Assembly: GCA_004431415.1 (NCBI GenBank)
Contig: QPMI01000259.1
Location: 1-64,000 of the forward strand
DNA from: Cyanophora paradoxa CCMP329
Taxonomy: Eukaryota > Plantae > Glaucophyta
Direction of reading: 5' to 3'
DNA: 64,000 nt
How positions within the stretch are numbered: position 1 is the first letter of the stretch; every line of letters starts with the position of its first letter. Below the pieces are notes generated by a model that saw only the letters and a list, made by a program, of their open reading frames with translations, did not search any database and was not told the origin of the DNA. Shown here in pieces: positions 1 to 64,000 of the stretch. Position numbers and translations under genes: made by a program.

Positions 1-105
1 CCTAACCCAACCTAACCCTAACCCTACCCTAACCCTAACCCTAACCCTAACCCTAACCCTAACCCTAACCCTAACCCTAACCCTAACCTAACCCTAACCC
101 TAACC

Positions 106-146
<41 letters not shown>

Positions 147-3100
147 CCCTAACCCTAACCCTAACCCTAACCTAACCCTAACCCTAACCCTAACCCTAAC
201 CCTACCCTAACCCTAACCCTACCCTAACCCTAACCCTAACCCTAACCCTAACCCTAACCCTAACCCTAACCCTAACCCTAACCCTAACCTAACCCTAACC
301 CTAACCCTAACCCTAACCCTAACCTAACCCTAACCCTAACCCTACCCTAACCCTAACCCTAACCCTAACCCTAACCCTAACCCTAACCCTAACCTAACCC
401 TAACCCTAACCCTAACCCTAACCCTAACCCTAACCCTAACCCTAACCCTAACCCTAACCCTAACCCTAACCCTAACCCTAACCCTAACCCTAACCCTAAC
501 CCTAACCCTAACCCTAACCTAACCCTAACCCTAACCCTAACCCTAACCCTAACCCTAACCCTAACCCTAACCCTAACCCTAACCCTAACCCTAACCCTAA
601 CCCTAACCCTAACCCTAACCCTAACCCTAACCCTAACCCTAACCCTAACCCTAACCCTAACCCTAACCCTAACCCTAACCCTAACCCTAACCCTAACCCT
701 AACCCTAACCCTAACCCTAACCCTAACCCTAACCCTAACCCTAACCCTAACCCTAACCCTAACCCTAACCCTAACCCTAACCCTAACCCTAACCCTAACC
801 CTAACCCTAACCCTAACCCTAACCCTAACCCTAACCCTAACCCTAACCCTAACCCTAACCCTAACCCTAACCCTAACCCTAACCCTAACCCTAACCCTAA
901 CCCTAACCCTAACCCTAACCCTAACCCTAACCCTAACCCTAACCCTAACCCTAACCCTAACCCTAACCCTAACCCTAACCCTAACCCTAACCCTAACCCT
1001 AACCCTAACCCTAACCCTAACCCTAACCCTAACCCTAACCCTAACCCTAACCCTAACCCTAACCCTAACCCTAACCCTAACCCTAACCCTAACCCTAACC
1101 CTAACCCTAACCCTAACCCTAACCCTAACCCTAACCCTAACCCTAACCCTAACCCTAACCCTAACCCTAACCCTAACCCTAACCCTAACCCTAACCCTAA
1201 CCCTAACCCTAACCCTAACCCTAACCCTAACCCTAACCCTAACCCTAACCCTAACCCTAACCCTAACCCTAACCCTAACCCTAACCCTAACCCTAACCCT
1301 AACCCTAACCCTAACCCTAACCCTAACCCTAACCCTAACCCTAACCCTAACCCTAACCCTAACCCTAACCCTAACCCTAACCCTAACCCTAACCCTAACC
1401 CTAACCCTAACCCTAACCCTAACCCTAACCCTAACCCTAACCCTAACCCTAACCCTAACCCTAACCCTAACCCTAACCCTAACCCTAACCCTAACCCTAA
1501 CCCTAACCCTAACCCTAACCCTAACCCTAACCCTAACCCTAACCCTAACCCTAACCCTAACCCTAACCCTAACCCTAACCCTAACCCTAACCCTAACCCT
1601 AACCCTAACCCTAACCCTAACCCTAACCCTAACCCTAACCCTAACCCTAACCCTAACCCTAACCCTAACCCTAACCCTAACCCTAACCCTAACCCTAACC
1701 CTAACCCTAACCCTAACCCTAACCCTAACCCTAACCCTAACCCTAACCCTAACCCTAACCCTAACCCTAACCCTAACCCTAACCCTAACCCTAACCCTAA
1801 CCCTAACCCTAACCCTAACCCTAACCCTAACCCTAACCCTAACCCTAACCCTAACCCTAACCCTAACCCTAACCCTAACCCTAACCCTAACCCTAACCCT
1901 AACCCTAACCCTAACCCTAACCCTAACCCTAACCCTAACCCTAACCCTAACCCTAACCCTAACCCTAACCCTAACCCTAACCCTAACCCTAACCCTAACC
2001 CTAACCCTAACCCTAACCCTAACCCTAACCCTAACCCTAACCCTAACCCTAACCCTAACCCTAACCCTAACCCTAACCCTAACCCTAACCCTAACCCTAA
2101 CCCTAACCCTAACCCTAACCCTAACCCTAACCCTAACCCTAACCCTAACCCTAACCCTAACCCTAACCCTAACCCTAACCCTAACCCTAACCCTAACCCT
2201 AACCCTAACCCTAACCCTAACCCTAACCCTAACCCTAACCCTAACCCTAACCCTAACCCTAACCCTAACCCTAACCCTAACCCTAACCCTAACCCTAACC
2301 CTAACCCTAACCCTAACCCTAACCCTAACCCTAACCCTAACCCTAACCCTAACCCTAACCCTAACCCTAACCCTAACCCTAACCCTAACCCTAACCCTAA
2401 CCCTAACCCTAACCCTAACCCTAACCCTAACCCTAACCCTAACCCTAACCCTAACCCTAACCCTAACCCTAACCCTAACCCTAACCCTAACCCTAACCCT
2501 AACCCTAACCCTAACCCTAACCCTAACCCTAACCCTAACCCTAACCCTAACCCTAACCCTAACCCTAACCCTAACCCTAACCCTAACCCTAACCCTAACC
2601 CTAACCCTAACCCTAACCCTAACCCTAACCCTAACCCTAACCCTTAACCCTAAACCTAACCTACCCTAACCCTAACCCCAAACCCTACCCCTAACCCTAA
2701 CCCTAACCCTAACCCTAACCCTAACCCTAACCCTAACCCTAACCCTAACCCTAACCCTAACCCTAACCCTAACCCTAACCCTAACACTAACCCTAACCCT
2801 AACCCTAACCCTAACCCTAACCCTAACCCTAACCCTAACCCTAACCCTAACCCTAACCCTAACCCTAACCCTAACCCTACCTAACCCTAACCCTAACCCT
2901 AACCCTAACCCTAACCCTAACCCTAACCCTAACCCTAACCCTAACCCTAACCCTAACCCTAACCACCCTAACCCTAACCCTAACCCTAACCCTAACCCTA
3001 ACCCTAACCCTAACCCTAACCCTAACCCTAACCCTAACCCTAACCCTAACCCTAACCCTAACCCTAACCCTAACCCTAACCCTAACCTACCCTACCCTAA

Positions 3101-3796
3101 CCCTAACCTAACCCTAACCCTAACCCTAACCCTAACCCTAACCCTAACCCTAACCCTAACCTAACCCTACCCTAACCCTAACCTAACCCTAACCCTAACC
3201 CTAACCCTAACCCTAACCCTAACCCTAACCCTAACCCTAACCCTAACCCTAACCCTAACCTACCTAACCCTAACCCTAACCCTAACCCTAACCTAACCCT
3301 AACCCTAACCCTAACCCTAACCCTAACCCTAACCCTAACCCTAACCCTAACCCTAACCCTAACCCTAACCCTAACCCTAACCCTAACCCTAACCCTAACC
3401 CTAACCCTAACCCTAACCCTAACCCTAACCCTAACCCTAACCCTAACCCTACCCCTAACCCTAACCCTAACCCTAACCTAACCCTAAACCCTAACCCTAA
3501 CCCTAACCCTAACCTAACCCTAACCCTAACCTAACCCTAACCCTAACCTAACCCTAACCCTAACCCTACCCTAACCCTAACCCTAACCCTAACCCTAACC
3601 CTAACCCTAACCCTAACCCTAACCTAACCCTAACCCTAACCCTAACCCTAACCCTAACCCTAACCCTAACCCTAACCCTAACTACCCTAACCCTAACCCT
3701 AACCTAACCCTAACCCTAACCCTAACCCTACCCTAACCCTAACCCTAACCTAACCCTAACCCTAACCCTAACCCTAACCTAACCCTAACCCTAACC

Positions 3797-3832
<36 letters not shown>

Positions 3833-4626
3833 TAACCCTAACCCTAACCCTAACCCTAACCCTAACCCTAACCCTAACCCTAACCCTAACCCTAACCCTA
3901 ACCCTAACCCTAACCCTAACCCTAACCCTAACCCTAACCCTAACCCTAACCCTAACCTAACCCTAACCCTAACCCTAACCCTAACCCTAACCCTAACCCT
4001 AACCCTAACCTAACCCTAACCCTAACCCTAACCTAACCCTAACCCTAACCCTAACCCTAACCCTAACCTAACCTAACCCTAACCCTAACCCTAACCCTAA
4101 CCCTAACCTACTAACCCTAACCCTAACCCTAACCCTAACCCTAACCCTAACCCTAACCCTAACCCTAACCCTAACCCTAACCCTAACCCTAACCCTAACC
4201 CTAACCCTAACCCTAACCTAACCCTAACCCTAACCCTAACCCTAACCCTAACCTAACCCTAACCCTAACCCTAACCCTAACCCTAACCCTAACCCTAACC
4301 CTAACCCTAACCCTAACCCTAACCCTAACCCTAACCCTAACCCTAACCCTAACCCTAACCCTAACCCTAACCTAACCCTAACCCTAACCCTAACCCTAAC
4401 CCTAACCCTAACCCTAACCTAACCCTAACCCTAACCCTAACCCTAACCCTAACCCTAACCCTAACCCTAACCTAACCCTAACCCTAACCCTAACCCTAAC
4501 CCTAACCCTAACCCTAACCCTAACCCTAACCCTAACCCTAACCCTAACCTAACCCTAACCCTAACCCTAACCCTAACCCTAACCCTAACCCTAACCCTAA
4601 CCCTAACCCTAACCCTAACCCTAACC

Positions 4627-4667
<41 letters not shown>

Positions 4668-4781
4668 CCCTAACCTAACCCTAACCCTAACCCTAACCCT
4701 ACCCCTAACCCTAACCCTAACCCTAACCCTAACCCTAACCCTAACCCTAACCCTAACCTAACCCTAACCCTAACCCTAACC

Positions 4782-4822
<41 letters not shown>

Positions 4823-5480
4823 CCCTAACCCTAACCCTAACCCTAACCCTAACCTAACCCTAACCCTAACCCTAACCCTAACCCTAACCCTAACCCTAAC
4901 CCTAACCCTAACCCTAACCCTAACCCTAACCCTAACCCTAACCCTAACCCTAACCCTAACCCTAACCCTAACCCTAACCCTAACCCTAACCCTAACCCTA
5001 ACCCTAACCCTAACCCTAAACCTAACCCTAACCCTAACCCTAACCCTAACCCTAACCCTAACCCTAACCCTAACCCTAACCCTAACCCACCCTAACCCTA
5101 ACCCTAACCCTAACCCTAACCCTAACCCTAACCCTAACCCTAACCCTAACCCTAACCCTAACCCTAACCCTAACCCTAACCCTAACCCTAACCCTAACCC
5201 TAACCCTAACCCTAACCCTAACCCTAACCCTAACCCTAACCCTAACCCTAACCCTAACCCTAACCTTAACCCTAACCCTAACCCTAACCCTAACCCTAAC
5301 CCTAACCCTAACCCTAACCCTAACCCTAACCCTAACCCTAACCCTAACCCTTACCCTAACCCTAACCCTAACCCTAACCTAACCCTAACCCTAACCCTAA
5401 CCCTAACCCTAACCCTAACCCTAACCCTAACCCTAACCCTAACCCTAACCCTAACCCTAACCCTAACCCTAACCCTAACC

Positions 5481-5521
<41 letters not shown>

Positions 5522-5613
5522 CCCTAACCCTAACCCTAACCCTAACCCTAACCCTAACCCTAACCCTAACCCTAACCCTAACCCTAACCCTAACCCTAAC
5601 CCTAACCCTAACC

Positions 5614-5654
<41 letters not shown>

Positions 5655-7261
5655 CCCTAACCCTAACCCTAACCCTAACCCTAACCCTAACCCTAACCCT
5701 AACCCTAACCCTAACCCTAACCCTAACCCTAACCCTAACCCTAACCCTAACCCTAACCCTAACCCTAACCCTAACCCTAACCCTAACCCTAACCCTAACC
5801 CTAACCCTAACCCTAACCCTAACCCTAACCCTAACCCTAACCCTAACCCTAACCCTAACCCTAACCCTAACCCTAACCCTAACCCTAACCCTAACCCTAA
5901 CCCTAACCCTAACCCTAACCCTAACCCTAACCCTAACCTAACCCTAACCCTAACCCTAACCCTAACCCTAACCCTAACCCTAACCCTAACCTAACCCTAA
6001 CTACCCTAACCCTAACCCTAACCCTAACCCTAACCCTAACCCTAACCCTAACCCTAACCCTAACCCTAACCCTAACCCTAACCCTAACCCTACCTAACCC
6101 TAACCCTAACCCTAACCTAACCCTAACCCTAACCTAACCCTAACCTAACCCTAACCCTAACCCTAACCCTAACCCTAACCTAACCTAACCCTAACCCTAA
6201 CCCTAACCCTAACCCTAACCTAACCCTAACCCTAACCCTAACCCTAACCCTAACCCTAACCCTAACCCTAACCCTAACCCTAACCCTAACCCTAACCCTA
6301 ACCCTAACCCTAACCTACCCTAACCCTAACCCTAACCCTAACCCTAACCCTAACCCTAACCCTAACCCTAACCCTAACCCTAACCCTAACCCTAACCCTA
6401 ACCCTAACCCTAACCCTAACCCTAACCCTAACCCTAACCCTAACCCTAACCCTAACCCTAACCTAACCCTAAACCCTAACCCTAACCCTAACCCTAACCC
6501 TAACCCTAACCCTAACCCTAACCCTAACCCTAACCCTAACCCTAACCCTAACCTAACCCTAAACCCTAACCCTAACCCTAACCCTAACCCTAACCCTAAC
6601 CCTAACCCTAACCCTAACCCTAACCCTAACCCTAACCCTAACCCTAACCCTAACCCTAACCCTAACCCTAACCCTAACCCTAACCCTAACCCTAACCCTA
6701 ACCTAACCCTAACCCTAACCCTAACCCTAACCCTAACCCTAACCCTAACCCTAACCCTAACCCTAACCCTAACCCTAACCCTAACCCTAACCCTAACCCT
6801 AACCCTAACCCTAACCCTAACCCTAACCCTAACCCTAACCCTAACCCTAACCCTAACCCTAACCCTAACCCTAACCCTAACCCTAACCCTAACCCTAACC
6901 CTAACCCTAACCCTAACCCTAACCCTAACCCTAACCCTAACCCTAACCTAACCTAACCCTAACCCTAACCTAACCCTAACCCTAACCTAACCCTAACCCT
7001 AACCCTACCCTAACCCTAACCTAACCCTAACCCTAACCCTAACCCTAACCCTAACCCTAACCCTAACCCTAACCCTAACCCTAACCTAACCCTAACCCTA
7101 ACCCTAACCACCTAACCCTAACCCTAACCTAAGGACTCGGCTAACCCTAACCCTAACCCTAAGGACTCGGCTAACCCTAACCCTAACCCTAACCCTAACC
7201 CTAACCCTAACCCTAACCCTAACCCTAACCCTAACCCTGACCCTGACCCTTACCCTTACCC
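1..7261. repeat. Telomere, (CCCTAA)n = TTAGGG type, left chromosome end
   Basis: ~7.2 kb continuous CCCTAA array from base 1, C-rich strand on +. It degenerates at 7106-7261 into CCCTGA/CCCTTA variants and two GGACTCGG insertions. Confidence 0.99.
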
Positions 7262-7552
7262 TCCATCGCCATTCCGGATCCAGCCCTCTGGGTGCACCAC
7301 CCAGTTCTATTCTGAGGCTAGGAGTCATTATATTCCGTAAAGAATGCTAATCTATTTAGCTACAGACATAGAGGAAGTCGTATCCAGTCCTGAATAGAGA
7401 GCCTCATAGGCCATAGGTGATTGTAGGTGCTGCTGTAGGGCATGTATCGACCAATTACTGCACAAGGCAAGAACTCCAAACAAACAAATCATGGCCCTCA
7501 GAGAGTGCGGGTGGAGCCATCCGGAGGAGGAACAACTATGGGGGGGTTACGC

Positions 7553-10500
7553 TCAATTGGGTGTGGAAAAGGAAGGGCGTGGAAAAGCCTGGGTGTTGAA
7601 GGGTTCTGAGGCCTCGCTGTCGAATCCAGGGTTTGTTTGACGGTCAAGTCTTTTGGCCCATGACCTAAAACAAGTAACAATTAGAATACTCAATGGTTCT
7701 GCAAATTTATAATGAGATGGGATCCAAGAAAGAGTCAACCTGACAGCGTCTGCAAGCTCTGCACGATCAAATTTATCGGCGGCATTGGCCAGGTCGTAGC
7801 ACAGCTGAGGTGGTATTGTGCCATCTCTTGCTATCGCATCAAGAGTCGCCAGCAGCTCAGAAGCACGCAAATGAATGCCGCCCTCCATTCCACGTGCAAG
7901 AGACCATCGTGACAAGGCCTGAGGTGTCCTCCTCCGTTGACGTGATGCATGGGAAGGATAGCCACGAAAAAGAGCTTGGTAAGTGCCACGGTCAGCAGGT
8001 AGCCCGGCCAGGATCATTGCACGAAAGGCCCGGAGTGCCCTAACTGCATCACCACAGTGCACACATCCTCCAATAAGCTCGTTGTAAGTTGCCGTTGTAG
8101 GCAAGATACCCCGCTCTGACATTTCCCTGACAACAGCAAATGCCTTCTCCAGCTGCCTTGCAAGAGCTTGCCGTTTGACAAGTAGCGTGAAGATGACGAC
8201 GTCGGCCTTAGGTTACAAACACAAGTCAGATTTCGCAAAAAGCAAACCATCAAGCAGGGCAAAAACCTGAATGCGAGCATCCTTCATAGACTGGAACACC
8301 CGCTGAAAGCGTTCGAGATCTGATGCCTGAAGGCATGCAGACAATAACGATGCATATCTGTGTGCTCATCAGAATATAAAATGAGCAGTGAACTGGTCGC
8401 TGAGATACGAACGTTACGGCATTGGGTTTAACATCATCCTTCCTCATTTCTGCACACGATATAAGAAATGTATCGAAAAAGATTGCCACAACTCATGATG
8501 AGGCACACCGCTGTACAAGGAGAGGGCATCTCGAAGCCGCCTTGCCTTTCCGAAGCCGTCAATGAGAGTGGTGTATGTGACAACGCTAGGGTGGACTCCT
8601 GCTGTCCGCATTGAATTTAAATAGCCCTCCGCAAGACTGAGGTTTCCCTGCAGAACGGATCACGCTATTGAAGGCAAGATCATCCATTCACTGACCTTCT
8701 GTACACATGCTGATATTATGGCATTGTATGCTGTTACTGAGGGAGAAATGCCTAGATCGCACATCTCTTGCCAGAGCCTGGTTGCCTGGTTGAGCTGCAT
8801 TCGCCGACCATATGCTGCAGCGACTGGTTATTCATTATCAGGTACTGAAGGTAACTGAACGAACCACGAATCAGAACCGCATAGACAACATCATCAAGAC
8901 GGCGTCCGGCCTGCTTTGCATCTTGCAGGAGCAGCCGTGCTCTTGCCAGCTGCTCACGCTGAACACACCTGACCCGGTGTCAAGCAGAACACAGAACACA
9001 GGGGTGCAAATAGTAACCCACATTTGGAGCAAAGGGGTGAAGGTTTTCTCATTCGGCTCATGTCCTGCTGAGCACATATCTGCAAAGCTGTTAGAGCACC
9101 ACGAATGACTGGATGCGAAGGCAAACTGATGACCAGAAAGCGTTGCAAATGCTCGCTGCAGCTGGCCTGTGCGGGCATAGTGATTGATCAGGATGTTGAA
9201 GGTCACAGGGTTCGGGTGCAGCCCTTGATCATTTATGGCCTTCAATATAGCAGTCATCTGCAACTCCAAAGATCAGTACACGAATCCAGCACAATAAGGA
9301 AGAGAGCGTGTGCACCTCATCATCATCGTTAGCTCGAGAACAGGCTGACAAGAGGGCATTGAACACGACTACATCTGGCAGAATGTCATCCGACAGCATT
9401 GTCTTGAACAGGGCGAGAGCTGCACAGGACTCAGTGATTCAGTTTTGCAACGCCAAATCATCAACCACTTCTGAGGCACCGTCTGAAAGCTGGCCCAACC
9501 TCGAGTGAGCTTTGATCGCATGAGTGTAGCATCGGACATCCGGCTGCACTCCATTTCCAATCATGCGCTCGAATACCCCTAGAACCATGTTCCAGTCTCC
9601 GAGGTGCCTGGCAGTGCTCATCACTATTTCGTAGACCTTTGTACCCAACTTGCGTCCAGCGTTCTCGAGCTTCTTTATCAAATACATTGACTTCGTGATC
9701 TGCAAATAAGCAGGATATAAACAATCCACAATAAAGCAAAAAACTATTATAAGAATTTACCTGTTTCTCTGAGCAATACATTTGAACCAGAGCTGCTGTT
9801 GGGTCCTCTGAGTGTTCCAGAAGTTCTGGACCAAGCTTGTCGAGGATGCGACACGCCCTGCATCGAGAAAATGTCCGTTGCAGCAGACGTGTTGAAATTG
9901 AGATTGCGCACTCTGGAATGCTCGAACGCAGACTCTCTTCGACAAGTACAGCCAATAATCTTGTTCCAGAGTCCGAACTCAGCTCAAAGTCGGCGGGCTC
10001 ACGAATCATTGCTTCAGCAGCCTCCACAGTTAACGATGCGGAAGAGGCCAAGGCCCTCACACGAGGCACCAAACTGATTGACAGAATCACCAAAGAAGAA
10101 GCCTAAATTTTGAATTTCGCAAGGGAATGCTCACTCATGTAGGCTCTGAGGTATGTTCACCGGCGAGGATTTTTCTAAAATCAGTGTGACCGGTCCGACC
10201 CGTTGTCGGATCGCTGTGGCGACTCGTGTTAGGTCTTCGGCCGACCTGAGGAGCATGAGGAACACACATAGGTAACCCAGCGATAAGAAACTACCAGATA
10301 TCATTGCCGAAGACTGAGCTGACAGCGGCGAGACGATCACCGATGGAAACCTTGCCCGAATTGTCTATGCCAACGACAGGTCAGTAGCTGGAGATCGGCA
10401 AGGTCGCCTCGCGCACCAGCGTTGCCGCCGCTGGCGAGATCTTTGACCCACAGGCCACCTTCTCGTTCCTCTACGAGTATTCCTGCGCGCCAAGTCAACT

Positions 10501-11073
10501 CCTGGAATTGTGCGCGGAGCCCGCAAGGGCTGAAGAATCGTGGTGCAGTTCGAAGCCCTCGGTGGGCCCCTCGCGAGGCTCAATCTTACCGAGGGGTTTC
10601 TCGAGCTGCACTTCAATCAACTCTCCGAGTGCGATCTGCAGCCTGATCATGTCGACGGTGGACGTCGACGCTGGCCGGCGCCCCTCTCCAAGCATGGCGT
10701 CCTGACGAGGCGGCGGATGCTCGGCGCGCGGCGTCTCTGCGCACATGTGAGTGCTGGATGCCGCGAGGAGGCGACGACACTGACCGCCGCCGCTGCTTCT
10801 TGCGCGCGGCTCGTTCGGTCGCACGTGCGAAGGAGCGCGCGCGGCCATGCTCGGCGGTGCAAATGGGACCAAGGCACGAAAGAAGCTGATTCCCGTGTGC
10901 TGGACGCGGCACTCGCTGGCTGCAGGTCCGCACTCTGCACGCCGGGCCGCACGCCAGCCGGTCCGCGACGAACGGGTCGAGCCGGTCATGCGGCAAGCCT
11001 CCGAGACTGCGAGCGCGTGACGCGGGATCGCATCCGGTGGCGGCGCGGGGGCCACGAGGAAGGCGAGCTCCAT
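7553..11073 (-). CDS. Multi-exon pentatricopeptide repeat (PPR) protein, probably organelle-targeted
   Basis: Exons encode repeated PPR motifs (GVQPDVRCYTHAIKA, GLHPNPVTFNILINHYARTG, GVHPSVVTYTTLIDGFGKA, DVKPNAVTF, GILPTTATYNELIGGC). Stop TGA at 7553. Start MELAFLVAP at 11073 is inferred and the 5' exon structure is uncertain. Confidence 0.85.
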
Positions 11074-11219
11074 TGATTCGCGTGGCTGGCCGCACGCGCC
11101 GACGGGCTGGCCTGTACCCGCCACCAGCTAGCCTTACGCACTACCGCCGGCGTCCCTCTGTCTACCTACGTGCCCAGCAGATCCACACAAGACGGGTACA
11201 ACTATCCACATAAGCCGAG

Positions 11220-12248
11220 ATGGGCATACTGGTGCGCCGTAGCTAGGTTCTCCTAGCTTTCCTCTGCATATCGTTCGCCGAGCTAGCTATAGCGCCCCCC
11301 CGGTAGCTGCGCCGGCGACCGATGCGGCGCGCACGAAGAGTCTGAGCTTCACGCGCTGCGCGGCCGCAGCTGTCCCGAATCTTCGGGGCGCTCTTCAGCG
11401 ACAAGGAAGTCCGCATTCTCGTGCTAGGGCTGGACAATGCCGGCAAAACAACGATTCTGTACAGGATGCAAGTGGGCGAAGTGGTGCGCGGCCAGACTAC
11501 CGCGCCGCTCGGTGCCCCGTCGAATGCGTGCTGATGGAATGTGCCGCGCGCCCGCCGCAACAGGTGACGACTATACCGAGTGCGCTCGTCCAGGACAACG
11601 CAGTGATTCGTGCTGAGTTCTTGTGCAGCAATAGGGTTCAACATGGAAACGATCACATACAAGAACATCAAATTCCAAGTGTGGGATCTAGGTCCGAGCG
11701 AGCCCCACGGCGTGTTTGCGAGCCTCTGAATTGATCCGCGTGCAGGGGGCCAGCAAAGCATCAGGTGCTGAGCGTGTTCCGGGTTTGTAACGTGTTCATT
11801 GCTCAATCTATGTCGCAGGCCGTACTGGCGATGCTACTTCCCAAAGACGAACGCAATTATTTACGTGGTCGATGCAGCAGACAAGGAGAGGATAGGAATA
11901 TCCAAGCAGGAGCTCTTGGCGCTTCTGGAGGTGCCCAGAATCGCTCGAAACGCCAAGTGTAGTTAACAGTTTTCGCAGGAGGAGGAGCTCAAAGATTCGT
12001 CTCTCCTTGTCTTTGCAAACAAACAAGACCTGGCAGGCGCAATGAATGCTGCAGAGGCAAGGGCGCCTACCCTAAAGAAGCTGCATCAAGCAGTCATATT
12101 CACTTATCCGCACCAGGTGTCCGAGACGCTGGGCCTGTCATCTGTGAAGAACAGACAATGGACGATCTTCCCATGCTCTGCACTCAAAGGAGAAGGCCTC
12201 ACTGACGGTTTGGAATGGTTGTCCAATGTAGTGAAAGGGAAGGCTTGA
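11220..12248 (+). CDS. ARL1: ADP-ribosylation factor-like GTPase 1 (8 coding exons)
   Basis: Spliced product [82 protein letters not shown]...FANKQD...[16 protein letters not shown]. It has the G1/G3/G4 motifs and the ARL1-typical RPYWRCY. One GC donor at 12057. Confidence 0.93.
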
Positions 12249-13169
12249 TGTCGGTTGCTTGAATATACAGAATACATACGAGGTTGATCGGGGCTGGACT
12301 TTGTTTTCGATTAAAAAGTCCTCGCGACTGCACACTTTTTTCGAGCTCCTCGAGCTCTTCCACTTTCAAGATTACGCTTCCACTATCGTTCGCCTGAAGG
12401 GCTGCTTTTAATTTCAGATGCATATGGGGCGCGCCCTTGAAATTGGCGATTAAACTCTTCTCAGACTCTGATAGTCTCCCTCACGTGCACAGGCATGGCC
12501 CGTGAGCCGTCGTTTCGTTCAAGCACGAGCCCCGGCAGCAGGCCCCAGCCCGGCGGCTGCAAGCCGCTGAGCCTGGCTGCCCGCAGCCCGCAGGGGCAAC
12601 CTCGATGAGATCTAGATCGATATCATAATTAATATTGAAATCATGATCAAAGCCCGCATGATCATCGGATCATCGGATCAAGATGATTAAGATGTGAAGG
12701 CCAACCATCTAGAGAGGTGTCATCCAACCATCGTAATCGAAATCAAACTAAAGTCTGTCCAACTATTGGAATTGGTGGAAAGGTCCCTGCACGTGGCAGC
12801 AGTCGACGTCGCACCGCAGTACTAGTGTACATGTAAATCCCACAGCATGTCCTCAGTGTGCGTACCTCCGCCTCAAACGTCGGCACAGGTCTGCAGTACA
12901 GGGCGCCAGCGGGACAGGGCGCCGCCGCGGAGGCGGGGAGCGGGAGGTGGCATGGCGCCGGCTGGGATGGGCGCAGCTACCGGTAGCGCTAGTCTGCAGT
13001 AAGCATGCCCGGGGTACGCATGAAGACCGAATGTCAACCCTAAGCGTTGGAACCAGCCACGTGCACGCAATCAGAGACGTCCTAATCGTAGTCGTAATTC
13101 AAAGACGTCCAACCTAAGCTCAGTCATCCAACCCCTAATCGTAATCGCAAAACTAAAAAATTGAGGTAT

Positions 13170-14662
13170 CTAGAACTTAACAATCTTAACTCGTTTGGAA
13201 GCTGAACTCTTTTGTGACTCCTCTGCACTCTTTTGGGGTGCGGGTACTCCCAGCACTCCCTGTCCGCGAGGGCCGCTGCCATCGCAATCCTGTAAAAACT
13301 GACCTTAGCTTGGTGCAAGCCTGATACTATCTACAAGCTCTCACCTTGGCGAGGTGGTGCACACTGCTACAACGCTTGCAGGAGCCTCCACGAGGATAGA
13401 TTCCCTTTGCATTCTTACTGCATTTTCCAGCAAGGTGTCCCATCTCCCCACATACTGCACGAACCCACAATGATACGCGATCGAACCCAAAATGATTAGC
13501 GACAGCTGAATTTGCGCATAGCACCGCTTACCGAAACACGTTGCAAACGGGAACGAGCCTGGAATTTTGGGCTTCGGACAGTCTTTCAGAGTGTGAGAGC
13601 CTCCCTGCATCGCCACCCCGTTTCAGCGGAACGAATCCGACTAGAGTTGATGAGTGATAACGTACACAGTTGAAGCATATTCCAACCGAGCTCGAGTCTT
13701 GGCCTTCCGGGCATTCGGCTACAGCATGCCCCTTTTTCCGGCATCGAAGACATATCAGATTGCTCTGCCTCTTCTCGTGCCGGTACTTTGCGAAGTCCTT
13801 GATTGGCATTCTGCATTCTGCTTTTGTATGTCCTACTTTGCCGCACTTGAAACAGGTGATGTTTGCTGCAGGCGTCGCAAACTTCGCAATGTCAGAAAAA
13901 AAGGATTAACATGTCGAAACATGTAACTGCAATTACCTTGCTTGCGTGCTGTTTCCGAGCAGCTTCGCGACCCGCAGCGATTTCGGAGACGTCTCGGTGG
14001 GCGTGAGTATGTCCAACTGTGGAAGTCGCTTTGGATTGATCGGTTGTGCTCGCTGAGCTTGTGAATTAAAGAGCGTCTAGCAGATGTGGCCCAATTTGTA
14101 AAACTTACCGGGCTCGCTTCCGTCCACTTGCTGCTTCCGCTTCTCCCGTTCTGAAGCAACACAATTAAATATGCACTAGGGGCGGAGCCTCGACAAGAGT
14201 CACCCCGCTCTTTCTTGCCCTTGCGCTTCTTTAACCCTCCAGTCTCCGCTTCAGCATCTTCGCCTGATCGCTCATTTTTCTCAATGGAATCTGCCTCCCG
14301 AGTGGCTTCTTCAGCTTCGCTTTCCCGAGTGGCTTCATCAGCTCCGCTTTCCGCCGTCTCAGGTTGCCGCCGTCGCTTTTTGACCACTTCATCGCCGCCA
14401 GAGTCGCCGGTGGGCTCGCCAGCCGCGGAGGCAGCCGCTGCGGCGCGAGCAGCCTGCGTGCGAGAGCGTCAAAAATGCGCCTGCGTCGCGGGGAACGGTT
14501 CACCTGGCGCTTCGCACGATCCCTATCGCGCTTTCCTTTCCGCGCTTTTTTATCGCCTGTTCCTGCAGCTGGCGCGGGCGACACTGGCGCGTCTACGTCG
14601 CGCTCCACCTGGAGCTGCTCGCCATCCTCTGGAGGAGCGCTATCTCTGGCTTTCTTGGGCAT
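13170..14662 (-). CDS. CCHC zinc-knuckle protein, ZCCHC9-like
   Basis: Four knuckles (CLRCRKKGHAVAEC, CFNC..HTLKDC, CFVCGEMGHLAGKC, CKRCSSVHHLAKDC), the GIYPRGGSC motif, a K/R/E-rich N-terminus and a C-terminal KIVKF*. Confidence 0.8.
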
Positions 14663-14941
14663 TGATCAGGAGGTAGAAGTGATCGGAAATGGCTGCGGCC
14701 GGCGTACGAGCCGCCGTGAGCGTACGCGGTGATCACTCGCTGGCGTGCTCTCGATCGCTGCGTGCGATGCTCGAGGCAATCACTGATGAAATCTCCTGCG
14801 CTGCTCGCTGCTGATCTTGATGAGCGCCTCACGAAACTTGATCATCAGTCTTGATGAACGACGAGGGTACTGGAATTGGAATTCGAACGCAACAGCTAAG
14901 TGCGGAGAACCGCCAACACAGCGGACGCACGGGCCAGTGAA

Positions 14942-17900
14942 ATGGAGCCTGCGGTCGGCTGCAGCAGCTGCGAGCGGCTGCAGGCGGAGCGCGACGCGCT
15001 AGCGTCGTCGTTGGAGGAGGCCGAGCGATCGGTAGGGCTCATCTTGGCTACAGCTCTCGCTCTTGCGCACTCATCTCTTCTGCAGCTCGTGAACACGGAG
15101 AAAGACATGGCAGATCAGGTGCCGAGCTTTGTGCGTTGCTGAAGTTGTACGTTCCTGACTGTGCACCACTCGCGGATCAGCTGGAAGAGGCTCAGGCGGA
15201 CCAGGAGGAGCTCCAGCAGATGATTGAGACTCTCAAGAGTCGTCTTCAAGAATCGGAGCGCGTGGCAGAGGCCCACGAGCTGCGCGCAAACTCACTCGAA
15301 ACCGACTTGACCGCTGCCCGGGATACCTTGGCGAGGACCACCGAGCACGCCGATGCTCGATCAAAGATGCTCGAGGCTGAAAAGGCCGCTCTTGAAGCCC
15401 TCGTGGCCAAACAATCGGCTGTGCAGGCGCAGGCAGACGCTTTGCTGCAGGAGCTGCATACGGCGCGCGAGGCCCTCGCGGCGAAGGAGACCGACCTGGC
15501 GGCGACGGCAGAGTCGACGGCGCGTAGCGAAGAGGCCTCGGCGGCGGCGGTGGAGGCGCTTCGGGCGGAGCTCGACGCGGCGCGCGAGGCCCTCGCGGCG
15601 AAGGAGACCGAGCTGGCGGCGGCGGGAGAGTCGACGGCGCGCAGCGAGGAGGCCTCGGCGGCGGCGGTGGAGGCCCTTCGGGCGGAGCTCGACGCGGCGC
15701 GCGAGGCCCTCGCGGCGAAGGAGACCGAGCTGGCGGCGACGTCAGAGTCGACGGCGCGCAGCGAGGAGGCCTCGGCGGCGGCGGTGGAGGCCCTGCGCGC
15801 GGAGCTCGACGCGGCGCGCGAGGCCCTCGCGGCGAAGGAGACCGAGCTGGCGGCGGCGGCAGAGTCGACGGCGCGCAGCGAGGAGGCCTCGGCGGCGGCG
15901 GTGGAGGCCCTGCGCGCGGAGCTCGACGCGGCGCGCGAGGCCCTCGCGGCGAAGGAGACCGAGCTGGCGGCGGCGGCAGAGTCGACGGCGCGCAGCGAGG
16001 AGGCCTCGGCGGCGGCGGTGGAGGCCCTGCGCGCGGAGCTCGACGCGGCGCGCGAGGCCCTCGCGGCGAAGGAGACCGAGCTGGCGGCGACGGCAGAGTC
16101 GACGGCGCGCAGCGAGGAGGCCTCGGCGGCGGCGGTGGAGGCCCTTCGGGCGGAGCTCGACGCGGCGCGCGAGGCCCTCGCGGCGAAGGAGACCGAGCTG
16201 GCGGCGGCGGCAGAGTCGACGACCCGCAGCGAGGAGGCCTCGGCGGCGGCGGTGGAGGCCCTTCGGGCGGAGCTCGACGCGGCGCGCGAGGCCCTCGCGG
16301 CGAAGGAGACCGAGCTGGCGGCGGCGGCAGAGTCGACGGCGCGCAGCGAGGAGGCCTCGGCGGCGGCGGTGGAGGCCCTGCGCATGGAGCTCGACGCGGC
16401 GCGCGAGGCCCTCGCGGCGAAGGAGACCGAGCTGGCGGCGGCGGCAGAGTCGACGGCGCGCAGCGAGGAGGCCTCGGCGGCGGCGGTGGAGGCCCTGCGC
16501 GCGGAGCTCGACGCGGCGCGCGAGGCCCTCGCGGCGAAGGAGACCGAGCTGGCGGCGACGGCAGAGTCGACGGCGCGCAGCGAGGAGGCCTCGGCGGCGG
16601 CGGTGGAGGCCCTTCGGGCGGAGCTCGACGCGGCGCGCGAGGCCCTCGCGGCGAAGGAGACCGAGCTGGCGGCGGCGGCAGAGTCGACGACCCGCAGCGA
16701 GGAGGCCTCGGCGGCGGCGGTGGAGGCCCTTCGGGCGGAGCTCGACGCGGCGCGCGAGGCCCTCGCGGCGAAGGAGACCGAGCTGGCGGCGGCGGCAGAG
16801 TCGACGGCGCGCAGCGAGGAGGCCTCGGCGGCGGCGGTGGAGGCCCTGCGCATGGAGCTCGACGCGGCGCGCGAGGCCCTCGCGGCGAAGGAGACCGAGC
16901 TGGCGGCGGCGGCAGAGTCGACGGCGCGCAGCGAGGAGGCCTCGGCGGCGGCGGTGGAGGCCCTTCGGGCGGAGCTCGACGCGGCGCGCGAGGCCCTCGC
17001 GGCGAAGGAGACCGAGCTGGCGGCGGCGGCAGAGTCCACAGCGCGCAGCGAGGAGGCCTCGGCGGTGGCGGTGGAGGCCCTTCGCGCGGAGCTCAACGCG
17101 GCGCGCGAGGCCCTCGCGGCGAAGGAGACCGAGCTGGCAGCGGCGGCAGAGTCGACGGCGCGCAGCGAGGAGGCCTCGGCGGCGGCGGTGGAGGCCCTGC
17201 GCATGGAGCTCGAGGCGGCGCGTGAAGAAGTGGTGAGATGTTTTTCTTCTTATCTTTGGCGGAAGGCGCCCCTCAGAGGGGAAATAACCCATCGCAGACG
17301 GGAAGAATTCTGTTATTGGATCGCCTCTCAGCTCTCACTGCGGCTGGTGAGCACCTTGAGGCCGCGCTCCAGGAGGCCACCGAGCAAAAGGCTGTCCTTG
17401 AGCTCAAGCTTCAGGACGCTCTTGAGCAGGTTCGTTTCTTAAAAGACTTGTCACTTTTTCACACTCTATCATTTACATTTTTTTCTCGCAGGTGGAGGCC
17501 CTTCGTGCGGAGCTCGATGCAGCACGGGAAGAAGCAGAACAACAGTCCGGGGCTGTTGCACGTATGGTATATAAAATGTTTTTAGGGCATCCCCCAGAAC
17601 AAGATTGGAATCTCTAGCCTCTAACACTCCATCAAATCCAGGCTTTGGAACTTGATGAATTCGCACAGCTGAAGGACGACCAGCTGAAGGTCCAATCGGA
17701 GATTCATGCCCTCGCTGCCCGATACGAGGCCGAGCTAGCAGTGCTTCGGGCATCAAGCATCGATTCCGTAAACCGTGCCAACGAGCTCTCTGCAGTGCGT
17801 GCGGATTTGGAAGACCATGCTGCAGACCTCTCGAAGAGGTACATCTGCATTTATGATAACACGTCTCCGGAATTTACGTGGAATTGCAGGCTGGCCGCCG

Positions 17901-20285
17901 CACAGCACTTGGTCGCAGAACTGCAGAAAGCCTCAGAAGAATCGGCTGCAGCTCTGGAAGAAGCCCGAGCTCGTCTGGATGCAGGTGCAGCCAGTGAGGC
18001 GATTCTGCGGGAGGCACTGTCAGCATTGGAGGGCAATGTAAAGACGATGAAAGAAGAGGCAGAGTCGACGGCGCGCAGCGAGGAGGCCTCGGCGGCGGCG
18101 GTGGAGGCCCTTCGCGCGGAGCTCGACGCGGCGCGCGAGGCCCTCGCGGCGAAGGAGACCGAGCTGGCGGCGGCGGCAGAGTCGACAGCGCGCAGCGAGG
18201 AGGCCTCGGCGGCGGCGGTGGAGGCCCTGCGCGCGGAGCTCGACGCGGCGCGCGAGGCCCTCGCGGCGAAGGAGACCGAGCTGGCGGCAACGGCAGAGTC
18301 GACGGCGCGTAGCGAAGAGGCCTCGGCGGCGGCGGTGGAGGCCCTGCGCGCGGAGCTCGACGCGGCGCGCGAGGCCCTCGCGGCGACGGAGACCGAGCTG
18401 GCGGCGGCGGCAGAGTCGACGGCGCGCAGCGAGGAGGCCTCGGCGGCGGCGGTGGAGGCCCTTCGCGCGGAGCTCGACGCGGCGCGCGAGTCCCTCGCGG
18501 CGAAGGAGACCGAGCTGGCGGCGGCGGCAGAGTCCACGGCGCGCAGCGAGGAGGCCTCGGCGGCGGCGGTGGAGGCCCTTCGGGCGGAGCTCGACGCGGC
18601 GCGCGAGGCCCTCGCGGCGAAGGAGACCGAGCTGGCTGCGGCGCTTGAGCATGCAAATGCACGTATTTCAATGGTAATCGCAATCGATCTATTTAATCGC
18701 GGTTCAGCCCTGACAATTTTCAGATGGAAGAGGAATCACGGTTGCAGTCCACCAAAGTGGAGAAGGTGAGACAAATAGAAAGAGCTGTGTGATTGACACT
18801 CTGAGGTACAAATCTCAGCTTACCGAAAATGCAACAAAGCTCGAGGAAGAGATCGCTTCAGCGAAAGCCAAGAATCTGAAGCGAGAAGAAGATTTCGCTC
18901 AGGTAAGAAGCCTGTTCACTTCAATCGTAATCGAAATCAACGACTCTGGCCGCTTTTATCCGCAGCTTTCACACGAGCATCGCTTGATACAATCGGAGAT
19001 TCAGACTCTGGAGACTGATGCAGCTGCAATCATGCGCGAGTCTGAACGCCGGGCAGCTGAGAGCATGGCAAAATTGCAGTGCGCTGCTACGATTTGCTGG
19101 CGACTTCCTGATCATAAACATCGTATCCAGGGAAGCGGTGGCCGCAAAGGAGGCGCTGGAAACTACCGCTCAGCTGTTCAAGGACATGCTCACGCAGTCT
19201 GAGCGGTGTGAACTTGCGGTTTGAATTCGTGTCCAGATGCAGGTTGTTCATGGTTTGCCGCAGGACGTTCGCTCAGGAGAAGACAGATCTTGAAGCAGAA
19301 TTGCGTCGCGCAAAGGCTCAAGTGCGAGCACTGCAAGACCGCGTGAAGCAGGTGGAGGCAGACACAGAGGGGCTTGGGCATGAGATTGCCACACTCCAAG
19401 CACAGCTCAGAGCGACAGAGGCTTCTTTGAAGGATGCATCCATTGCCCTCAAGGTTGCTAAAGAAGAACTACACTCGTATGAAACTCAAATTGCGGAGGC
19501 TCGCGAGCTTAAAGACACAGTGGAGCGCCTAAGTGACGAGGTATGATGATTGTTTTGAAAATTGCTTAAATAACTGTGTTGCCAGATGGGCGCCCTGCGA
19601 TCGGAGTACAAACATGCTAAGGCTGTGGCCGAGTCCGCTGCTGCCGCTGCTGCCGCAGCAGCCGAGGAGTCAGCGGCTGTGCAGGCAGAGGCGTCACGCC
19701 TGCGTGAGCAGATGGAAGACCAACTTCGCCTACTTGTCAAGGGCCACGCAGCCGAAGTCTCTGAGTTGAGCTCAAGAGTTGAGGATGCGGAGGCAGAAGC
19801 TGGTTCGCTCGAATTAAGCTCTGCTTGTCGGCACCTGCCTCGAGGGTGCCATCCTGATTTACTTTCGAATTCAGAGGAAATGATGATGAAGTATGGCTCG
19901 CTTCTTCAGAAACGGAAGGTGTGTGATGGCTTATTTTAGGGATCCTATCGCTTGTTCAAGAAAAGGAATTCAAACCAGTTTTTTAATGTCCTTTAAAAAA
20001 GCTCTGACTCTGACTGCTCGCCATTTCCTTGTTCGTTGCTTGCAGGACGATGAACTCAAAATTGCAGCCCTCGAGGCTCAACTGCAGCTGGCCGTGGCGC
20101 ATCAGAGCCCTAAGCCAGGAGACGAAGCCACCATCCGTCCTGCCAAGCGCCCAGCGGACGTGGCGTCATCCCCCCTTCCCCAGAAGAAAGCTGCTCAAGA
20201 GAATGCTAATGCCCTTCCCCCCGTTGGAGGTTCGAAGGAAGCGGCAGGCCCTCGAGCGCCGCTTCGAGTCATGTCCGCAAAGTGA
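14942..20285 (+). CDS. Large coiled-coil protein with 39-aa tandem repeats
   Basis: In-frame spliced model from MEPAVGCSSCERLQAERD to ...RAPLRVMSAK*. A/E/L-rich heptad-like sequence throughout, with GT-AG introns. Confidence 0.85.
15451..17220 (+). repeat. 117-bp coding tandem repeat, ~15 copies (ELDAAREALAAKETELAAAAESTARSEEASAAAVEALRA)
   Basis: Near-identical units directly visible. Confidence 0.97.
18058..18640 (+). repeat. Second array of the same 117-bp repeat, ~5 copies
   Basis: Same unit, separated from the first array by unique exons and introns. Confidence 0.95.
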
Positions 20286-20419
20286 CCCTATGTGGTGTAC
20301 GCTAGCTAGCTGCATCTGTGAACTACGCCTGTATGAGCGAAGATACACTACTTTGGATATTTCCTCCTATGAGAACGCATTAGAGGGCTCCCTATTTCCT
20401 TTTCATTCATATCAGAGAG

Positions 20420-20770
20420 GCGATTAGAGGGCTGGGCGACAGTCAATAATATAAGGTTGGACTGGACGTTTCTTTTTTGATTGCGATTACGATGAGAGGG
20501 CTGGGCGACCGCTAAGGTTGGCCGTCTTTTGATTGGACGTTAGAGGGCTGGGCGATATGTAGCTAATTTTATAAGGTTGGACGTCGACATCTTTGATGTT
20601 GATTACGATATCGACTGGGGGTCGGGCGAATTTCGAATTCGAAGCTAGCCCGTATAGGTAAGCCTTGAAGATTGGACGTCTAGATCTTTGATTTCCGAGT
20701 TCGATTACGAGAAGGGGTCGCCGAGTCGGGCCCCGGGGCGAAGCTAATTTTAGGGTCTTTGATTTTCGTC
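20420..20770 (+). repeat. Degenerate modular repeat cluster (TAGAGGGCTGGGCGA / AAGGTTGGACGTC / TTTGATTNCGATTACGAT)
   Basis: Modules recur 3-4 times here and elsewhere (24965-25108; reverse at 12730, 13075-13150, 39747-39866). Confidence 0.7.
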
Positions 20771-21187
20771 TAGGCCTGGGAGGCCCTGAGGGATCCGGAA
20801 CGGCCGGGCCCATGGCCAGCTGCAGGGGCGGTAACGGTGAGGGCCGCACCGTGGCACCTTAAGCTTCGAATTTTTATGTGTATACGTAGCCCAGACAGGC
20901 GTAGGTCACAGCTGCAGATGCATATGCATATGCATGCAGCTAGCTATCCCCCCCACTGGGCCAGCCTGGAAATGGAGCCCCAGAGGAACTCGGAACAGGC
21001 GCTCGAATCGATACTATGATATCAGCGGAAAGCGGAAGAGGAACTTCGGAATCAAAGAATTCGAAAGCGGAAGAGGGACCGGCCGTACCGGAGCTCGAAC
21101 TCGGAAAGCGGAAACAGCCTGGAAACGTTAACAGCCTGGCAGATCTAGCTATCATAGTATATATATATATAGAATCCCCTTACAAGT

Positions 21188-22510
21188 TAGGGGCTCCCTC
21201 CACCACCCCGAGACGACCCCTGCCGCCACAAGACGCGATGCAGCACCACTGGCCATGGGCCACGCCGTGCGGGCACCTAGGCCTATATAGCTAGCTAGCG
21301 CTAGCGCTAGCTAGACCTAGAGTGTCCGCGGGGAGGCGCATGCACATATGCATTACTCTCCTTAGGCCTAGGCCTAGGGGTATCAGGGCAATCAGGGACA
21401 CAAGAGCGCATTCTGCTAGAAAGATAATTGCATAACTCGGTTGGGGAGTGTGTGTTGTGCTATGGCGGGGCGAGGGGGGGAGCGCGCTACGCGCCAGCTG
21501 GCATAATTAAAGAGGCCCTTACATAGAGCAGTTCGGCTTTTCGGCTCGTGATGGAGCGCGCACGGGATCGCGTTGACATGCGGCGGCGGCGCGAGGGCGA
21601 CGAACCGCCAGATGCGCCGCGCCGGCTATCGATCGCCCGCGGTGAGCGAACCGAGCACGATGCAAAGTGAGCCACGGACCTATAACAGTAGCTGTACATG
21701 TGCCGCGATGTGCGGCGTGTAGTCGCCGTGTACTGCGGCGGCGAGCGGGGCCAGATGGAGGCGCCAGATATAGCGGCGGCGCCTGGGGAGTGCGACGCGC
21801 TCGAGCGTTTCGCACACCGGGCGATGTGTGGCTGGAGCTGGTGCCTCGTAACGCTGTCCCCCCCGGTTTTGGGCAGCCCCAAAACCGGCGCTGGCGCGGC
21901 GGCGGCAGCGCGGAGGACCCGAAGCGGTACACAGCGCAATCGTTGCGCTGTACCGCGCATGCATAACGCGACCAGAGCGCTAGCAGCGCGGACTGCATGA
22001 CGGAATCGCTGTCCCCCCCCTCCGCAAGCGGGCGCGCGGGACCTTGGCGCGCGGGCGCGCAGCGGGGATCCGCTAGCAAAAAGGACCTATGCGCGCCGAT
22101 TCCCTAGCACTCGTGTAGCTGTCTTGCCGATCCCGCGCCGCGAATCCCGCGCCCGCAGTGGTCGAAAATCGATGGTAACGGCGCTAGACGCCACCACTTG
22201 CGAACTGCTCTATGTAAGGGCCTCTTTAATTATGCCAGCTGGCGCGTAGCGCGCTCCCCCCCTCGCCCCGCCATGCCACAACACGTGCACACACTCCCCA
22301 ACCGAGTTATGCAATTAACTTTCTGGGTAGTATGCGCACCTAGGTCCCTAGCATAGGGGGCCACGCAGGGCCCGGGCCCGGCGCCCGACTGGCCAGTTCG
22401 CTGCTGGGCTGGACCCGCACGGCCGCGGTCGCGCGCGGCGGCCGCAGTGTACGTACACCCCACACTGTGAGACTTGTAGCCCGGACTTGCGGTTTGAATT
22501 CGTGTCCAAA
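21188..22510 (+). mobile_element. Copy of a ~280-bp dispersed GC-rich element, split by a nested insertion
   Basis: 21188-21365 matches the 5' half and 22354-22510 the 3' half of the intact copy at 25110-25388. Confidence 0.75.
21406..22338. mobile_element. Non-autonomous TIR (MITE/foldback-like) element
   Basis: ~110-130-bp inverted repeats: 21425-21535 is the reverse complement of 22201-22317, extending imperfectly to GCGCA/TGCGC. No convincing ORF inside. Confidence 0.8.
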
Positions 22511-22553
22511 TATTAATGCTATCCACTAATAGCATTGGATATAGTATAGTATA

Positions 22554-22727
22554 GCTTGCGTGTACTATACTGGCAACACATCGCTTCAAGATTTGAGATG
22601 CGTACGGGCTACAGCAGATCACGTGAATCAACGCCTACGCATGCTTGCGTGTACTATACTGGCAACACATCGCTTCAAGATTTGAGATGCGTACGGGCTA
22701 CAGCAGATCACGTGAATCAACGCCTAC
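22554..22727 (+). repeat. Direct tandem duplication, 89-bp period, 2 copies
   Basis: GCTTGCGTGTACTATACTGG...CAACGCCTACG begins at both 22554 and 22643. Confidence 0.95.
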
Positions 22728-23494
22728 GTATGCGCAGGCAAATCGAAATTGAAAATCGAAATCTATCGCTCGAAAATCCCGCGCGGCCTAGGCCGTTGCG
22801 GGGGTGGAACGGTACTCTCCTTACGGGCCTCACAGGGAATGGCCGGGCCGGCAACGGCGAGGGCCGCACCTTCCTATGTGTCGCCCACACAGGCTAGGTC
22901 ACAGATGCAGCTAGCTATCCGCTAGCTTGCGTGTCTACGTCGAACGCAATCAGCACGAGATCCCCACCTGTCGGCAACTCCTCGTTGGCGCTGTGCGTGC
23001 GGTGGGGCTGCGGACACACAATCCGTCACAATCGGGAGATGACCGAGCTCTGAACACACACGATCCACTGAAGCGCACCTCAATCGGAGTCATTTCCTTT
23101 CGCGCTGTCCTTGCCGTTCGCCCACCGCAGTTCATCTCGAACGGAGATGAGCGAGGTCTTAACATCCGTCGGCAGCACACCCCACAAGCCGCTCTGCTCA
23201 ACATCCTTCACGAAGCGCTCCATCTTCGCGAGCGCGCGGGCCCCCGAGATGCGTTTGTTGCGTGCGCACTCCATACCTACGTGCTGCAGCTGGAGAGCGG
23301 CTCTGCAGCGCAGCCGCAGCCGCAGCTGGCGCAGCCGCCGCAGCGGAAAGGGGGCTACACGTTCACTAAGCTCGAAGCCTTGAAGCCTGACCCGGTTCGC
23401 TGCCGGGAAGAAAGTGCGGTATCGTTATATCAGATCGCAGGGAGCCGCTTCGTTAGCTAGAGCGGTCGTACGTGTCGCTGCGCGTGCGCTGAGG

Positions 23495-24933
23495 ATGGGA
23501 GGCGAGCGCGGCGAGCTCAAGGAGCGGGAGAGCGAGAGGTCAAAAGAGCGTGATAGGTCGAAAGATCGCAGCGAAGAAAGCGAAAGATCAAAAGAGCGCG
23601 GTCACAGGAAACGCTCAAAGAGCAGAAGCAGGAGCAGGAGCCGCGACCGAAGCCGCGAGCGCGGCAGATCGTCGAGCTCTTCGTCTTCGTCTTCTTCTTC
23701 GTCCTCGGACGAGAGGCGCAAACGCAAGGTTCGGAAACAACGGAATGTGCCGCGTCGCCGTCCCGACCACGCTTCACAGGAGAGAAAGAAGAGAAAAAAG
23801 GAGAAGAAGGAGAAGCGCAAAGCTGAGAAAAAAGTTGATTCGATTTGATCAACTTGTCTCCGATTTTTGTCCCCGATTCGACTCGCAGGCCCGCAAGGAG
23901 CGCAAAACAAAATCCAAAGAAGGTGTTAGGGTTGGGGTTAGGGTTAGGGTTAGGGTTCGGTCATCCTGGCTCGTTCACACGCTGATTCTCGTTTCAGCTG
24001 ACTCCGGTCCGCGCCGAGGCGTCTACGGCTCGTACGGCGTGATCACGGAGTCCGACGTCTTCCGCTTGAGACCAGAGTTTGAGAGCTGGTTAATGGGTGC
24101 GTGTTCTAACAACGGAGCCGAGCCTGACCAGTTCGCTGGTAGGCTGGGCCCGCGGCCGCGGTGGCCGCAGTGTACATCCCACACTTGTAGCCCGGACCTG
24201 CGTTTTAGTACGTGTCCAAATGCGAGCCGAACTGATTTCAGCGGTAGAGCACAAGCACGTGCAACCGGAATCCCTCAAGCCAATGGAGGCAAAAAAGCTT
24301 TTCGTAGATTATATGGTGAGCTCACTTAAACTGCTCCCTTTTCTTTCCACAACTAGTGGATCCCTAGCGGGCCTTGCACACCCCATTAGGGTCCTCTGCA
24401 GTCTTTTCATACCCAGTCTTGCTGACGTGGGCTTGTCTTCTACTCTGTGTCAGGAGGACTTCAACACGGCTACCATGCCCCACGAGAAATTGTGATCCCC
24501 TGATTTGTATTCCGCACCTCTCGCTGATTGAATCGCAGCTATAATTTGGAGAGATGGGAACATAAACAGAGGGTTGTCGAGTTTCAGCGCAAGAAGAACG
24601 AAATGCAAGGGCTCCACGATGATGGCCAGGGTCGCGTTGTTTTTGACGACGAGGAAGAACTAAGAGCTCAACGGAAAAGAGGCGAGCCCGCTCTTGCTCT
24701 AGCTTCTTGCCACTCATCGTTTGAAAACTCGCAGCAAGGGAACAACGCGAGGAACTAGAGCAAAAGGCTCGTATCGCCGAGGCTCGCCAGGCAGCGGTGA
24801 GTTGTTTTATCATCTAAAAACGCAGTTTTGCCTTGTCTTCCGCTGATGCATGTACACCTTGCAGCTCGATCGTGAGAGAGAGAGCATAATGCGCATCGCG
24901 GAAGCCGCCACAACTCGCCTCAAGAAGAAGTGA
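23495..24933 (+). CDS. Conserved uncharacterised protein with an SR/K-rich N-terminus (putative nuclear nucleic-acid-binding protein)
   Basis: RS dipeptides and poly-K, then YGSYGVITESDVFRLRPEFESWL...LFVDYMEDFNTATMPHEKFYNLERWE. This resembles a plant/fungal/protist family motif (YGII.E.D...KRPEF..WL...EDxNTAT.P..KYY.L). Confidence 0.8.
23926..23955 (+). repeat. Interstitial telomeric repeat (TTAGGG-like x5) inside intron 23923-23997
   Basis: TTAGGG TTGGGG TTAGGG TTAGGG TTAGGG begins 3 nt into the intron (after GTG). Confidence 0.95.
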
Positions 24934-25036
24934 AAGCCATATAACCACCTGTCACCCCCTGTCAGAGATTTGTGATTACGATTAGGACGTCTTGCTCGCT
25001 CTGACCAGGCGCTGGGCAAAAAAGAAGAGAGACGGC

Positions 25037-25108
25037 TTTGATTTGCGATTACGATTAGGACGTCTTTGATTTGCGATTACGATTAGGACGTCTTTGATTT
25101 GCGATTAC
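25037..25108 (+). repeat. 28-bp tandem repeat TTTGATTTGCGATTACGATTAGGACGTC (~2.6 copies)
   Basis: Directly visible; abuts the GC-rich dispersed element. Confidence 0.9.
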
Positions 25109-25109
25109 A

Positions 25110-25388
25110 GGCCCCCAGGGCCCGTAGGGGCTCCCGCCACCGCCCTGAGACGACCCCCGCCGCCACAAGACGCGATGCATATGAAGCACCCGCCGTGCAG
25201 ACACCGGTACCTGTATACGCTACAGCTAGCTAGAATGTCCGCAGGGAGGCGCATTACTCTCCTTAGGGGGCCACGCAGGGCCCGGCTGGCCAGTTTGCTG
25301 GTGGGCTGGGCCCGTGGTCGCGGCGGCCGCATTGTACATCCCACACTTGTAGCCTGGACTTGGCGGTTTGAATTCGCGTCCAAATGCT
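25110..25388 (+). mobile_element. Intact copy of the dispersed ~280-bp GC-rich element (SINE- or Helitron-like, unclassified)
   Basis: Homologous copies at 21188-22510, 24118-24222, 31116-31238, 40004-40287 (reverse) and a fragment at 19212-19240. It ends in a GGAC..GCG-loop-CGC..GTCC hairpin. Confidence 0.75.
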
Positions 25389-25535
25389 AGCATCCTAGCA
25401 TCAAATGCACCCCCGGCGCCCACATTCCAACACCCACATGCATGATCATGAGCGCAAGCGAGGCGCCCCCTCCAACAATCACAGAACTCTGTTCGGTTCA
25501 ACACTGGCCTCGGTTTGGATCAACAATCACAGAAC

Positions 25536-28500
25536 TCAGAAGCGCAGCCACCGTCCACTGCTGGACTGGGTCATGGGCGGGGCACCGGCCCCGTACGAGG
25601 GCACTGCAGATGGCTGATACGCCGATGGTTGATAAGCTCCACCAATAGGGGCGGCCATGTTCGGGGCCATGCCTGCGCCGGCCGGGATGTACTGCACCAT
25701 GCAATTCACCTGTGTGAATCCACGTTAGAAAACACCATCTGACAGAGCGTAGTGCACACCTGGCCAGGCGCCGTAGTCCGGCCATCAAGGGCAGTCAGGG
25801 GGAACCACTGTAGGACATGTGAAAAGCGGTTACACGTAGAAAATTACGAAAACACGCACGCGCTGGATGGGAGCGCCAGTAAGCAGTGTCTGGACGGGAA
25901 TCCGGAATTGGCCGAGCAAGTCATCTGTCATCCAACGATCCTCGTCCCTGCACACGAGGCCAGTCACAGATACGTCAAGTGTTCACCACACAGTGGGCAG
26001 ACCAAATCTGTACAAGCATCTCAGTCTCATCCACACCCTCCTTGAAGTCACTGCAAGGAGCGGCGTTACTGGAGGTGAAACTGAGCATGCTCTTCAGACG
26101 CACATCTGGAATTCTTCATTCCAAACTGGGTTGGTGTTCCCCTTGACAGTCTTCGTCCGCTTCGTCTTTGCTCCGAGCTGCAGTACCAGTCTCATCCAAC
26201 CAGCAGACACAAGGGGAAAAAATTCACCTTGACGATTGCATAAGGATCTGACTTGCCAAACGTATCCGCATCCTTCAAACCACGTGCTTCAAGCATGCGA
26301 ATCACGATGGTTCCTTGACGTAGACCACCAGCAGCAAATGGCTGAGGAGCGTTGAAACCAATATTTGTACCAGGGGGACCTTGCGGAGTCGGGGCTCCAA
26401 ACGCGGAGGCAGAGGCCCCAGGAATGAACTGGAGAACGACGTGGACCTGCGGGCAGCAGATGAGCCCCACAATTCTGAGCCCCTGTTCTCCACCCGCCTC
26501 ACGTCTCCGTGGTGCACCTGTCCTTGGGCAGGGGCCCGGCCGTCGATGGACGCGAGCGGGAACCACTGGTCCAGAGGCTGGCCGCCGATGAGGGCCTGCA
26601 CCGGGAGGCGCATCTGGCCAAGGAAATCGTCGCGCATGCCAACGTCCTCGTCCCTGTCAGGCAGTGGTCAGCCCGCATCCTGAGCACCACCCCCTTGCAC
26701 AACGGACCAGATCTGGAGGTGCAGCTCCGTCTCGTCGACACCCTCCTTGAAGTCCCTGCAAGCGCCCCGTGAGCGTTGCTGCTGTTCGACTGCACGCGCC
26801 CCCGCAACGCACAGTGCGAGCTCCTCGTTCCACACGGGGTTGAGGTTGTTCGGGATCGTCTTCGTCCGCTTCGTCTTCGCTCCGAGCTGCGCCCAAAATT
26901 TTCAGTACGAAGGTGCAAGCTGCGCGGCCGGGCAGCATGGGCAGGCCGCGCACCTTCAATACGGCGTACGGGTCAGACTTGCCGAACGTGTCCGCGTCCT
27001 TCAGGCCACGTGCCTCCAGGACGCGCGCGACAATCACTCCCTGGCGTAGGCCGCCGCCGGCCGTGAACGGAGCCGGCATGCCGCGCGGGGCGAACCCTCC
27101 CGCCGGCTGGCCGTACGCGTTCGGAGCACCCTGGGGCGCAGTCGCCCCAGGAATGAACTGGAAAACAACGTGGACCTGCGGGCAGCAGATGAGCCCCACA
27201 ATTCTGAGCCCCTGTTCTCCACCCGCCTCACGTCTCCGTGGTGCACCTGTCCTTGGGCAGGGGCCCGGCCGTCGATGGACGCGAGCGGGAACCACTGGTC
27301 CAGAGGCTGGCCGCCGATGAGGGCCTGCACTGGGAGGCGCATCTGGCCAAGGAAATCGTCGCGCATGCCAACGTCCTCGTCCCTGTCAGGCAGTGGTCAG
27401 CCCGCATCCTGAGCACCGTCCCCCTAGCACGACGGACCAGATCTGGAGGTGCAGCTCCGTCTCGTCGACACCCTCCTTGAAGTCCCTGCAAGCGCCCCGT
27501 GAGCGTTGCTGCTGTTCGACTGCACGCGCCCCCGCAACGCACAGTGCGAGCTCCTCGTTCCACACGGGGTTGAGGTTGTTCGGGATCGTCTTCGTCCGCT
27601 TCGTCTTCGCTCCGAGCTGCGCCCAAAATATTCAGTACGAAGGTGCAAGCTGCGCGGCCGGGCAGCATGGGCAGGTCGCGCACCTTCAATACGGCGTACG
27701 GGTCAGACTTGCCGAACGCGTCCGCGTCCTTCAGGCCACGTGCCTCCAGGACGCGCGCGACAATCACTCCCTGGCGTAGGCCGCCGCCGGCCGTGAACGG
27801 AGCCGGCATGCCGCGCGGGGCGAACCCTCCCGCCGGCTGGCCGTACGCGTTCGGAGCACCCTGGGGCGCAGTCGCCCCAGGAATGAACTGGAAAACAACG
27901 TGGACCTGCGGGCAGCAGATGAGCCCCACAATTCTGAGCCCCTGTTCTCCACCCGCCTCACGTCTCCGTGGTGCACCTGTCCTTGGGCAGGGGCCCGGCC
28001 GTCGATGGACGCGAGCGGGAACCACTGGTCCAGAGGCTGGCCGCCGATGAGGGCCTGCACTGGGAGGCGCATCTGGCCAAGGAAATCGTCGCGCATGCCA
28101 ACGTCCTCGTCCCTGTCAGGCAGTGGTCAGCCCGCATCCTGAGCACCGCCCCCCTAGCACGACGGACCAGATCTGGAGGTGCAGCTCCGTCTCGTCGACA
28201 CCCTCCTTGAAGTCCCTGCAAGCGCCCCGTGAGCGTTGCTGCTGTTCGACTGCACGCGCCCCCGCAACGCACAGTGCGAGCTCCTCGTTCCACACGGGGT
28301 TGAGGTTGTTCGGGATCGTCTTCGTCCGCTTCGTCTTCGCTCCGAGCTGCGCCCAAAATTTTCAGTACGAAGGTGCAAGCTGCGCGGCCGGGCAGCATGG
28401 GCAGGTCGCGCACCTTCAATACGGCGTACGGGTCAGACTTGCCGAACGCGTCCGCGTCCTTCAGGCCACGTGCCTCCAGGACGCGCGCGACAATCACACC

Positions 28501-30792
28501 CTGGCGTAGGCCGCCACCGTACGGGCCGGGTGCCCCTCCGTAGCCCAGACCTACTGCCGTGTTGGGAGCCGGATTCATTCCGACTCCTGCTGTCCGCGGA
28601 AGGAACTGGAACATTGCGAGAACCTGTCGAACGGGAACAGTTAAAGCTCGCACATTTCGAGGCACCGTATGATGTACCTGCCCCGGGAAGGGCCGGCTCC
28701 CGTCCATGCTCGAAAGCGAGAACCACTGCCGGCACTTCTAAGGACGCGATATGATTTCCTGGAATAGCTATCAGAACGTACGCGTTCAAGCGGCTGCCCG
28801 TGCATGAGATCCTGCAGGGAAATACGAAATCCGCCAATAAAATCGTCAGACATGCCCCGATCCTCATCGAAAACCTGCCCGAAGATTAGCTGCTTGTTGT
28901 AAAATAACCGGACCTCATCTTACTTGGACAACAAGCTCTGTCTCGTCGACACCCTCCTTGAAGTCCCTGCAAGCGCCCCGTAAGCGTTGCTGCTGTTCGG
29001 CTTCATGCGACCCCGCAACGCACAGTGCGAGCTCCTCGTTCCACACGGGGTTGAGGTTGTTCGGGATCGTCTTCGTCCGCTTCGACTTCGCTCCGAGCTG
29101 CAGGGGGCAATTAACGCTGTCCAGACGGCTTGCATGCGAAATCTGCAACCTTCACGATGGTGTACGGGTCCGACTTGCCAAACGTGTCCGCGTCCTTCAG
29201 GCCGCGCGCCTGCGAGAGTTCGTTGGACAATGCGAACTCTTCTACAATGCGATGCAGTGACTTGAGCACCTGCATGATTCGGCACACAACCAAGCCCTCA
29301 CGCATGTTCGACTGGCCCATGCCGCGAGGTGCGGCACCCATGGGCATCCCCCGCGCGCCAACGCTTCCGACTCCTCCCGGGGCGGTGGAAACGTACTGCA
29401 CAACGGCATGCAGCTGGCCTGGCTCCCCCTTCCGTCCGGTCTTCGACGCCAAAGCAAACCACTGAAGGGACATCGCCATGATTGAGGGTCTTCGTTTTAC
29501 AGAAGGCAGAAAAGGAATAGTTGCACACCCGTTCAATAGGGATGCCGGTGAGGAGCGACTGCACCGGAATGGTAACCTGGCCCAAGAAATCGTCCGGCAG
29601 ACCAACGTCCTCATCCCTTTTTGCGATTCAGAAATGCACGGCATTGCGAGAGCGCTATGCGATGGAACCACTAACCAGATCTGGATGTTCAACTCCGTCT
29701 CGTCGACGCCCTCCTTGAAATCCCTGCGAGGAGTGGTGAGAACTGCGTCGGTTCTGCTGCACGCTCCGTCACGGCGCACAGCTGCACTTCCTCGTTCCAC
29801 ACAGGATTAAGGTTGTTTCTGATTGTGCGGGTCCGCTTGCTCTTCGCACCAAGCTGCAAGAGGTCAGAAAAAAACAGGGCAGCACATGTCGAATTCGAAA
29901 GAACCTTAACGACTGCGTATGGGTCGGACTTCCCGACCATGTCTGTATCCTTCAGCCCACGAGCCTCGAGAACACGGACGACGATGAGCCCCTGCCGGAG
30001 CCCGCCAGATGGGGGAACGCGGTCGAGCCCCATGGGAGGAGCCGACATGCGACCCGGGATTGCGGCGTACTCCCCGCGCGTTCGAGATTCGTCCAATACG
30101 CCGCCCCGGTTTTCGAGCGTTGCGTTGCGGCGCTCTAACTCCGCGATCCGGCGCTTGAGCTCCGCGATGTCGTTGCTACCAAGACTCAGACGGCTGGACG
30201 GCGCGTAGCGATCTACTTCACGCTCCACTTCCTTGATTTTCATGCGGGCTCGTTCGACAGCCTCCCTCTCTGCGGCCAGCTGGGTCTGGAGGAGTCGGAG
30301 CGTTAGCAGTTAGCGCGGACGGCAGGGCTCCACGGCGAACCTTGAGCTGCACGTTCTCTTCTCGAAGCTCCAAGTTGTGTCCAAGAATCTCTGCGCGGAC
30401 GTTCGCCGTCGACGCCGTCCGCGGGAAGAGAGGTGCACGGGAACTCACCGCGGACAACGGCGTCCAGGTCCGCCCGGATGCGAGAAAGCTCGACAGCCGG
30501 AGCCCGCTGCGAACGCAACAGTACGTCGGCCGCGCAGCCTAGTGAAGGGACAAAACCCCACGAACCTGGAGCTCGGCCGAGGTCAACTGCGACTGAAGGG
30601 CGAGGGCCTTATGAACGAGTCCCTCCAGCCGGTTTCCAGCCCCCGACGGTGTCGGAGCCTGCAAGGCAGGCCCGAGGCGTTAAAGACTTGTATACGAACG
30701 GCGACCACCGTACGAACCGCAGGAGCCAGGGCTGCATCGCGATATCCACCGGCGCCATAGGCCGGCGCCAGGTAGCTGCCTCCGTAGGACAT
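25536..30792 (-). CDS. Coiled-coil + six tandem C2-domain protein
   Basis: Six copies of (L/M)R(Q/E)G.I..R.LEARGLKD.D.FGKSDPY...KRT.T..NN.NPVWNEE...WDED...DDFLG..W. N-terminal coiled coil; ends SSGRWLRF*. Confidence 0.9.
26420..28515 (-). repeat. ~730-bp tandem genomic duplication (3 copies) of a whole C2 module including its introns
   Basis: Near-identical sequence at offsets of 729-730 bp (e.g. 26499/27228/27958). Confidence 0.95.
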
Positions 30793-31115
30793 TGTGTCCC
30801 GGGTTTGCTGCCCCTGTACCCCCGGAGTTCAGGGAGCCTGAGGGGGGTGACGAAGTGACCTTAAGCTTCGTGCATGATCGAGCTGCGCATGCAGCCGCGT
30901 GCAGTCCAATGCTAACTAATGTAATGTAATAAAGCGATAGCTATAGCTATAGCTACATACATTCGTGGTGGTGCTTATGTAGTACTACGGTATACGTAAT
31001 CTGCCTGAGGAAGGGCTCGCGTCTGATAACCTATAGCTAGTTGACGTCGGCGCCGGCCATGTTGGGGTATAGGCCTACCTAAAAGGCCTCGTTTTCATCA
31101 GCAGACTCCGGTCCG

Positions 31116-31238
31116 TTAGGGGGCCACGCAGGGCCCGGCTGGCCAGTTCGCCGGTGGGCTGGGCTCGAGCCGCGGCGGCAGCAGTGTACATCCCACACTT
31201 GTAGCCCGGACTTGCGGTTTGAATTCGCGTCCAAATGC
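31116..31238 (+). mobile_element. 3' half copy of the dispersed GC-rich element
   Basis: TTAGGGGGCCACGCAGGGCCCGGCTGG...GGACTTGCGGTTTGAATTCGCGTCCAAATGC matches 25263-25388. Confidence 0.85.
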
Positions 31239-31410
31239 GACCAAGGCGACGATCAGTCTGATTATAATTAGCCGTAGAGCTATAACTTTATATAGAATAT
31301 ATAGCGCTCACTTGCATGCGCAATTGCAATCTCTCACACAGCTGCAGATAGCGCGGGATGCACATATTTAGCCGGGCGTTGACCATGGTGCCAGCAGCGG
31401 CATGTCGTGT

Positions 31411-32084
31411 TCAACCAGCAGCTTGCTCTGCAGCTGCTCGAAGCTCAGCTCGTTCTTCTGCTGCAAGCTTTTTCAAAGAGTCCAGCTCGTCCTTCCTGCG
31501 CTGCCTCTCCTGTTCCATCTTGCCTGCTTACAATGCACGCAGGAGCATGGGTAAATACACTGCAGCCTGCAACTAACCATGGAACTAGACGACGCACGGT
31601 GCTTTCTCCGGATAGCAGTCATCGCGAAGCGCCTTGCCCACTCGTCACTAAGCTCGATCTGGACGGGGGCATCGTCCGTATCTCTTTCGACGCCGTCGTC
31701 TGCGACCTCCGCGGTGCTGCCGAAGGCGGCCGGAGCTGAGGTCTCTCCGTTATATGGGAAGCTGGACGCTGGATGCGGGCATGCCGGCGGCTGCCAGAAC
31801 ACAGGCCCATGCCAGACCGACGGAGGAGGGGGCGGCGCTGCCGGCATATGGACCTCCGCAGGGGCGAACGGCGCGTGCCATCCGAAAGGCGGGCGGGCAC
31901 CAAAGGAAGGATGGCCCGCAAAGGGAGGCGACTGCGGGTGTGCAGGAGCGCCGTCGTGGAAGTCGTGCACAAACGGCGCGAGGTCGGGCGGCGGGCGGAG
32001 GCCTGGCAGCGGGAACGGTGGCAGGATGGCGCCCGGGCCGCCGAACGAGTGCGGAAAGGCGAGACTGATCCCAGTCGAGTTCAT
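31411..32084 (-). CDS. Pro-rich protein with a short C-terminal coiled coil (weak Gemin8-like motif)
   Basis: Two-exon model ...VQIELSDEWARRFAMTAIRRKHR|KMEQERQRRKDELDSLKK...AAG* with a phase-1 GT-AG intron. The family resemblance is only tentative. Confidence 0.65.
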
Positions 32085-32223
32085 GGACAGGAGCGGGGCG
32101 CCGCGGACGCGTACACGCCGACGCCGCCGGGCGCTACTCCTGAACCGAACCTTGCGTACGTATCCCGCCCCCTCCAGTCCTTGCCCGCCGCACTGGACAC
32201 TGGACCCTCACCTGGAGGACAAG

Positions 32224-32290
32224 TGCTGGACCACTGCTGGACCACTGCTGGACCACTAGTGCTGGACCACTGCTGGACCAGCTGGACCTG
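32224..32290 (+). repeat. 11-bp tandem repeat TGCTGGACCAC (~5-6 copies) in a bidirectional promoter
   Basis: Directly visible between divergent ATGs at 32084 and 32342. Confidence 0.85.
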
Positions 32291-32341
32291 AGCTGGTTTG
32301 TGGAGGGGTATACACGCGGCCGAGCGATCCGTCAACATCGC

Positions 32342-35300
32342 ATGCAAGCAGCTTGGATGCAGGATAGCTGGCTGGTAGAGCTGCGACGCGAGCCCTCGCG
32401 GCTTCGCGGAGCTGGCTTCGCGTCCCCGGCCCCCCTAGCCTTCGAGAGGGCCCAGCGAGCTCAAGCCGGTTGCGCACACCAACAGAGCAGACGAGGAGGT
32501 GCGTGCACGGAGCGCGCGCGCGCGGCTGCAGTTGAACGGCCCGCAGCTCCGCACCCAGCGATCCGCTCGCTTCGGCGTCCGACGAAAAGCAGGATCAGCT
32601 GGTCGTGCAGCATTTCCTCCGCCCCGCTGCCCTCGTTTGGTGCGCTCCACACCTGTCTCGCAACCTTAGAAGCGCAGCAGCAGTGCGATCTGACACCTCG
32701 CGTGCGCAGTGGCGACCGGCCGTCACTGGCTCGCTGCGCGGCGGGAGGAGGCATTGGTCGTCTCCGCGATCGGCCAGTACGGAGGCCCTGCAGCTCCAAA
32801 CGTGCAGCAGGACGACGAGGATGGGATCGCGCTCGAAGACGAAGACGAGCAGATCGACGACAGTGAAGGCGTGCCTCGCGGCACGCAGTGGGTTGCCGCT
32901 AGGGCGAGCGGAGATCGTACGCTGGAACGGATCATGGAGACCGGCAAGCGCGGTGACGTGGCGGGTGCGGGGCGGCCCGGAATCAGTCGTACGCGCCGTA
33001 ACCACGTCTGCCGCAGGCATCATACAAGCCGTTGAGGAGCACCGGGGGTTCCTTACCGATGTGCACATTTCGGCGGCCATGCATGTGCTGGGGAAGTTTG
33101 TCCAGCCGCACCAGCGCTCGCGCACGCCCCTGATGGAGAAAGGGTTGGATTTTCTTGCCGACAAGTTCATTCACTTCACCTCGACCTTTCGCTGTGCGCC
33201 AGCCCGCGTAAGTTTATGGTGACAGCTGACCTTGCGAGCGGTTGCAGATCGACAGCTCGCAACGTTCATCTACGGCGTACGTACAGAACCCCGACCCCTT
33301 CCCGCGTGATCCGCGCACATACGCGTGGCAGTGTGCGCTGGCAGGCTACCAGAACCGCGCTGTGCTGGATCTGGCGGCCGCACGGGCTATCGCCTCGATC
33401 CACCTTTTCCCTCCCCAGAACGTCTCTATGCTCATGTGGGGCTGTGCAAAGTTGAACTACAGGTACGCGGTGTCGGCCCCGCTAGAGCGCCAACACCGAC
33501 AGCGGGCGGAGCGCAGGAACGCGGAGCTTCTGCGGGCTGTGGCATCTGAAGTGAGGACGCGTGTCGCGAAAGACTTCACCCCACAGGTTCGCCTCCGCTC
33601 TCCCGTGCCGGACCACGCTGGCTCAGGCCACCCGACAGGGACTCGCCAACACAGCCTTCGGCTTTTCGAAGCTGCGACACGCGGACGCCGAGATGTGGCA
33701 GGCCCTCGCCGCCCGCACAGTGCGCGCAGGCGGCGGTCAGCCTTGTGCGGGGCACGACAGACGCCGGGTGCAGATCGAGATGAGCAAGCAGTTGAATGGG
33801 CAGGAATTGAGCATGCTCGCCTTCGCGTTTTCAGCCATGCAGGCGCGCCGTCCCACGCCCTCTCAAACCCAGCTGCGGGACGAGCAGGAGCGACAGATGC
33901 GGGACGAGACGCTCTTCGAGGCGATTGCGGTCGCCGGTCGGAAAATGCTCCACGACTCCCTCACCGGATTTCAAATGGCAGTCCTTTCCCGCGCCTTCGG
34001 CGAACTCGGTGCAGAATATTTCCATCGTGGCATATGCTGGCGCAGTCCGAGCCCTGCACAGGGCTGCGCAATGAACCTCTGTTCGCAACGATGGCGTCAC
34101 TAGCCCCCGCGCGCATCGGGGAGCTCAGCTCGGACGGCCTCGCGCAGCTTGCCCGCGGCTACGGCCTCGTCGGCATCCGACCTCGCAACCTCTTCAAGGT
34201 AGGCGGGCCCTGAATTGCATAGCGCCGCTAACTCCAACGACAGCTGATCTCCGATCGAGCTCTGGAGGTCCTTCCGCATGCCACGCCCGAGGAGATCTGC
34301 CATCTCGCCCAGGCTTTTTCCCAGGTGCCTTTCTGTCTCGCGTATTGAGTGCCTCGCGGTTCCTGAGCAAGGCATTTAACACGCATCATTCGCCCTCAGG
34401 TCCACGTGAAGGTGCAGTCCGCTACTCTGCTCAAACAGGCGTTACCCATTCCGCGCCGCGGCGACAGGACGAGGCGCTGTACAGGGCGATCACGGAAACG
34501 GTAGTTGGTCGTCAACTGCAAGGCTTCACGGCGCGGCAGGTTGCGGACCTCGCCATGTCCTTCGGCCGTGCCGCCATCCCGGATCGTCGGCTTTTCCGTG
34601 CAATCGCGTCCTGGACCATCGACAACATCTCCCGTCTTTCGGAGGACGACATCGCTACCGTGTGTCTGCCCCCTTCCATTCTCATCGTCGCCTTATCCGC
34701 TCCCGGCAGATTATACGTGGTTTCAGCGCGACCTCCGTACGAGACGACGCTCTTCTGCGTGCTGTCGCTGAAAACTGCCTCGGCGAACGTGGATTTGATC
34801 GTTTTCAGGTGTGCCCCGTCATTCACGAGGTACCTTGCGGCCGCTTAGCCTGTGCAGGCCGACACACTAGCCGACTTGTTATGGGCATTTGCCAACGCGG
34901 GCGTGCGGGATGAATCGATTTTCCGCGCAGCTGCTGCTTCCATGATGCCCAAGGTCGGATTTGTGTCTGCCCATTCGAAAGACATCTCACTTGTTGGAGC
35001 AGGTTCCACAGCTGAGCATATCGGGCCTTTGCGACACATTTACGGGTGTGTGGCTTGGATTCGCCATGATCTAGGAGATAACGTGGCACTGCAGCGTTCG
35101 CATCGATGACGGCGGGCTTGCACACGGATGAAGAAGCCTGGGCCCTTGCACTCTATGCTGCTCTCACTGAACAGCTCCTCACTCCGGGGCCCCGCGGCAC
35201 CCTCAGGGTATGTACCCCCCATCCCTTACTCTGACACCTTCCCCCTCCTTGTTCCCACTTCAACTTCGAGATTTCTTACTGATCGAGGGGGGCGCAGGTG

Positions 35301-37120
35301 GAACAGCTGACACACAGGCAGGCAGCGACACTAGTTTCCTCCTGCCGCCAGGCCATGTACGATGACCCAAGACTTCTTCAGGTAGCCGCCCCCCCCCCCC
35401 CTCCCCCCCCCCCCCCCCCCCCCCCCCGCGCACTCCAGCCCCTCCCGTCGCCAAACTGCAATCGCCTTTCTGCAGGCACTTCTCCGTTTTGCACTTCGCA
35501 CTGTTCGGGATCTTCAGGTTGGAGATCGTCTGCTTTCAAGGTCCCCCGCATTCCGCTCATTCATATGCAGGCCTCGTATCTTGCGCAATTTGTCCTCGCA
35601 TTTGCATCGCTGCAAATCGACTGTGCGGCGCTTCTCGCCCACATCCCTCAGGCAAGCTCCCATAGCGTAAGCCAAACCTTGCAAAACCTCTCACAAGCAC
35701 CCCAGGGCATCAAATTTTTCCGCTCTATGCACGACTTTTCCAATCTGGTTCGTGCTCATTTTTGCTCATTCGCTTTTTTTGCATATACTTATGACAGTGC
35801 AAAGGTGTACGGTCTAGTAAGCGTTGGTCGGACAGACCTTTTGCAATATGTCATCCCGAATCTTGAGGATACGTCGAGGCGATTTGGAGGCATTCCACAG
35901 TGTTTGTGTCCCCTCCTTCTACACTCTTACAGTCCGTCCTTGCAGGCATGACTCAGGAGGAGTGCTCTCAACTAAACCTTGTATTCCTTGCCATTCGGAC
36001 GGAAGCTCCAGAGCTTCTCAGTTTGGTACCCGATCAACTGCGTGGCCGCATCGAGCGCGAGCACCGTCACAAGCTACGGTCCCTCGTTAGTCCCTTGCCC
36101 CGCAACCTGCAATCATTTGGGGTATGTAATGCTTCTCACGGCAGGAGCACATGCCTCGCCCTTCAGCTCTCCATCGTGCTGTCTCTTGGATTCTTCATAA
36201 TGTGAGTAAACTTGTTGCATGCATTCTCTGTTTTACGTTAATGTTGACTGCAGGAAATGGGCGCCGCCTTCGAAGAAGAGTACCTGGTTGCGGGCAAGTG
36301 TCATTTGCCCTGATGTGATTGCATCATGTTCTTGCTGATCTCTGTGAAGGGGCGTACCACGTGGATATTGCTTTTCCTGAGGAGCGGATCGCCCTGGAGG
36401 TCACATGTGCATGAACGCTTCCATTTTCAAACCTCACGCCCATGCAGGTAGACGGCCCTGCACACCATCTGAAGGCACTTGTTCAAGAGCCAGGCCGCCC
36501 AGGGGCTAGTGATGTGCCTCCATCAACCCAGATCGCAGGTGTCGCAACGCTTTGATGGATCAACCGTTCTCAAACAGCGTCTCCTTCGCAACTTGGGCTG
36601 GAAGGTGCAGGATTCGTTCACTCTATGGCTCACATTGAACATGCAACGAAGAGCTGCAGGTCGTGCATGTGTCTTATGTGGAATGGCTTCGGCTAGAGTC
36701 TAATGAAGAGAAACGTGTTCATTTGGAGGGAATCCTCCGGTTCGGCTACATTTGCTGTGCTCTGGTCTTGCATATCTGGTCTAAATTTTAACGTGCCAGG
36801 CCGGTTCTCTATGAGGATGAGAGTGCCCGTCCCACCGAGGAGGTTCTTTCCTTTGGATACTGCAACTCAATCTGCCTTGAATATTCCTGCAGGCATACCG
36901 TGCCAAGCCATCCCAGATCCGAGCACGTTCCACGCACAGGTCCGTGCCGCTGTCACTGCCGATCTGGAATCGGCGTTTGACACAAGCCAGGCCGTCGGAG
37001 CTGCGATCATGCCCCTTCTGTGGCAACCTCTTCCACCAAAGAGGCTTAGGGGCCCACCAGCGGTGGTGCAAGGTGCGATCGTCAAGATCGGACGACACTA
37101 CCACGACGTCGATGTCGTGA
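32342..37120 (+). CDS. Helical-repeat (OPR/HPR/FASTK-like) RAP-domain RNA-binding protein with a C-terminal C2HC finger
   Basis: ~37-38-aa repeats (FPPQNVSMLMWGCAKL, FTPQGLANTAFGFSKL, LNGQELSMLAFAFSAM). RAP motif YHVDIAFPEERIALEVDGPAH...TVLKQRLLRNLGWKVVHVSYVEW. Last exon encodes CPFCGNLFHQRGLGAHQRWC. Start is uncertain. Confidence 0.85.
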
Positions 37121-37372
37121 ACGATATGCACCGAGGCCACATACAATGACGTGTCGTTTTAATGAATATGCACGTGTCCCACGGTTTCCCATCGTGCGTA
37201 CAGGTGCACATCTAAAACGACTGCTGCACACGCCCCAGTGATCGCAAGTCCCCCCCACTTGAAATTGCCCGGTCTGAAGGATGGTGGGTTACGACCCAGA
37301 AAGGGAAGCTAACTGCCACCTCGGGAGGGCGTGTAGCGAGTCGGGGGCACGGACAACGCAGGGCAAAACAGC

Positions 37373-38200
37373 TTAGCGCTTGCCAGGAACCGGCTTGCTC
37401 TTGGCGGGCTTGGGCTGCTTGATCTTAGGCTGGTCCTTCTTGCCAGCCGCCGCGGTAGTAGTGGTCTTCGCGGCCTTCTTCGCGGCCTGCTTCTGCTTGT
37501 TGCGCTCCTTGACCTCGCTAAGCACAGATGACATGAGCAAAGGGTGAAGCCGCCAAAACTGAATGGCGCACCGGAGGGCAGCCTCGCGGGCGGCAGCGCG
37601 CTGCTCGGGCTTCTGGCCCCGCTTCTGCTTGATCACATCCAGAGAGGCACCGACGATGGCGCGCTGGACCTTCGTGGTACGGACGCGGCGCTTCTTCTGC
37701 ACCTCCTCCTGGTGGCCCTTCTTGTGCAGGCGGCGGTAGAGCTGGGTCCAGTTGAGCTTGCGGGGGTTGCGCTTCATCTGGAACGACGCCTCGCACTTCG
37801 AGCTCACGAACATGAAGGACTGAGACGTCGCGGTTAGCCAGCGCAGCAGCCATTGCCGCAATTGCTTCCCGGGCAGATAAAGGACCCCCAGCCATGTAAG
37901 CGCACCCGGTTGTCCGCGCGGACGAACTTCATGCCATGGCCTGCTAGCGAGTTCAGGCGCGCCAGAGAAAGAGGTGCGACACACGCACCCGGGTAGATCT
38001 TGTACCCGCTGAAGTAGCAGGTCTCTGTCCTGGTGCGCGAGAAGGATCAGCACAGCATTCGCGGACCGAAACTGCACTGCGATCCCGGAAGCCCCGTGCG
38101 TAGCCATAGAGCGGGGCAGCATCTCTGAAACAGAGATGTGCACAGCACAAAGAGAGCAGGCGGCCCAGTGAGCTGGGCGATAGACGCACTTGATCACCAT
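37373..38200 (-). CDS. RPL24: 60S ribosomal protein eL24
   Basis: Spliced [64 protein letters not shown]...[16 protein letters not shown], with a K/A-rich tail. Confidence 0.96.
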
Positions 38201-38516
38201 CTTGGCGTGCCCTGCGCGAGTCGCGCGGCGTCAGATCAACGCGATCTTACAATCGCTTCAATGCGGAGGCGACCCCGGCAGGCGCTCTTCCCGCGAGCAG
38301 CTCCAGCTGCTGGCGCACCTTTCCCTCCCTTGTGCGTACCCCACCAACCTCGACGCCACTATACCCCCCGGGCCTTCGGCGCTGCTCCGCCCGCGTTCGC
38401 GCCGCCAGCAGCACCAGCAGCAGCAGCAGTAGCTAGCACAGCAGCAGTGTAGCTCGTCTCCTAAGCTCGAATCCCCCTTCAAGCGCGGACCCGCAGGCTG
38501 GCGGTGAAAACAAGAC

Positions 38517-39236
38517 ATGCGGTGCGCTGGCCAGCGCGCGCTCTTTTTTTAGTCTTTGGGCTTGTTGATGCGATAAGCGGGGGCTCCCGATCGCGCTCCG
38601 GCTGCGCGCTGCCTGGTTGCGCGACTCTGATCCTGAGTGCATGCAGGATTGAGAGATGTTATTTCTGCTCGGGCCCGGTGTATCCTGGGCACGGGAGCTG
38701 CTTCGTACGCAATGATAGCAAAGTACGCGTCTTTTTGCCTCTACGCTCGCGATCGTTGTCTGAGAGCCGCGCCGCTCGTAGATGTTCCGCTTCTGCAGAT
38801 CAAAGTGCAGGAAGAACTTCGAAATGAAACGCAATCCAAGGAAGGTGGCTTGGACGAAGGCGTTTAGGAAAGCGAACGGCAAGGAGATGGCCACCGACAC
38901 GACGTTTGATTTCGAGAAGCGGCGCAACAGGCTTCCGAAGTATGACCGGGAGCTCATGATCAACACAATTCGGGCCATGAAGCGCGTGTCCGAGGTCAAG
39001 GAAAAACGCGAGAAGATCTACTACGCGAACCGGTGCATTAGCTTATGCCCCTGTCCCACTTCGTCTGACGAGGAGCCTTTTCCAGCATGAAAGCAACGAA
39101 ATCGAAAGAGAAGAAAGAGGCGAGGCAGGAGCTCGAGCAAGGGTTGGATCTCATCGCCCTCCCCACCAAACGGAAGCAGAAGATTGGCAAGAAGGCTCCC
39201 GAGGAGGCTGCGGCTATGGCATTGGAAGACGATTAA
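38517..39236 (+). CDS. RLP24: Ribosome biogenesis protein RLP24 (eL24-like)
   Basis: Spliced [27 protein letters not shown]|[56 protein letters not shown]; ends ALEDD*. Confidence 0.95.
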
Positions 39237-39614
39237 TTCCTGGCAAGCTCTCGACTGCCGACTCCTGCTCCAGCTGCAGTATTTTTCTCGTAGATTGTCA
39301 CCCATATTCAACCTAAATCACCTATGTGTTTCAACTTCTCTAAGCTGCTATACCAAGCATCCATTACTACAGCCTCAGGATTGATACCTCTATGTTGAGC
39401 CTATGCGCATTTGCTCTTTCTAAGCTACGGGCGCGGCCGGACCTCCTACCTCAGCGCTTTAACTGTACCCGTGCTGTTTGGGTGAGAGCGTAACCCGCAG
39501 GGACTGGTGCTCTGATGGAAAAAAGGGAATCGGAGCCGAGCCTAGCTACGAGCCGAGCAGGCGCTTCGCGTCCACGCCTGTGCCGTAGCGGATGAAGATG
39601 CTCCTGCGAGAATT

Positions 39615-39866
39615 CGAAAATTGGACGAAAGTTGGACGAAAGTTGGACGAAAGTTGCACGAAAGTTGGCGAAAGTTGGACGAAAGTTGGACGAAAGCTGG
39701 ACGAAAGTTGGCGAAAGTTGGACGAAAGTTGGACGAAAGTTGGACGTCGTAATCGCAACGTTAACTTGGTAACTCTGATTCCGATCGTAATCGCAACTCT
39801 GATTCCGATCGTAATCGCAACTCTGATTCCGATCGTAATCGCAACTCTGATTCCGATCGTAATCGC
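39615..39866 (+). repeat. Compound minisatellite: 11-bp AAAGTTGGACG (~12 copies), then 24-bp AACTCTGATTCCGATCGTAATCGC x4
   Basis: Directly visible; no spacers between units. Confidence 0.95.
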
Positions 39867-40003
39867 AACCGATCGGGAACACGATAAACAACCAGAAACG
39901 GAGAAGTCAACTTTACTTAATACGCGTACGGTGAAGGTACTTTCCAATATTCTGCTTTCCAAATAACTAGTAGGTTAGCGTCTATTTGGAGCTTCACTGA
40001 TGC

Positions 40004-40287
40004 GCATTTGGACACATACTACAACGCAGGTCCTGGCTACAAGTGTGGGCCGGGATGTACACGGCGGCCGCCGCGGCCGCGGGCCCAGCGCACCAGCGAG
40101 CTGGCCGGCCGGGCCCGGCCCTGCGTGGCCCCCTAAGGAGAGTAATGCGCCTCCCCGCGGACACTCTAGCTAGCTAGAGCTACAGGCTCCCACATGCACG
40201 GCGTGGTGCTGCATGCGCATCGCGTCTTGTGGCGGCGGGGGTCGTCTCGGGGCGGTGGCGGGAGCCCCTACGGGCCCTGGGGGGGCC
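40004..40287 (-). mobile_element. Full-length reverse copy of the dispersed GC-rich element
   Basis: Its reverse complement aligns by eye with 25110-25388. Confidence 0.85.
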
Positions 40288-40916
40288 CGACATGGTGGGC
40301 GCCGGGGGGCGCGAAAAGGGGTCAGATCGAAGTCGAAAGGTCTGGAGATCGAAATCAAAGCAAACGTTAACCGACCCCGATGAGGGGGAAGACGACGGGA
40401 AGACGCCAAAGCACCTTGAGATGCTGCACGGAATGTGACCGCGATACGTACCAGTCTTGACCTGCTTTATACTTGGTTCATAATGCAACGAGGAGGGGGG
40501 GGGGGGGGGGGGGGGGGGTGGAGACAGAGAGAGAGATGCGCTGTTATAATATTATTTATGAACCAGATCGATCAGACCAGACCAGATCGACCGGTCATTG
40601 CTATGCACGCATGCGCATTACGATTACGATTTTCCGGCTTGTGCTGTGCGGGGCACAAGGTCCAAGGCCGCACCCTATAGAGGGGGCGGCCCCACAATGC
40701 TGTGCTTTGCGCAAGCAGAAGTACTTGCGGTTCTACAATATACGAAGAGGCTGCCAAAGGGGGCACAAAATCTCCACAGGTTTAGAGAGAAGAGGGTATG
40801 GAATGGGATGGACGTAGAGATGGAGGACGAGGATCAGGGCGGGGGGGGGGGCCAGGTGCAGTAGCAGAGGGCTACCCTTCCAACCGGGAAAAAAAGGTTG
40901 GCAATCAGGGGCATAG

Positions 40917-43064
<2,148 letters not shown>

Positions 43065-43310
43065 GTTGACCGTCGGAGCAGCAAGGAGGTTGCGAGAAAC
43101 CGCCCCGCCCGGGCCGACGAGCCACAACGAGCGATCGACGCAGCCGAAGCGCCTCGCCGCGGTTGCACTGCCCACCCGTACCCAACTGTCTTGGGTACAG
43201 CACCAAACTAGGCTACAGAATGAGATCGATCGAGGATTCTAAGAACGCCGGGCGCGCAGAGGCGCTCCGCTGCTCCGAATATCGTCACACTGTTGCGGCT
43301 GGGTGGACTC

Positions 43311-44326
43311 GTGCGCCGCCCGCGCCCGCCTCCCGCCGACCACGCGGCGAGCCCCCGCGCAGCACGTCGAAGAAGCCGAGAGCGCTGCCAGCACCGCCGA
43401 GGTCTGCTCGCCGCGTCACCCGCCGCCCGCTCCGAGCCGACGAGGCGATGCAGGAGCGGCTCGCGGGGGCCCTTGCGGAGCTCGCTGAGGCGGAGGCGCG
43501 GGCGCGGGAGGCCGCGGCGGGCCGCACACAGGCGGAGGAGGCGCGAGAAGCGGCCGATGGGCGCGCTGTGGCGTGCGCGGCGGAGGCAGCGGTGCTGAGG
43601 GAGGCGGCCAAGAGCGGCGAGGGCCGCGTGGCGGAGCTCGAGGAGCGGCTGACGGCGGCGGCGCTGGCGGCGCGCGCGATCCGCCTCATGGCGCTCTCCT
43701 TCGAGAACGACGCGGTCCGCGCCGGCCCGGCCCGCCGCCGCTGCCCGCCGGCCCTCTGACGCCCAGCCCCTTACGCGCCGCAGGCTGGCAAGGCGAAGGA
43801 CGGGCCGAGCAGCTCTGGCGACGGAGGCGATGCGGCCCAGGGCGTAGGGAGCAGTCCGGGGCCAGCGGGCGACCGGCACGATGCCGGCGGCGGCGCGGAG
43901 GGGGGCGACGAGGGGAGGGGGGTGCGCAGGACGGCTCGCTGATGAGCTTCGACCCGAGCAAATACGGCATGGCGCCCAACGGGGGCGACGGCGGCGAAAG
44001 CGCCAAGGAGCAGGGGCCCGAGGAGTCGGGGGATGGGGACGGGGCGGTGGCGGGCGGGGCGGAGCTGGAGGCGGCTGTGGAGGCGGCGCTGGCGGCGGCG
44101 ATGGCGTCACTGCGGGAAGAGGCGGAAGCAGCCACCGAGCTCGAGTCCCTGGTGCGCGCCCCAGCCCGCCCCGCCCCTGCCTGCCCCTCCCAGCTCCCGA
44201 TGCCCGCCCCGGCAGGCCCACGCGCACATGCCGGACGAGCTCGACTGGGCGGCCGAGGAGATGGGGGCCTGCGCGGAGGCAGCGTGGGATGCCGCCCTCG
44301 CCGCCGAGGCCTTCGGCGCGGCCTGA
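43311..44326 (+). pseudogene. Headless duplicate of the 3' exons of the 45195-47716 gene, with a frameshift
   Basis: Near-identical to 46701-47716. A G4 run (G5 in the other copy) near 43912 shifts the frame to TGA at ~43940. No ATG is in frame if the first intron is spliced. Confidence 0.55.
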
Positions 44327-45194
44327 CCGTTGCCCCGCCCAGCCGAAACTCCCACCCGCCCCCCTTTCTCACCCCGCTGCTCAGTTTGACTCTTCGAGGC
44401 TTTATTCACCAGTGAATCCTGGCCTTCGAAACTGTTGCCTGCCGCAGCACGCGTGCCTTCATTGGGGACTCGGGCCGGGGCGCGTCAGAGACCCGCCTAC
44501 CTTTTGGCAACTTTGCATTGCAGCTTGCGTCGACTCCGTGACCTTAAGGGATTCGAAGCGGCCAGCTGCGCTGCCTGTGCATGCAACGTTCGCCGCGTCC
44601 GCGAGTACTAAAGCTAATATAATTAATATTGAAATTAAATTGCGCTCTCGCCGAGCGGACGCGGCTGCATGCCGCAGTGCGCATATGCATGCTGCGCATG
44701 CACTACTACCGTAGTACGGTACTCGAGCTCAATGTGATCATGCATGACCAGTGCGCATGTGCATGCGCACTGCCAGACTGCGCATGCGCGGCATCGATCT
44801 CATCGACAACTGCGGCAAGCTTTAAGCCTTGCAAGGAGCCAAGCCGGCAGCGGCCCGCCACCGGTGTCAGGCTTGGAGCTCGCGGCTTGGTGGCATGAAA
44901 CCGCCTCTACCCCAGCCGAGCGCCTGGGAGCCTCCCAGCTCTTCATCTGCTGCAGCAGCCGTCGCCGTCGAGAGATAGCCACGCGTCAACAGCATCGTTC
45001 ATCAAAGTCGGACGCAGCAGGCGTCGTCCGCACGTCGGGCGGTTCCGCGCGCCCGTGGCAGGGCGCTCCTGGCAGTGGGGCGCGCGCGCTGGGAGTCATC
45101 TTGTCCCGCCGCTTCATCGTCAGTCGTTCAGCGGCTGCTTAGGCTAGTCTCGTTGCGCCGAGATTGAGCGCGTGCAGGATCCAGCAATCCGGCA

Positions 45195-47716
45195 ATGTCC
45201 AACGAGCCGGCGCTCGTTTTGTACGAGAAGCATCAGTTCAAGGACGACGATGGACCGGTACGCCGCCGGCGATCGGTCCCCCCTCCTTCGAGGCTGACTG
45301 TCGCGCAGACGTCTGTCGAGTACGAGTCGGGGCAGTGCTCAGAGATCGCGGGCACCTTGCGGGTCGGTTCCCTCAAGCTCGCAGAGGGCTTCAAGGCCTC
45401 TCTCTACGCCCGAGCGGGCTGCGAGGGCGAGCCGCTGCGTGTTGAGTTCGAGTCGGGGCAGCGAGTTGATGGGATCCTCTACGCCCCCGACGACACCGAC
45501 AAAGTTGACAGCCTCATCCAGTCCGTGAGAATAGGTGCATTTGTACAGGGTCCCCTCGCCGCGGCTCCCCGCCCTCACCACGTTGTCATGGCAGAAAAAG
45601 ACGGTGACGAGGCGGATGAGGATGAGATAGAGGAAGAGAGCAGGGACGTGGACACTGGCAGCACGAGCAACGATCCCAGCGCGCGTGCGTCGCACTGACG
45701 GGTTGGCGCGGTGTGGAGCTGAGGGTGCGGCAGGGGTGGCGGAGCTGCTGGTTCTCGAGGCGGAGTTGGAGGACCGGCGGGCGGCGATGGAGATCGCGCT
45801 GGAGGCGATGGGTCGCAAGGAGGATGCCCTTAAGGAGCGCGAGGCGAGCCTGGCTGACCGCGCCGACACCCTCGACAAGAAAGCGGACGCCGTGCGTCGT
45901 CGCCCCGCCCGCCCCGCCGTCCGCCGATGGCGGCGCAGGTGGAGAAGCTGGCGGCGGCCCTGGAGGAGCGCGAGGATGAGCTGGAGGAGCAGGAGGAGGA
46001 GCTCGCCGAGCGCGAAGCCTCGCTCGACAAGATGGAAAGCGCGGCCGCGAAGTACATCAAGGCGGCCGAGACCAAAGCGGCAAACGCAGAGGAGCGGGCC
46101 GATAAGCTGCGCGAGGAGGTCAGCGACCCGCAGGGCCCCGCAGCCGCCGGGCTCACGTCGCGCGCAGCTGAGCGCGGAGAAGGAGCGGGCCGAGAAGCTG
46201 GAGAAGGCGGCCGAGGCGGTGCGGGGGCCGGGCAGGGGCCGTTTCCCGGCCGCGCCGACCGGGCCGCGCAGGCGAAGGAGATGGCTGAAAAGCTGGAGGA
46301 AACTGCGGAGGAGGAGAAAGAGGAGCGGGAGGAGTGCGAGGAGCAGCTCGAGGTGCGTGGCGCGCGCCCCGCCGGCGCTAGCGCGCGGCGAGCGGGCGGC
46401 AGGCGGCGGAGGAGCGGCTGGAGGAGGCGCTCGGCGAGATCGCGCGCCTCAAGGGCGACCTTGCCGCCGGCTGCGGGGCCGGGGCGGGGGCCGGGGCCGG
46501 CGAGGGGGAGGACCCCGCCCTCAAGCAGTGCCGCGCGGAGAAGGCGCTCCTCCTCGACGACCTCCAGCGCGCCATCGAGGTCCAACCTTCCCCCCCGGGC
46601 GCTCCGCCCCGCCCCGCCGGCAGGCCCCTCACCCACCCGTTAGTCCCGCAACCTCCTCGTCACCAGCTCAGGCAGCGAAGCGCTGAGCGCCATGGAAGAG
46701 GTGCGCCGCCCGCGCCCGCCTCCCGCCGACCACGCGGCGAGCCCCCGCGCAGCACGTCGAAGAAGCCGAGAGCGCTGCCAGCACCGCCGAGGTCTGCTCG
46801 CCGCGTCACCCGCCGCCCGCGCCGGACGACGGGGCGATGCAGGAGCGGCTCGCGGGGGCCCTTGCGGAGCTCGCTGAGGCGGAGGCGCGGGCGCGGGAGG
46901 CCGCGGCGGGCCGCACACAGGCGGAGGAGGCGCGAGAAGCGGCCGATGGGCGCGCTGTGGCGTTTGCGGCGGAGGCAGCGGTGCTGAGGGAGGCGGCCAA
47001 GAGCGGCGAGGGCCGCGTGGCGGAGCTCGAGGAGCGGCTGACGGCGGCGGCGCTGGCGGCGCGCGCGATCCGCCTCATGGCGCTCTCCTTCGAGAACGAC
47101 GCGGTCCGCGCCGGCCCGGCCCGCCGCCGCTGCCCGCCGGCCCTCTGACGCCCAGCCCCTTACGCGCCGCAGGCTGGCAAGGCGAAGGACGGGCCGAGCA
47201 GCTCTGGCGACGGAGGCGATGCGGCCCAGGGCGTAGGGAGCAGTCCGGGGCCAGCGGGCGACCGGCACGATGCCGGCGGCGGCGCGGAGGGGGGCGACGA
47301 GGGGGAGGGGGGCGCGCAGGACGGCTCGCTGATGAGCTTCGACCCGAGCAAATACGGCATGGCGCCCAACGGGGGCGACGGCGGCGAAAGCGCCAAGGAG
47401 CAGGGGCCCGAGGAGTCGGGGGATGGGGACGGGGCGGTGGCGGGCGGGGCGGAGCTGGAGGCGGCTGTGGAGGCGGCGCTGGCGGCGGCGATGGCGTCAC
47501 TGCGGGAAGAGGCGGAAGCAGCCGCCGAGCTCGAGTCCCTGGTGCGCGCCCCAGCCCGCCCCGCCCCTGCCTGCCCCTCCCAGCTCCCGATGCCCGCCCC
47601 GGCAGGCCCACGCGCACATGCCGGACGAGCTCGACTGGGCGGCCGAGGAGATGGGGGCCTGCGCGGAGGCAGCGTGGGATGCCGCCCTCGCCGCCGAGGC
47701 CTTCGGCGCGGCCTGA
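45195..47716 (+). CDS. Beta/gamma-crystallin-like N-terminal domain + long acidic coiled coil
   Basis: Continuous spliced frame. LVLYEKHQFK...RVGSLKLAEGFKASLYARAGCEGE...LIQSVRI resembles Greek-key motifs; E/A/K-rich heptads follow. Confidence 0.75.
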
Positions 47717-48539
47717 CCGTTGCCCCGCCCAGCCGAAACTCCCACCCGCCCCCCTTTCTCACCCCGCTGCTCAGTTTGACTCTTCGAGGCTTTATTCACC
47801 AGTGAATCCTGGCCTTCGAAACTGTTGCCTGCCGCAGCACGCGTGCCTTCATTGGGGACTCGGGCCGGGGCGCGTCAGAGACCCGCCTACCTTTTGGCAA
47901 CTTTGCATTGCAGCTTGCGTCGACTCCGTGACCTTAAGGGATTCGAAGCGGCCAGCTGCGCTGCCTGTGCATGCAACGTTCGCCGCGTCCGCGAGTACTA
48001 AAGCTAATATAATTAATATTGAAATTAAATTGCGCTCTCGCCGAGCGGACGCGGCTGCATGCCGCAGTGCGCATATGCATGCTGCGCATGCACTACTACC
48101 GTAGTACGGTACTCGAGCTCAATGTGATCATGCATGACCAGTGCGCATGTGCATGCGCACTGCCAGACTGCGCATGCGCGGCATCGATCTCATCAACAAC
48201 TGCGGCAAGCTTTAAGCCTTGCAAGGAGCCAAGCCGGCAGCGGCCCGCCACCGGTGTCAGGCTTGGAGCTCGCGGCTTGGTGGCATGAAACCGCCTCTAC
48301 CCCAGCCGAGCGCCTGGGAGCCTCCCAGCTCTTCATCTGCTGCAGCAGCCGTCGCCGTCGAGAGATAGCCACGCGTCAACAGCACCGTTCAGCAAAGTCG
48401 GACACAGCAGGCGTCGTCCGCACGTCGGTCGATTCCGCGCGCCCGTGGCAGGGCGCTCCTGGCAGTGGGGCGCTCGCGCTGGGAGGTCATCTCGTCCTGC
48501 GTAGCTGGCTTTCGTCTTTGCTAACGTTGGCAATACAGG

Positions 48540-51278
48540 ATGTCGGCAGAAGCGGCTTGGGATGAGCCGGCGCGGACGGATCCTGCCGAATCGGATTCTC
48601 CCGCATCCAATGGGGAGTCCAGAGTTTCTCGGCTCACTGCCGAGCCGAGCGCCGCCGAGATCCCCGAGGCCGAACTCGTAGCCGCGTCCGAGATCTCCGG
48701 TGCTTCGTGGCACTCCGATGTTGCTGCAACGGTGTGCGGGAGCGCGTGTTTCGCCAGGCCCTCGCTGGTCTGATGTGTGCCCCAGACGCCGACGTCGGTT
48801 GCGGTCGACTCGCTTGACGATGCCTCATTCAAGGATCTCATCGCCAAGCTCGACGCTGTGCGCATCGCGCAGGTTACGCAGTCGAGCGTCGCTGCGCCGA
48901 CGCTCTTGTTCTCGTGCAGACGATTAACCGCGCGGGGGTGCCTGTGGAGGGCGCGCGGGTGGAGGCCCGGCCGGCGGCCGGCGTACCGGCGCCCTGGTAC
49001 CACGACGACGAGCACCACCACCACCACCACGACGACGACGACGAGCACATGGACCTGTGCGGGAAGACTGACTGCGAACGCGGCGTCCTTGTCCTCGAGG
49101 CTCGTCCCGCCCCCGCGCCCGCCCCGCCCGCCCCTCACCGCCCCGCAGGAGGAGTACGCCCGGCCCTTCATCGAAGTCGGGTGCGAGGGGCGGCCGCCGG
49201 TGGGCGCCGCGCGCTGACGCCGCGGCAGGTACCTGGAGCAGCGCGGGGGGGCCAAGGTCGTGGGGCAGGCGACCTACACGCAGCCGGCGCTGCGCCACGG
49301 GACCGCCACGTGCGCCAGCCGGGCCGCGGGGGCGCGGGGCGCGAGGCGACGGGGGCGCAGGATCAAGCAGGCGATGCTCGAGCGGGGCCGCGACGTCGTC
49401 ACGAACAAGGTCCACGAGCGAGGTGCGCCGACGCGGGCCGGCGTGGGGCCGGCGTGGGGCCGGCGCGGGCCGACGCGGGGCGGGGCGTGGGGGCAGGGCA
49501 CCTGGTGACGAAGCAGGAGGTGGTGCCGGACCGGGTCTACTTCGGGGAGCGCATCGACATGGTCACGGGTGGCGGGGAGGAGCAGGGCGGGCGCGAGCAC
49601 TTCCGCCCCCTCCCCGGGACGGAGCGCTTCGTTGGGGAGGGCTCGTGGTCCTCGGCGGGGCCCCTCGCCACCGACTCGCTCCGCTACACCGGCGACGCCC
49701 GCTACAGCGCCACCTCCAAGCACGTCTCCGAGGCCCGCCCCCCCCCCCCCCCCCCCCCCCCCACCCACCCCTCCCGCCCCGCGGCCCCGTCCCGGGCTGA
49801 GGGGTCGGGGCAGGCGAGCCTGCGCTTCGGGGAAGTGGAGCTGCGGGCGGGGGAGCTCCTGAGGCTGCCGATCTCGGTGGACGGGCGCGTGCTGACGTGC
49901 GACCGCGTCCCCGAGGTCCTCAAGAAGCTCGTCCCCACCACCGACTTCAAGATCCTCTCCTCCGTCAAGGCCGCCGCCCCCTGCGGGGTCCGCCCCGCCC
50001 CCGACGCCCCGGCCCCCGCCCCGCCCGCCCCCGCCGACGCCGCCGCAGAGCTGCGAGCAGGTGCAAGTGGTGGCGGCGCAGCCGTACGAGCTGAAGTACG
50101 CCGAAACGGAGGCGCGGACGTGGGAGCGGCCGGCGGAGGCGGCGGGCAAGGGTTCGGTGCACCAGCACGGGCGGGTCGAGGGCGAGGCCGCCTACGAGCG
50201 CCTCGTCAAGGTCGTCGGCATGTACGCCATCCCCGCCAAGGAGGTCCGCCAGCGCGCCCCGCCGCCCACCCCCGCCGCCGGCGCTCACGCGGCGCAGACG
50301 GGCCGCATCAAGACCTGGCTCCACGAGGTCGTTGAGGACCGGGCGGTGCAGGAGGGGGCCCCCCGCCCCGACGGCCGCCCCCTCCTAGTCCCCGTCGGCA
50401 AGCCCCACGTCGTCGGTGCGCCCCGCACGCCCCCGCCCCGCCCCGCTGCCGCCGGCCGACTCGGGGGATGGCGAGCAGACGTGGTGGCGGGGGAGGCGCG
50501 GGTGGCGCCGGGGAGCGAGCCGGAGTACCGCAAGGTGCCGGGGACGGAGCGGGTGGTCGGCGAGGGCGGCTCCGGGGAGGTGAAGACGAGCAAGGCGGGG
50601 ATCATCGTCGGCGACGTCCAGCTCCGCGAGATCTACCGCGCCGACTCCGTCCCCGTCCCCAAGCTCATCGACTTCCGCGGCCGCCAGATCCCCGACGTCC
50701 GCCCGCCCCGCCCCCGCCCCGCCCCGTCCCGCGCGCGCCGAGCGGCGCCGCAGAGCGAGATCGAGAAGCTCGGGGAGCGCAAGATCATCACGCGGGCGTC
50801 GGAGCTGCTGGAGACGGGGCGCAAGTACTGCCCCATCGAGCCCCGCAAGATCATCGGCGTGGAGCCCGACGAGCCCGAGGAGCCGATCGTCCTGCCCCCG
50901 GCCCCGCCGCCCCGCCCGGCGCCCCTCCCGGAGCCCCTGCCGCCCCCGGAGCCGGCGCCCGAGCCGGCGCCCGAGCCGGAGCCCTTCTTCCCGCCGGCCC
51001 CGGAGCCGCTCCCCGCGCCGCACGGGGACGGCTCCTGCTGGGGCTCCCCGGAGCAGCTGCCCCCCGCCGGCCTCGCCGCCCTCGAGGCGGGGGAGGCCTG
51101 GGGCGGGGCGGGCGCCGAGGCGGCCGAGGGCGGCGAGCTCGAGCTCGAGGGCGGCGCCGAGGCCGAGGCCGACGAGGCCTTCGTCGAGGGCCCCGACTAC
51201 CTCGGGACCGGCCTCGAGGCGGAGGCCGCCGAGGCCGCCGACTGCCCCGACCCCCTCGACGCGCCCCTCTGCGCCTGA
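48540..51278 (+). CDS. Unknown protein: His/Asp patch, V/E/P-rich internal repeats, Pro-Glu tail
   Basis: In-frame spliced model with strong GC3 codon bias. Internal repeat FRPLPGTERFVGEG / YRKVPGTERVVGEG. Stop TGA at 51278. Confidence 0.75.
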
Positions 51279-51438
51279 GAGGCCTCGCGATTTGGCAGCG
51301 AGCGTGCCATGATGTTCCACCCCAACTGTCCCACGGCTTATTTTCTCGTGTTCTCGTCATGAATATTAGGAATATTAGAACTCAATCCACTAGGCTAGAG
51401 TAACTGCTCCAGTTTCTGGCAGCTTCGATGGAGGCGCG

Positions 51439-54400
51439 TCACGGGCCGTGTACGCTACTGTTGGCGCTGCCAGCACTCTGAAGCGACGGGCCGGGGGGCA
51501 GAGGGGCCCCGGGCGCCGGCGCGGCGGGGCGCGGCATCGCCTCGAGGGCCTGGCGGGGGGTGGGCGGGGCGCGGGGCGGGGTGGGCGGGGCGGGGCACCT
51601 TGGCGAACTCCCTGGCGGCGGGGTCCTTGCGGCGGGCGAGCACCTTCGCCACGTTCCGCTTCGTCATCGGCTCGTGTGGGCTGTACGACACCTCCGGCCT
51701 GCCCCCCGCGCCCCGCTCGCCCGCCCCGCCCCGGGGTCCCGCGGAGGAGGGCCGGCACACAGCGTGGGGAAGAGAGCGATGAGCTCGCGCGTCGTCGGCT
51801 GGAAGAGGGTGTTGAGCGTCTTGTGCACGACCTTGGTGCGGCTCGCCACGTCTGTCCGCCCCTCGGCGCGCGGCGGGGCGCGGCGGGGCGCGGCGGGACG
51901 GGGCGCGGCGCGGGCGGCGGGCGGCGCACCGGGCTCCTCGAGGCCGCAGACCTTGCCGTCGGCGTCGCGGGCGACCCAGAACTCCTCCACCGTCTGCGCC
52001 CCGCTCGCCCCCCCGCCCCGCCCCCGCCCCTGCGCCCCGCCGCCCCGCGCGCCTTCAGGTCCTCCGCGAGGGCGTCGTAGTCCTGCGCGGCGGTGAGGGC
52101 GGGCGCGGGGGCGGGGGGGGGCGGGCGGAGCGGGCGGGCGCCTTCTCGCTGAACTGCCGGTTGGGGCACTCCATGAGGATCTTGACGAGGCAGTCGACCC
52201 TGGCGCCGGCGTCAGCGCCGCCGGCCGGCCGGCCCCGGCGGCCCCGCGCACTGCGCCTTGAGGATGCCGTGGAGCGTGAGGATCTGCACCAGCTCATCCT
52301 TGACTGCGCCGCCGTCTCGCGGGGAGCGGGCGGGGCGGGGGGGCGGGGGCGGGGGCGGGCCGTGGTCGCGGATGGCGGAGAGGAGCGGGGAGAGGGCGTC
52401 GAGGACGGGGGCGACGCCGCGCTTGTCCTCGCCGGGGCTCGGCACGTAGAGGGCCTCGTAGAAGACGGGCCGCAGGTCGACGTACACGACCTTCGCCCCG
52501 ATGAACTTGACCAGCTCGTCCGTCGTCGACTCCAGCGAGAGCAGGCACCCGTCGAAGAGCTGCCGCCCGTCACCCCCCGCCGCCCCCGCCCCCCGGCCCC
52601 GCACCTTCTCGTCGAGCGCCGGCGGCGGCGCGCCCTCCGCGGGGAAGAGCAGCAGCCACTTCTTGCGCATGTCCTGCCGCCCCCTGAGGGGGGGCGGGGG
52701 CGGGCGGGGGCAAGGCGGGCCTGCTCGAGGGAGAGGATGGACTCGCGGGCGAAGTGGAGGTTGTTGAGCTTGGTGAGGAGCTGCGCGGCGTCAAGCGGGG
52801 CGGGGGCGGGGGCGGGGCGGGGCGGGCCTCGTGGAGGGCGGCGAGGGAGCGGGCGGCGGCGGCGGGGTCCCGCTCCGCTGCCTTCTCGCTCTTGAGCGCC
52901 CGCATCACCGCGCTCGCCGCCTCCTTCAGCCGGCTCCCCGTCCCCGCCGCCGGCATCAGCGCGCTCTGCCCCCGACCCGTCAAGCCCCCGCCCCCGACCC
53001 GTCAAGCCCCCGCCCCCGACCCGTCAAGCCCCCGCCCCCGCCCCGCCCCGCCCGGGAGGCGCACGCGGGGCCCGCAGGAGCGGAGGACGTGCATCGCGTA
53101 TTTCTGGCGCGGGGTGAGGCGCGGGTCGGGTGGGGCGCGAGCGGGGCGGGGGCGGCGCCTGCATGATGCCGTCGATGGAGAGGGCGAGGGTGGAGATGCA
53201 CTCCGGGGGCAGGGGGATGCCGAGGTCGTACACGAAGGGCACCGTCTGCGCGAACATGGCGAAGAGGTCCATCACCGACGCCGAGATCCTGGCCCCGCCC
53301 CGTCACCCCCCGCCCCGCACCGCCGCCCCCCCGCCGGCGGCCGCACATGAGGTTCTCGTCGACGGGGCGCCAGGTCTCCATGGCGAGGCAGCGCTCCAGG
53401 CACGCGCTGAACGCCACGTGCTGCAGCTGCAGCCACTCCGAGAGCTGCCACCCCGTCACGCCCCCGCCCGCCCCGCGCGCGGCACCCTGCTCACCAGCGG
53501 TCCGTAAAGGCGCGAGAGCTCCAGAAGGAGGGCCTGGGGCGGCTCAGGCAGGGCGGGAGGGGCGGCGGGGGCGGCGGACGGCGCGGGGGCCGGGGAAGGC
53601 GCCGAGGGCGGCGAGGTGCGCCTGGAGCTCCTTGAGGTGGTGGAGCAGGCGCTGGGCGACGGGGTCCAGCGCCCGCCGCGCCTGCAGCGAGCGGTGGCAG
53701 TCCCCCGCGAAGAGCCGGCTCAGCTCCTCCAGCGCCACCTGCACCGCCCACCGGCACCCGCACGCCCCCCCCGCCCCCCGCGCCGCCCCGCCCGCCCCGG
53801 CCCCCTCCGCTCCGCCCGCCCCGCAGCGGCAGCCCCAGCGGTTGTAGGCGTGGGCGATCTCCTGCGGGGCGCGGGGTGAGGGGCGGCGCGGGACGGGGTC
53901 GGGGGCGGGGGCGGACGGCGATCTGGGCGGCGGCGGTGGCGCGGAGGTGGTCGGCGAGGGCGAGGAGGCCCTCCATCTCGACTGGACGCTTCGCCTGCGC
54001 CGTCGTCCGCTCGTACTCCTTCGCGACGGTGCTCACGAGCAGCATCGCCACCTCCGCCGCGTCCTCCTCCTCCCGCTCCACCGTGCCCCACCCCGCCTCC
54101 TCCGCCACCGTCCCCGCGCCCCGCCCCGCCCCGGCCCCCTCCTGCAGCCGCTGCGGGTCCCCGGCCGGTCGCTGCGCCGCCGCACCGGCCCGACGACTCG
54201 GCGGCCGGCGCGGGGCCGGGCCCGGGGTGGGCCTCGGGGTTGGGGCGCGGGGCTCGGGGGCGAGGGAGAACGGTGGGGGCGAGGGGCGGGCGGAGGACCC
54301 GGCGGGGCGGGGCGAGGGCGGGGGCGGGGGCGAGGGCGGGGCGGGGAGGGCGAGGGAGCCGTCGGAGGGGAGCGGGGCGGCGAGGCCGGCGGCGTCCATG

Positions 54401-57400
54401 AGGCGCTTGAGGAGGATGTACACCTCGAGCTCCTTGGCGAGGGTCGCCCCCTCCCCCGCCCCGAAGTACCGCAGCGCGTCCGCCAGCCGCGTCGCGAAGA
54501 ACTCCCGCACCGCGCACAGCGCCCCTGCCCCGCCCCGTCCCACGTCCGCCCCGCCCCCGCCCCGGGCGGCCGCCCCGCGCACCCGTCATGTAGGCGCGCT
54601 CGGGGTCGTTGGCGGGGCCTGCGGGGCGCTCGGGCGGGGCGGCGGGGCCGGGGCGGGGCGGCGGACGGCGGGGGAGGTTGAGGACGACGGCCTTCTTGAG
54701 GGCGGCGAGGGCCGCCGCATGCCCCGCCCGCCCCGGCTGCTGCCGCGCGTAGTGCCGCCACAGGCACACAAGCACGCTGCGCCCCGCTCAACGCCGCGAA
54801 GGCAAGCTGGGGCGGGGCGGGGCTCGCCAGAGCTCGTGCATGAAGGGGGTGACGGCGAGGTGCGGGCGCACGGCCGCCAGCGCCTCGAGCAGGGCCGGCT
54901 CCTCCGGCGGCGCCTGCCCCGCCGTCGGGCCCCGCGCGGGGTGGGGCAGGGCGGCGGGCGCACGGCGACGGCGTCCTCGCGGGCGTAGCACGAGCGCACG
55001 AGGCGCTCGTACAGCTGCGCCGCGTCAGCGGCGCCGCGCGAGTCGGCTGGCGCCGGCGCGGCGGGCGGGGCGGGCCTGGAGGTTGATGGGGTAGGGGATG
55101 GGGAGGGTGTACTTCTGGGCCGGCGTGCCGTCGTCGCCGGCGGCGCGATCGAGGGCGCGGTAGAGCTGCTGCACAAACGAGTCCACCTCCCGCAGCGTCC
55201 CCGCGTACCCCTCCTCGTCCAGCTCTGCCCCGCCCACGCCGCGTGGCGCCTCGGGCGGGGCGGGGCGGGGCGGGCGGGGCGCGCACCGCCCGAGGCCTTG
55301 AAGGGGAGCTCCTTGAGCTGCTGCATGAGCTGCCCCAGCCGCCCCTTCACCTCCTCCCCCGTCATCTGCGCCCGCGTTGGCCCCCGCCCCGCCCCGCCCC
55401 GCCCCCGCCCCGCCGGCCGCACGTCGCGCTTCTTGATCTTGAAGTCGGAGGCCCCCGAGCGGCGCACCGCCCACAGCAGCCCGTTTGCGAAGAGCGCGAT
55501 CTGGCGGCCGGTGAGGGCGGCGAGGGCTGGTGCGGGGGGCGTGGGCCGGGCGGCGCGCCTGCCGGTCCTGCCACGCCTTGAACTCGGACTTCTTGTCGAA
55601 GTCGGCGGGACGGCGGCTCTTGAGGAGCATGAAGCGGTAGTGGAGGTGCGGGCGCAGGGCGTTGAGCGAGGGCACGCGCCGGTTCGTGTCCGGCGAGAGC
55701 GGCCGCAGCTTCAGGCGCGCCACGATCCGCTGGTGCTCCCGCAGCGTGATCCCCGCGTTCACCCGCACCGCCCCGCACACCCGGTCCGCCTCCTGCGCCC
55801 CGTCGCCCCGCCGCCCCGCGCGAGGGGGCCGGGCGGGGCGCGCACGGCGTCGGCCCCCATGAGCTCCGTGCAGAGGACGAGGTGCTCGTAGGCGGCGGCC
55901 TGCGGGGCCTCGGCGCGAGGGCGAGGAGGCGGCGCGGGGGGCGACGCGCACGCTGAGGTGCTCGTCGTTGAGGTAGAGGTCGCCGGGGGGCAGGGCCACC
56001 CGCTGCGTCTCCTCCACCCCCCGGAAGCGCGCGTACAGCTGCTCCAGCCGCACCTGCAGCGCCCGCCGCCGCGCCGCCGCTGTCTCCGCCGGCCCCGCCG
56101 CAACGCCGCCCTCCTCCTGCGCCTCCGAGAGCACCGCGCTCTGCGCCGCGTCGCCCCTTCTGCAGGGCGCCGGGGCGGGGACGCGGGGCGGGGGACGAGG
56201 GGCGCACGAGCTGCCCCGGGGAGACGTCTACGTAGCGCTCGAAGCACTGGCGGCCCGTCAGCGGCCGGCGGCGCAACGCGCCGGCCTGCGCACCTGCGAG
56301 ATGAGGCCCAGGAAGCGCGGCGGGTGCGCCGGCGGCGCCGGTGGGCGCGCCTCGAGCTGCGCGACGTCAGCGGCGGGAGGGGAGACGGGGTCGGGGCGGC
56401 GCGCCTCCATGCCGAAGCGCCAGCCGAGGTCAACCACCTCCTCCTGCCACGGCGGCTCCTCCGGCCAAGGCGCCCCCTCCCCGCCCCGCCCCGCCGGCGA
56501 GGCCCCTGCCCGCGGCGGGGGCGAGGCCCCCTCCTCGACGCCCCGCTGGACGGGCACCATTGCGGCCTGCGCGCGGGGCTCACGCGGGGTGCCCGGCGTG
56601 CGGCGTGCGCGGGGCGGTGCCTGCTGCGGGGCCGGGGCGAGGGCCGGCGTGGCCTGGAGCTCCGGGGGGCGGCCCGCGGCGTGCTCGCCCTGCCCAAAGC
56701 GCGCGGCGAGCTCCTGTGGGCGCCTCAGGCGCCCCGGCAGCGGCGGCGGGGGCGAGGGGGGCAGGGGGCGCCTTCTCGAACTCGATGGTCTTCTGCATGG
56801 CGAAGAGGATCGCCCCGTCGCTGTCCGCCTGCTCGCGCCGGCTGTCCAGCAGGAGCTGCGCGCGGTCAGCGCCGCTGCGGGGCTGCCGGCGCGGGGGGAA
56901 CCTGGAGAGTCTTGCGGGTGAGGGAGCAGAACTCGGCGCAGAGGGCCTCCGCCACGCCCCAGCCCGCCGGGAAGAGGCCCCCGAAGCTGCCCCCGCCCCC
57001 GCCTCACCCCCCGCGGCGGCGCGGCGGCGGGGCGGCGGGCGGGCACCGGCGCTCGAGCTCGGCGAGCTGCCCCCGCATCCACGCGAAGCGCCGCTCCGTC
57101 GCCTCCAGCGTCGCGAACTGGCCCCCCGCCGCGAACTCCCCGTGCGTGTACCCCTCCAGCTGCAGGCGGCAGAACCAGGTGACGAGGTCCTTGCTGCGGG
57201 GGGTGAGGGGGCGGGGGCGGGGGCCGGGGGCCGGGGCGCGGACCGGGCGTCGGGGCCGAGGGCCTCGACGACCTTGCAGGCCTCCTGCAGGCGCCCGAGC
57301 TGCTGTCCGTCCCCCGGCATCGCCACGTACCTGCCGCGCCCCCGTCCGCCCCCGCCGCCGCGGCGCCGCGCCGCCGCCGCCGCCGCCCCCGGCTGCGCAC

Positions 57401-58486
57401 GTGGAGAACTGGTCGAAGATCTGGCGGCGGAGGATGGTCCGGACTTCGGCGACGGCCTCGCGGATGCGCGCCAGCTCCGCGATGTCCGCGTACCCCACCA
57501 GCCGCCCCAGCACTTGGTTCGTCGCCTGCCGCCCCCGCCCCTCGCCCCGCGCCCCGCGCCCCCCGCCCCGGGCCCCGGCGGGGGCACCTCGAGGTACACC
57601 GCCGCCTGCCGGTAGTCCACCTGCTCCGCGAAGCCCTTGAGCAGCACCGACGCTTGCACTGCCCGCCCCGGCGTCGCCCCACCGGTTTGCGGCGGGCCCG
57701 CGGGGCGGGGCGCACGGAGGAAGCGGACGCGGAGGAGCGTGTTGACTTCGTCGGCGAGGGCCTGCGCGGCGGTGTGCACGCTGGCGCCGGCGGCGACGGT
57801 GGGGCGGCCTCACCCGCTTGGCGCACTCCAGGGGCCGCAGCTCCGTGATGAAGACGCCCGTGGAGAGCTCCGCCTCCTCGCACCGCGCCTTCAGGTTCGC
57901 GAAGCGCTCCCGCAGCTCCTGCGCGCCCCGCCCCTCGGCCCCTCTCCCCGCCCAGCGCGCCGCACGCATGCGCACCCGAATGCGGCTCCCGGCCGCGGCG
58001 ATGTCGTGGTGGGCCTTGGAGACGGACATCACGCCGTGCACCATCTCGTCCGTCATCCGACGCATCTTCGTCTGCAGCTTGTTGATGTACGGGCCAATGT
58101 TCGTCAGCGATTGCACTGCCGCCGTCTCCGCGTTAGCTCGCGCCGCGCTGAGCGACGGCAACGAGTGGCTGGCGACCATGGCGGCGGCCCGCACCGTCCG
58201 GGAACGTTTTAGTAACGAACGCGGCGATCTTGGGGTCGAGATTCTCGTCCAGGCAGGTCTCATTCTCAGCAGCGCCTGCGCGCCAACACAGTGAGCACCC
58301 ACTGGCGCGACATCGCTGCTGCGGCACGACGCTCGTCGCTCGAACGAGCGCTGCGCGATTCGAGAGCACCGCACCATCGTCCAGGCTCCGATGCGCGCTG
58401 CTCACGGCGGCAATGCGGTCCGAGATGCTCGCCGCCAGCGACGCCGGCGGGCCGTCTTCATCAGACTCACTGTCAGAGTAGACCAT
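51439..58486 (-). CDS. Vps53 N-terminal-like domain fused to a PATROL1/Munc13-like (DUF810/MUN) domain
   Basis: N-half: ELRPLECAKR, ERRFAWMRGQL, LFPAGWGVAEALCAEFCSLTR, ILFAMQKTIEFEKELAARF, RFLGLISQCFERYV (Vps53-like). C-half: LLKSRRPADFDKKSEFKAWQDRQIALFANGLL, YPINLQLYERLVRSC, AKVVYVDLRPVFYEALY, VLARRKDPAAREF (PATROL1-like). The splice-joined frame is continuous across the junction. Confidence 0.75.
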
Positions 58487-58683
58487 CTCGCGGCGAGGGC
58501 CGTCAAGCGTCAGCTTTGGCGAGTCGGGTCGGGCCCGGTCGGGCCGGGCCGGGTCGGCTGAGGGGGGGATACACTGAGTCAGCCGGCTCCAGTTGATCCG
58601 CAAACGCAGCCAACCAAACCCACACACAACCCCCAAGTTCGACAGCAGCGAGCGCTCGACAGCAGCGAGCGCTCGTGCGAGCG

Positions 58684-59449
58684 ATGGGCCTGCGAGTTGT
58701 GCCCCATGTAATCGACGGCGCATTCCTCATCGAATGCGACCGCTTCCACGATAACCGGGGCTTCTTCCAGGCTCGCTTCCCCCGTCTCATCGATCGCTCT
58801 AGCTAACTGCCGTCCAGGAGTTGTACAAGAAGACGACCTACCCGGAGAGCATGGTGCAGGAGTGGGGCCAGATCAACATTAGCATGTCCAACAAGAACGT
58901 CGTGCGCGGGATGCACACGTCGCCCTACCCCAAGGTGCGCTCCCTCGCGGCACATCGGTTGGCGGCTGTAGCTCACGCGCGCGGGAACAGCTGGTGTGCG
59001 TGATGCGGGGGCGGCTGATCGACATCGTGGTGGATCTGCGCGAGGGCTCCCCGACCTACCTGAAGCAGTCGGTGACGGAGCTGTCGGCGGACGTGCCGCG
59101 CCAGAGCTACATCCCCGCCGGCTGCGCGCACGGCTTCTACACCTGCGAGGACGACACCGCCATCCTCTACATGCAGGTCCGCCCGCGCGCGGCGGCGGGG
59201 CGGGCGGCTCGGCGGGGCGGGGCGGGGCGCGAGAGGGCGGGGGCGCAGGGCGTCTTTGACCCGGCACGGGAGATGGACGTGAACTGGCGGGACGCGACGC
59301 TGGCGATCGCGTGGCCGGCGAGCGACGCGTACGTCCTCTCCGACAAGGACCGCAACGCCCCCGACCTCGCCACCTCCCGCCGCAACCTCGCTGAGCGCCT
59401 CGCGCGAGCCCGAGAAGCTGAGAGCAGGGCGCCCCAGCCCCCCGGCTAG
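58684..59449 (+). CDS. rmlC: dTDP-4-dehydrorhamnose 3,5-epimerase (cupin), 4 exons
   Basis: IDGAFLIECDRFHDNRGFFQE...QINISMSNKNVVRGMH...KLVCVMRGRLIDIVVDLREGSPTY...YIPAGCAHGF...WRDATLAIAWP...LSDKD. Introns at 58771 (GC donor), 58935 and 59177. Confidence 0.93.
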
Positions 59450-59585
59450 CGTTGGGCGCCCCACCTTCGACCTCTCCCGGAGTCACGGTCCCGGCCCGGC
59501 GGAATCCTGGGCTGTTGAAGCTTTAGATTTCAGATTTCACCGTACCCCTGGGCCTCCGCCCGGCCAGCGGTCGCCGGCCTGGCGA

Positions 59586-59718
59586 CGGGGAAGGGGAGGG
59601 GAAGGGGAGGGGAAGGGGGAGGGGGAGGGGGAGGGAGCGGGGGGGGGGGGGAAGGGGGGGCGGGGGGGAGGGGGAGGGGAGGGGGGGGAGGGGGGGGAGG
59701 GGGAGGGGGAGGGGGGGG
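59586..59718 (+). repeat. Polypurine (GGGGA/GGGGAA)n tract, G4/H-DNA prone
   Basis: ~130 nt almost entirely G/A. Confidence 0.9.
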
Positions 59719-60682
59719 TAGGGCCTAGTCGGCCGCCGGGCTGCTGGGCCTTCGCCTAGACACTGACTCAGTGAGTATGCTTGCAACTTGGTGGGTACTA
59801 GTACTACAGGCTTCCGGAGTCCGGCCGCTGGTAGGCTGGGGGCAGGTTATCTTCGGAATCATGCCTGAATCATAATCAGTGATGAGCCATATGAATTAAA
59901 TGTGAAACTTTAACGGTGCCGGGGCCGCCGGTGCTCGTCGCCCGCGTAATCCGAGGCTCCGTCGGACTCGGGACTTCGATCATGCATATGATGCTTGGGA
60001 CTCCGGGGATCCGCAGGGCCGGGATCCGATGATGGGGATTTCAAGTTTCAAATTAAATATAAATTTGCTGATCGAGTTGCACACTAGTGCATTTGACTCA
60101 TGATCATGCCATGATGATGATCCGATGATCATGATCAGTGACCACTGTGTGTGCGTGTGCCCCACGGTGCCACGGTGACCACTGGCCATGACTCAGTGAC
60201 TCACTGAGTCATGAGTCATGATCCGATGATCAGCTGCACCGTGGCACAGTGCCATGGTGCTCTGCCGCAGTGCGGCAGTATACGCGTACGTAAACTTGAA
60301 ACTCGAAATCGGCCTGCCAAGCCTTGAAGCTGCACTCTGGCACTGTCACATGGCAGCCTGGCAGTCACTGAGTCACACGGCGCAGTACCTCACCGTCACG
60401 GCGTGCCGCACTGCGGCAGTGCCGCAGTGCGTGCCGCCGAATTTGGACCGTCGGACTTCAGAAACTCCAAATATCATAGTATTTGGAGCGAGATCAGATC
60501 TAGAGCCTCGGAGCGAAAATGTTGACGGCACCATGATCACTGAGTCATGATTATAACAATTTGCCGCGCAGAAACGGTCCAAAGCGGAGCCTAAATTCGC
60601 AATCGAAACAAAGCCGAAGCATGAGAGGGTGGCGCGGGGGTCGGATATGGCCGGTTTGAAAGGGCCGCGCGGGCGGGGCGCG

Positions 60683-63600
60683 CTACTTGGCCTTCTTGCT
60701 CTCGTAGAGGGCGCGGCGGCGGCTGTCGGCGAGCAGCTTCGGGTCGGCCGGCGGCTTCGCCTCGGGGGCGACCTCCTCGTAGCGCGACCACGCGATCTCC
60801 GGGCCCCGCGCCGGCACCCGCCCCAGGAAGTTCGCCGGCGGCACGTTCGCGTCCCGCAGCGGCGCCGTCAGCACGAAGACGCCTCCTCCCGCGATCAGGA
60901 ACTGCGCCCCGCTCGCATGCGGGCGGGAGGCGGGCGAGACGGGGCTCTCACGCTGAGGGGGACGAGGGCGAGGACGAGTGTCGCGACGAGGAGGATGACG
61001 AAGATGGCGAGCGACATCCACTCCACCTGCCACCGCGCCAGCCTGCCGGCCCCCGTCACCCCCGCCCCCCGCCCGCAGCCCCCCCCCCCGCCCCCCCCGC
61101 GGCCCGGCGCCCCGGGCGCGCTTTCCGAGCCGGTCGATGAGGGTGACCTGCGGGGGGGCGGGGCGGGGCGTGGGGGGAGTGGCGGCGGGGGCGGGCGGGG
61201 CGGGGGCGCGGACGGCGTCGGAGGTCATGCGCTGGACGGCGAGGATCTGGCCCTGGATGCGCCCGTAGAAATCGTACAGCACCTGCGCCCCCGTCCGCCC
61301 CGCCCGGCCCTGCGCGGGGCGGGGCGGCGCGGGGCGCGGACGCGGAAGTCGTCGGCCTTCTTGGCCTCCTTGACGGCGGCGGCCTCCGCGGCCTCCGCGA
61401 GGTCGTCCTCGCTCGGCGGTGGCGCCGCGAACTCCAGCTCCGACCGCTTCTCCAGCCGCGGCCGCGCCCCCGTCAGCTTCTCCAGCTCTGCCTTCTCCGC
61501 CGCCGGCAGCGACGCCCGGCGCTTCTCCTGCAGCGCCCGCTGCCGCTTCTCGAGGAGCTTGACCTGCGGAGGCGGCTCGGGGGGGCGGGGCGCGGGGCGC
61601 GGGGCGGCGTACGCGACTGCGCTTCTTGAGGTAGTTGGAGGCCATGCCGGCGGCGAGGGCGAGGGGCAGGAGCGGCGGAATCCAGTGGAGGTGCAGCGAG
61701 AGGAACACCTGCGCCGCCGTCGCCCCCGCACGCGGCGGGGCGCGCGGGGCGGGGGCACCCAGACGAGGCAGATGAGGAGGGCGCCGGGCTTGTTCCGCCA
61801 CTGCAGGCTCGGCTCCAGCTTCCGCACGAACGCCGCAAGCGGCGCCGGGTCCGGGAAGGCGGCCCCGATCTGCTTGAACTGCGCCCCCGTCGGCCCCGCC
61901 AGCGGCCCAGCGCGCAGCCGTTCGCTCACGTTTTGGGTGATGAGGCTGAGCTGCACGGAGCTGCGGGGCGGGCGTCGGCGGGGCGGGAGGGGCGGGGCGA
62001 GGGGGGGCGCACGAGTAGCGCTCCTCGTGGAGGGCGAGGCGGGGGTCGTTGCGGTCGGGCAGCACGGGGTTCGCCACGTGCGCGAGGTAGTACGCCTTCT
62101 TGTCCACCCGCAGCTGCAGCCGCAGCCGCAGCCGGCCCCGGAATTTGAACCTGCCCCCCGCCTCGGCGGCAGCGGGGGCGCCGGCGGGGGCGGGCGCGCC
62201 CAGCGATGGTGGAAGCGCTCTGGACCTCGTTGCGGCGCCAGCGCTCCTTGTCGTTGATCTCGTACCTGCGGCGGCTGCAGACGCCGCGGCGCGGTCCGGG
62301 GGCGCTCGTGGGCACCACCGGTCGTGCGACGCCTCGTCGAAGAGGTCCCACAGCGGCACCCGCACGATCCCCATCTGGCCCGCCCCCGCCCCCTCAGCTG
62401 GCCTCCGACCCCCGCCGCCCCCGCCTGGCACACCAGGTCGTGGCCGCCGATTTTGTCCCAGTCCCAAAGCTCCACCGCCAGCGTCCCCATCGGCTCCGTC
62501 ACCGGCCTGCCGCGGCGCGTCAGGCCGGGCCCCGCGGGGCGGGGCGAGCGGGGCGCGGTCGCACAGGACGTGCTCCGTGTTCCAGACGGGGTTCAGCGTC
62601 TCCATCTTCACCTCCCCCTTGATCGGCTCCCGCTCGAAGTGGATGACGTCTGCGGCGCGTCACGCCGGCCGCGCGCGGGCGGGGCGGGGCGGACAGTAGG
62701 GGTCGCTGGTGCCGAGGAGGTCGAGGGCCTCGAGCTGCTCGGCCTCGACGACGGTGACGCGCAGCTCGCCCCAGTAGAGCCGCGGCACCTGCACGGTCGG
62801 GTCCACAAACTCCCCGTGCTCCCCCAGCAGCGCCTTGCTCAGCGGCACACCCCCCTTCCCCGCCCCGCCCGCACCCGCCCCCGCCCCGCCCGCCACCGCC
62901 CCGACCCCCGCCCCGGCCCCCGCCGAGCCCGTCCTCGCTGTCGGGCTTGCGGGTGCTGGTGCGCTGGGCCCCGCCCCGACAGCCGCCGAGGCCGCCGAAG
63001 CGACCGCCGGGGCGTCCTCCGGGGCGGGCGCGGGGCCGCGGGGACCTCCACCGCCTCCCCCGTCTGCGGCAGGGGTCAGGGCCCCAGGGAGTGGGCCCCA
63101 GGCGGCGGGCGGGCCGGGCCTGGGCGGAGAGGGCGGCAGCAACGAGCGCGGCCGACTCAGCGGCGGCGCGCGCCGCGTCGGCCCCCATCCCAAACGCGTC
63201 CGAGAGCCGCCGCTGTGCCCGCCCCACCCGCCGGATTACCACCGGCGCCGCCTCCCCGACGACAGCCTCCGCGGCAGGGCCCTCCGCGGGGCCCTCCTCG
63301 CGGGGGGCGGCAAGGGAGGGCGCCTCCGGCGGCGCCTCATCGGCCGGCTCCGCCTCTACGGGCAGCTCGCGGCAGATGAGTCCGTCTGCCGCCCCATTTC
63401 GCGCCCCGCACCAGGGGGCGGGGCACCGCGCGCGCGCGGGCGGACCGTCCTCGTCCTTGGCGAGCCAGCGGGCGCAGGGGAAGTGGAGCGGGGGCCCCTC
63501 CCAGCCCTCGGGCTCGACCTCGACGTAGTCGAGGAACCAGCCGGGGCCGAGACCCGAGTTGTCGTGCTCCACCACCACCGCCCGCAGCTCCCCCACGTCG

Positions 63601-64000
63601 CCTGCGCCAGGGGGGGGGAGGCGGGGAGAGGTGAGGGGCGCACGGGCACCGGCAGCGCCCTGCGAGGGCCCCGCGCACTCGTCTCCAGCTTGAAGCGGTC
63701 GATCTGGAAGCCCTCAAACATGTCGCTTTTCGCACGCCCACTCATCTCCTTGTCCAGCACGAGGCGCGGCGTTCGACCCAGCGTGCCCAAAAGCGCAATA
63801 CTCACGTTCGCATCCGTCCCTAAAGGAAGAATTATAGGAAGAAGCAAGCGTCAGCAAGCGTCCGTCAGAAGACGCTAAGTTGATTATATAATTCTAGACC
63901 TCAAACCTCGAGGCCAGAGTCGTACCTGCACCTTGGACGTCGCCTGTGAACACGCTGACGTTGTAGCTTCTGCGCGGGGGTTCCGCCGCACGTGCACATG
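60683..64000 (-). CDS. PLAT/LH2 + C2 + MCTP-type transmembrane (PRT_C-like) protein, 5'-truncated by the window
   Basis: PLAT: YNVSVFTGDVQGAGTDANVSIALLG...HDNSGLGPGWFLDYVEV...FPCARWL. C2: LRVTVVEAEQLEALDLLGTSDPYC...TLNPVWN...WDWDKIGGHDL. Then LQWRNK, a hydrophobic hairpin, a second hydrophobic segment and PPANFLGRVP. Confidence 0.85.

Follow-up and report, generated by a model that had tools for sequence, protein, structure and literature searches.

The genes for ribosomal protein eL24 (RPL24) and for its paralogue RLP24 lie head-to-head in the Cyanophora paradoxa window, by which we mean the whole stretch of 64,000 nucleotides that was analysed. The two start codons are found at positions 38200 (minus strand) and 38517 (plus strand) and are separated by an interval of exactly 316 bp (38201–38516), and the outer coordinates of the pair, 37373 and 39236, are the stop-codon ends of the eL24 and RLP24 genes, respectively. 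Introns of 160, 48, 86 and 54 nt interrupt eL24 and introns of 125, 59 and 53 nt interrupt RLP24; all of them carry GT and AG at their ends. A word-index search returned two public proteins with 100% identity, tig00001093_g6884 (P0121, 159 aa) and tig00001093_g6885 (P0001, 160 aa). Upon spliced mapping onto the window, P0121 (eL24) and P0001 (RLP24) fit the exon models exactly, which shows that the two genes were already neighbours in the public gene set. An earlier note, made from the letters of this DNA, had described divergent start codons 316 bp apart, and the sequence, the exon models and the public models g6884 and g6885 all bear this out. The features of the locus are given below, with transcript limits taken from assembled contigs of three RNA runs (X1, X3 and X7).

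37286–37372, minus strand: 3' UTR of eL24; its extent is the reach of the RNA contigs (X1 and X7 contigs begin at 37286–37287)
37373–38200, minus strand: coding region of eL24 (RPL24), 5 exons, 480 nt, 159 aa
38200–38190, 38029–37989, 37940–37906, 37819–37572 and 37517–37373 (with stop), minus strand: exons of eL24
38201–38516, no strand: ATG-to-ATG interval, 316 bp, 66% G+C, comprising at least 10 nt of eL24 5' UTR, at least 150 nt of RLP24 5' UTR and, between the two, an untranscribed core
38211–38354, no strand: largest possible untranscribed core of the bidirectional promoter, by RNA-contig ends
38406–38447, plus strand: CAG-rich tract, inside the RLP24 5' UTR and covered by RNA contigs
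38517–39236, plus strand: coding region of RLP24, 4 exons, 160 aa
38517–38521, 38647–38722, 38782–39032 and 39086–39236 (with stop), plus strand: exons of RLP24
39237–39322, plus strand: 3' UTR of RLP24; its extent is the reach of RNA contigs in X1 and X3

Identity of the two L24e proteins

In yeast and human, respectively, Rlp24 and RSL24D1 are swapped for eL24 on the cytoplasmic pre-60S by Drg1/SPATA5. The Rlp24 placeholder and eL24 are exchanged at one ribosomal site, according to two papers (PMC5425277, PMC12019325). When the Cyanophora proteins were compared, exon by exon, with protein chains in the PDB, eL24 exon 4 scored up to 97 bits against the eL24 chains of solved ribosomes but only 35 bits against Rlp24. 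Conversely, for RLP24 exon 3 the Rlp24/RSL24D1 chains found in pre-60S structures scored 102 bits, compared with 32 bits for eL24. Whole-protein steps were carried out with P0001 and P0121. Both proteins contain the Ribosomal_L24e domain (Pfam PF01246), which scored 111 bits over residues 4–67 of eL24 (cut-off 27) and 110.9 bits over residues 1–65 of RLP24. RLP24 retains four N-terminal cysteines (C6, C9, C32 and C36), in columns that are invariant or nearly so in our alignment (A1). Only two cysteines, C8 and C38, are retained in eL24, where part of the archaeal four-cysteine motif has been lost. This pattern, four cysteines in RLP24 versus two in eL24, has been described for both families (PMC8481954). 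The C-terminal tail of RLP24 is charged and comprises about 50 residues, with a putative role in Drg1/SPATA5 recruitment.

We then placed both proteins in a maximum-likelihood tree of 17 eL24 and 17 RLP24 sequences. The eL24 and RLP24 clades split at 100/100 support, the joining branch measures about 4.8 changes per site, and each Cyanophora protein falls inside the clade of its own family. The nearest labelled relative of the eL24 protein belongs to another glaucophyte, Cyanoptyche (84% identity), and the nearest homologues (P0002, P0122 and P0138) are known as transcripts only. On these sequence comparisons, we are certain that the minus-strand gene is eL24 and that the plus-strand gene is RLP24, and both are, by the same comparisons, ancient orthologues of their respective families. 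The names RPL24 and RLP24 assigned in the earlier note are thus confirmed by the PDB-chain scores, PF01246, the cysteines and the tree.

Two public models of other species appear to be faulty. The eL24 model of Planoprotostelium (P0147, 258 aa; L090:10001–11218) starts with about 100 extra N-terminal residues that have no counterpart in other eL24 proteins, and its first two exons are probably mis-called. In the RLP24 model of Rhodosorus (P0068; L001:10001–10574), a non-homologous N-terminus of about 27 residues replaces the conserved cysteine motif, probably because an intron was missed in annotation.

Transcription and the interval between the genes

Transcription of the pair was followed in the three RNA runs, which come from three studies, and compared with one DNA run of 2012, all in the form of assembled contigs. 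Fourteen runs that we guessed to be RNA contained about half of the words sampled from the stretch, as expected for spliced RNA, and two unlabelled runs of 2012 contained all or nearly all. All seven introns (four in eL24 and three in RLP24) were seen as joints in RNA contigs, and none of the seven in the DNA run. The eL24 joints fall at 37517/37572, 37819/37906, 37939/37988 and 38028/38189; those of RLP24 were found in all three studies. A search of Rfam over positions 36800–39800 gave a single match, to a bacterial sRNA model below threshold (E = 0.61), and no intronic snoRNA or known RNA.

These data bear on whether the pair exists at all. It could be produced by mis-assembly, include a pseudogene or retrocopy, or consist of recent duplicates that gene conversion has kept alike. 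In the 2012 DNA run, a 3977-nt contig is colinear with positions 37000–39436 without a single difference, and since it comes from an independent data set and crosses the junction, the junction is not an assembly artefact; mis-assembly was rejected on this ground. A retrocopy was rejected because RNA contigs from three studies show splicing of introns in both genes. Finally, the tree places each gene in its own ancient clade, across the long branch separating the two families, so that the pair is neither a recent tandem duplication nor a product of gene conversion. Our analysis found no evidence in favour of any such artefact, and we give this explanation almost no credence.

The RNA contigs also delimit the interval from which both genes are transcribed. 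Depending on the study, RLP24 contigs begin at 38355, 38363 or 38367; two of them break at a run of C residues (38364–38369), so the RLP24 start may sit somewhat further upstream. On the other side, an eL24 contig reaches about position 38210. Between them, positions 38218–38304 are covered by no RNA contig (depth 0 in X1, X3 and X7). The gap between the divergent transcripts is therefore about 87–145 bp as judged by RNA contigs, whose ends are contig ends and not mapped 5' ends. With start points at most about 145 bp apart, both core promoters must fall in one short region. Bidirectional promoters are defined by divergent genes with start sites less than 1 kb apart, and the contig ends at about 38210 and 38355 lie within this distance. 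At the resolution of contigs, a compact shared bidirectional promoter region is real, and the short shared promoter proposed in the earlier note is in this respect substantiated by the gap in the RNA contigs.

The same note had placed a CAG-rich tract between the two start codons. The tract itself is real (38406–38447), with 10 CAG triplets within positions 38400–38450, and is the sole tract of that density in the 64-kb window. It is not situated between the transcripts, however: because the RNA contigs start at 38355–38367, it belongs to the transcribed 5' UTR of RLP24.

The two directions of the promoter are probably unequal. GC3 is 0.91 in eL24 versus 0.74 in RLP24, and codon bias is much stronger in eL24. 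RNA contig depth is also far higher for eL24 than for RLP24, although contig depth is not suited to ranking genes. From codon bias and contig depth, the promoter is probably asymmetric, with eL24 on the stronger side. We infer that regulation of the two genes may be shared.

A repeat search over 37300–39300 returned only short matches at about the level of chance and no mirror symmetry around the promoter. A 15-nt mirror match, 93% complementary, occurs at the two stop codons (37375–37389 and 39237–39251): its first arm covers the final codons of eL24, and its second follows the stop codon of RLP24 immediately. It is probably a coincidence, as about 0.2–0.5 such matches are expected by chance in the stretch.

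On the RLP24 side, the pair is bordered by a very high-copy element (39407–39970) whose start is about 85 bp beyond the 3' end of RLP24. The element contains tandem arrays of an 11-nt unit (39615–39746) and of a 24-nt unit (39771–39869), its DNA word depth is about 19,000 compared to about 44 in the single-copy DNA on its flanks, and it interrupts many contigs. On the eL24 side, a run of long plus-strand ORFs occupies 31400–37190, with RNA contigs ending at 37092–37191. This region is probably one large gene convergent with eL24, with about 95 bp between the 3' ends. A single RNA contig (X3) spans the ORF region together with eL24. Pfam searches with ten neighbouring long ORFs gave no match, and the six ORFs scanned from 31400–37190 had none.

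Intron positions and linkage in other eukaryotes

The introns of eight genes from five major groups were mapped exactly and placed on one alignment. These were the eL24 genes of Cyanophora, Planoprotostelium, Phlyctochytrium and Atheta and the RLP24 genes of Cyanophora, Pocillopora, Rhizophagus and Heterostelium (window positions 37906–38200 and 38517–38782; loci L086, L087, L089, L090, L091 and L092). One phase-0 intron lies at the same alignment column in all eight genes, separating R29 from S30 in Cyanophora eL24 and K27 from M28 in RLP24. A phase-2 intron near the start codon interrupts the codon that lies two positions ahead of the first conserved glutamate (eL24 K4, equivalent to RLP24 R2); every one of the four eL24 genes has it, as does Cyanophora RLP24. 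A third intron, also of phase 2, splits an arginine codon, R112 of eL24 in two species and R111 of RLP24 in three; its sites are two alignment columns apart between the families, in a helix that is weakly alignable. Judging from these positions, the shared introns probably predate the duplication on the eukaryotic stem. Introns shared between proto-eukaryotic paralogues have been described in general by Vosseberg et al. 2022, whose duplication set includes the eL24/RLP24 pair (PMC9120149). The phase-0 and phase-2 introns that eL24 and RLP24 have in common conform to that description, and they add one clean example to the evidence for introns before stem-eukaryote duplications.

We extended the comparison to gene order by surveying 95 loci, 92 anchored on RLP24 and 3 on eL24, with flanks of up to 10 kb; the genomes sampled lay outside the glaucophytes. 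A metagenome scan with an alignment of 24 RLP24 proteins contributed 80 of the loci, flanked by up to 10 kb in either direction. RLP24 loci from named genomes were those of the red alga Rhodosorus marinus, the coral Pocillopora, the fungus Rhizophagus, the oomycete Phytophthora and the amoebozoan Heterostelium. Further RLP24 loci came from a transcript contig (P0002), a widespread marine environmental lineage (P0037), a diatom-like assembly and one other assembly. The eL24-anchored loci were those of Planoprotostelium, Phlyctochytrium and Atheta. Among the first 89 RLP24 loci, 37 had at least 2 kb upstream, representing about 20–23 distinct lineages; the last three had 10 kb on either side of the gene. 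Small eukaryotes with few introns are over-represented in the metagenome survey.

When exon peptides of eL24 and RLP24 were searched by tblastn over all 95 loci, a second gene of the L24e family was found in none of them within flanks of up to 10 kb. The sole extra match, in the coral, was to a different exon of the anchoring RLP24 gene. None of the named genomes (Rhodosorus, Pocillopora, Rhizophagus, Phytophthora, Heterostelium, Planoprotostelium, Phlyctochytrium and Atheta) showed linkage within the flanks searched, and this synteny survey disclosed RPL24/RLP24 linkage nowhere outside Cyanophora. A conserved gene pair is recognised by the same adjacency in other lineages; here that adjacency occurred at none of the loci sampled outside the glaucophytes. 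Published gene order is in line with this result. In a survey of 64 species, the conserved divergent partner of RLP24 in ascomycetes is TIM14 and not RPL24, and the table of the most conserved gene pairs among the 64 eukaryotes includes no RPL24/RLP24 pair (PMC2871058). A literature search found no paper reporting a head-to-head arrangement of eL24 and RLP24.

In the survey, RLP24 also turned up in a further short divergent arrangement with a gene related to the ribosome. In Rhizophagus irregularis (L087), RLP24 (10001–10671, plus strand) is head-to-head with a gene for a 128-aa protein of the Ribosomal_L7Ae family (9069–9688, minus strand), the called genes being about 310 bp apart.

Origin of the adjacency and comparison with known systems

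The earlier note had offered two origins for the pair, a relic of the ancestral duplication or a selected bidirectional promoter. For the adjacency to be a relic, an intron-bearing L24e gene of the archaeal type would have been duplicated in inverted orientation on the eukaryotic stem, and the linkage would have been kept in glaucophytes by the shared promoter. The dating of the duplication to the eukaryotic stem (PMC8481954) fits such a history, as does the inclusion of COG2075, with KOG1722 and KOG1723, in the pre-LECA duplication set (PMC9120149). The intron positions and phases common to the paralogues likewise fit a duplication at the DNA level of a gene that already bore introns. However, these introns are found in both families, also in species where the genes are unlinked, and thus have no bearing on whether linkage was retained. 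The survey speaks against the relic, since linkage was lacking at all sampled loci, which cover at least five other major eukaryotic groups, and the ascomycete partner of RLP24 is TIM14 (PMC2871058). Retention in a single lineage for more than 1 billion years would moreover require repeated independent losses everywhere else. The relic origin is not supported by our results, and we consider it very improbable. If it were true, the pair would be the footprint of the duplication that made the first ribosomal placeholder.

Selection for coupling is the main rival reading, though we still regard it as unlikely. Here, the genes would have come together secondarily and selection would have preserved the arrangement in glaucophytes, because one bidirectional promoter links how much placeholder is made to how much of its replacement is made. 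Several observations are consistent with this, namely the close start points, the functional link between products that are exchanged at one ribosomal site (PMC5425277 and PMC12019325) and the over-representation of functionally related genes, ribosomal protein pairs among them, in conserved divergent pairs (PMC2871058). The low a priori probability that this pair arose by chance points in the same direction: under random gene order, it would be about 1/(2 × gene number). C. paradoxa has about 25,000 genes, which gives about 2e-5, so that pure chance is a priori unlikely for this specific pair. We do not find this argument compelling, as it is weakened by the very many windows scanned and by the fact that the scan would have picked out any one of several placeholder/protein pairs. 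Against coupling, conservation was seen at none of the loci sampled outside the glaucophytes, and the strong differences in codon bias and in rough contig depth indicate that the outputs of the two genes are not matched one to one. Furthermore, ribosomal protein and ribosome-biogenesis genes are co-regulated with growth elsewhere in eukaryotes while being unlinked.

Altogether, we infer that the adjacency arose by a secondary, lineage-specific juxtaposition that left the two genes with one shared short promoter region, and we hold this to be likely, rather than linkage kept since the duplication on the eukaryotic stem. The juxtaposition would have been neutral or only mildly favoured. In this preferred reading, eL24 and RLP24 are two genuine, spliced and expressed single genes of a glaucophyte that are transcribed divergently, and both now use one short region acting as a compact, probably asymmetric bidirectional promoter. 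As it stands, the pair is a single-genome curiosity, and its interest is modest unless it is kept in other glaucophytes. If it were conserved among them, it would offer a natural example of a cell coupling the production of an assembly placeholder to that of its replacement, and also a compact bidirectional promoter (about 150 bp) for an alga with few genetic tools.

To our knowledge, the RPL24 and RLP24 genes are unlinked in yeast, human and Arabidopsis, whereas in Cyanophora they stand head-to-head, 316 bp apart. At the level of the proteins there is no such difference: both Cyanophora proteins are clear orthologues of yeast Rlp24/human RSL24D1 and of eL24 (Rpl24), with the L24e domain and the cysteine pattern in common and with similar lengths. 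Public annotation already includes both genes, and short promoters shared by divergent genes of the translation machinery are a familiar arrangement. The ribosomal pairs S16/L13 and L21/S9 and the ascomycete pair RLP24/TIM14 (PMC2871058) likewise consist of divergent, functionally related translation-machinery genes separated by a short intergenic distance. Those pairs are conserved in many species, whereas the eL24/RLP24 pair is found in one genome and its members are paralogues of each other. The histone pairs H2A–H2B and H3–H4 resemble the Cyanophora pair in that two partners of one assembly are placed on a short shared promoter. Histone partners, however, are needed in equal amounts, whereas eL24 is a bulk structural protein and RLP24 is recycled, and codon bias suggests that the output of the two Cyanophora genes is very unequal.

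What the first reader, a model, noticed from the sequence alone, without database searches (positions are those of the whole stretch)
51439..58486. Apparent chimeric tether: GARP subunit Vps53 N-domain fused in frame to a PATROL1/Munc13-like MUN domain
Seen: one splice-joined reading frame runs from Vps53-like motifs (to CFERYVDVSPGQL, ~56208) through a linker exon (SAVLSEAQEEGG..., ~55951-56140) into PATROL1/DUF810-like motifs, with no stop or spacer between. Known: the Vps53 N-terminal region assembles into GARP/EARP; PATROL1/Munc13 MUN domains act in exocytic vesicle tethering/priming; both are CATCHR-fold proteins. Inference: Vps53's own C-terminal CATCHR module has been replaced by a Munc13-type one, possibly creating a GARP-like complex with SNARE-priming activity. 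I do not know of this architecture.
Basis: partly seen in the sequence, partly recalled or inferred. Interest (0 to 1): 0.85.

Follow-up and report, generated by a model that had tools for sequence, protein, structure and literature searches.

The report
Algal Vps53–PATROL1 vesicle-tether fusion
The alga Cyanophora paradoxa, and very probably a second distant species, make one long protein that joins the assembly end of the Golgi/endosome tethering subunit Vps53 to a whole plant-type Munc13-like secretion factor (PATROL1); I found no earlier report of this pairing, and its function is untested.

Summary
The fusion is real. The minus strand carries one 42-exon reading frame (58486 to 51439, about 1,560 aa, no internal stop). 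It is Cyanophora paradoxa gene g6891 in EukProt. Pfam gives Vps53_N (E 3e-59, residues 57-509) and TPR_PATROL1 (E 9e-41), with no Vps53_C, C1 or C2 domain. Spliced contigs from three RNA-like runs (two studies) run from exon 1 to exon 26 across the junction and match the model to the base. A transcript from a second species (46-48% identity, 50% GC) has both halves in the same order, joined across a 10-N scaffold gap. What was added is the whole ~1,000-residue PATROL1 core, not only a MUN domain. Vps53's own tail is already MUN-like, so the swap is like for like in fold. Most likely (0.55) the kept N-terminal coiled coil builds a GARP/EARP-type tetramer that carries a PATROL1 arm. Complex membership, SNARE priming and the existence of a separate normal Vps53 are untested. 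My broad homologue searches were too insensitive to define the range. No paper in the held library names the pairing. The scan noted it before only on this same DNA.

The parts
51439..58486 (-). Whole fusion gene, 42 exons, about 1,560 aa (C. paradoxa tig00001093_g6891.t1)
58487..58560 (-). Transcribed 5' leader, at least 69-74 nt
   Evidence: RNA contigs begin at 58554-58560
58195..58486 (-). Exons 1-2: acidic, probably flexible N-terminus, then the first Vps53_N helix
57588..58115 (-). Exons 3-6: long N-terminal helix / coiled coil of Vps53 (P0001 about 65-175), the part that builds the GARP/EARP core. P0001 47-96 is 72% identical in the second species
   Evidence: role from PMC10094427
56772..57525 (-). 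Exons 7-11: Vps53_N helical bundles (CATCHR fold)
   Evidence: Pfam per exon; modelled at pLDDT 60-83; best structural rows are CATCHR proteins, Z 10-12
56294..56713 (-). Exons 12-14: Pro/Ala/Gly-rich, poorly conserved insertion inside Vps53_N, ending in the conserved F-x-G-x-I-S motif. Both introns here are spliced in RNA but kept in the EukProt model
56208..56246 (-). Exon 15: end of the Vps53_N match (CFE-x-Y motif)
   Evidence: Pfam match ends at P0001 509; conserved in L001
55952..56140 (-). Exon 16: junction exon; end of a helix begun in exon 15, a 27-residue linker helix, then probably the first PATROL1-type residues
   Evidence: bridged by RNA contigs; 36-48% identical in L001; helices in model; exact boundary is inference
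55076..55899 (-). Exons 17-21: start of the PATROL1/DUF810 core, including a four-helix bundle
   Evidence: Atlas features nearest PATROL1 clusters, 0.88, lead only; Atlas fold match to PATROL1 clusters over P0002 3-684; models
53580..55014 (-). Exons 22-27: PATROL1 helical stack and start of MUN, with low-complexity insertions and a conserved four-cysteine motif
51599..53533 (-). Exons 28-41: MUN C-terminal part (Pfam TPR_PATROL1, P0001 1178-1527)
51439..51549 (-). Exon 42: Pro-rich tail and stop codon

Best explanation
An old gene fusion put the N-terminal ~520 residues of Vps53 (assembly coiled coil plus the first helical bundles) in front of a complete PATROL1/DUF810 Munc13-like protein and dropped Vps53's own C-terminal arm. 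Shown: one spliced frame in C. paradoxa, the same order in a second species, both halves conserved to the same degree. Inferred: the coiled coil still pairs with Vps51, Vps52 and Vps54 or Vps50, so the protein takes the Vps53 seat in a GARP/EARP-type tetramer. The longer PATROL1 arm then reaches the other membrane and contacts a SNARE/SM pair, changing which vesicles the complex tethers and fuses (most likely TGN/endosome or recycling traffic to the cell surface). With no C1 or C2 domain it would not sense calcium or lipid by itself.
For: Fusion. Both halves 46% and 48% identical between species; the N-terminal coiled-coil start is among the best-kept stretches (72%). The domain is specifically Vps53 (E 1e-75 against 2e-6 for Vps54_N and 0.02 for COG4_N). 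VPS53 1-169 forms the modelled GARP core, and N-terminal VPS53 regions also bind TGN SNAREs (PMC10094427). A human VPS53 mutated in its MUN-like arm stays in EARP but loses proximity to the SM protein VPS33B, so assembly and arm are separable (PMC13405132, preprint). All four Foldseek hits with E<0.001 for the C-terminal half are Munc13 structures. Arabidopsis PATROL1 binds the exocyst subunit Sec10 (PMC5899483), which belongs to the same CATCHR group as Vps53 (PMC8290106).
Against: No binding or localisation data. Partner subunits in C. paradoxa were not looked up. No complex could be modelled. Monomer models are weak (mean pLDDT 52-54, pTM 0.31-0.35, 2-3 sequences) and the junction is below pLDDT 50. 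A ~90-residue low-complexity insertion interrupts Vps53_N. Priming is unproven for PATROL1 itself. A separate normal Vps53 may hold the GARP seat.
Confidence: 0.55

Rival explanations
1. The fusion is real, but the Vps53 part no longer joins GARP/EARP. It serves as a rod extension, a dimerisation module or a link to another tether (exocyst, COG) for a PATROL1-type secretion factor, while a separate normal Vps53 runs GARP.
For: The PATROL1 core is complete and could act alone as in plants (PMC3731666). Plant PATROL1 works with the exocyst (PMC5899483). Vps53_N carries a long variable insertion. A normal Vps53 elsewhere in the genome is not excluded.
Against: The assembly coiled coil is strongly conserved (72% over P0001 47-96) and the domain still scores 201-255 bits as Vps53_N, which fits a kept partner surface.
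Confidence: 0.33
2. Not a fusion but a retained ancestral state: PATROL1/Munc13 proteins arose from a Vps53-like tether and this protein kept the old N-terminus.
For: Both halves are CATCHR-type helical rods; MUN and the Vps53 C-terminus are remote homologues (PMC10094427).
Against: The N-terminal part is specifically Vps53, not a generic CATCHR start. The PATROL1 part brings its own bundle, stack and full MUN, so the protein is about twice a normal CATCHR subunit. None of the PATROL1 clusters listed by the Atlas shows Vps53_N among its Pfam families.
Confidence: 0.07
3. Two neighbouring genes (a truncated Vps53 and a PATROL1) joined only by annotation, read-through or assembly.
For: The RNA evidence is short-read contigs, which can merge overlapping transcripts, and the runs are RNA only by guess. 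The second species' contig has a 10-N gap at the junction. No listed contig spans the whole gene.
Against: No stop, spacer or ATG lies between 56208 and 55899; the first in-frame ATG is at 55860, inside the PATROL1 part. Three runs give spliced contigs with exact offsets and similar depth on 5' and 3' contigs (29-42 against 36-43). The DNA is continuous. In L001 the Vps53 part and the linker run stop-free up to the gap, and the aligned halves leave only about 8 residues missing.
Confidence: 0.05

Closest known systems
Vps53 (GARP/EARP subunit; Pfam PF04100 + PF16854)
   Same: N-terminal coiled coil and helical bundles, PF04100 positions 8-351 of 372, E 3e-59 to 1e-75.
   Different: No VPS53_C; about 1,560 aa instead of about 830; low-complexity insertion in the N domain; the distal arm comes from another family.
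PATROL1 / DUF810 plant Munc13-like proteins (Pfam PF25761; Arabidopsis At5g06970)
   Same: Complete core with TPR_PATROL1 (E 9e-41, 1e-46) and MUN (E 3e-10 in the second species); no C1/C2 domains, as in plants.
   Different: Preceded by about 560 residues from Vps53. Plant members are described as having no known domain besides MUN/DUF810 (PMC3731666) and the family as plant-specific (PMC5899483); here it occurs in a glaucophyte.
Munc13-1 / Munc13-4 / BAIAP3 / CAPS
   Same: MUN fold; the only significant Foldseek hits for the C-terminal half.
   Different: 12-14% identity; no C1, C2 or calmodulin sites detected; none carries a Vps53 N-terminus (own knowledge).

Membership tests
Vps53 | Vps53_N domain (PF04100) above the gathering score | tested here: met
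   201 and 255 bits against cut-off 26
Vps53 | Vps53 C-terminal domain (PF16854) | tested here: not met
   no hit at E<=0.1 in P0001 or at E<=5 in either half of L001
Vps53 | Orthology by tree (sole Vps53 of the genome, or a paralogue) | tested here: inconclusive
   searches returned no normal Vps53 from any species, so no tree could be built
GARP/EARP subunit | Forms a four-helix core with Vps51, Vps52 and Vps54/Vps50 | not testable with these tools
   monomer prediction only; long N-terminal helix present and conserved
PATROL1/DUF810 | TPR_PATROL1 (PF25761) above the gathering score, near full length | tested here: met
   140 and 160 bits, profile 3-368 of 419
PATROL1/DUF810 | N-terminal DUF810 half before the MUN C-terminal part | tested here: inconclusive
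   no profile hit in the Pfam copy used; Atlas feature score 0.88 and fold match TM 0.36-0.37 over 446-452 residues both rank PATROL1 clusters first
PATROL1/DUF810 | No further known domain besides MUN/DUF810 | tested here: not met
   Vps53_N at the N-terminus
Munc13 (animal type) | MUN domain | tested here: met
   PF06292 40 bits in P0002, only 14 bits in P0001; Foldseek E 1e-4 to Munc13-1
Munc13 (animal type) | C1 and C2 domains flanking MUN | tested here: not met
   no C1 or C2 hit
Munc13 (animal type) | Opens syntaxin-SM complexes / primes vesicles | not testable with these tools
   needs a biochemical assay

The most novel reading that the evidence does not exclude
This fusion is the only Vps53 of glaucophytes, so all their GARP and EARP complexes carry a covalently built-in Munc13-type arm in place of the normal Vps53 tail: a natural swap of CATCHR arms that ties a tethering complex directly to a SNARE-priming factor.
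Probability: 0.3. Interest if true: 0.8.

Novelty: new variant of a known kind. Interest (0 to 1): 0.6.

Why it matters
CATCHR subunits are thought to be modular: an N-terminal coiled coil for assembly and a distal MUN-like arm for membranes and SNAREs. That rests mostly on structure and remote homology. This protein looks like a natural test of it: the assembly end of one family carrying the arm of another, kept in two species only 46-48% identical. It also places the 'plant-specific' PATROL1 family in glaucophytes and hints, as fusions often do, that PATROL1-type proteins act together with a CATCHR complex, as the plant PATROL1-Sec10 contact suggests. It makes two questions testable: whether a MUN arm can replace the Vps53 arm, and whether PATROL1 proteins prime SNAREs.

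Tried and rejected
It was only translated in a script to check frame and stops. Whole-protein searches used the database protein P0001 by its id. 2) All three word-index homologue searches gave nothing new (none; only P0001; only P0001 and P0002). They did not even return plant PATROL1 or normal Vps53, so they say nothing about absence. 3) Two scans of metagenome contigs found no relative, not even L001. 4) The representative search with exons 34-36 gave four hits: this protein, the second species, a spurious proline-run match (P0003, Calx-beta) and a short PATROL1-like fragment on a 1.2-kb contig (P0004/L002, no context). 5) The Atlas feature search with exons 34-35 was uninformative. 6) PDB sequence searches gave only weak Munc13 hits (E 0.014) and nothing for Vps53_N. 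7) Foldseek with the junction model had no hit at E<=0.001; VIA Z values of 10-12 are within the range for helical bundles and count only because CATCHR proteins fill the top rows. 8) The source organism of IMG sample 3300017186 could not be named. 9) Vasan 2010 and Pei 2009 are not held and are cited only through PMC10094427. 10) Rejected: assembly chimera (continuous DNA contig; 14 DNA samples hold 93-96% of the words) and two separate genes (see rivals).

Full report
Observation. Reading the minus strand and listing acceptors, I built a 42-exon model from ATG 58486 to TGA 51439: 4,683 nt, 1,560 codons, no internal stop. All introns end in CAG and begin with GT (29) or GC (12); the median is 57 nt; they are poorer in A+T than the exons. 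28 of 41 are not multiples of three. Only 308 nt separate exon 15 from exon 17. There is no ATG in that stretch; the first one is in frame at 55860, inside the PATROL1 part.

Domains. Vps53_N was hit in order by exons 3-4, 7, 9 and 10 (E 0.06, 0.06, 1e-5, 2e-4), TPR_PATROL1 by exons 29, 30 and 34-35 (E 0.16, 0.13, 2e-7). A search with exons 34-36 returned the gene's own database protein P0001, EukProt Cyanophora paradoxa tig00001093_g6891.t1, so the organism is this glaucophyte alga. P0001 scores Vps53_N E 3.3e-59 (residues 57-509, profile 8-351 of 372) and TPR_PATROL1 E 8.7e-41 (1178-1527), with a weak MUN hit and no VPS53_C, C1 or C2. It agrees with my model exon for exon, except that it keeps introns 12 and 13 in frame and uses the donor at 53494 for exon 28.

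One transcript. Fourteen DNA samples hold 93-96% of the sampled words and four RNA-like runs hold 45%, about the exonic share. In runs X15, X17 and X18 (two studies) single contigs of 2,761-2,768 nt lie on exons 1, 13, 16, 18, 21 and 26 in order. Their coordinates match my model with offset 0 at all eight checkpoints in each run. This confirms the summed exon lengths from exon 1 to 26, the splicing of introns 12 and 13, and a spliced path across the junction. Contigs over exon 27 have similar depth (36-43 against 29-42). A DNA contig covers 55420-57333 without a break. Limits: these are short-read contigs, RNA status is a guess by the tool, the contigs break in the GC-rich part of exons 26-27, and no listed piece spans the whole gene.

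Second species. The next hit, P0002 (869 aa), lies on a 4,478-nt intron-free JGI contig of about 50% GC (L001, sample 3300017186). Upstream of it is a frame of 507 codons that is Vps53_N (E 1.3e-75), 46% identical to P0001 1-575 including the junction exon. It runs without a stop into ten Ns at 1585-1594. Directly after the Ns a 903-codon frame begins that is 48% identical to P0001 576-1591 and scores TPR_PATROL1 E 1e-46 and MUN E 3e-10. Both halves map in the same order on the window. About 8 residues are missing at the gap, so the join in this species rests on the assembler's scaffolding. At this divergence the architecture is old and both halves are under selection.

Range. I could not define it. 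The three word-index searches and two metagenome scans returned only these two proteins or nothing and missed known plant PATROL1 and all normal Vps53. Whether C. paradoxa has a separate normal Vps53 is therefore untested. This is the main open point.

Anatomy. Models from 2-3 sequences are weak overall (mean pLDDT 52 and 54) but consistent. There is a ~110-residue helical run at P0001 65-175, then helical bundles to about 368 (pLDDT 60-83) whose best structural rows are Munc13-1, Exo70, Munc13-4, Cog5, Exo84, Tip20 and ZW10 (Z 10-12, modest for helical folds). A disordered insertion follows, then two short helices that close the Vps53 part near residue 525, a 27-residue linker helix, a four-helix bundle (about 635-760) and the MUN-type stack. 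For the C-terminal half all four Foldseek hits with E<0.001 are Munc13-1 or Munc13-4, and the two best Atlas matches are PATROL1 clusters (TM 0.36-0.37, about 450 aligned residues). From memory of Arabidopsis sequences, not tested here, the AYE-x-x-x-x-C motif at the exon 16/17 border is the start of the DUF810 core, which would put the fusion point inside exon 16 and not at an intron.

Mechanism. Shown: the Vps53 assembly end is kept, its distal arm is gone, and a whole PATROL1 core is in its place. From the literature: VPS53 1-169 belongs to the modelled GARP core and its C-terminal region is MUN-like (PMC10094427). Mutating that arm in human VPS53 removes proximity to the SM protein VPS33B but not incorporation into EARP (PMC13405132, preprint). 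PATROL1 delivers cargo to the plasma membrane (PMC3731666) and binds exocyst Sec10, while its priming role is only proposed (PMC5899483). Sec10 and Vps53 are in one CATCHR group (PMC8290106). Inferred: the fusion takes the Vps53 seat in a GARP/EARP-type tetramer and supplies a longer arm with other SNARE/SM specificity (0.55). The conserved coiled-coil start (72% identity) is the main sequence support. The chief rival is a PATROL1 factor that uses the Vps53 piece outside GARP (0.33). A retained ancestral state (0.07) and a two-gene artefact (0.05) are unlikely.

Comparison and novelty. It is not a normal Vps53 (no VPS53_C), not a normal PATROL1 (extra domain) and not an animal-type Munc13 (no C1/C2); it probably works like a hybrid of the first two. 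No held paper contains PATROL1 with Vps53, Cyanophora with Vps53, or Vps53 with DUF810; the one paper with 'glaucophyte' and 'Munc13' is unrelated. The gene model is in EukProt, so a domain-architecture database may list it without comment; I could not check that. The scan noted the same stretch in an overlapping window (s1-552113) and nowhere else in this genome.

Verdict. A real, expressed, conserved fusion of two known trafficking families, apparently undescribed: a new variant of a known kind, interest 0.6. It would deserve 0.8 if it is the only Vps53 of these algae (probability about 0.3).

Noticed in passing
window 53800-53750; L001 about 2861-2890: Four cysteines (CxC ... CxC, then Trp) are conserved in both species in the PATROL1 half (P0002 C389, C391, C395, C397). 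They could bind a metal or be acylated for membrane attachment.
   Followed up: no
window 56357-56404 and 56567-56620: The EukProt model keeps these two in-frame introns; RNA contigs splice them. DNA run X1 also has an extra G at 56585, which would break the read-through frame.
   Followed up: yes
window 54130-54360: DNA run X1 shows three single-base insertions (54158, 54188, 54235), net in frame, probably assembly slips. RNA contigs do not cover this stretch and the second species lacks it, so an intron may hide here.
   Followed up: partly
window 51439-58486: 12 of 41 introns (29%) start with GC instead of GT.
   Followed up: partly
window 48914-51439: RNA contigs of about 3,760 nt that start at 53777 would run some 2.3 kb past the stop codon. 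They probably merge with the convergent plus-strand gene ending near 51278 through overlapping 3' ends; that gene has no Pfam hit in its raw ORFs.
   Followed up: no
window 58700-59450: A dTDP-4-dehydrorhamnose 3,5-epimerase gene (Pfam E 8e-26) on the plus strand lies head to head with the fusion gene, within a few hundred bases.
   Followed up: partly
window 1-7237: TAACCC telomeric array: the window is a chromosome end and the gene lies about 44 kb inside the array's inner edge.
   Followed up: yes
window 15136-18769: Long coding tandem repeat of an Ala/Glu-rich coiled-coil unit on the plus strand.
   Followed up: no
window 26657-29800: Minus-strand gene with several near-identical C2-domain modules in tandem (weak Pfam C2 hit).
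   Followed up: partly
window 43200-47800: A block of about 1 kb appears twice, near 43.2-44.4 kb and 46.7-47.8 kb, judging by near-identical ORF translations.
   Followed up: no
L002 444-857: Short PATROL1-like fragment (Pfam E 1.4e-7) on a 1.2-kb ENA metagenome contig from an unnamed eukaryote; no context.
   Followed up: partly
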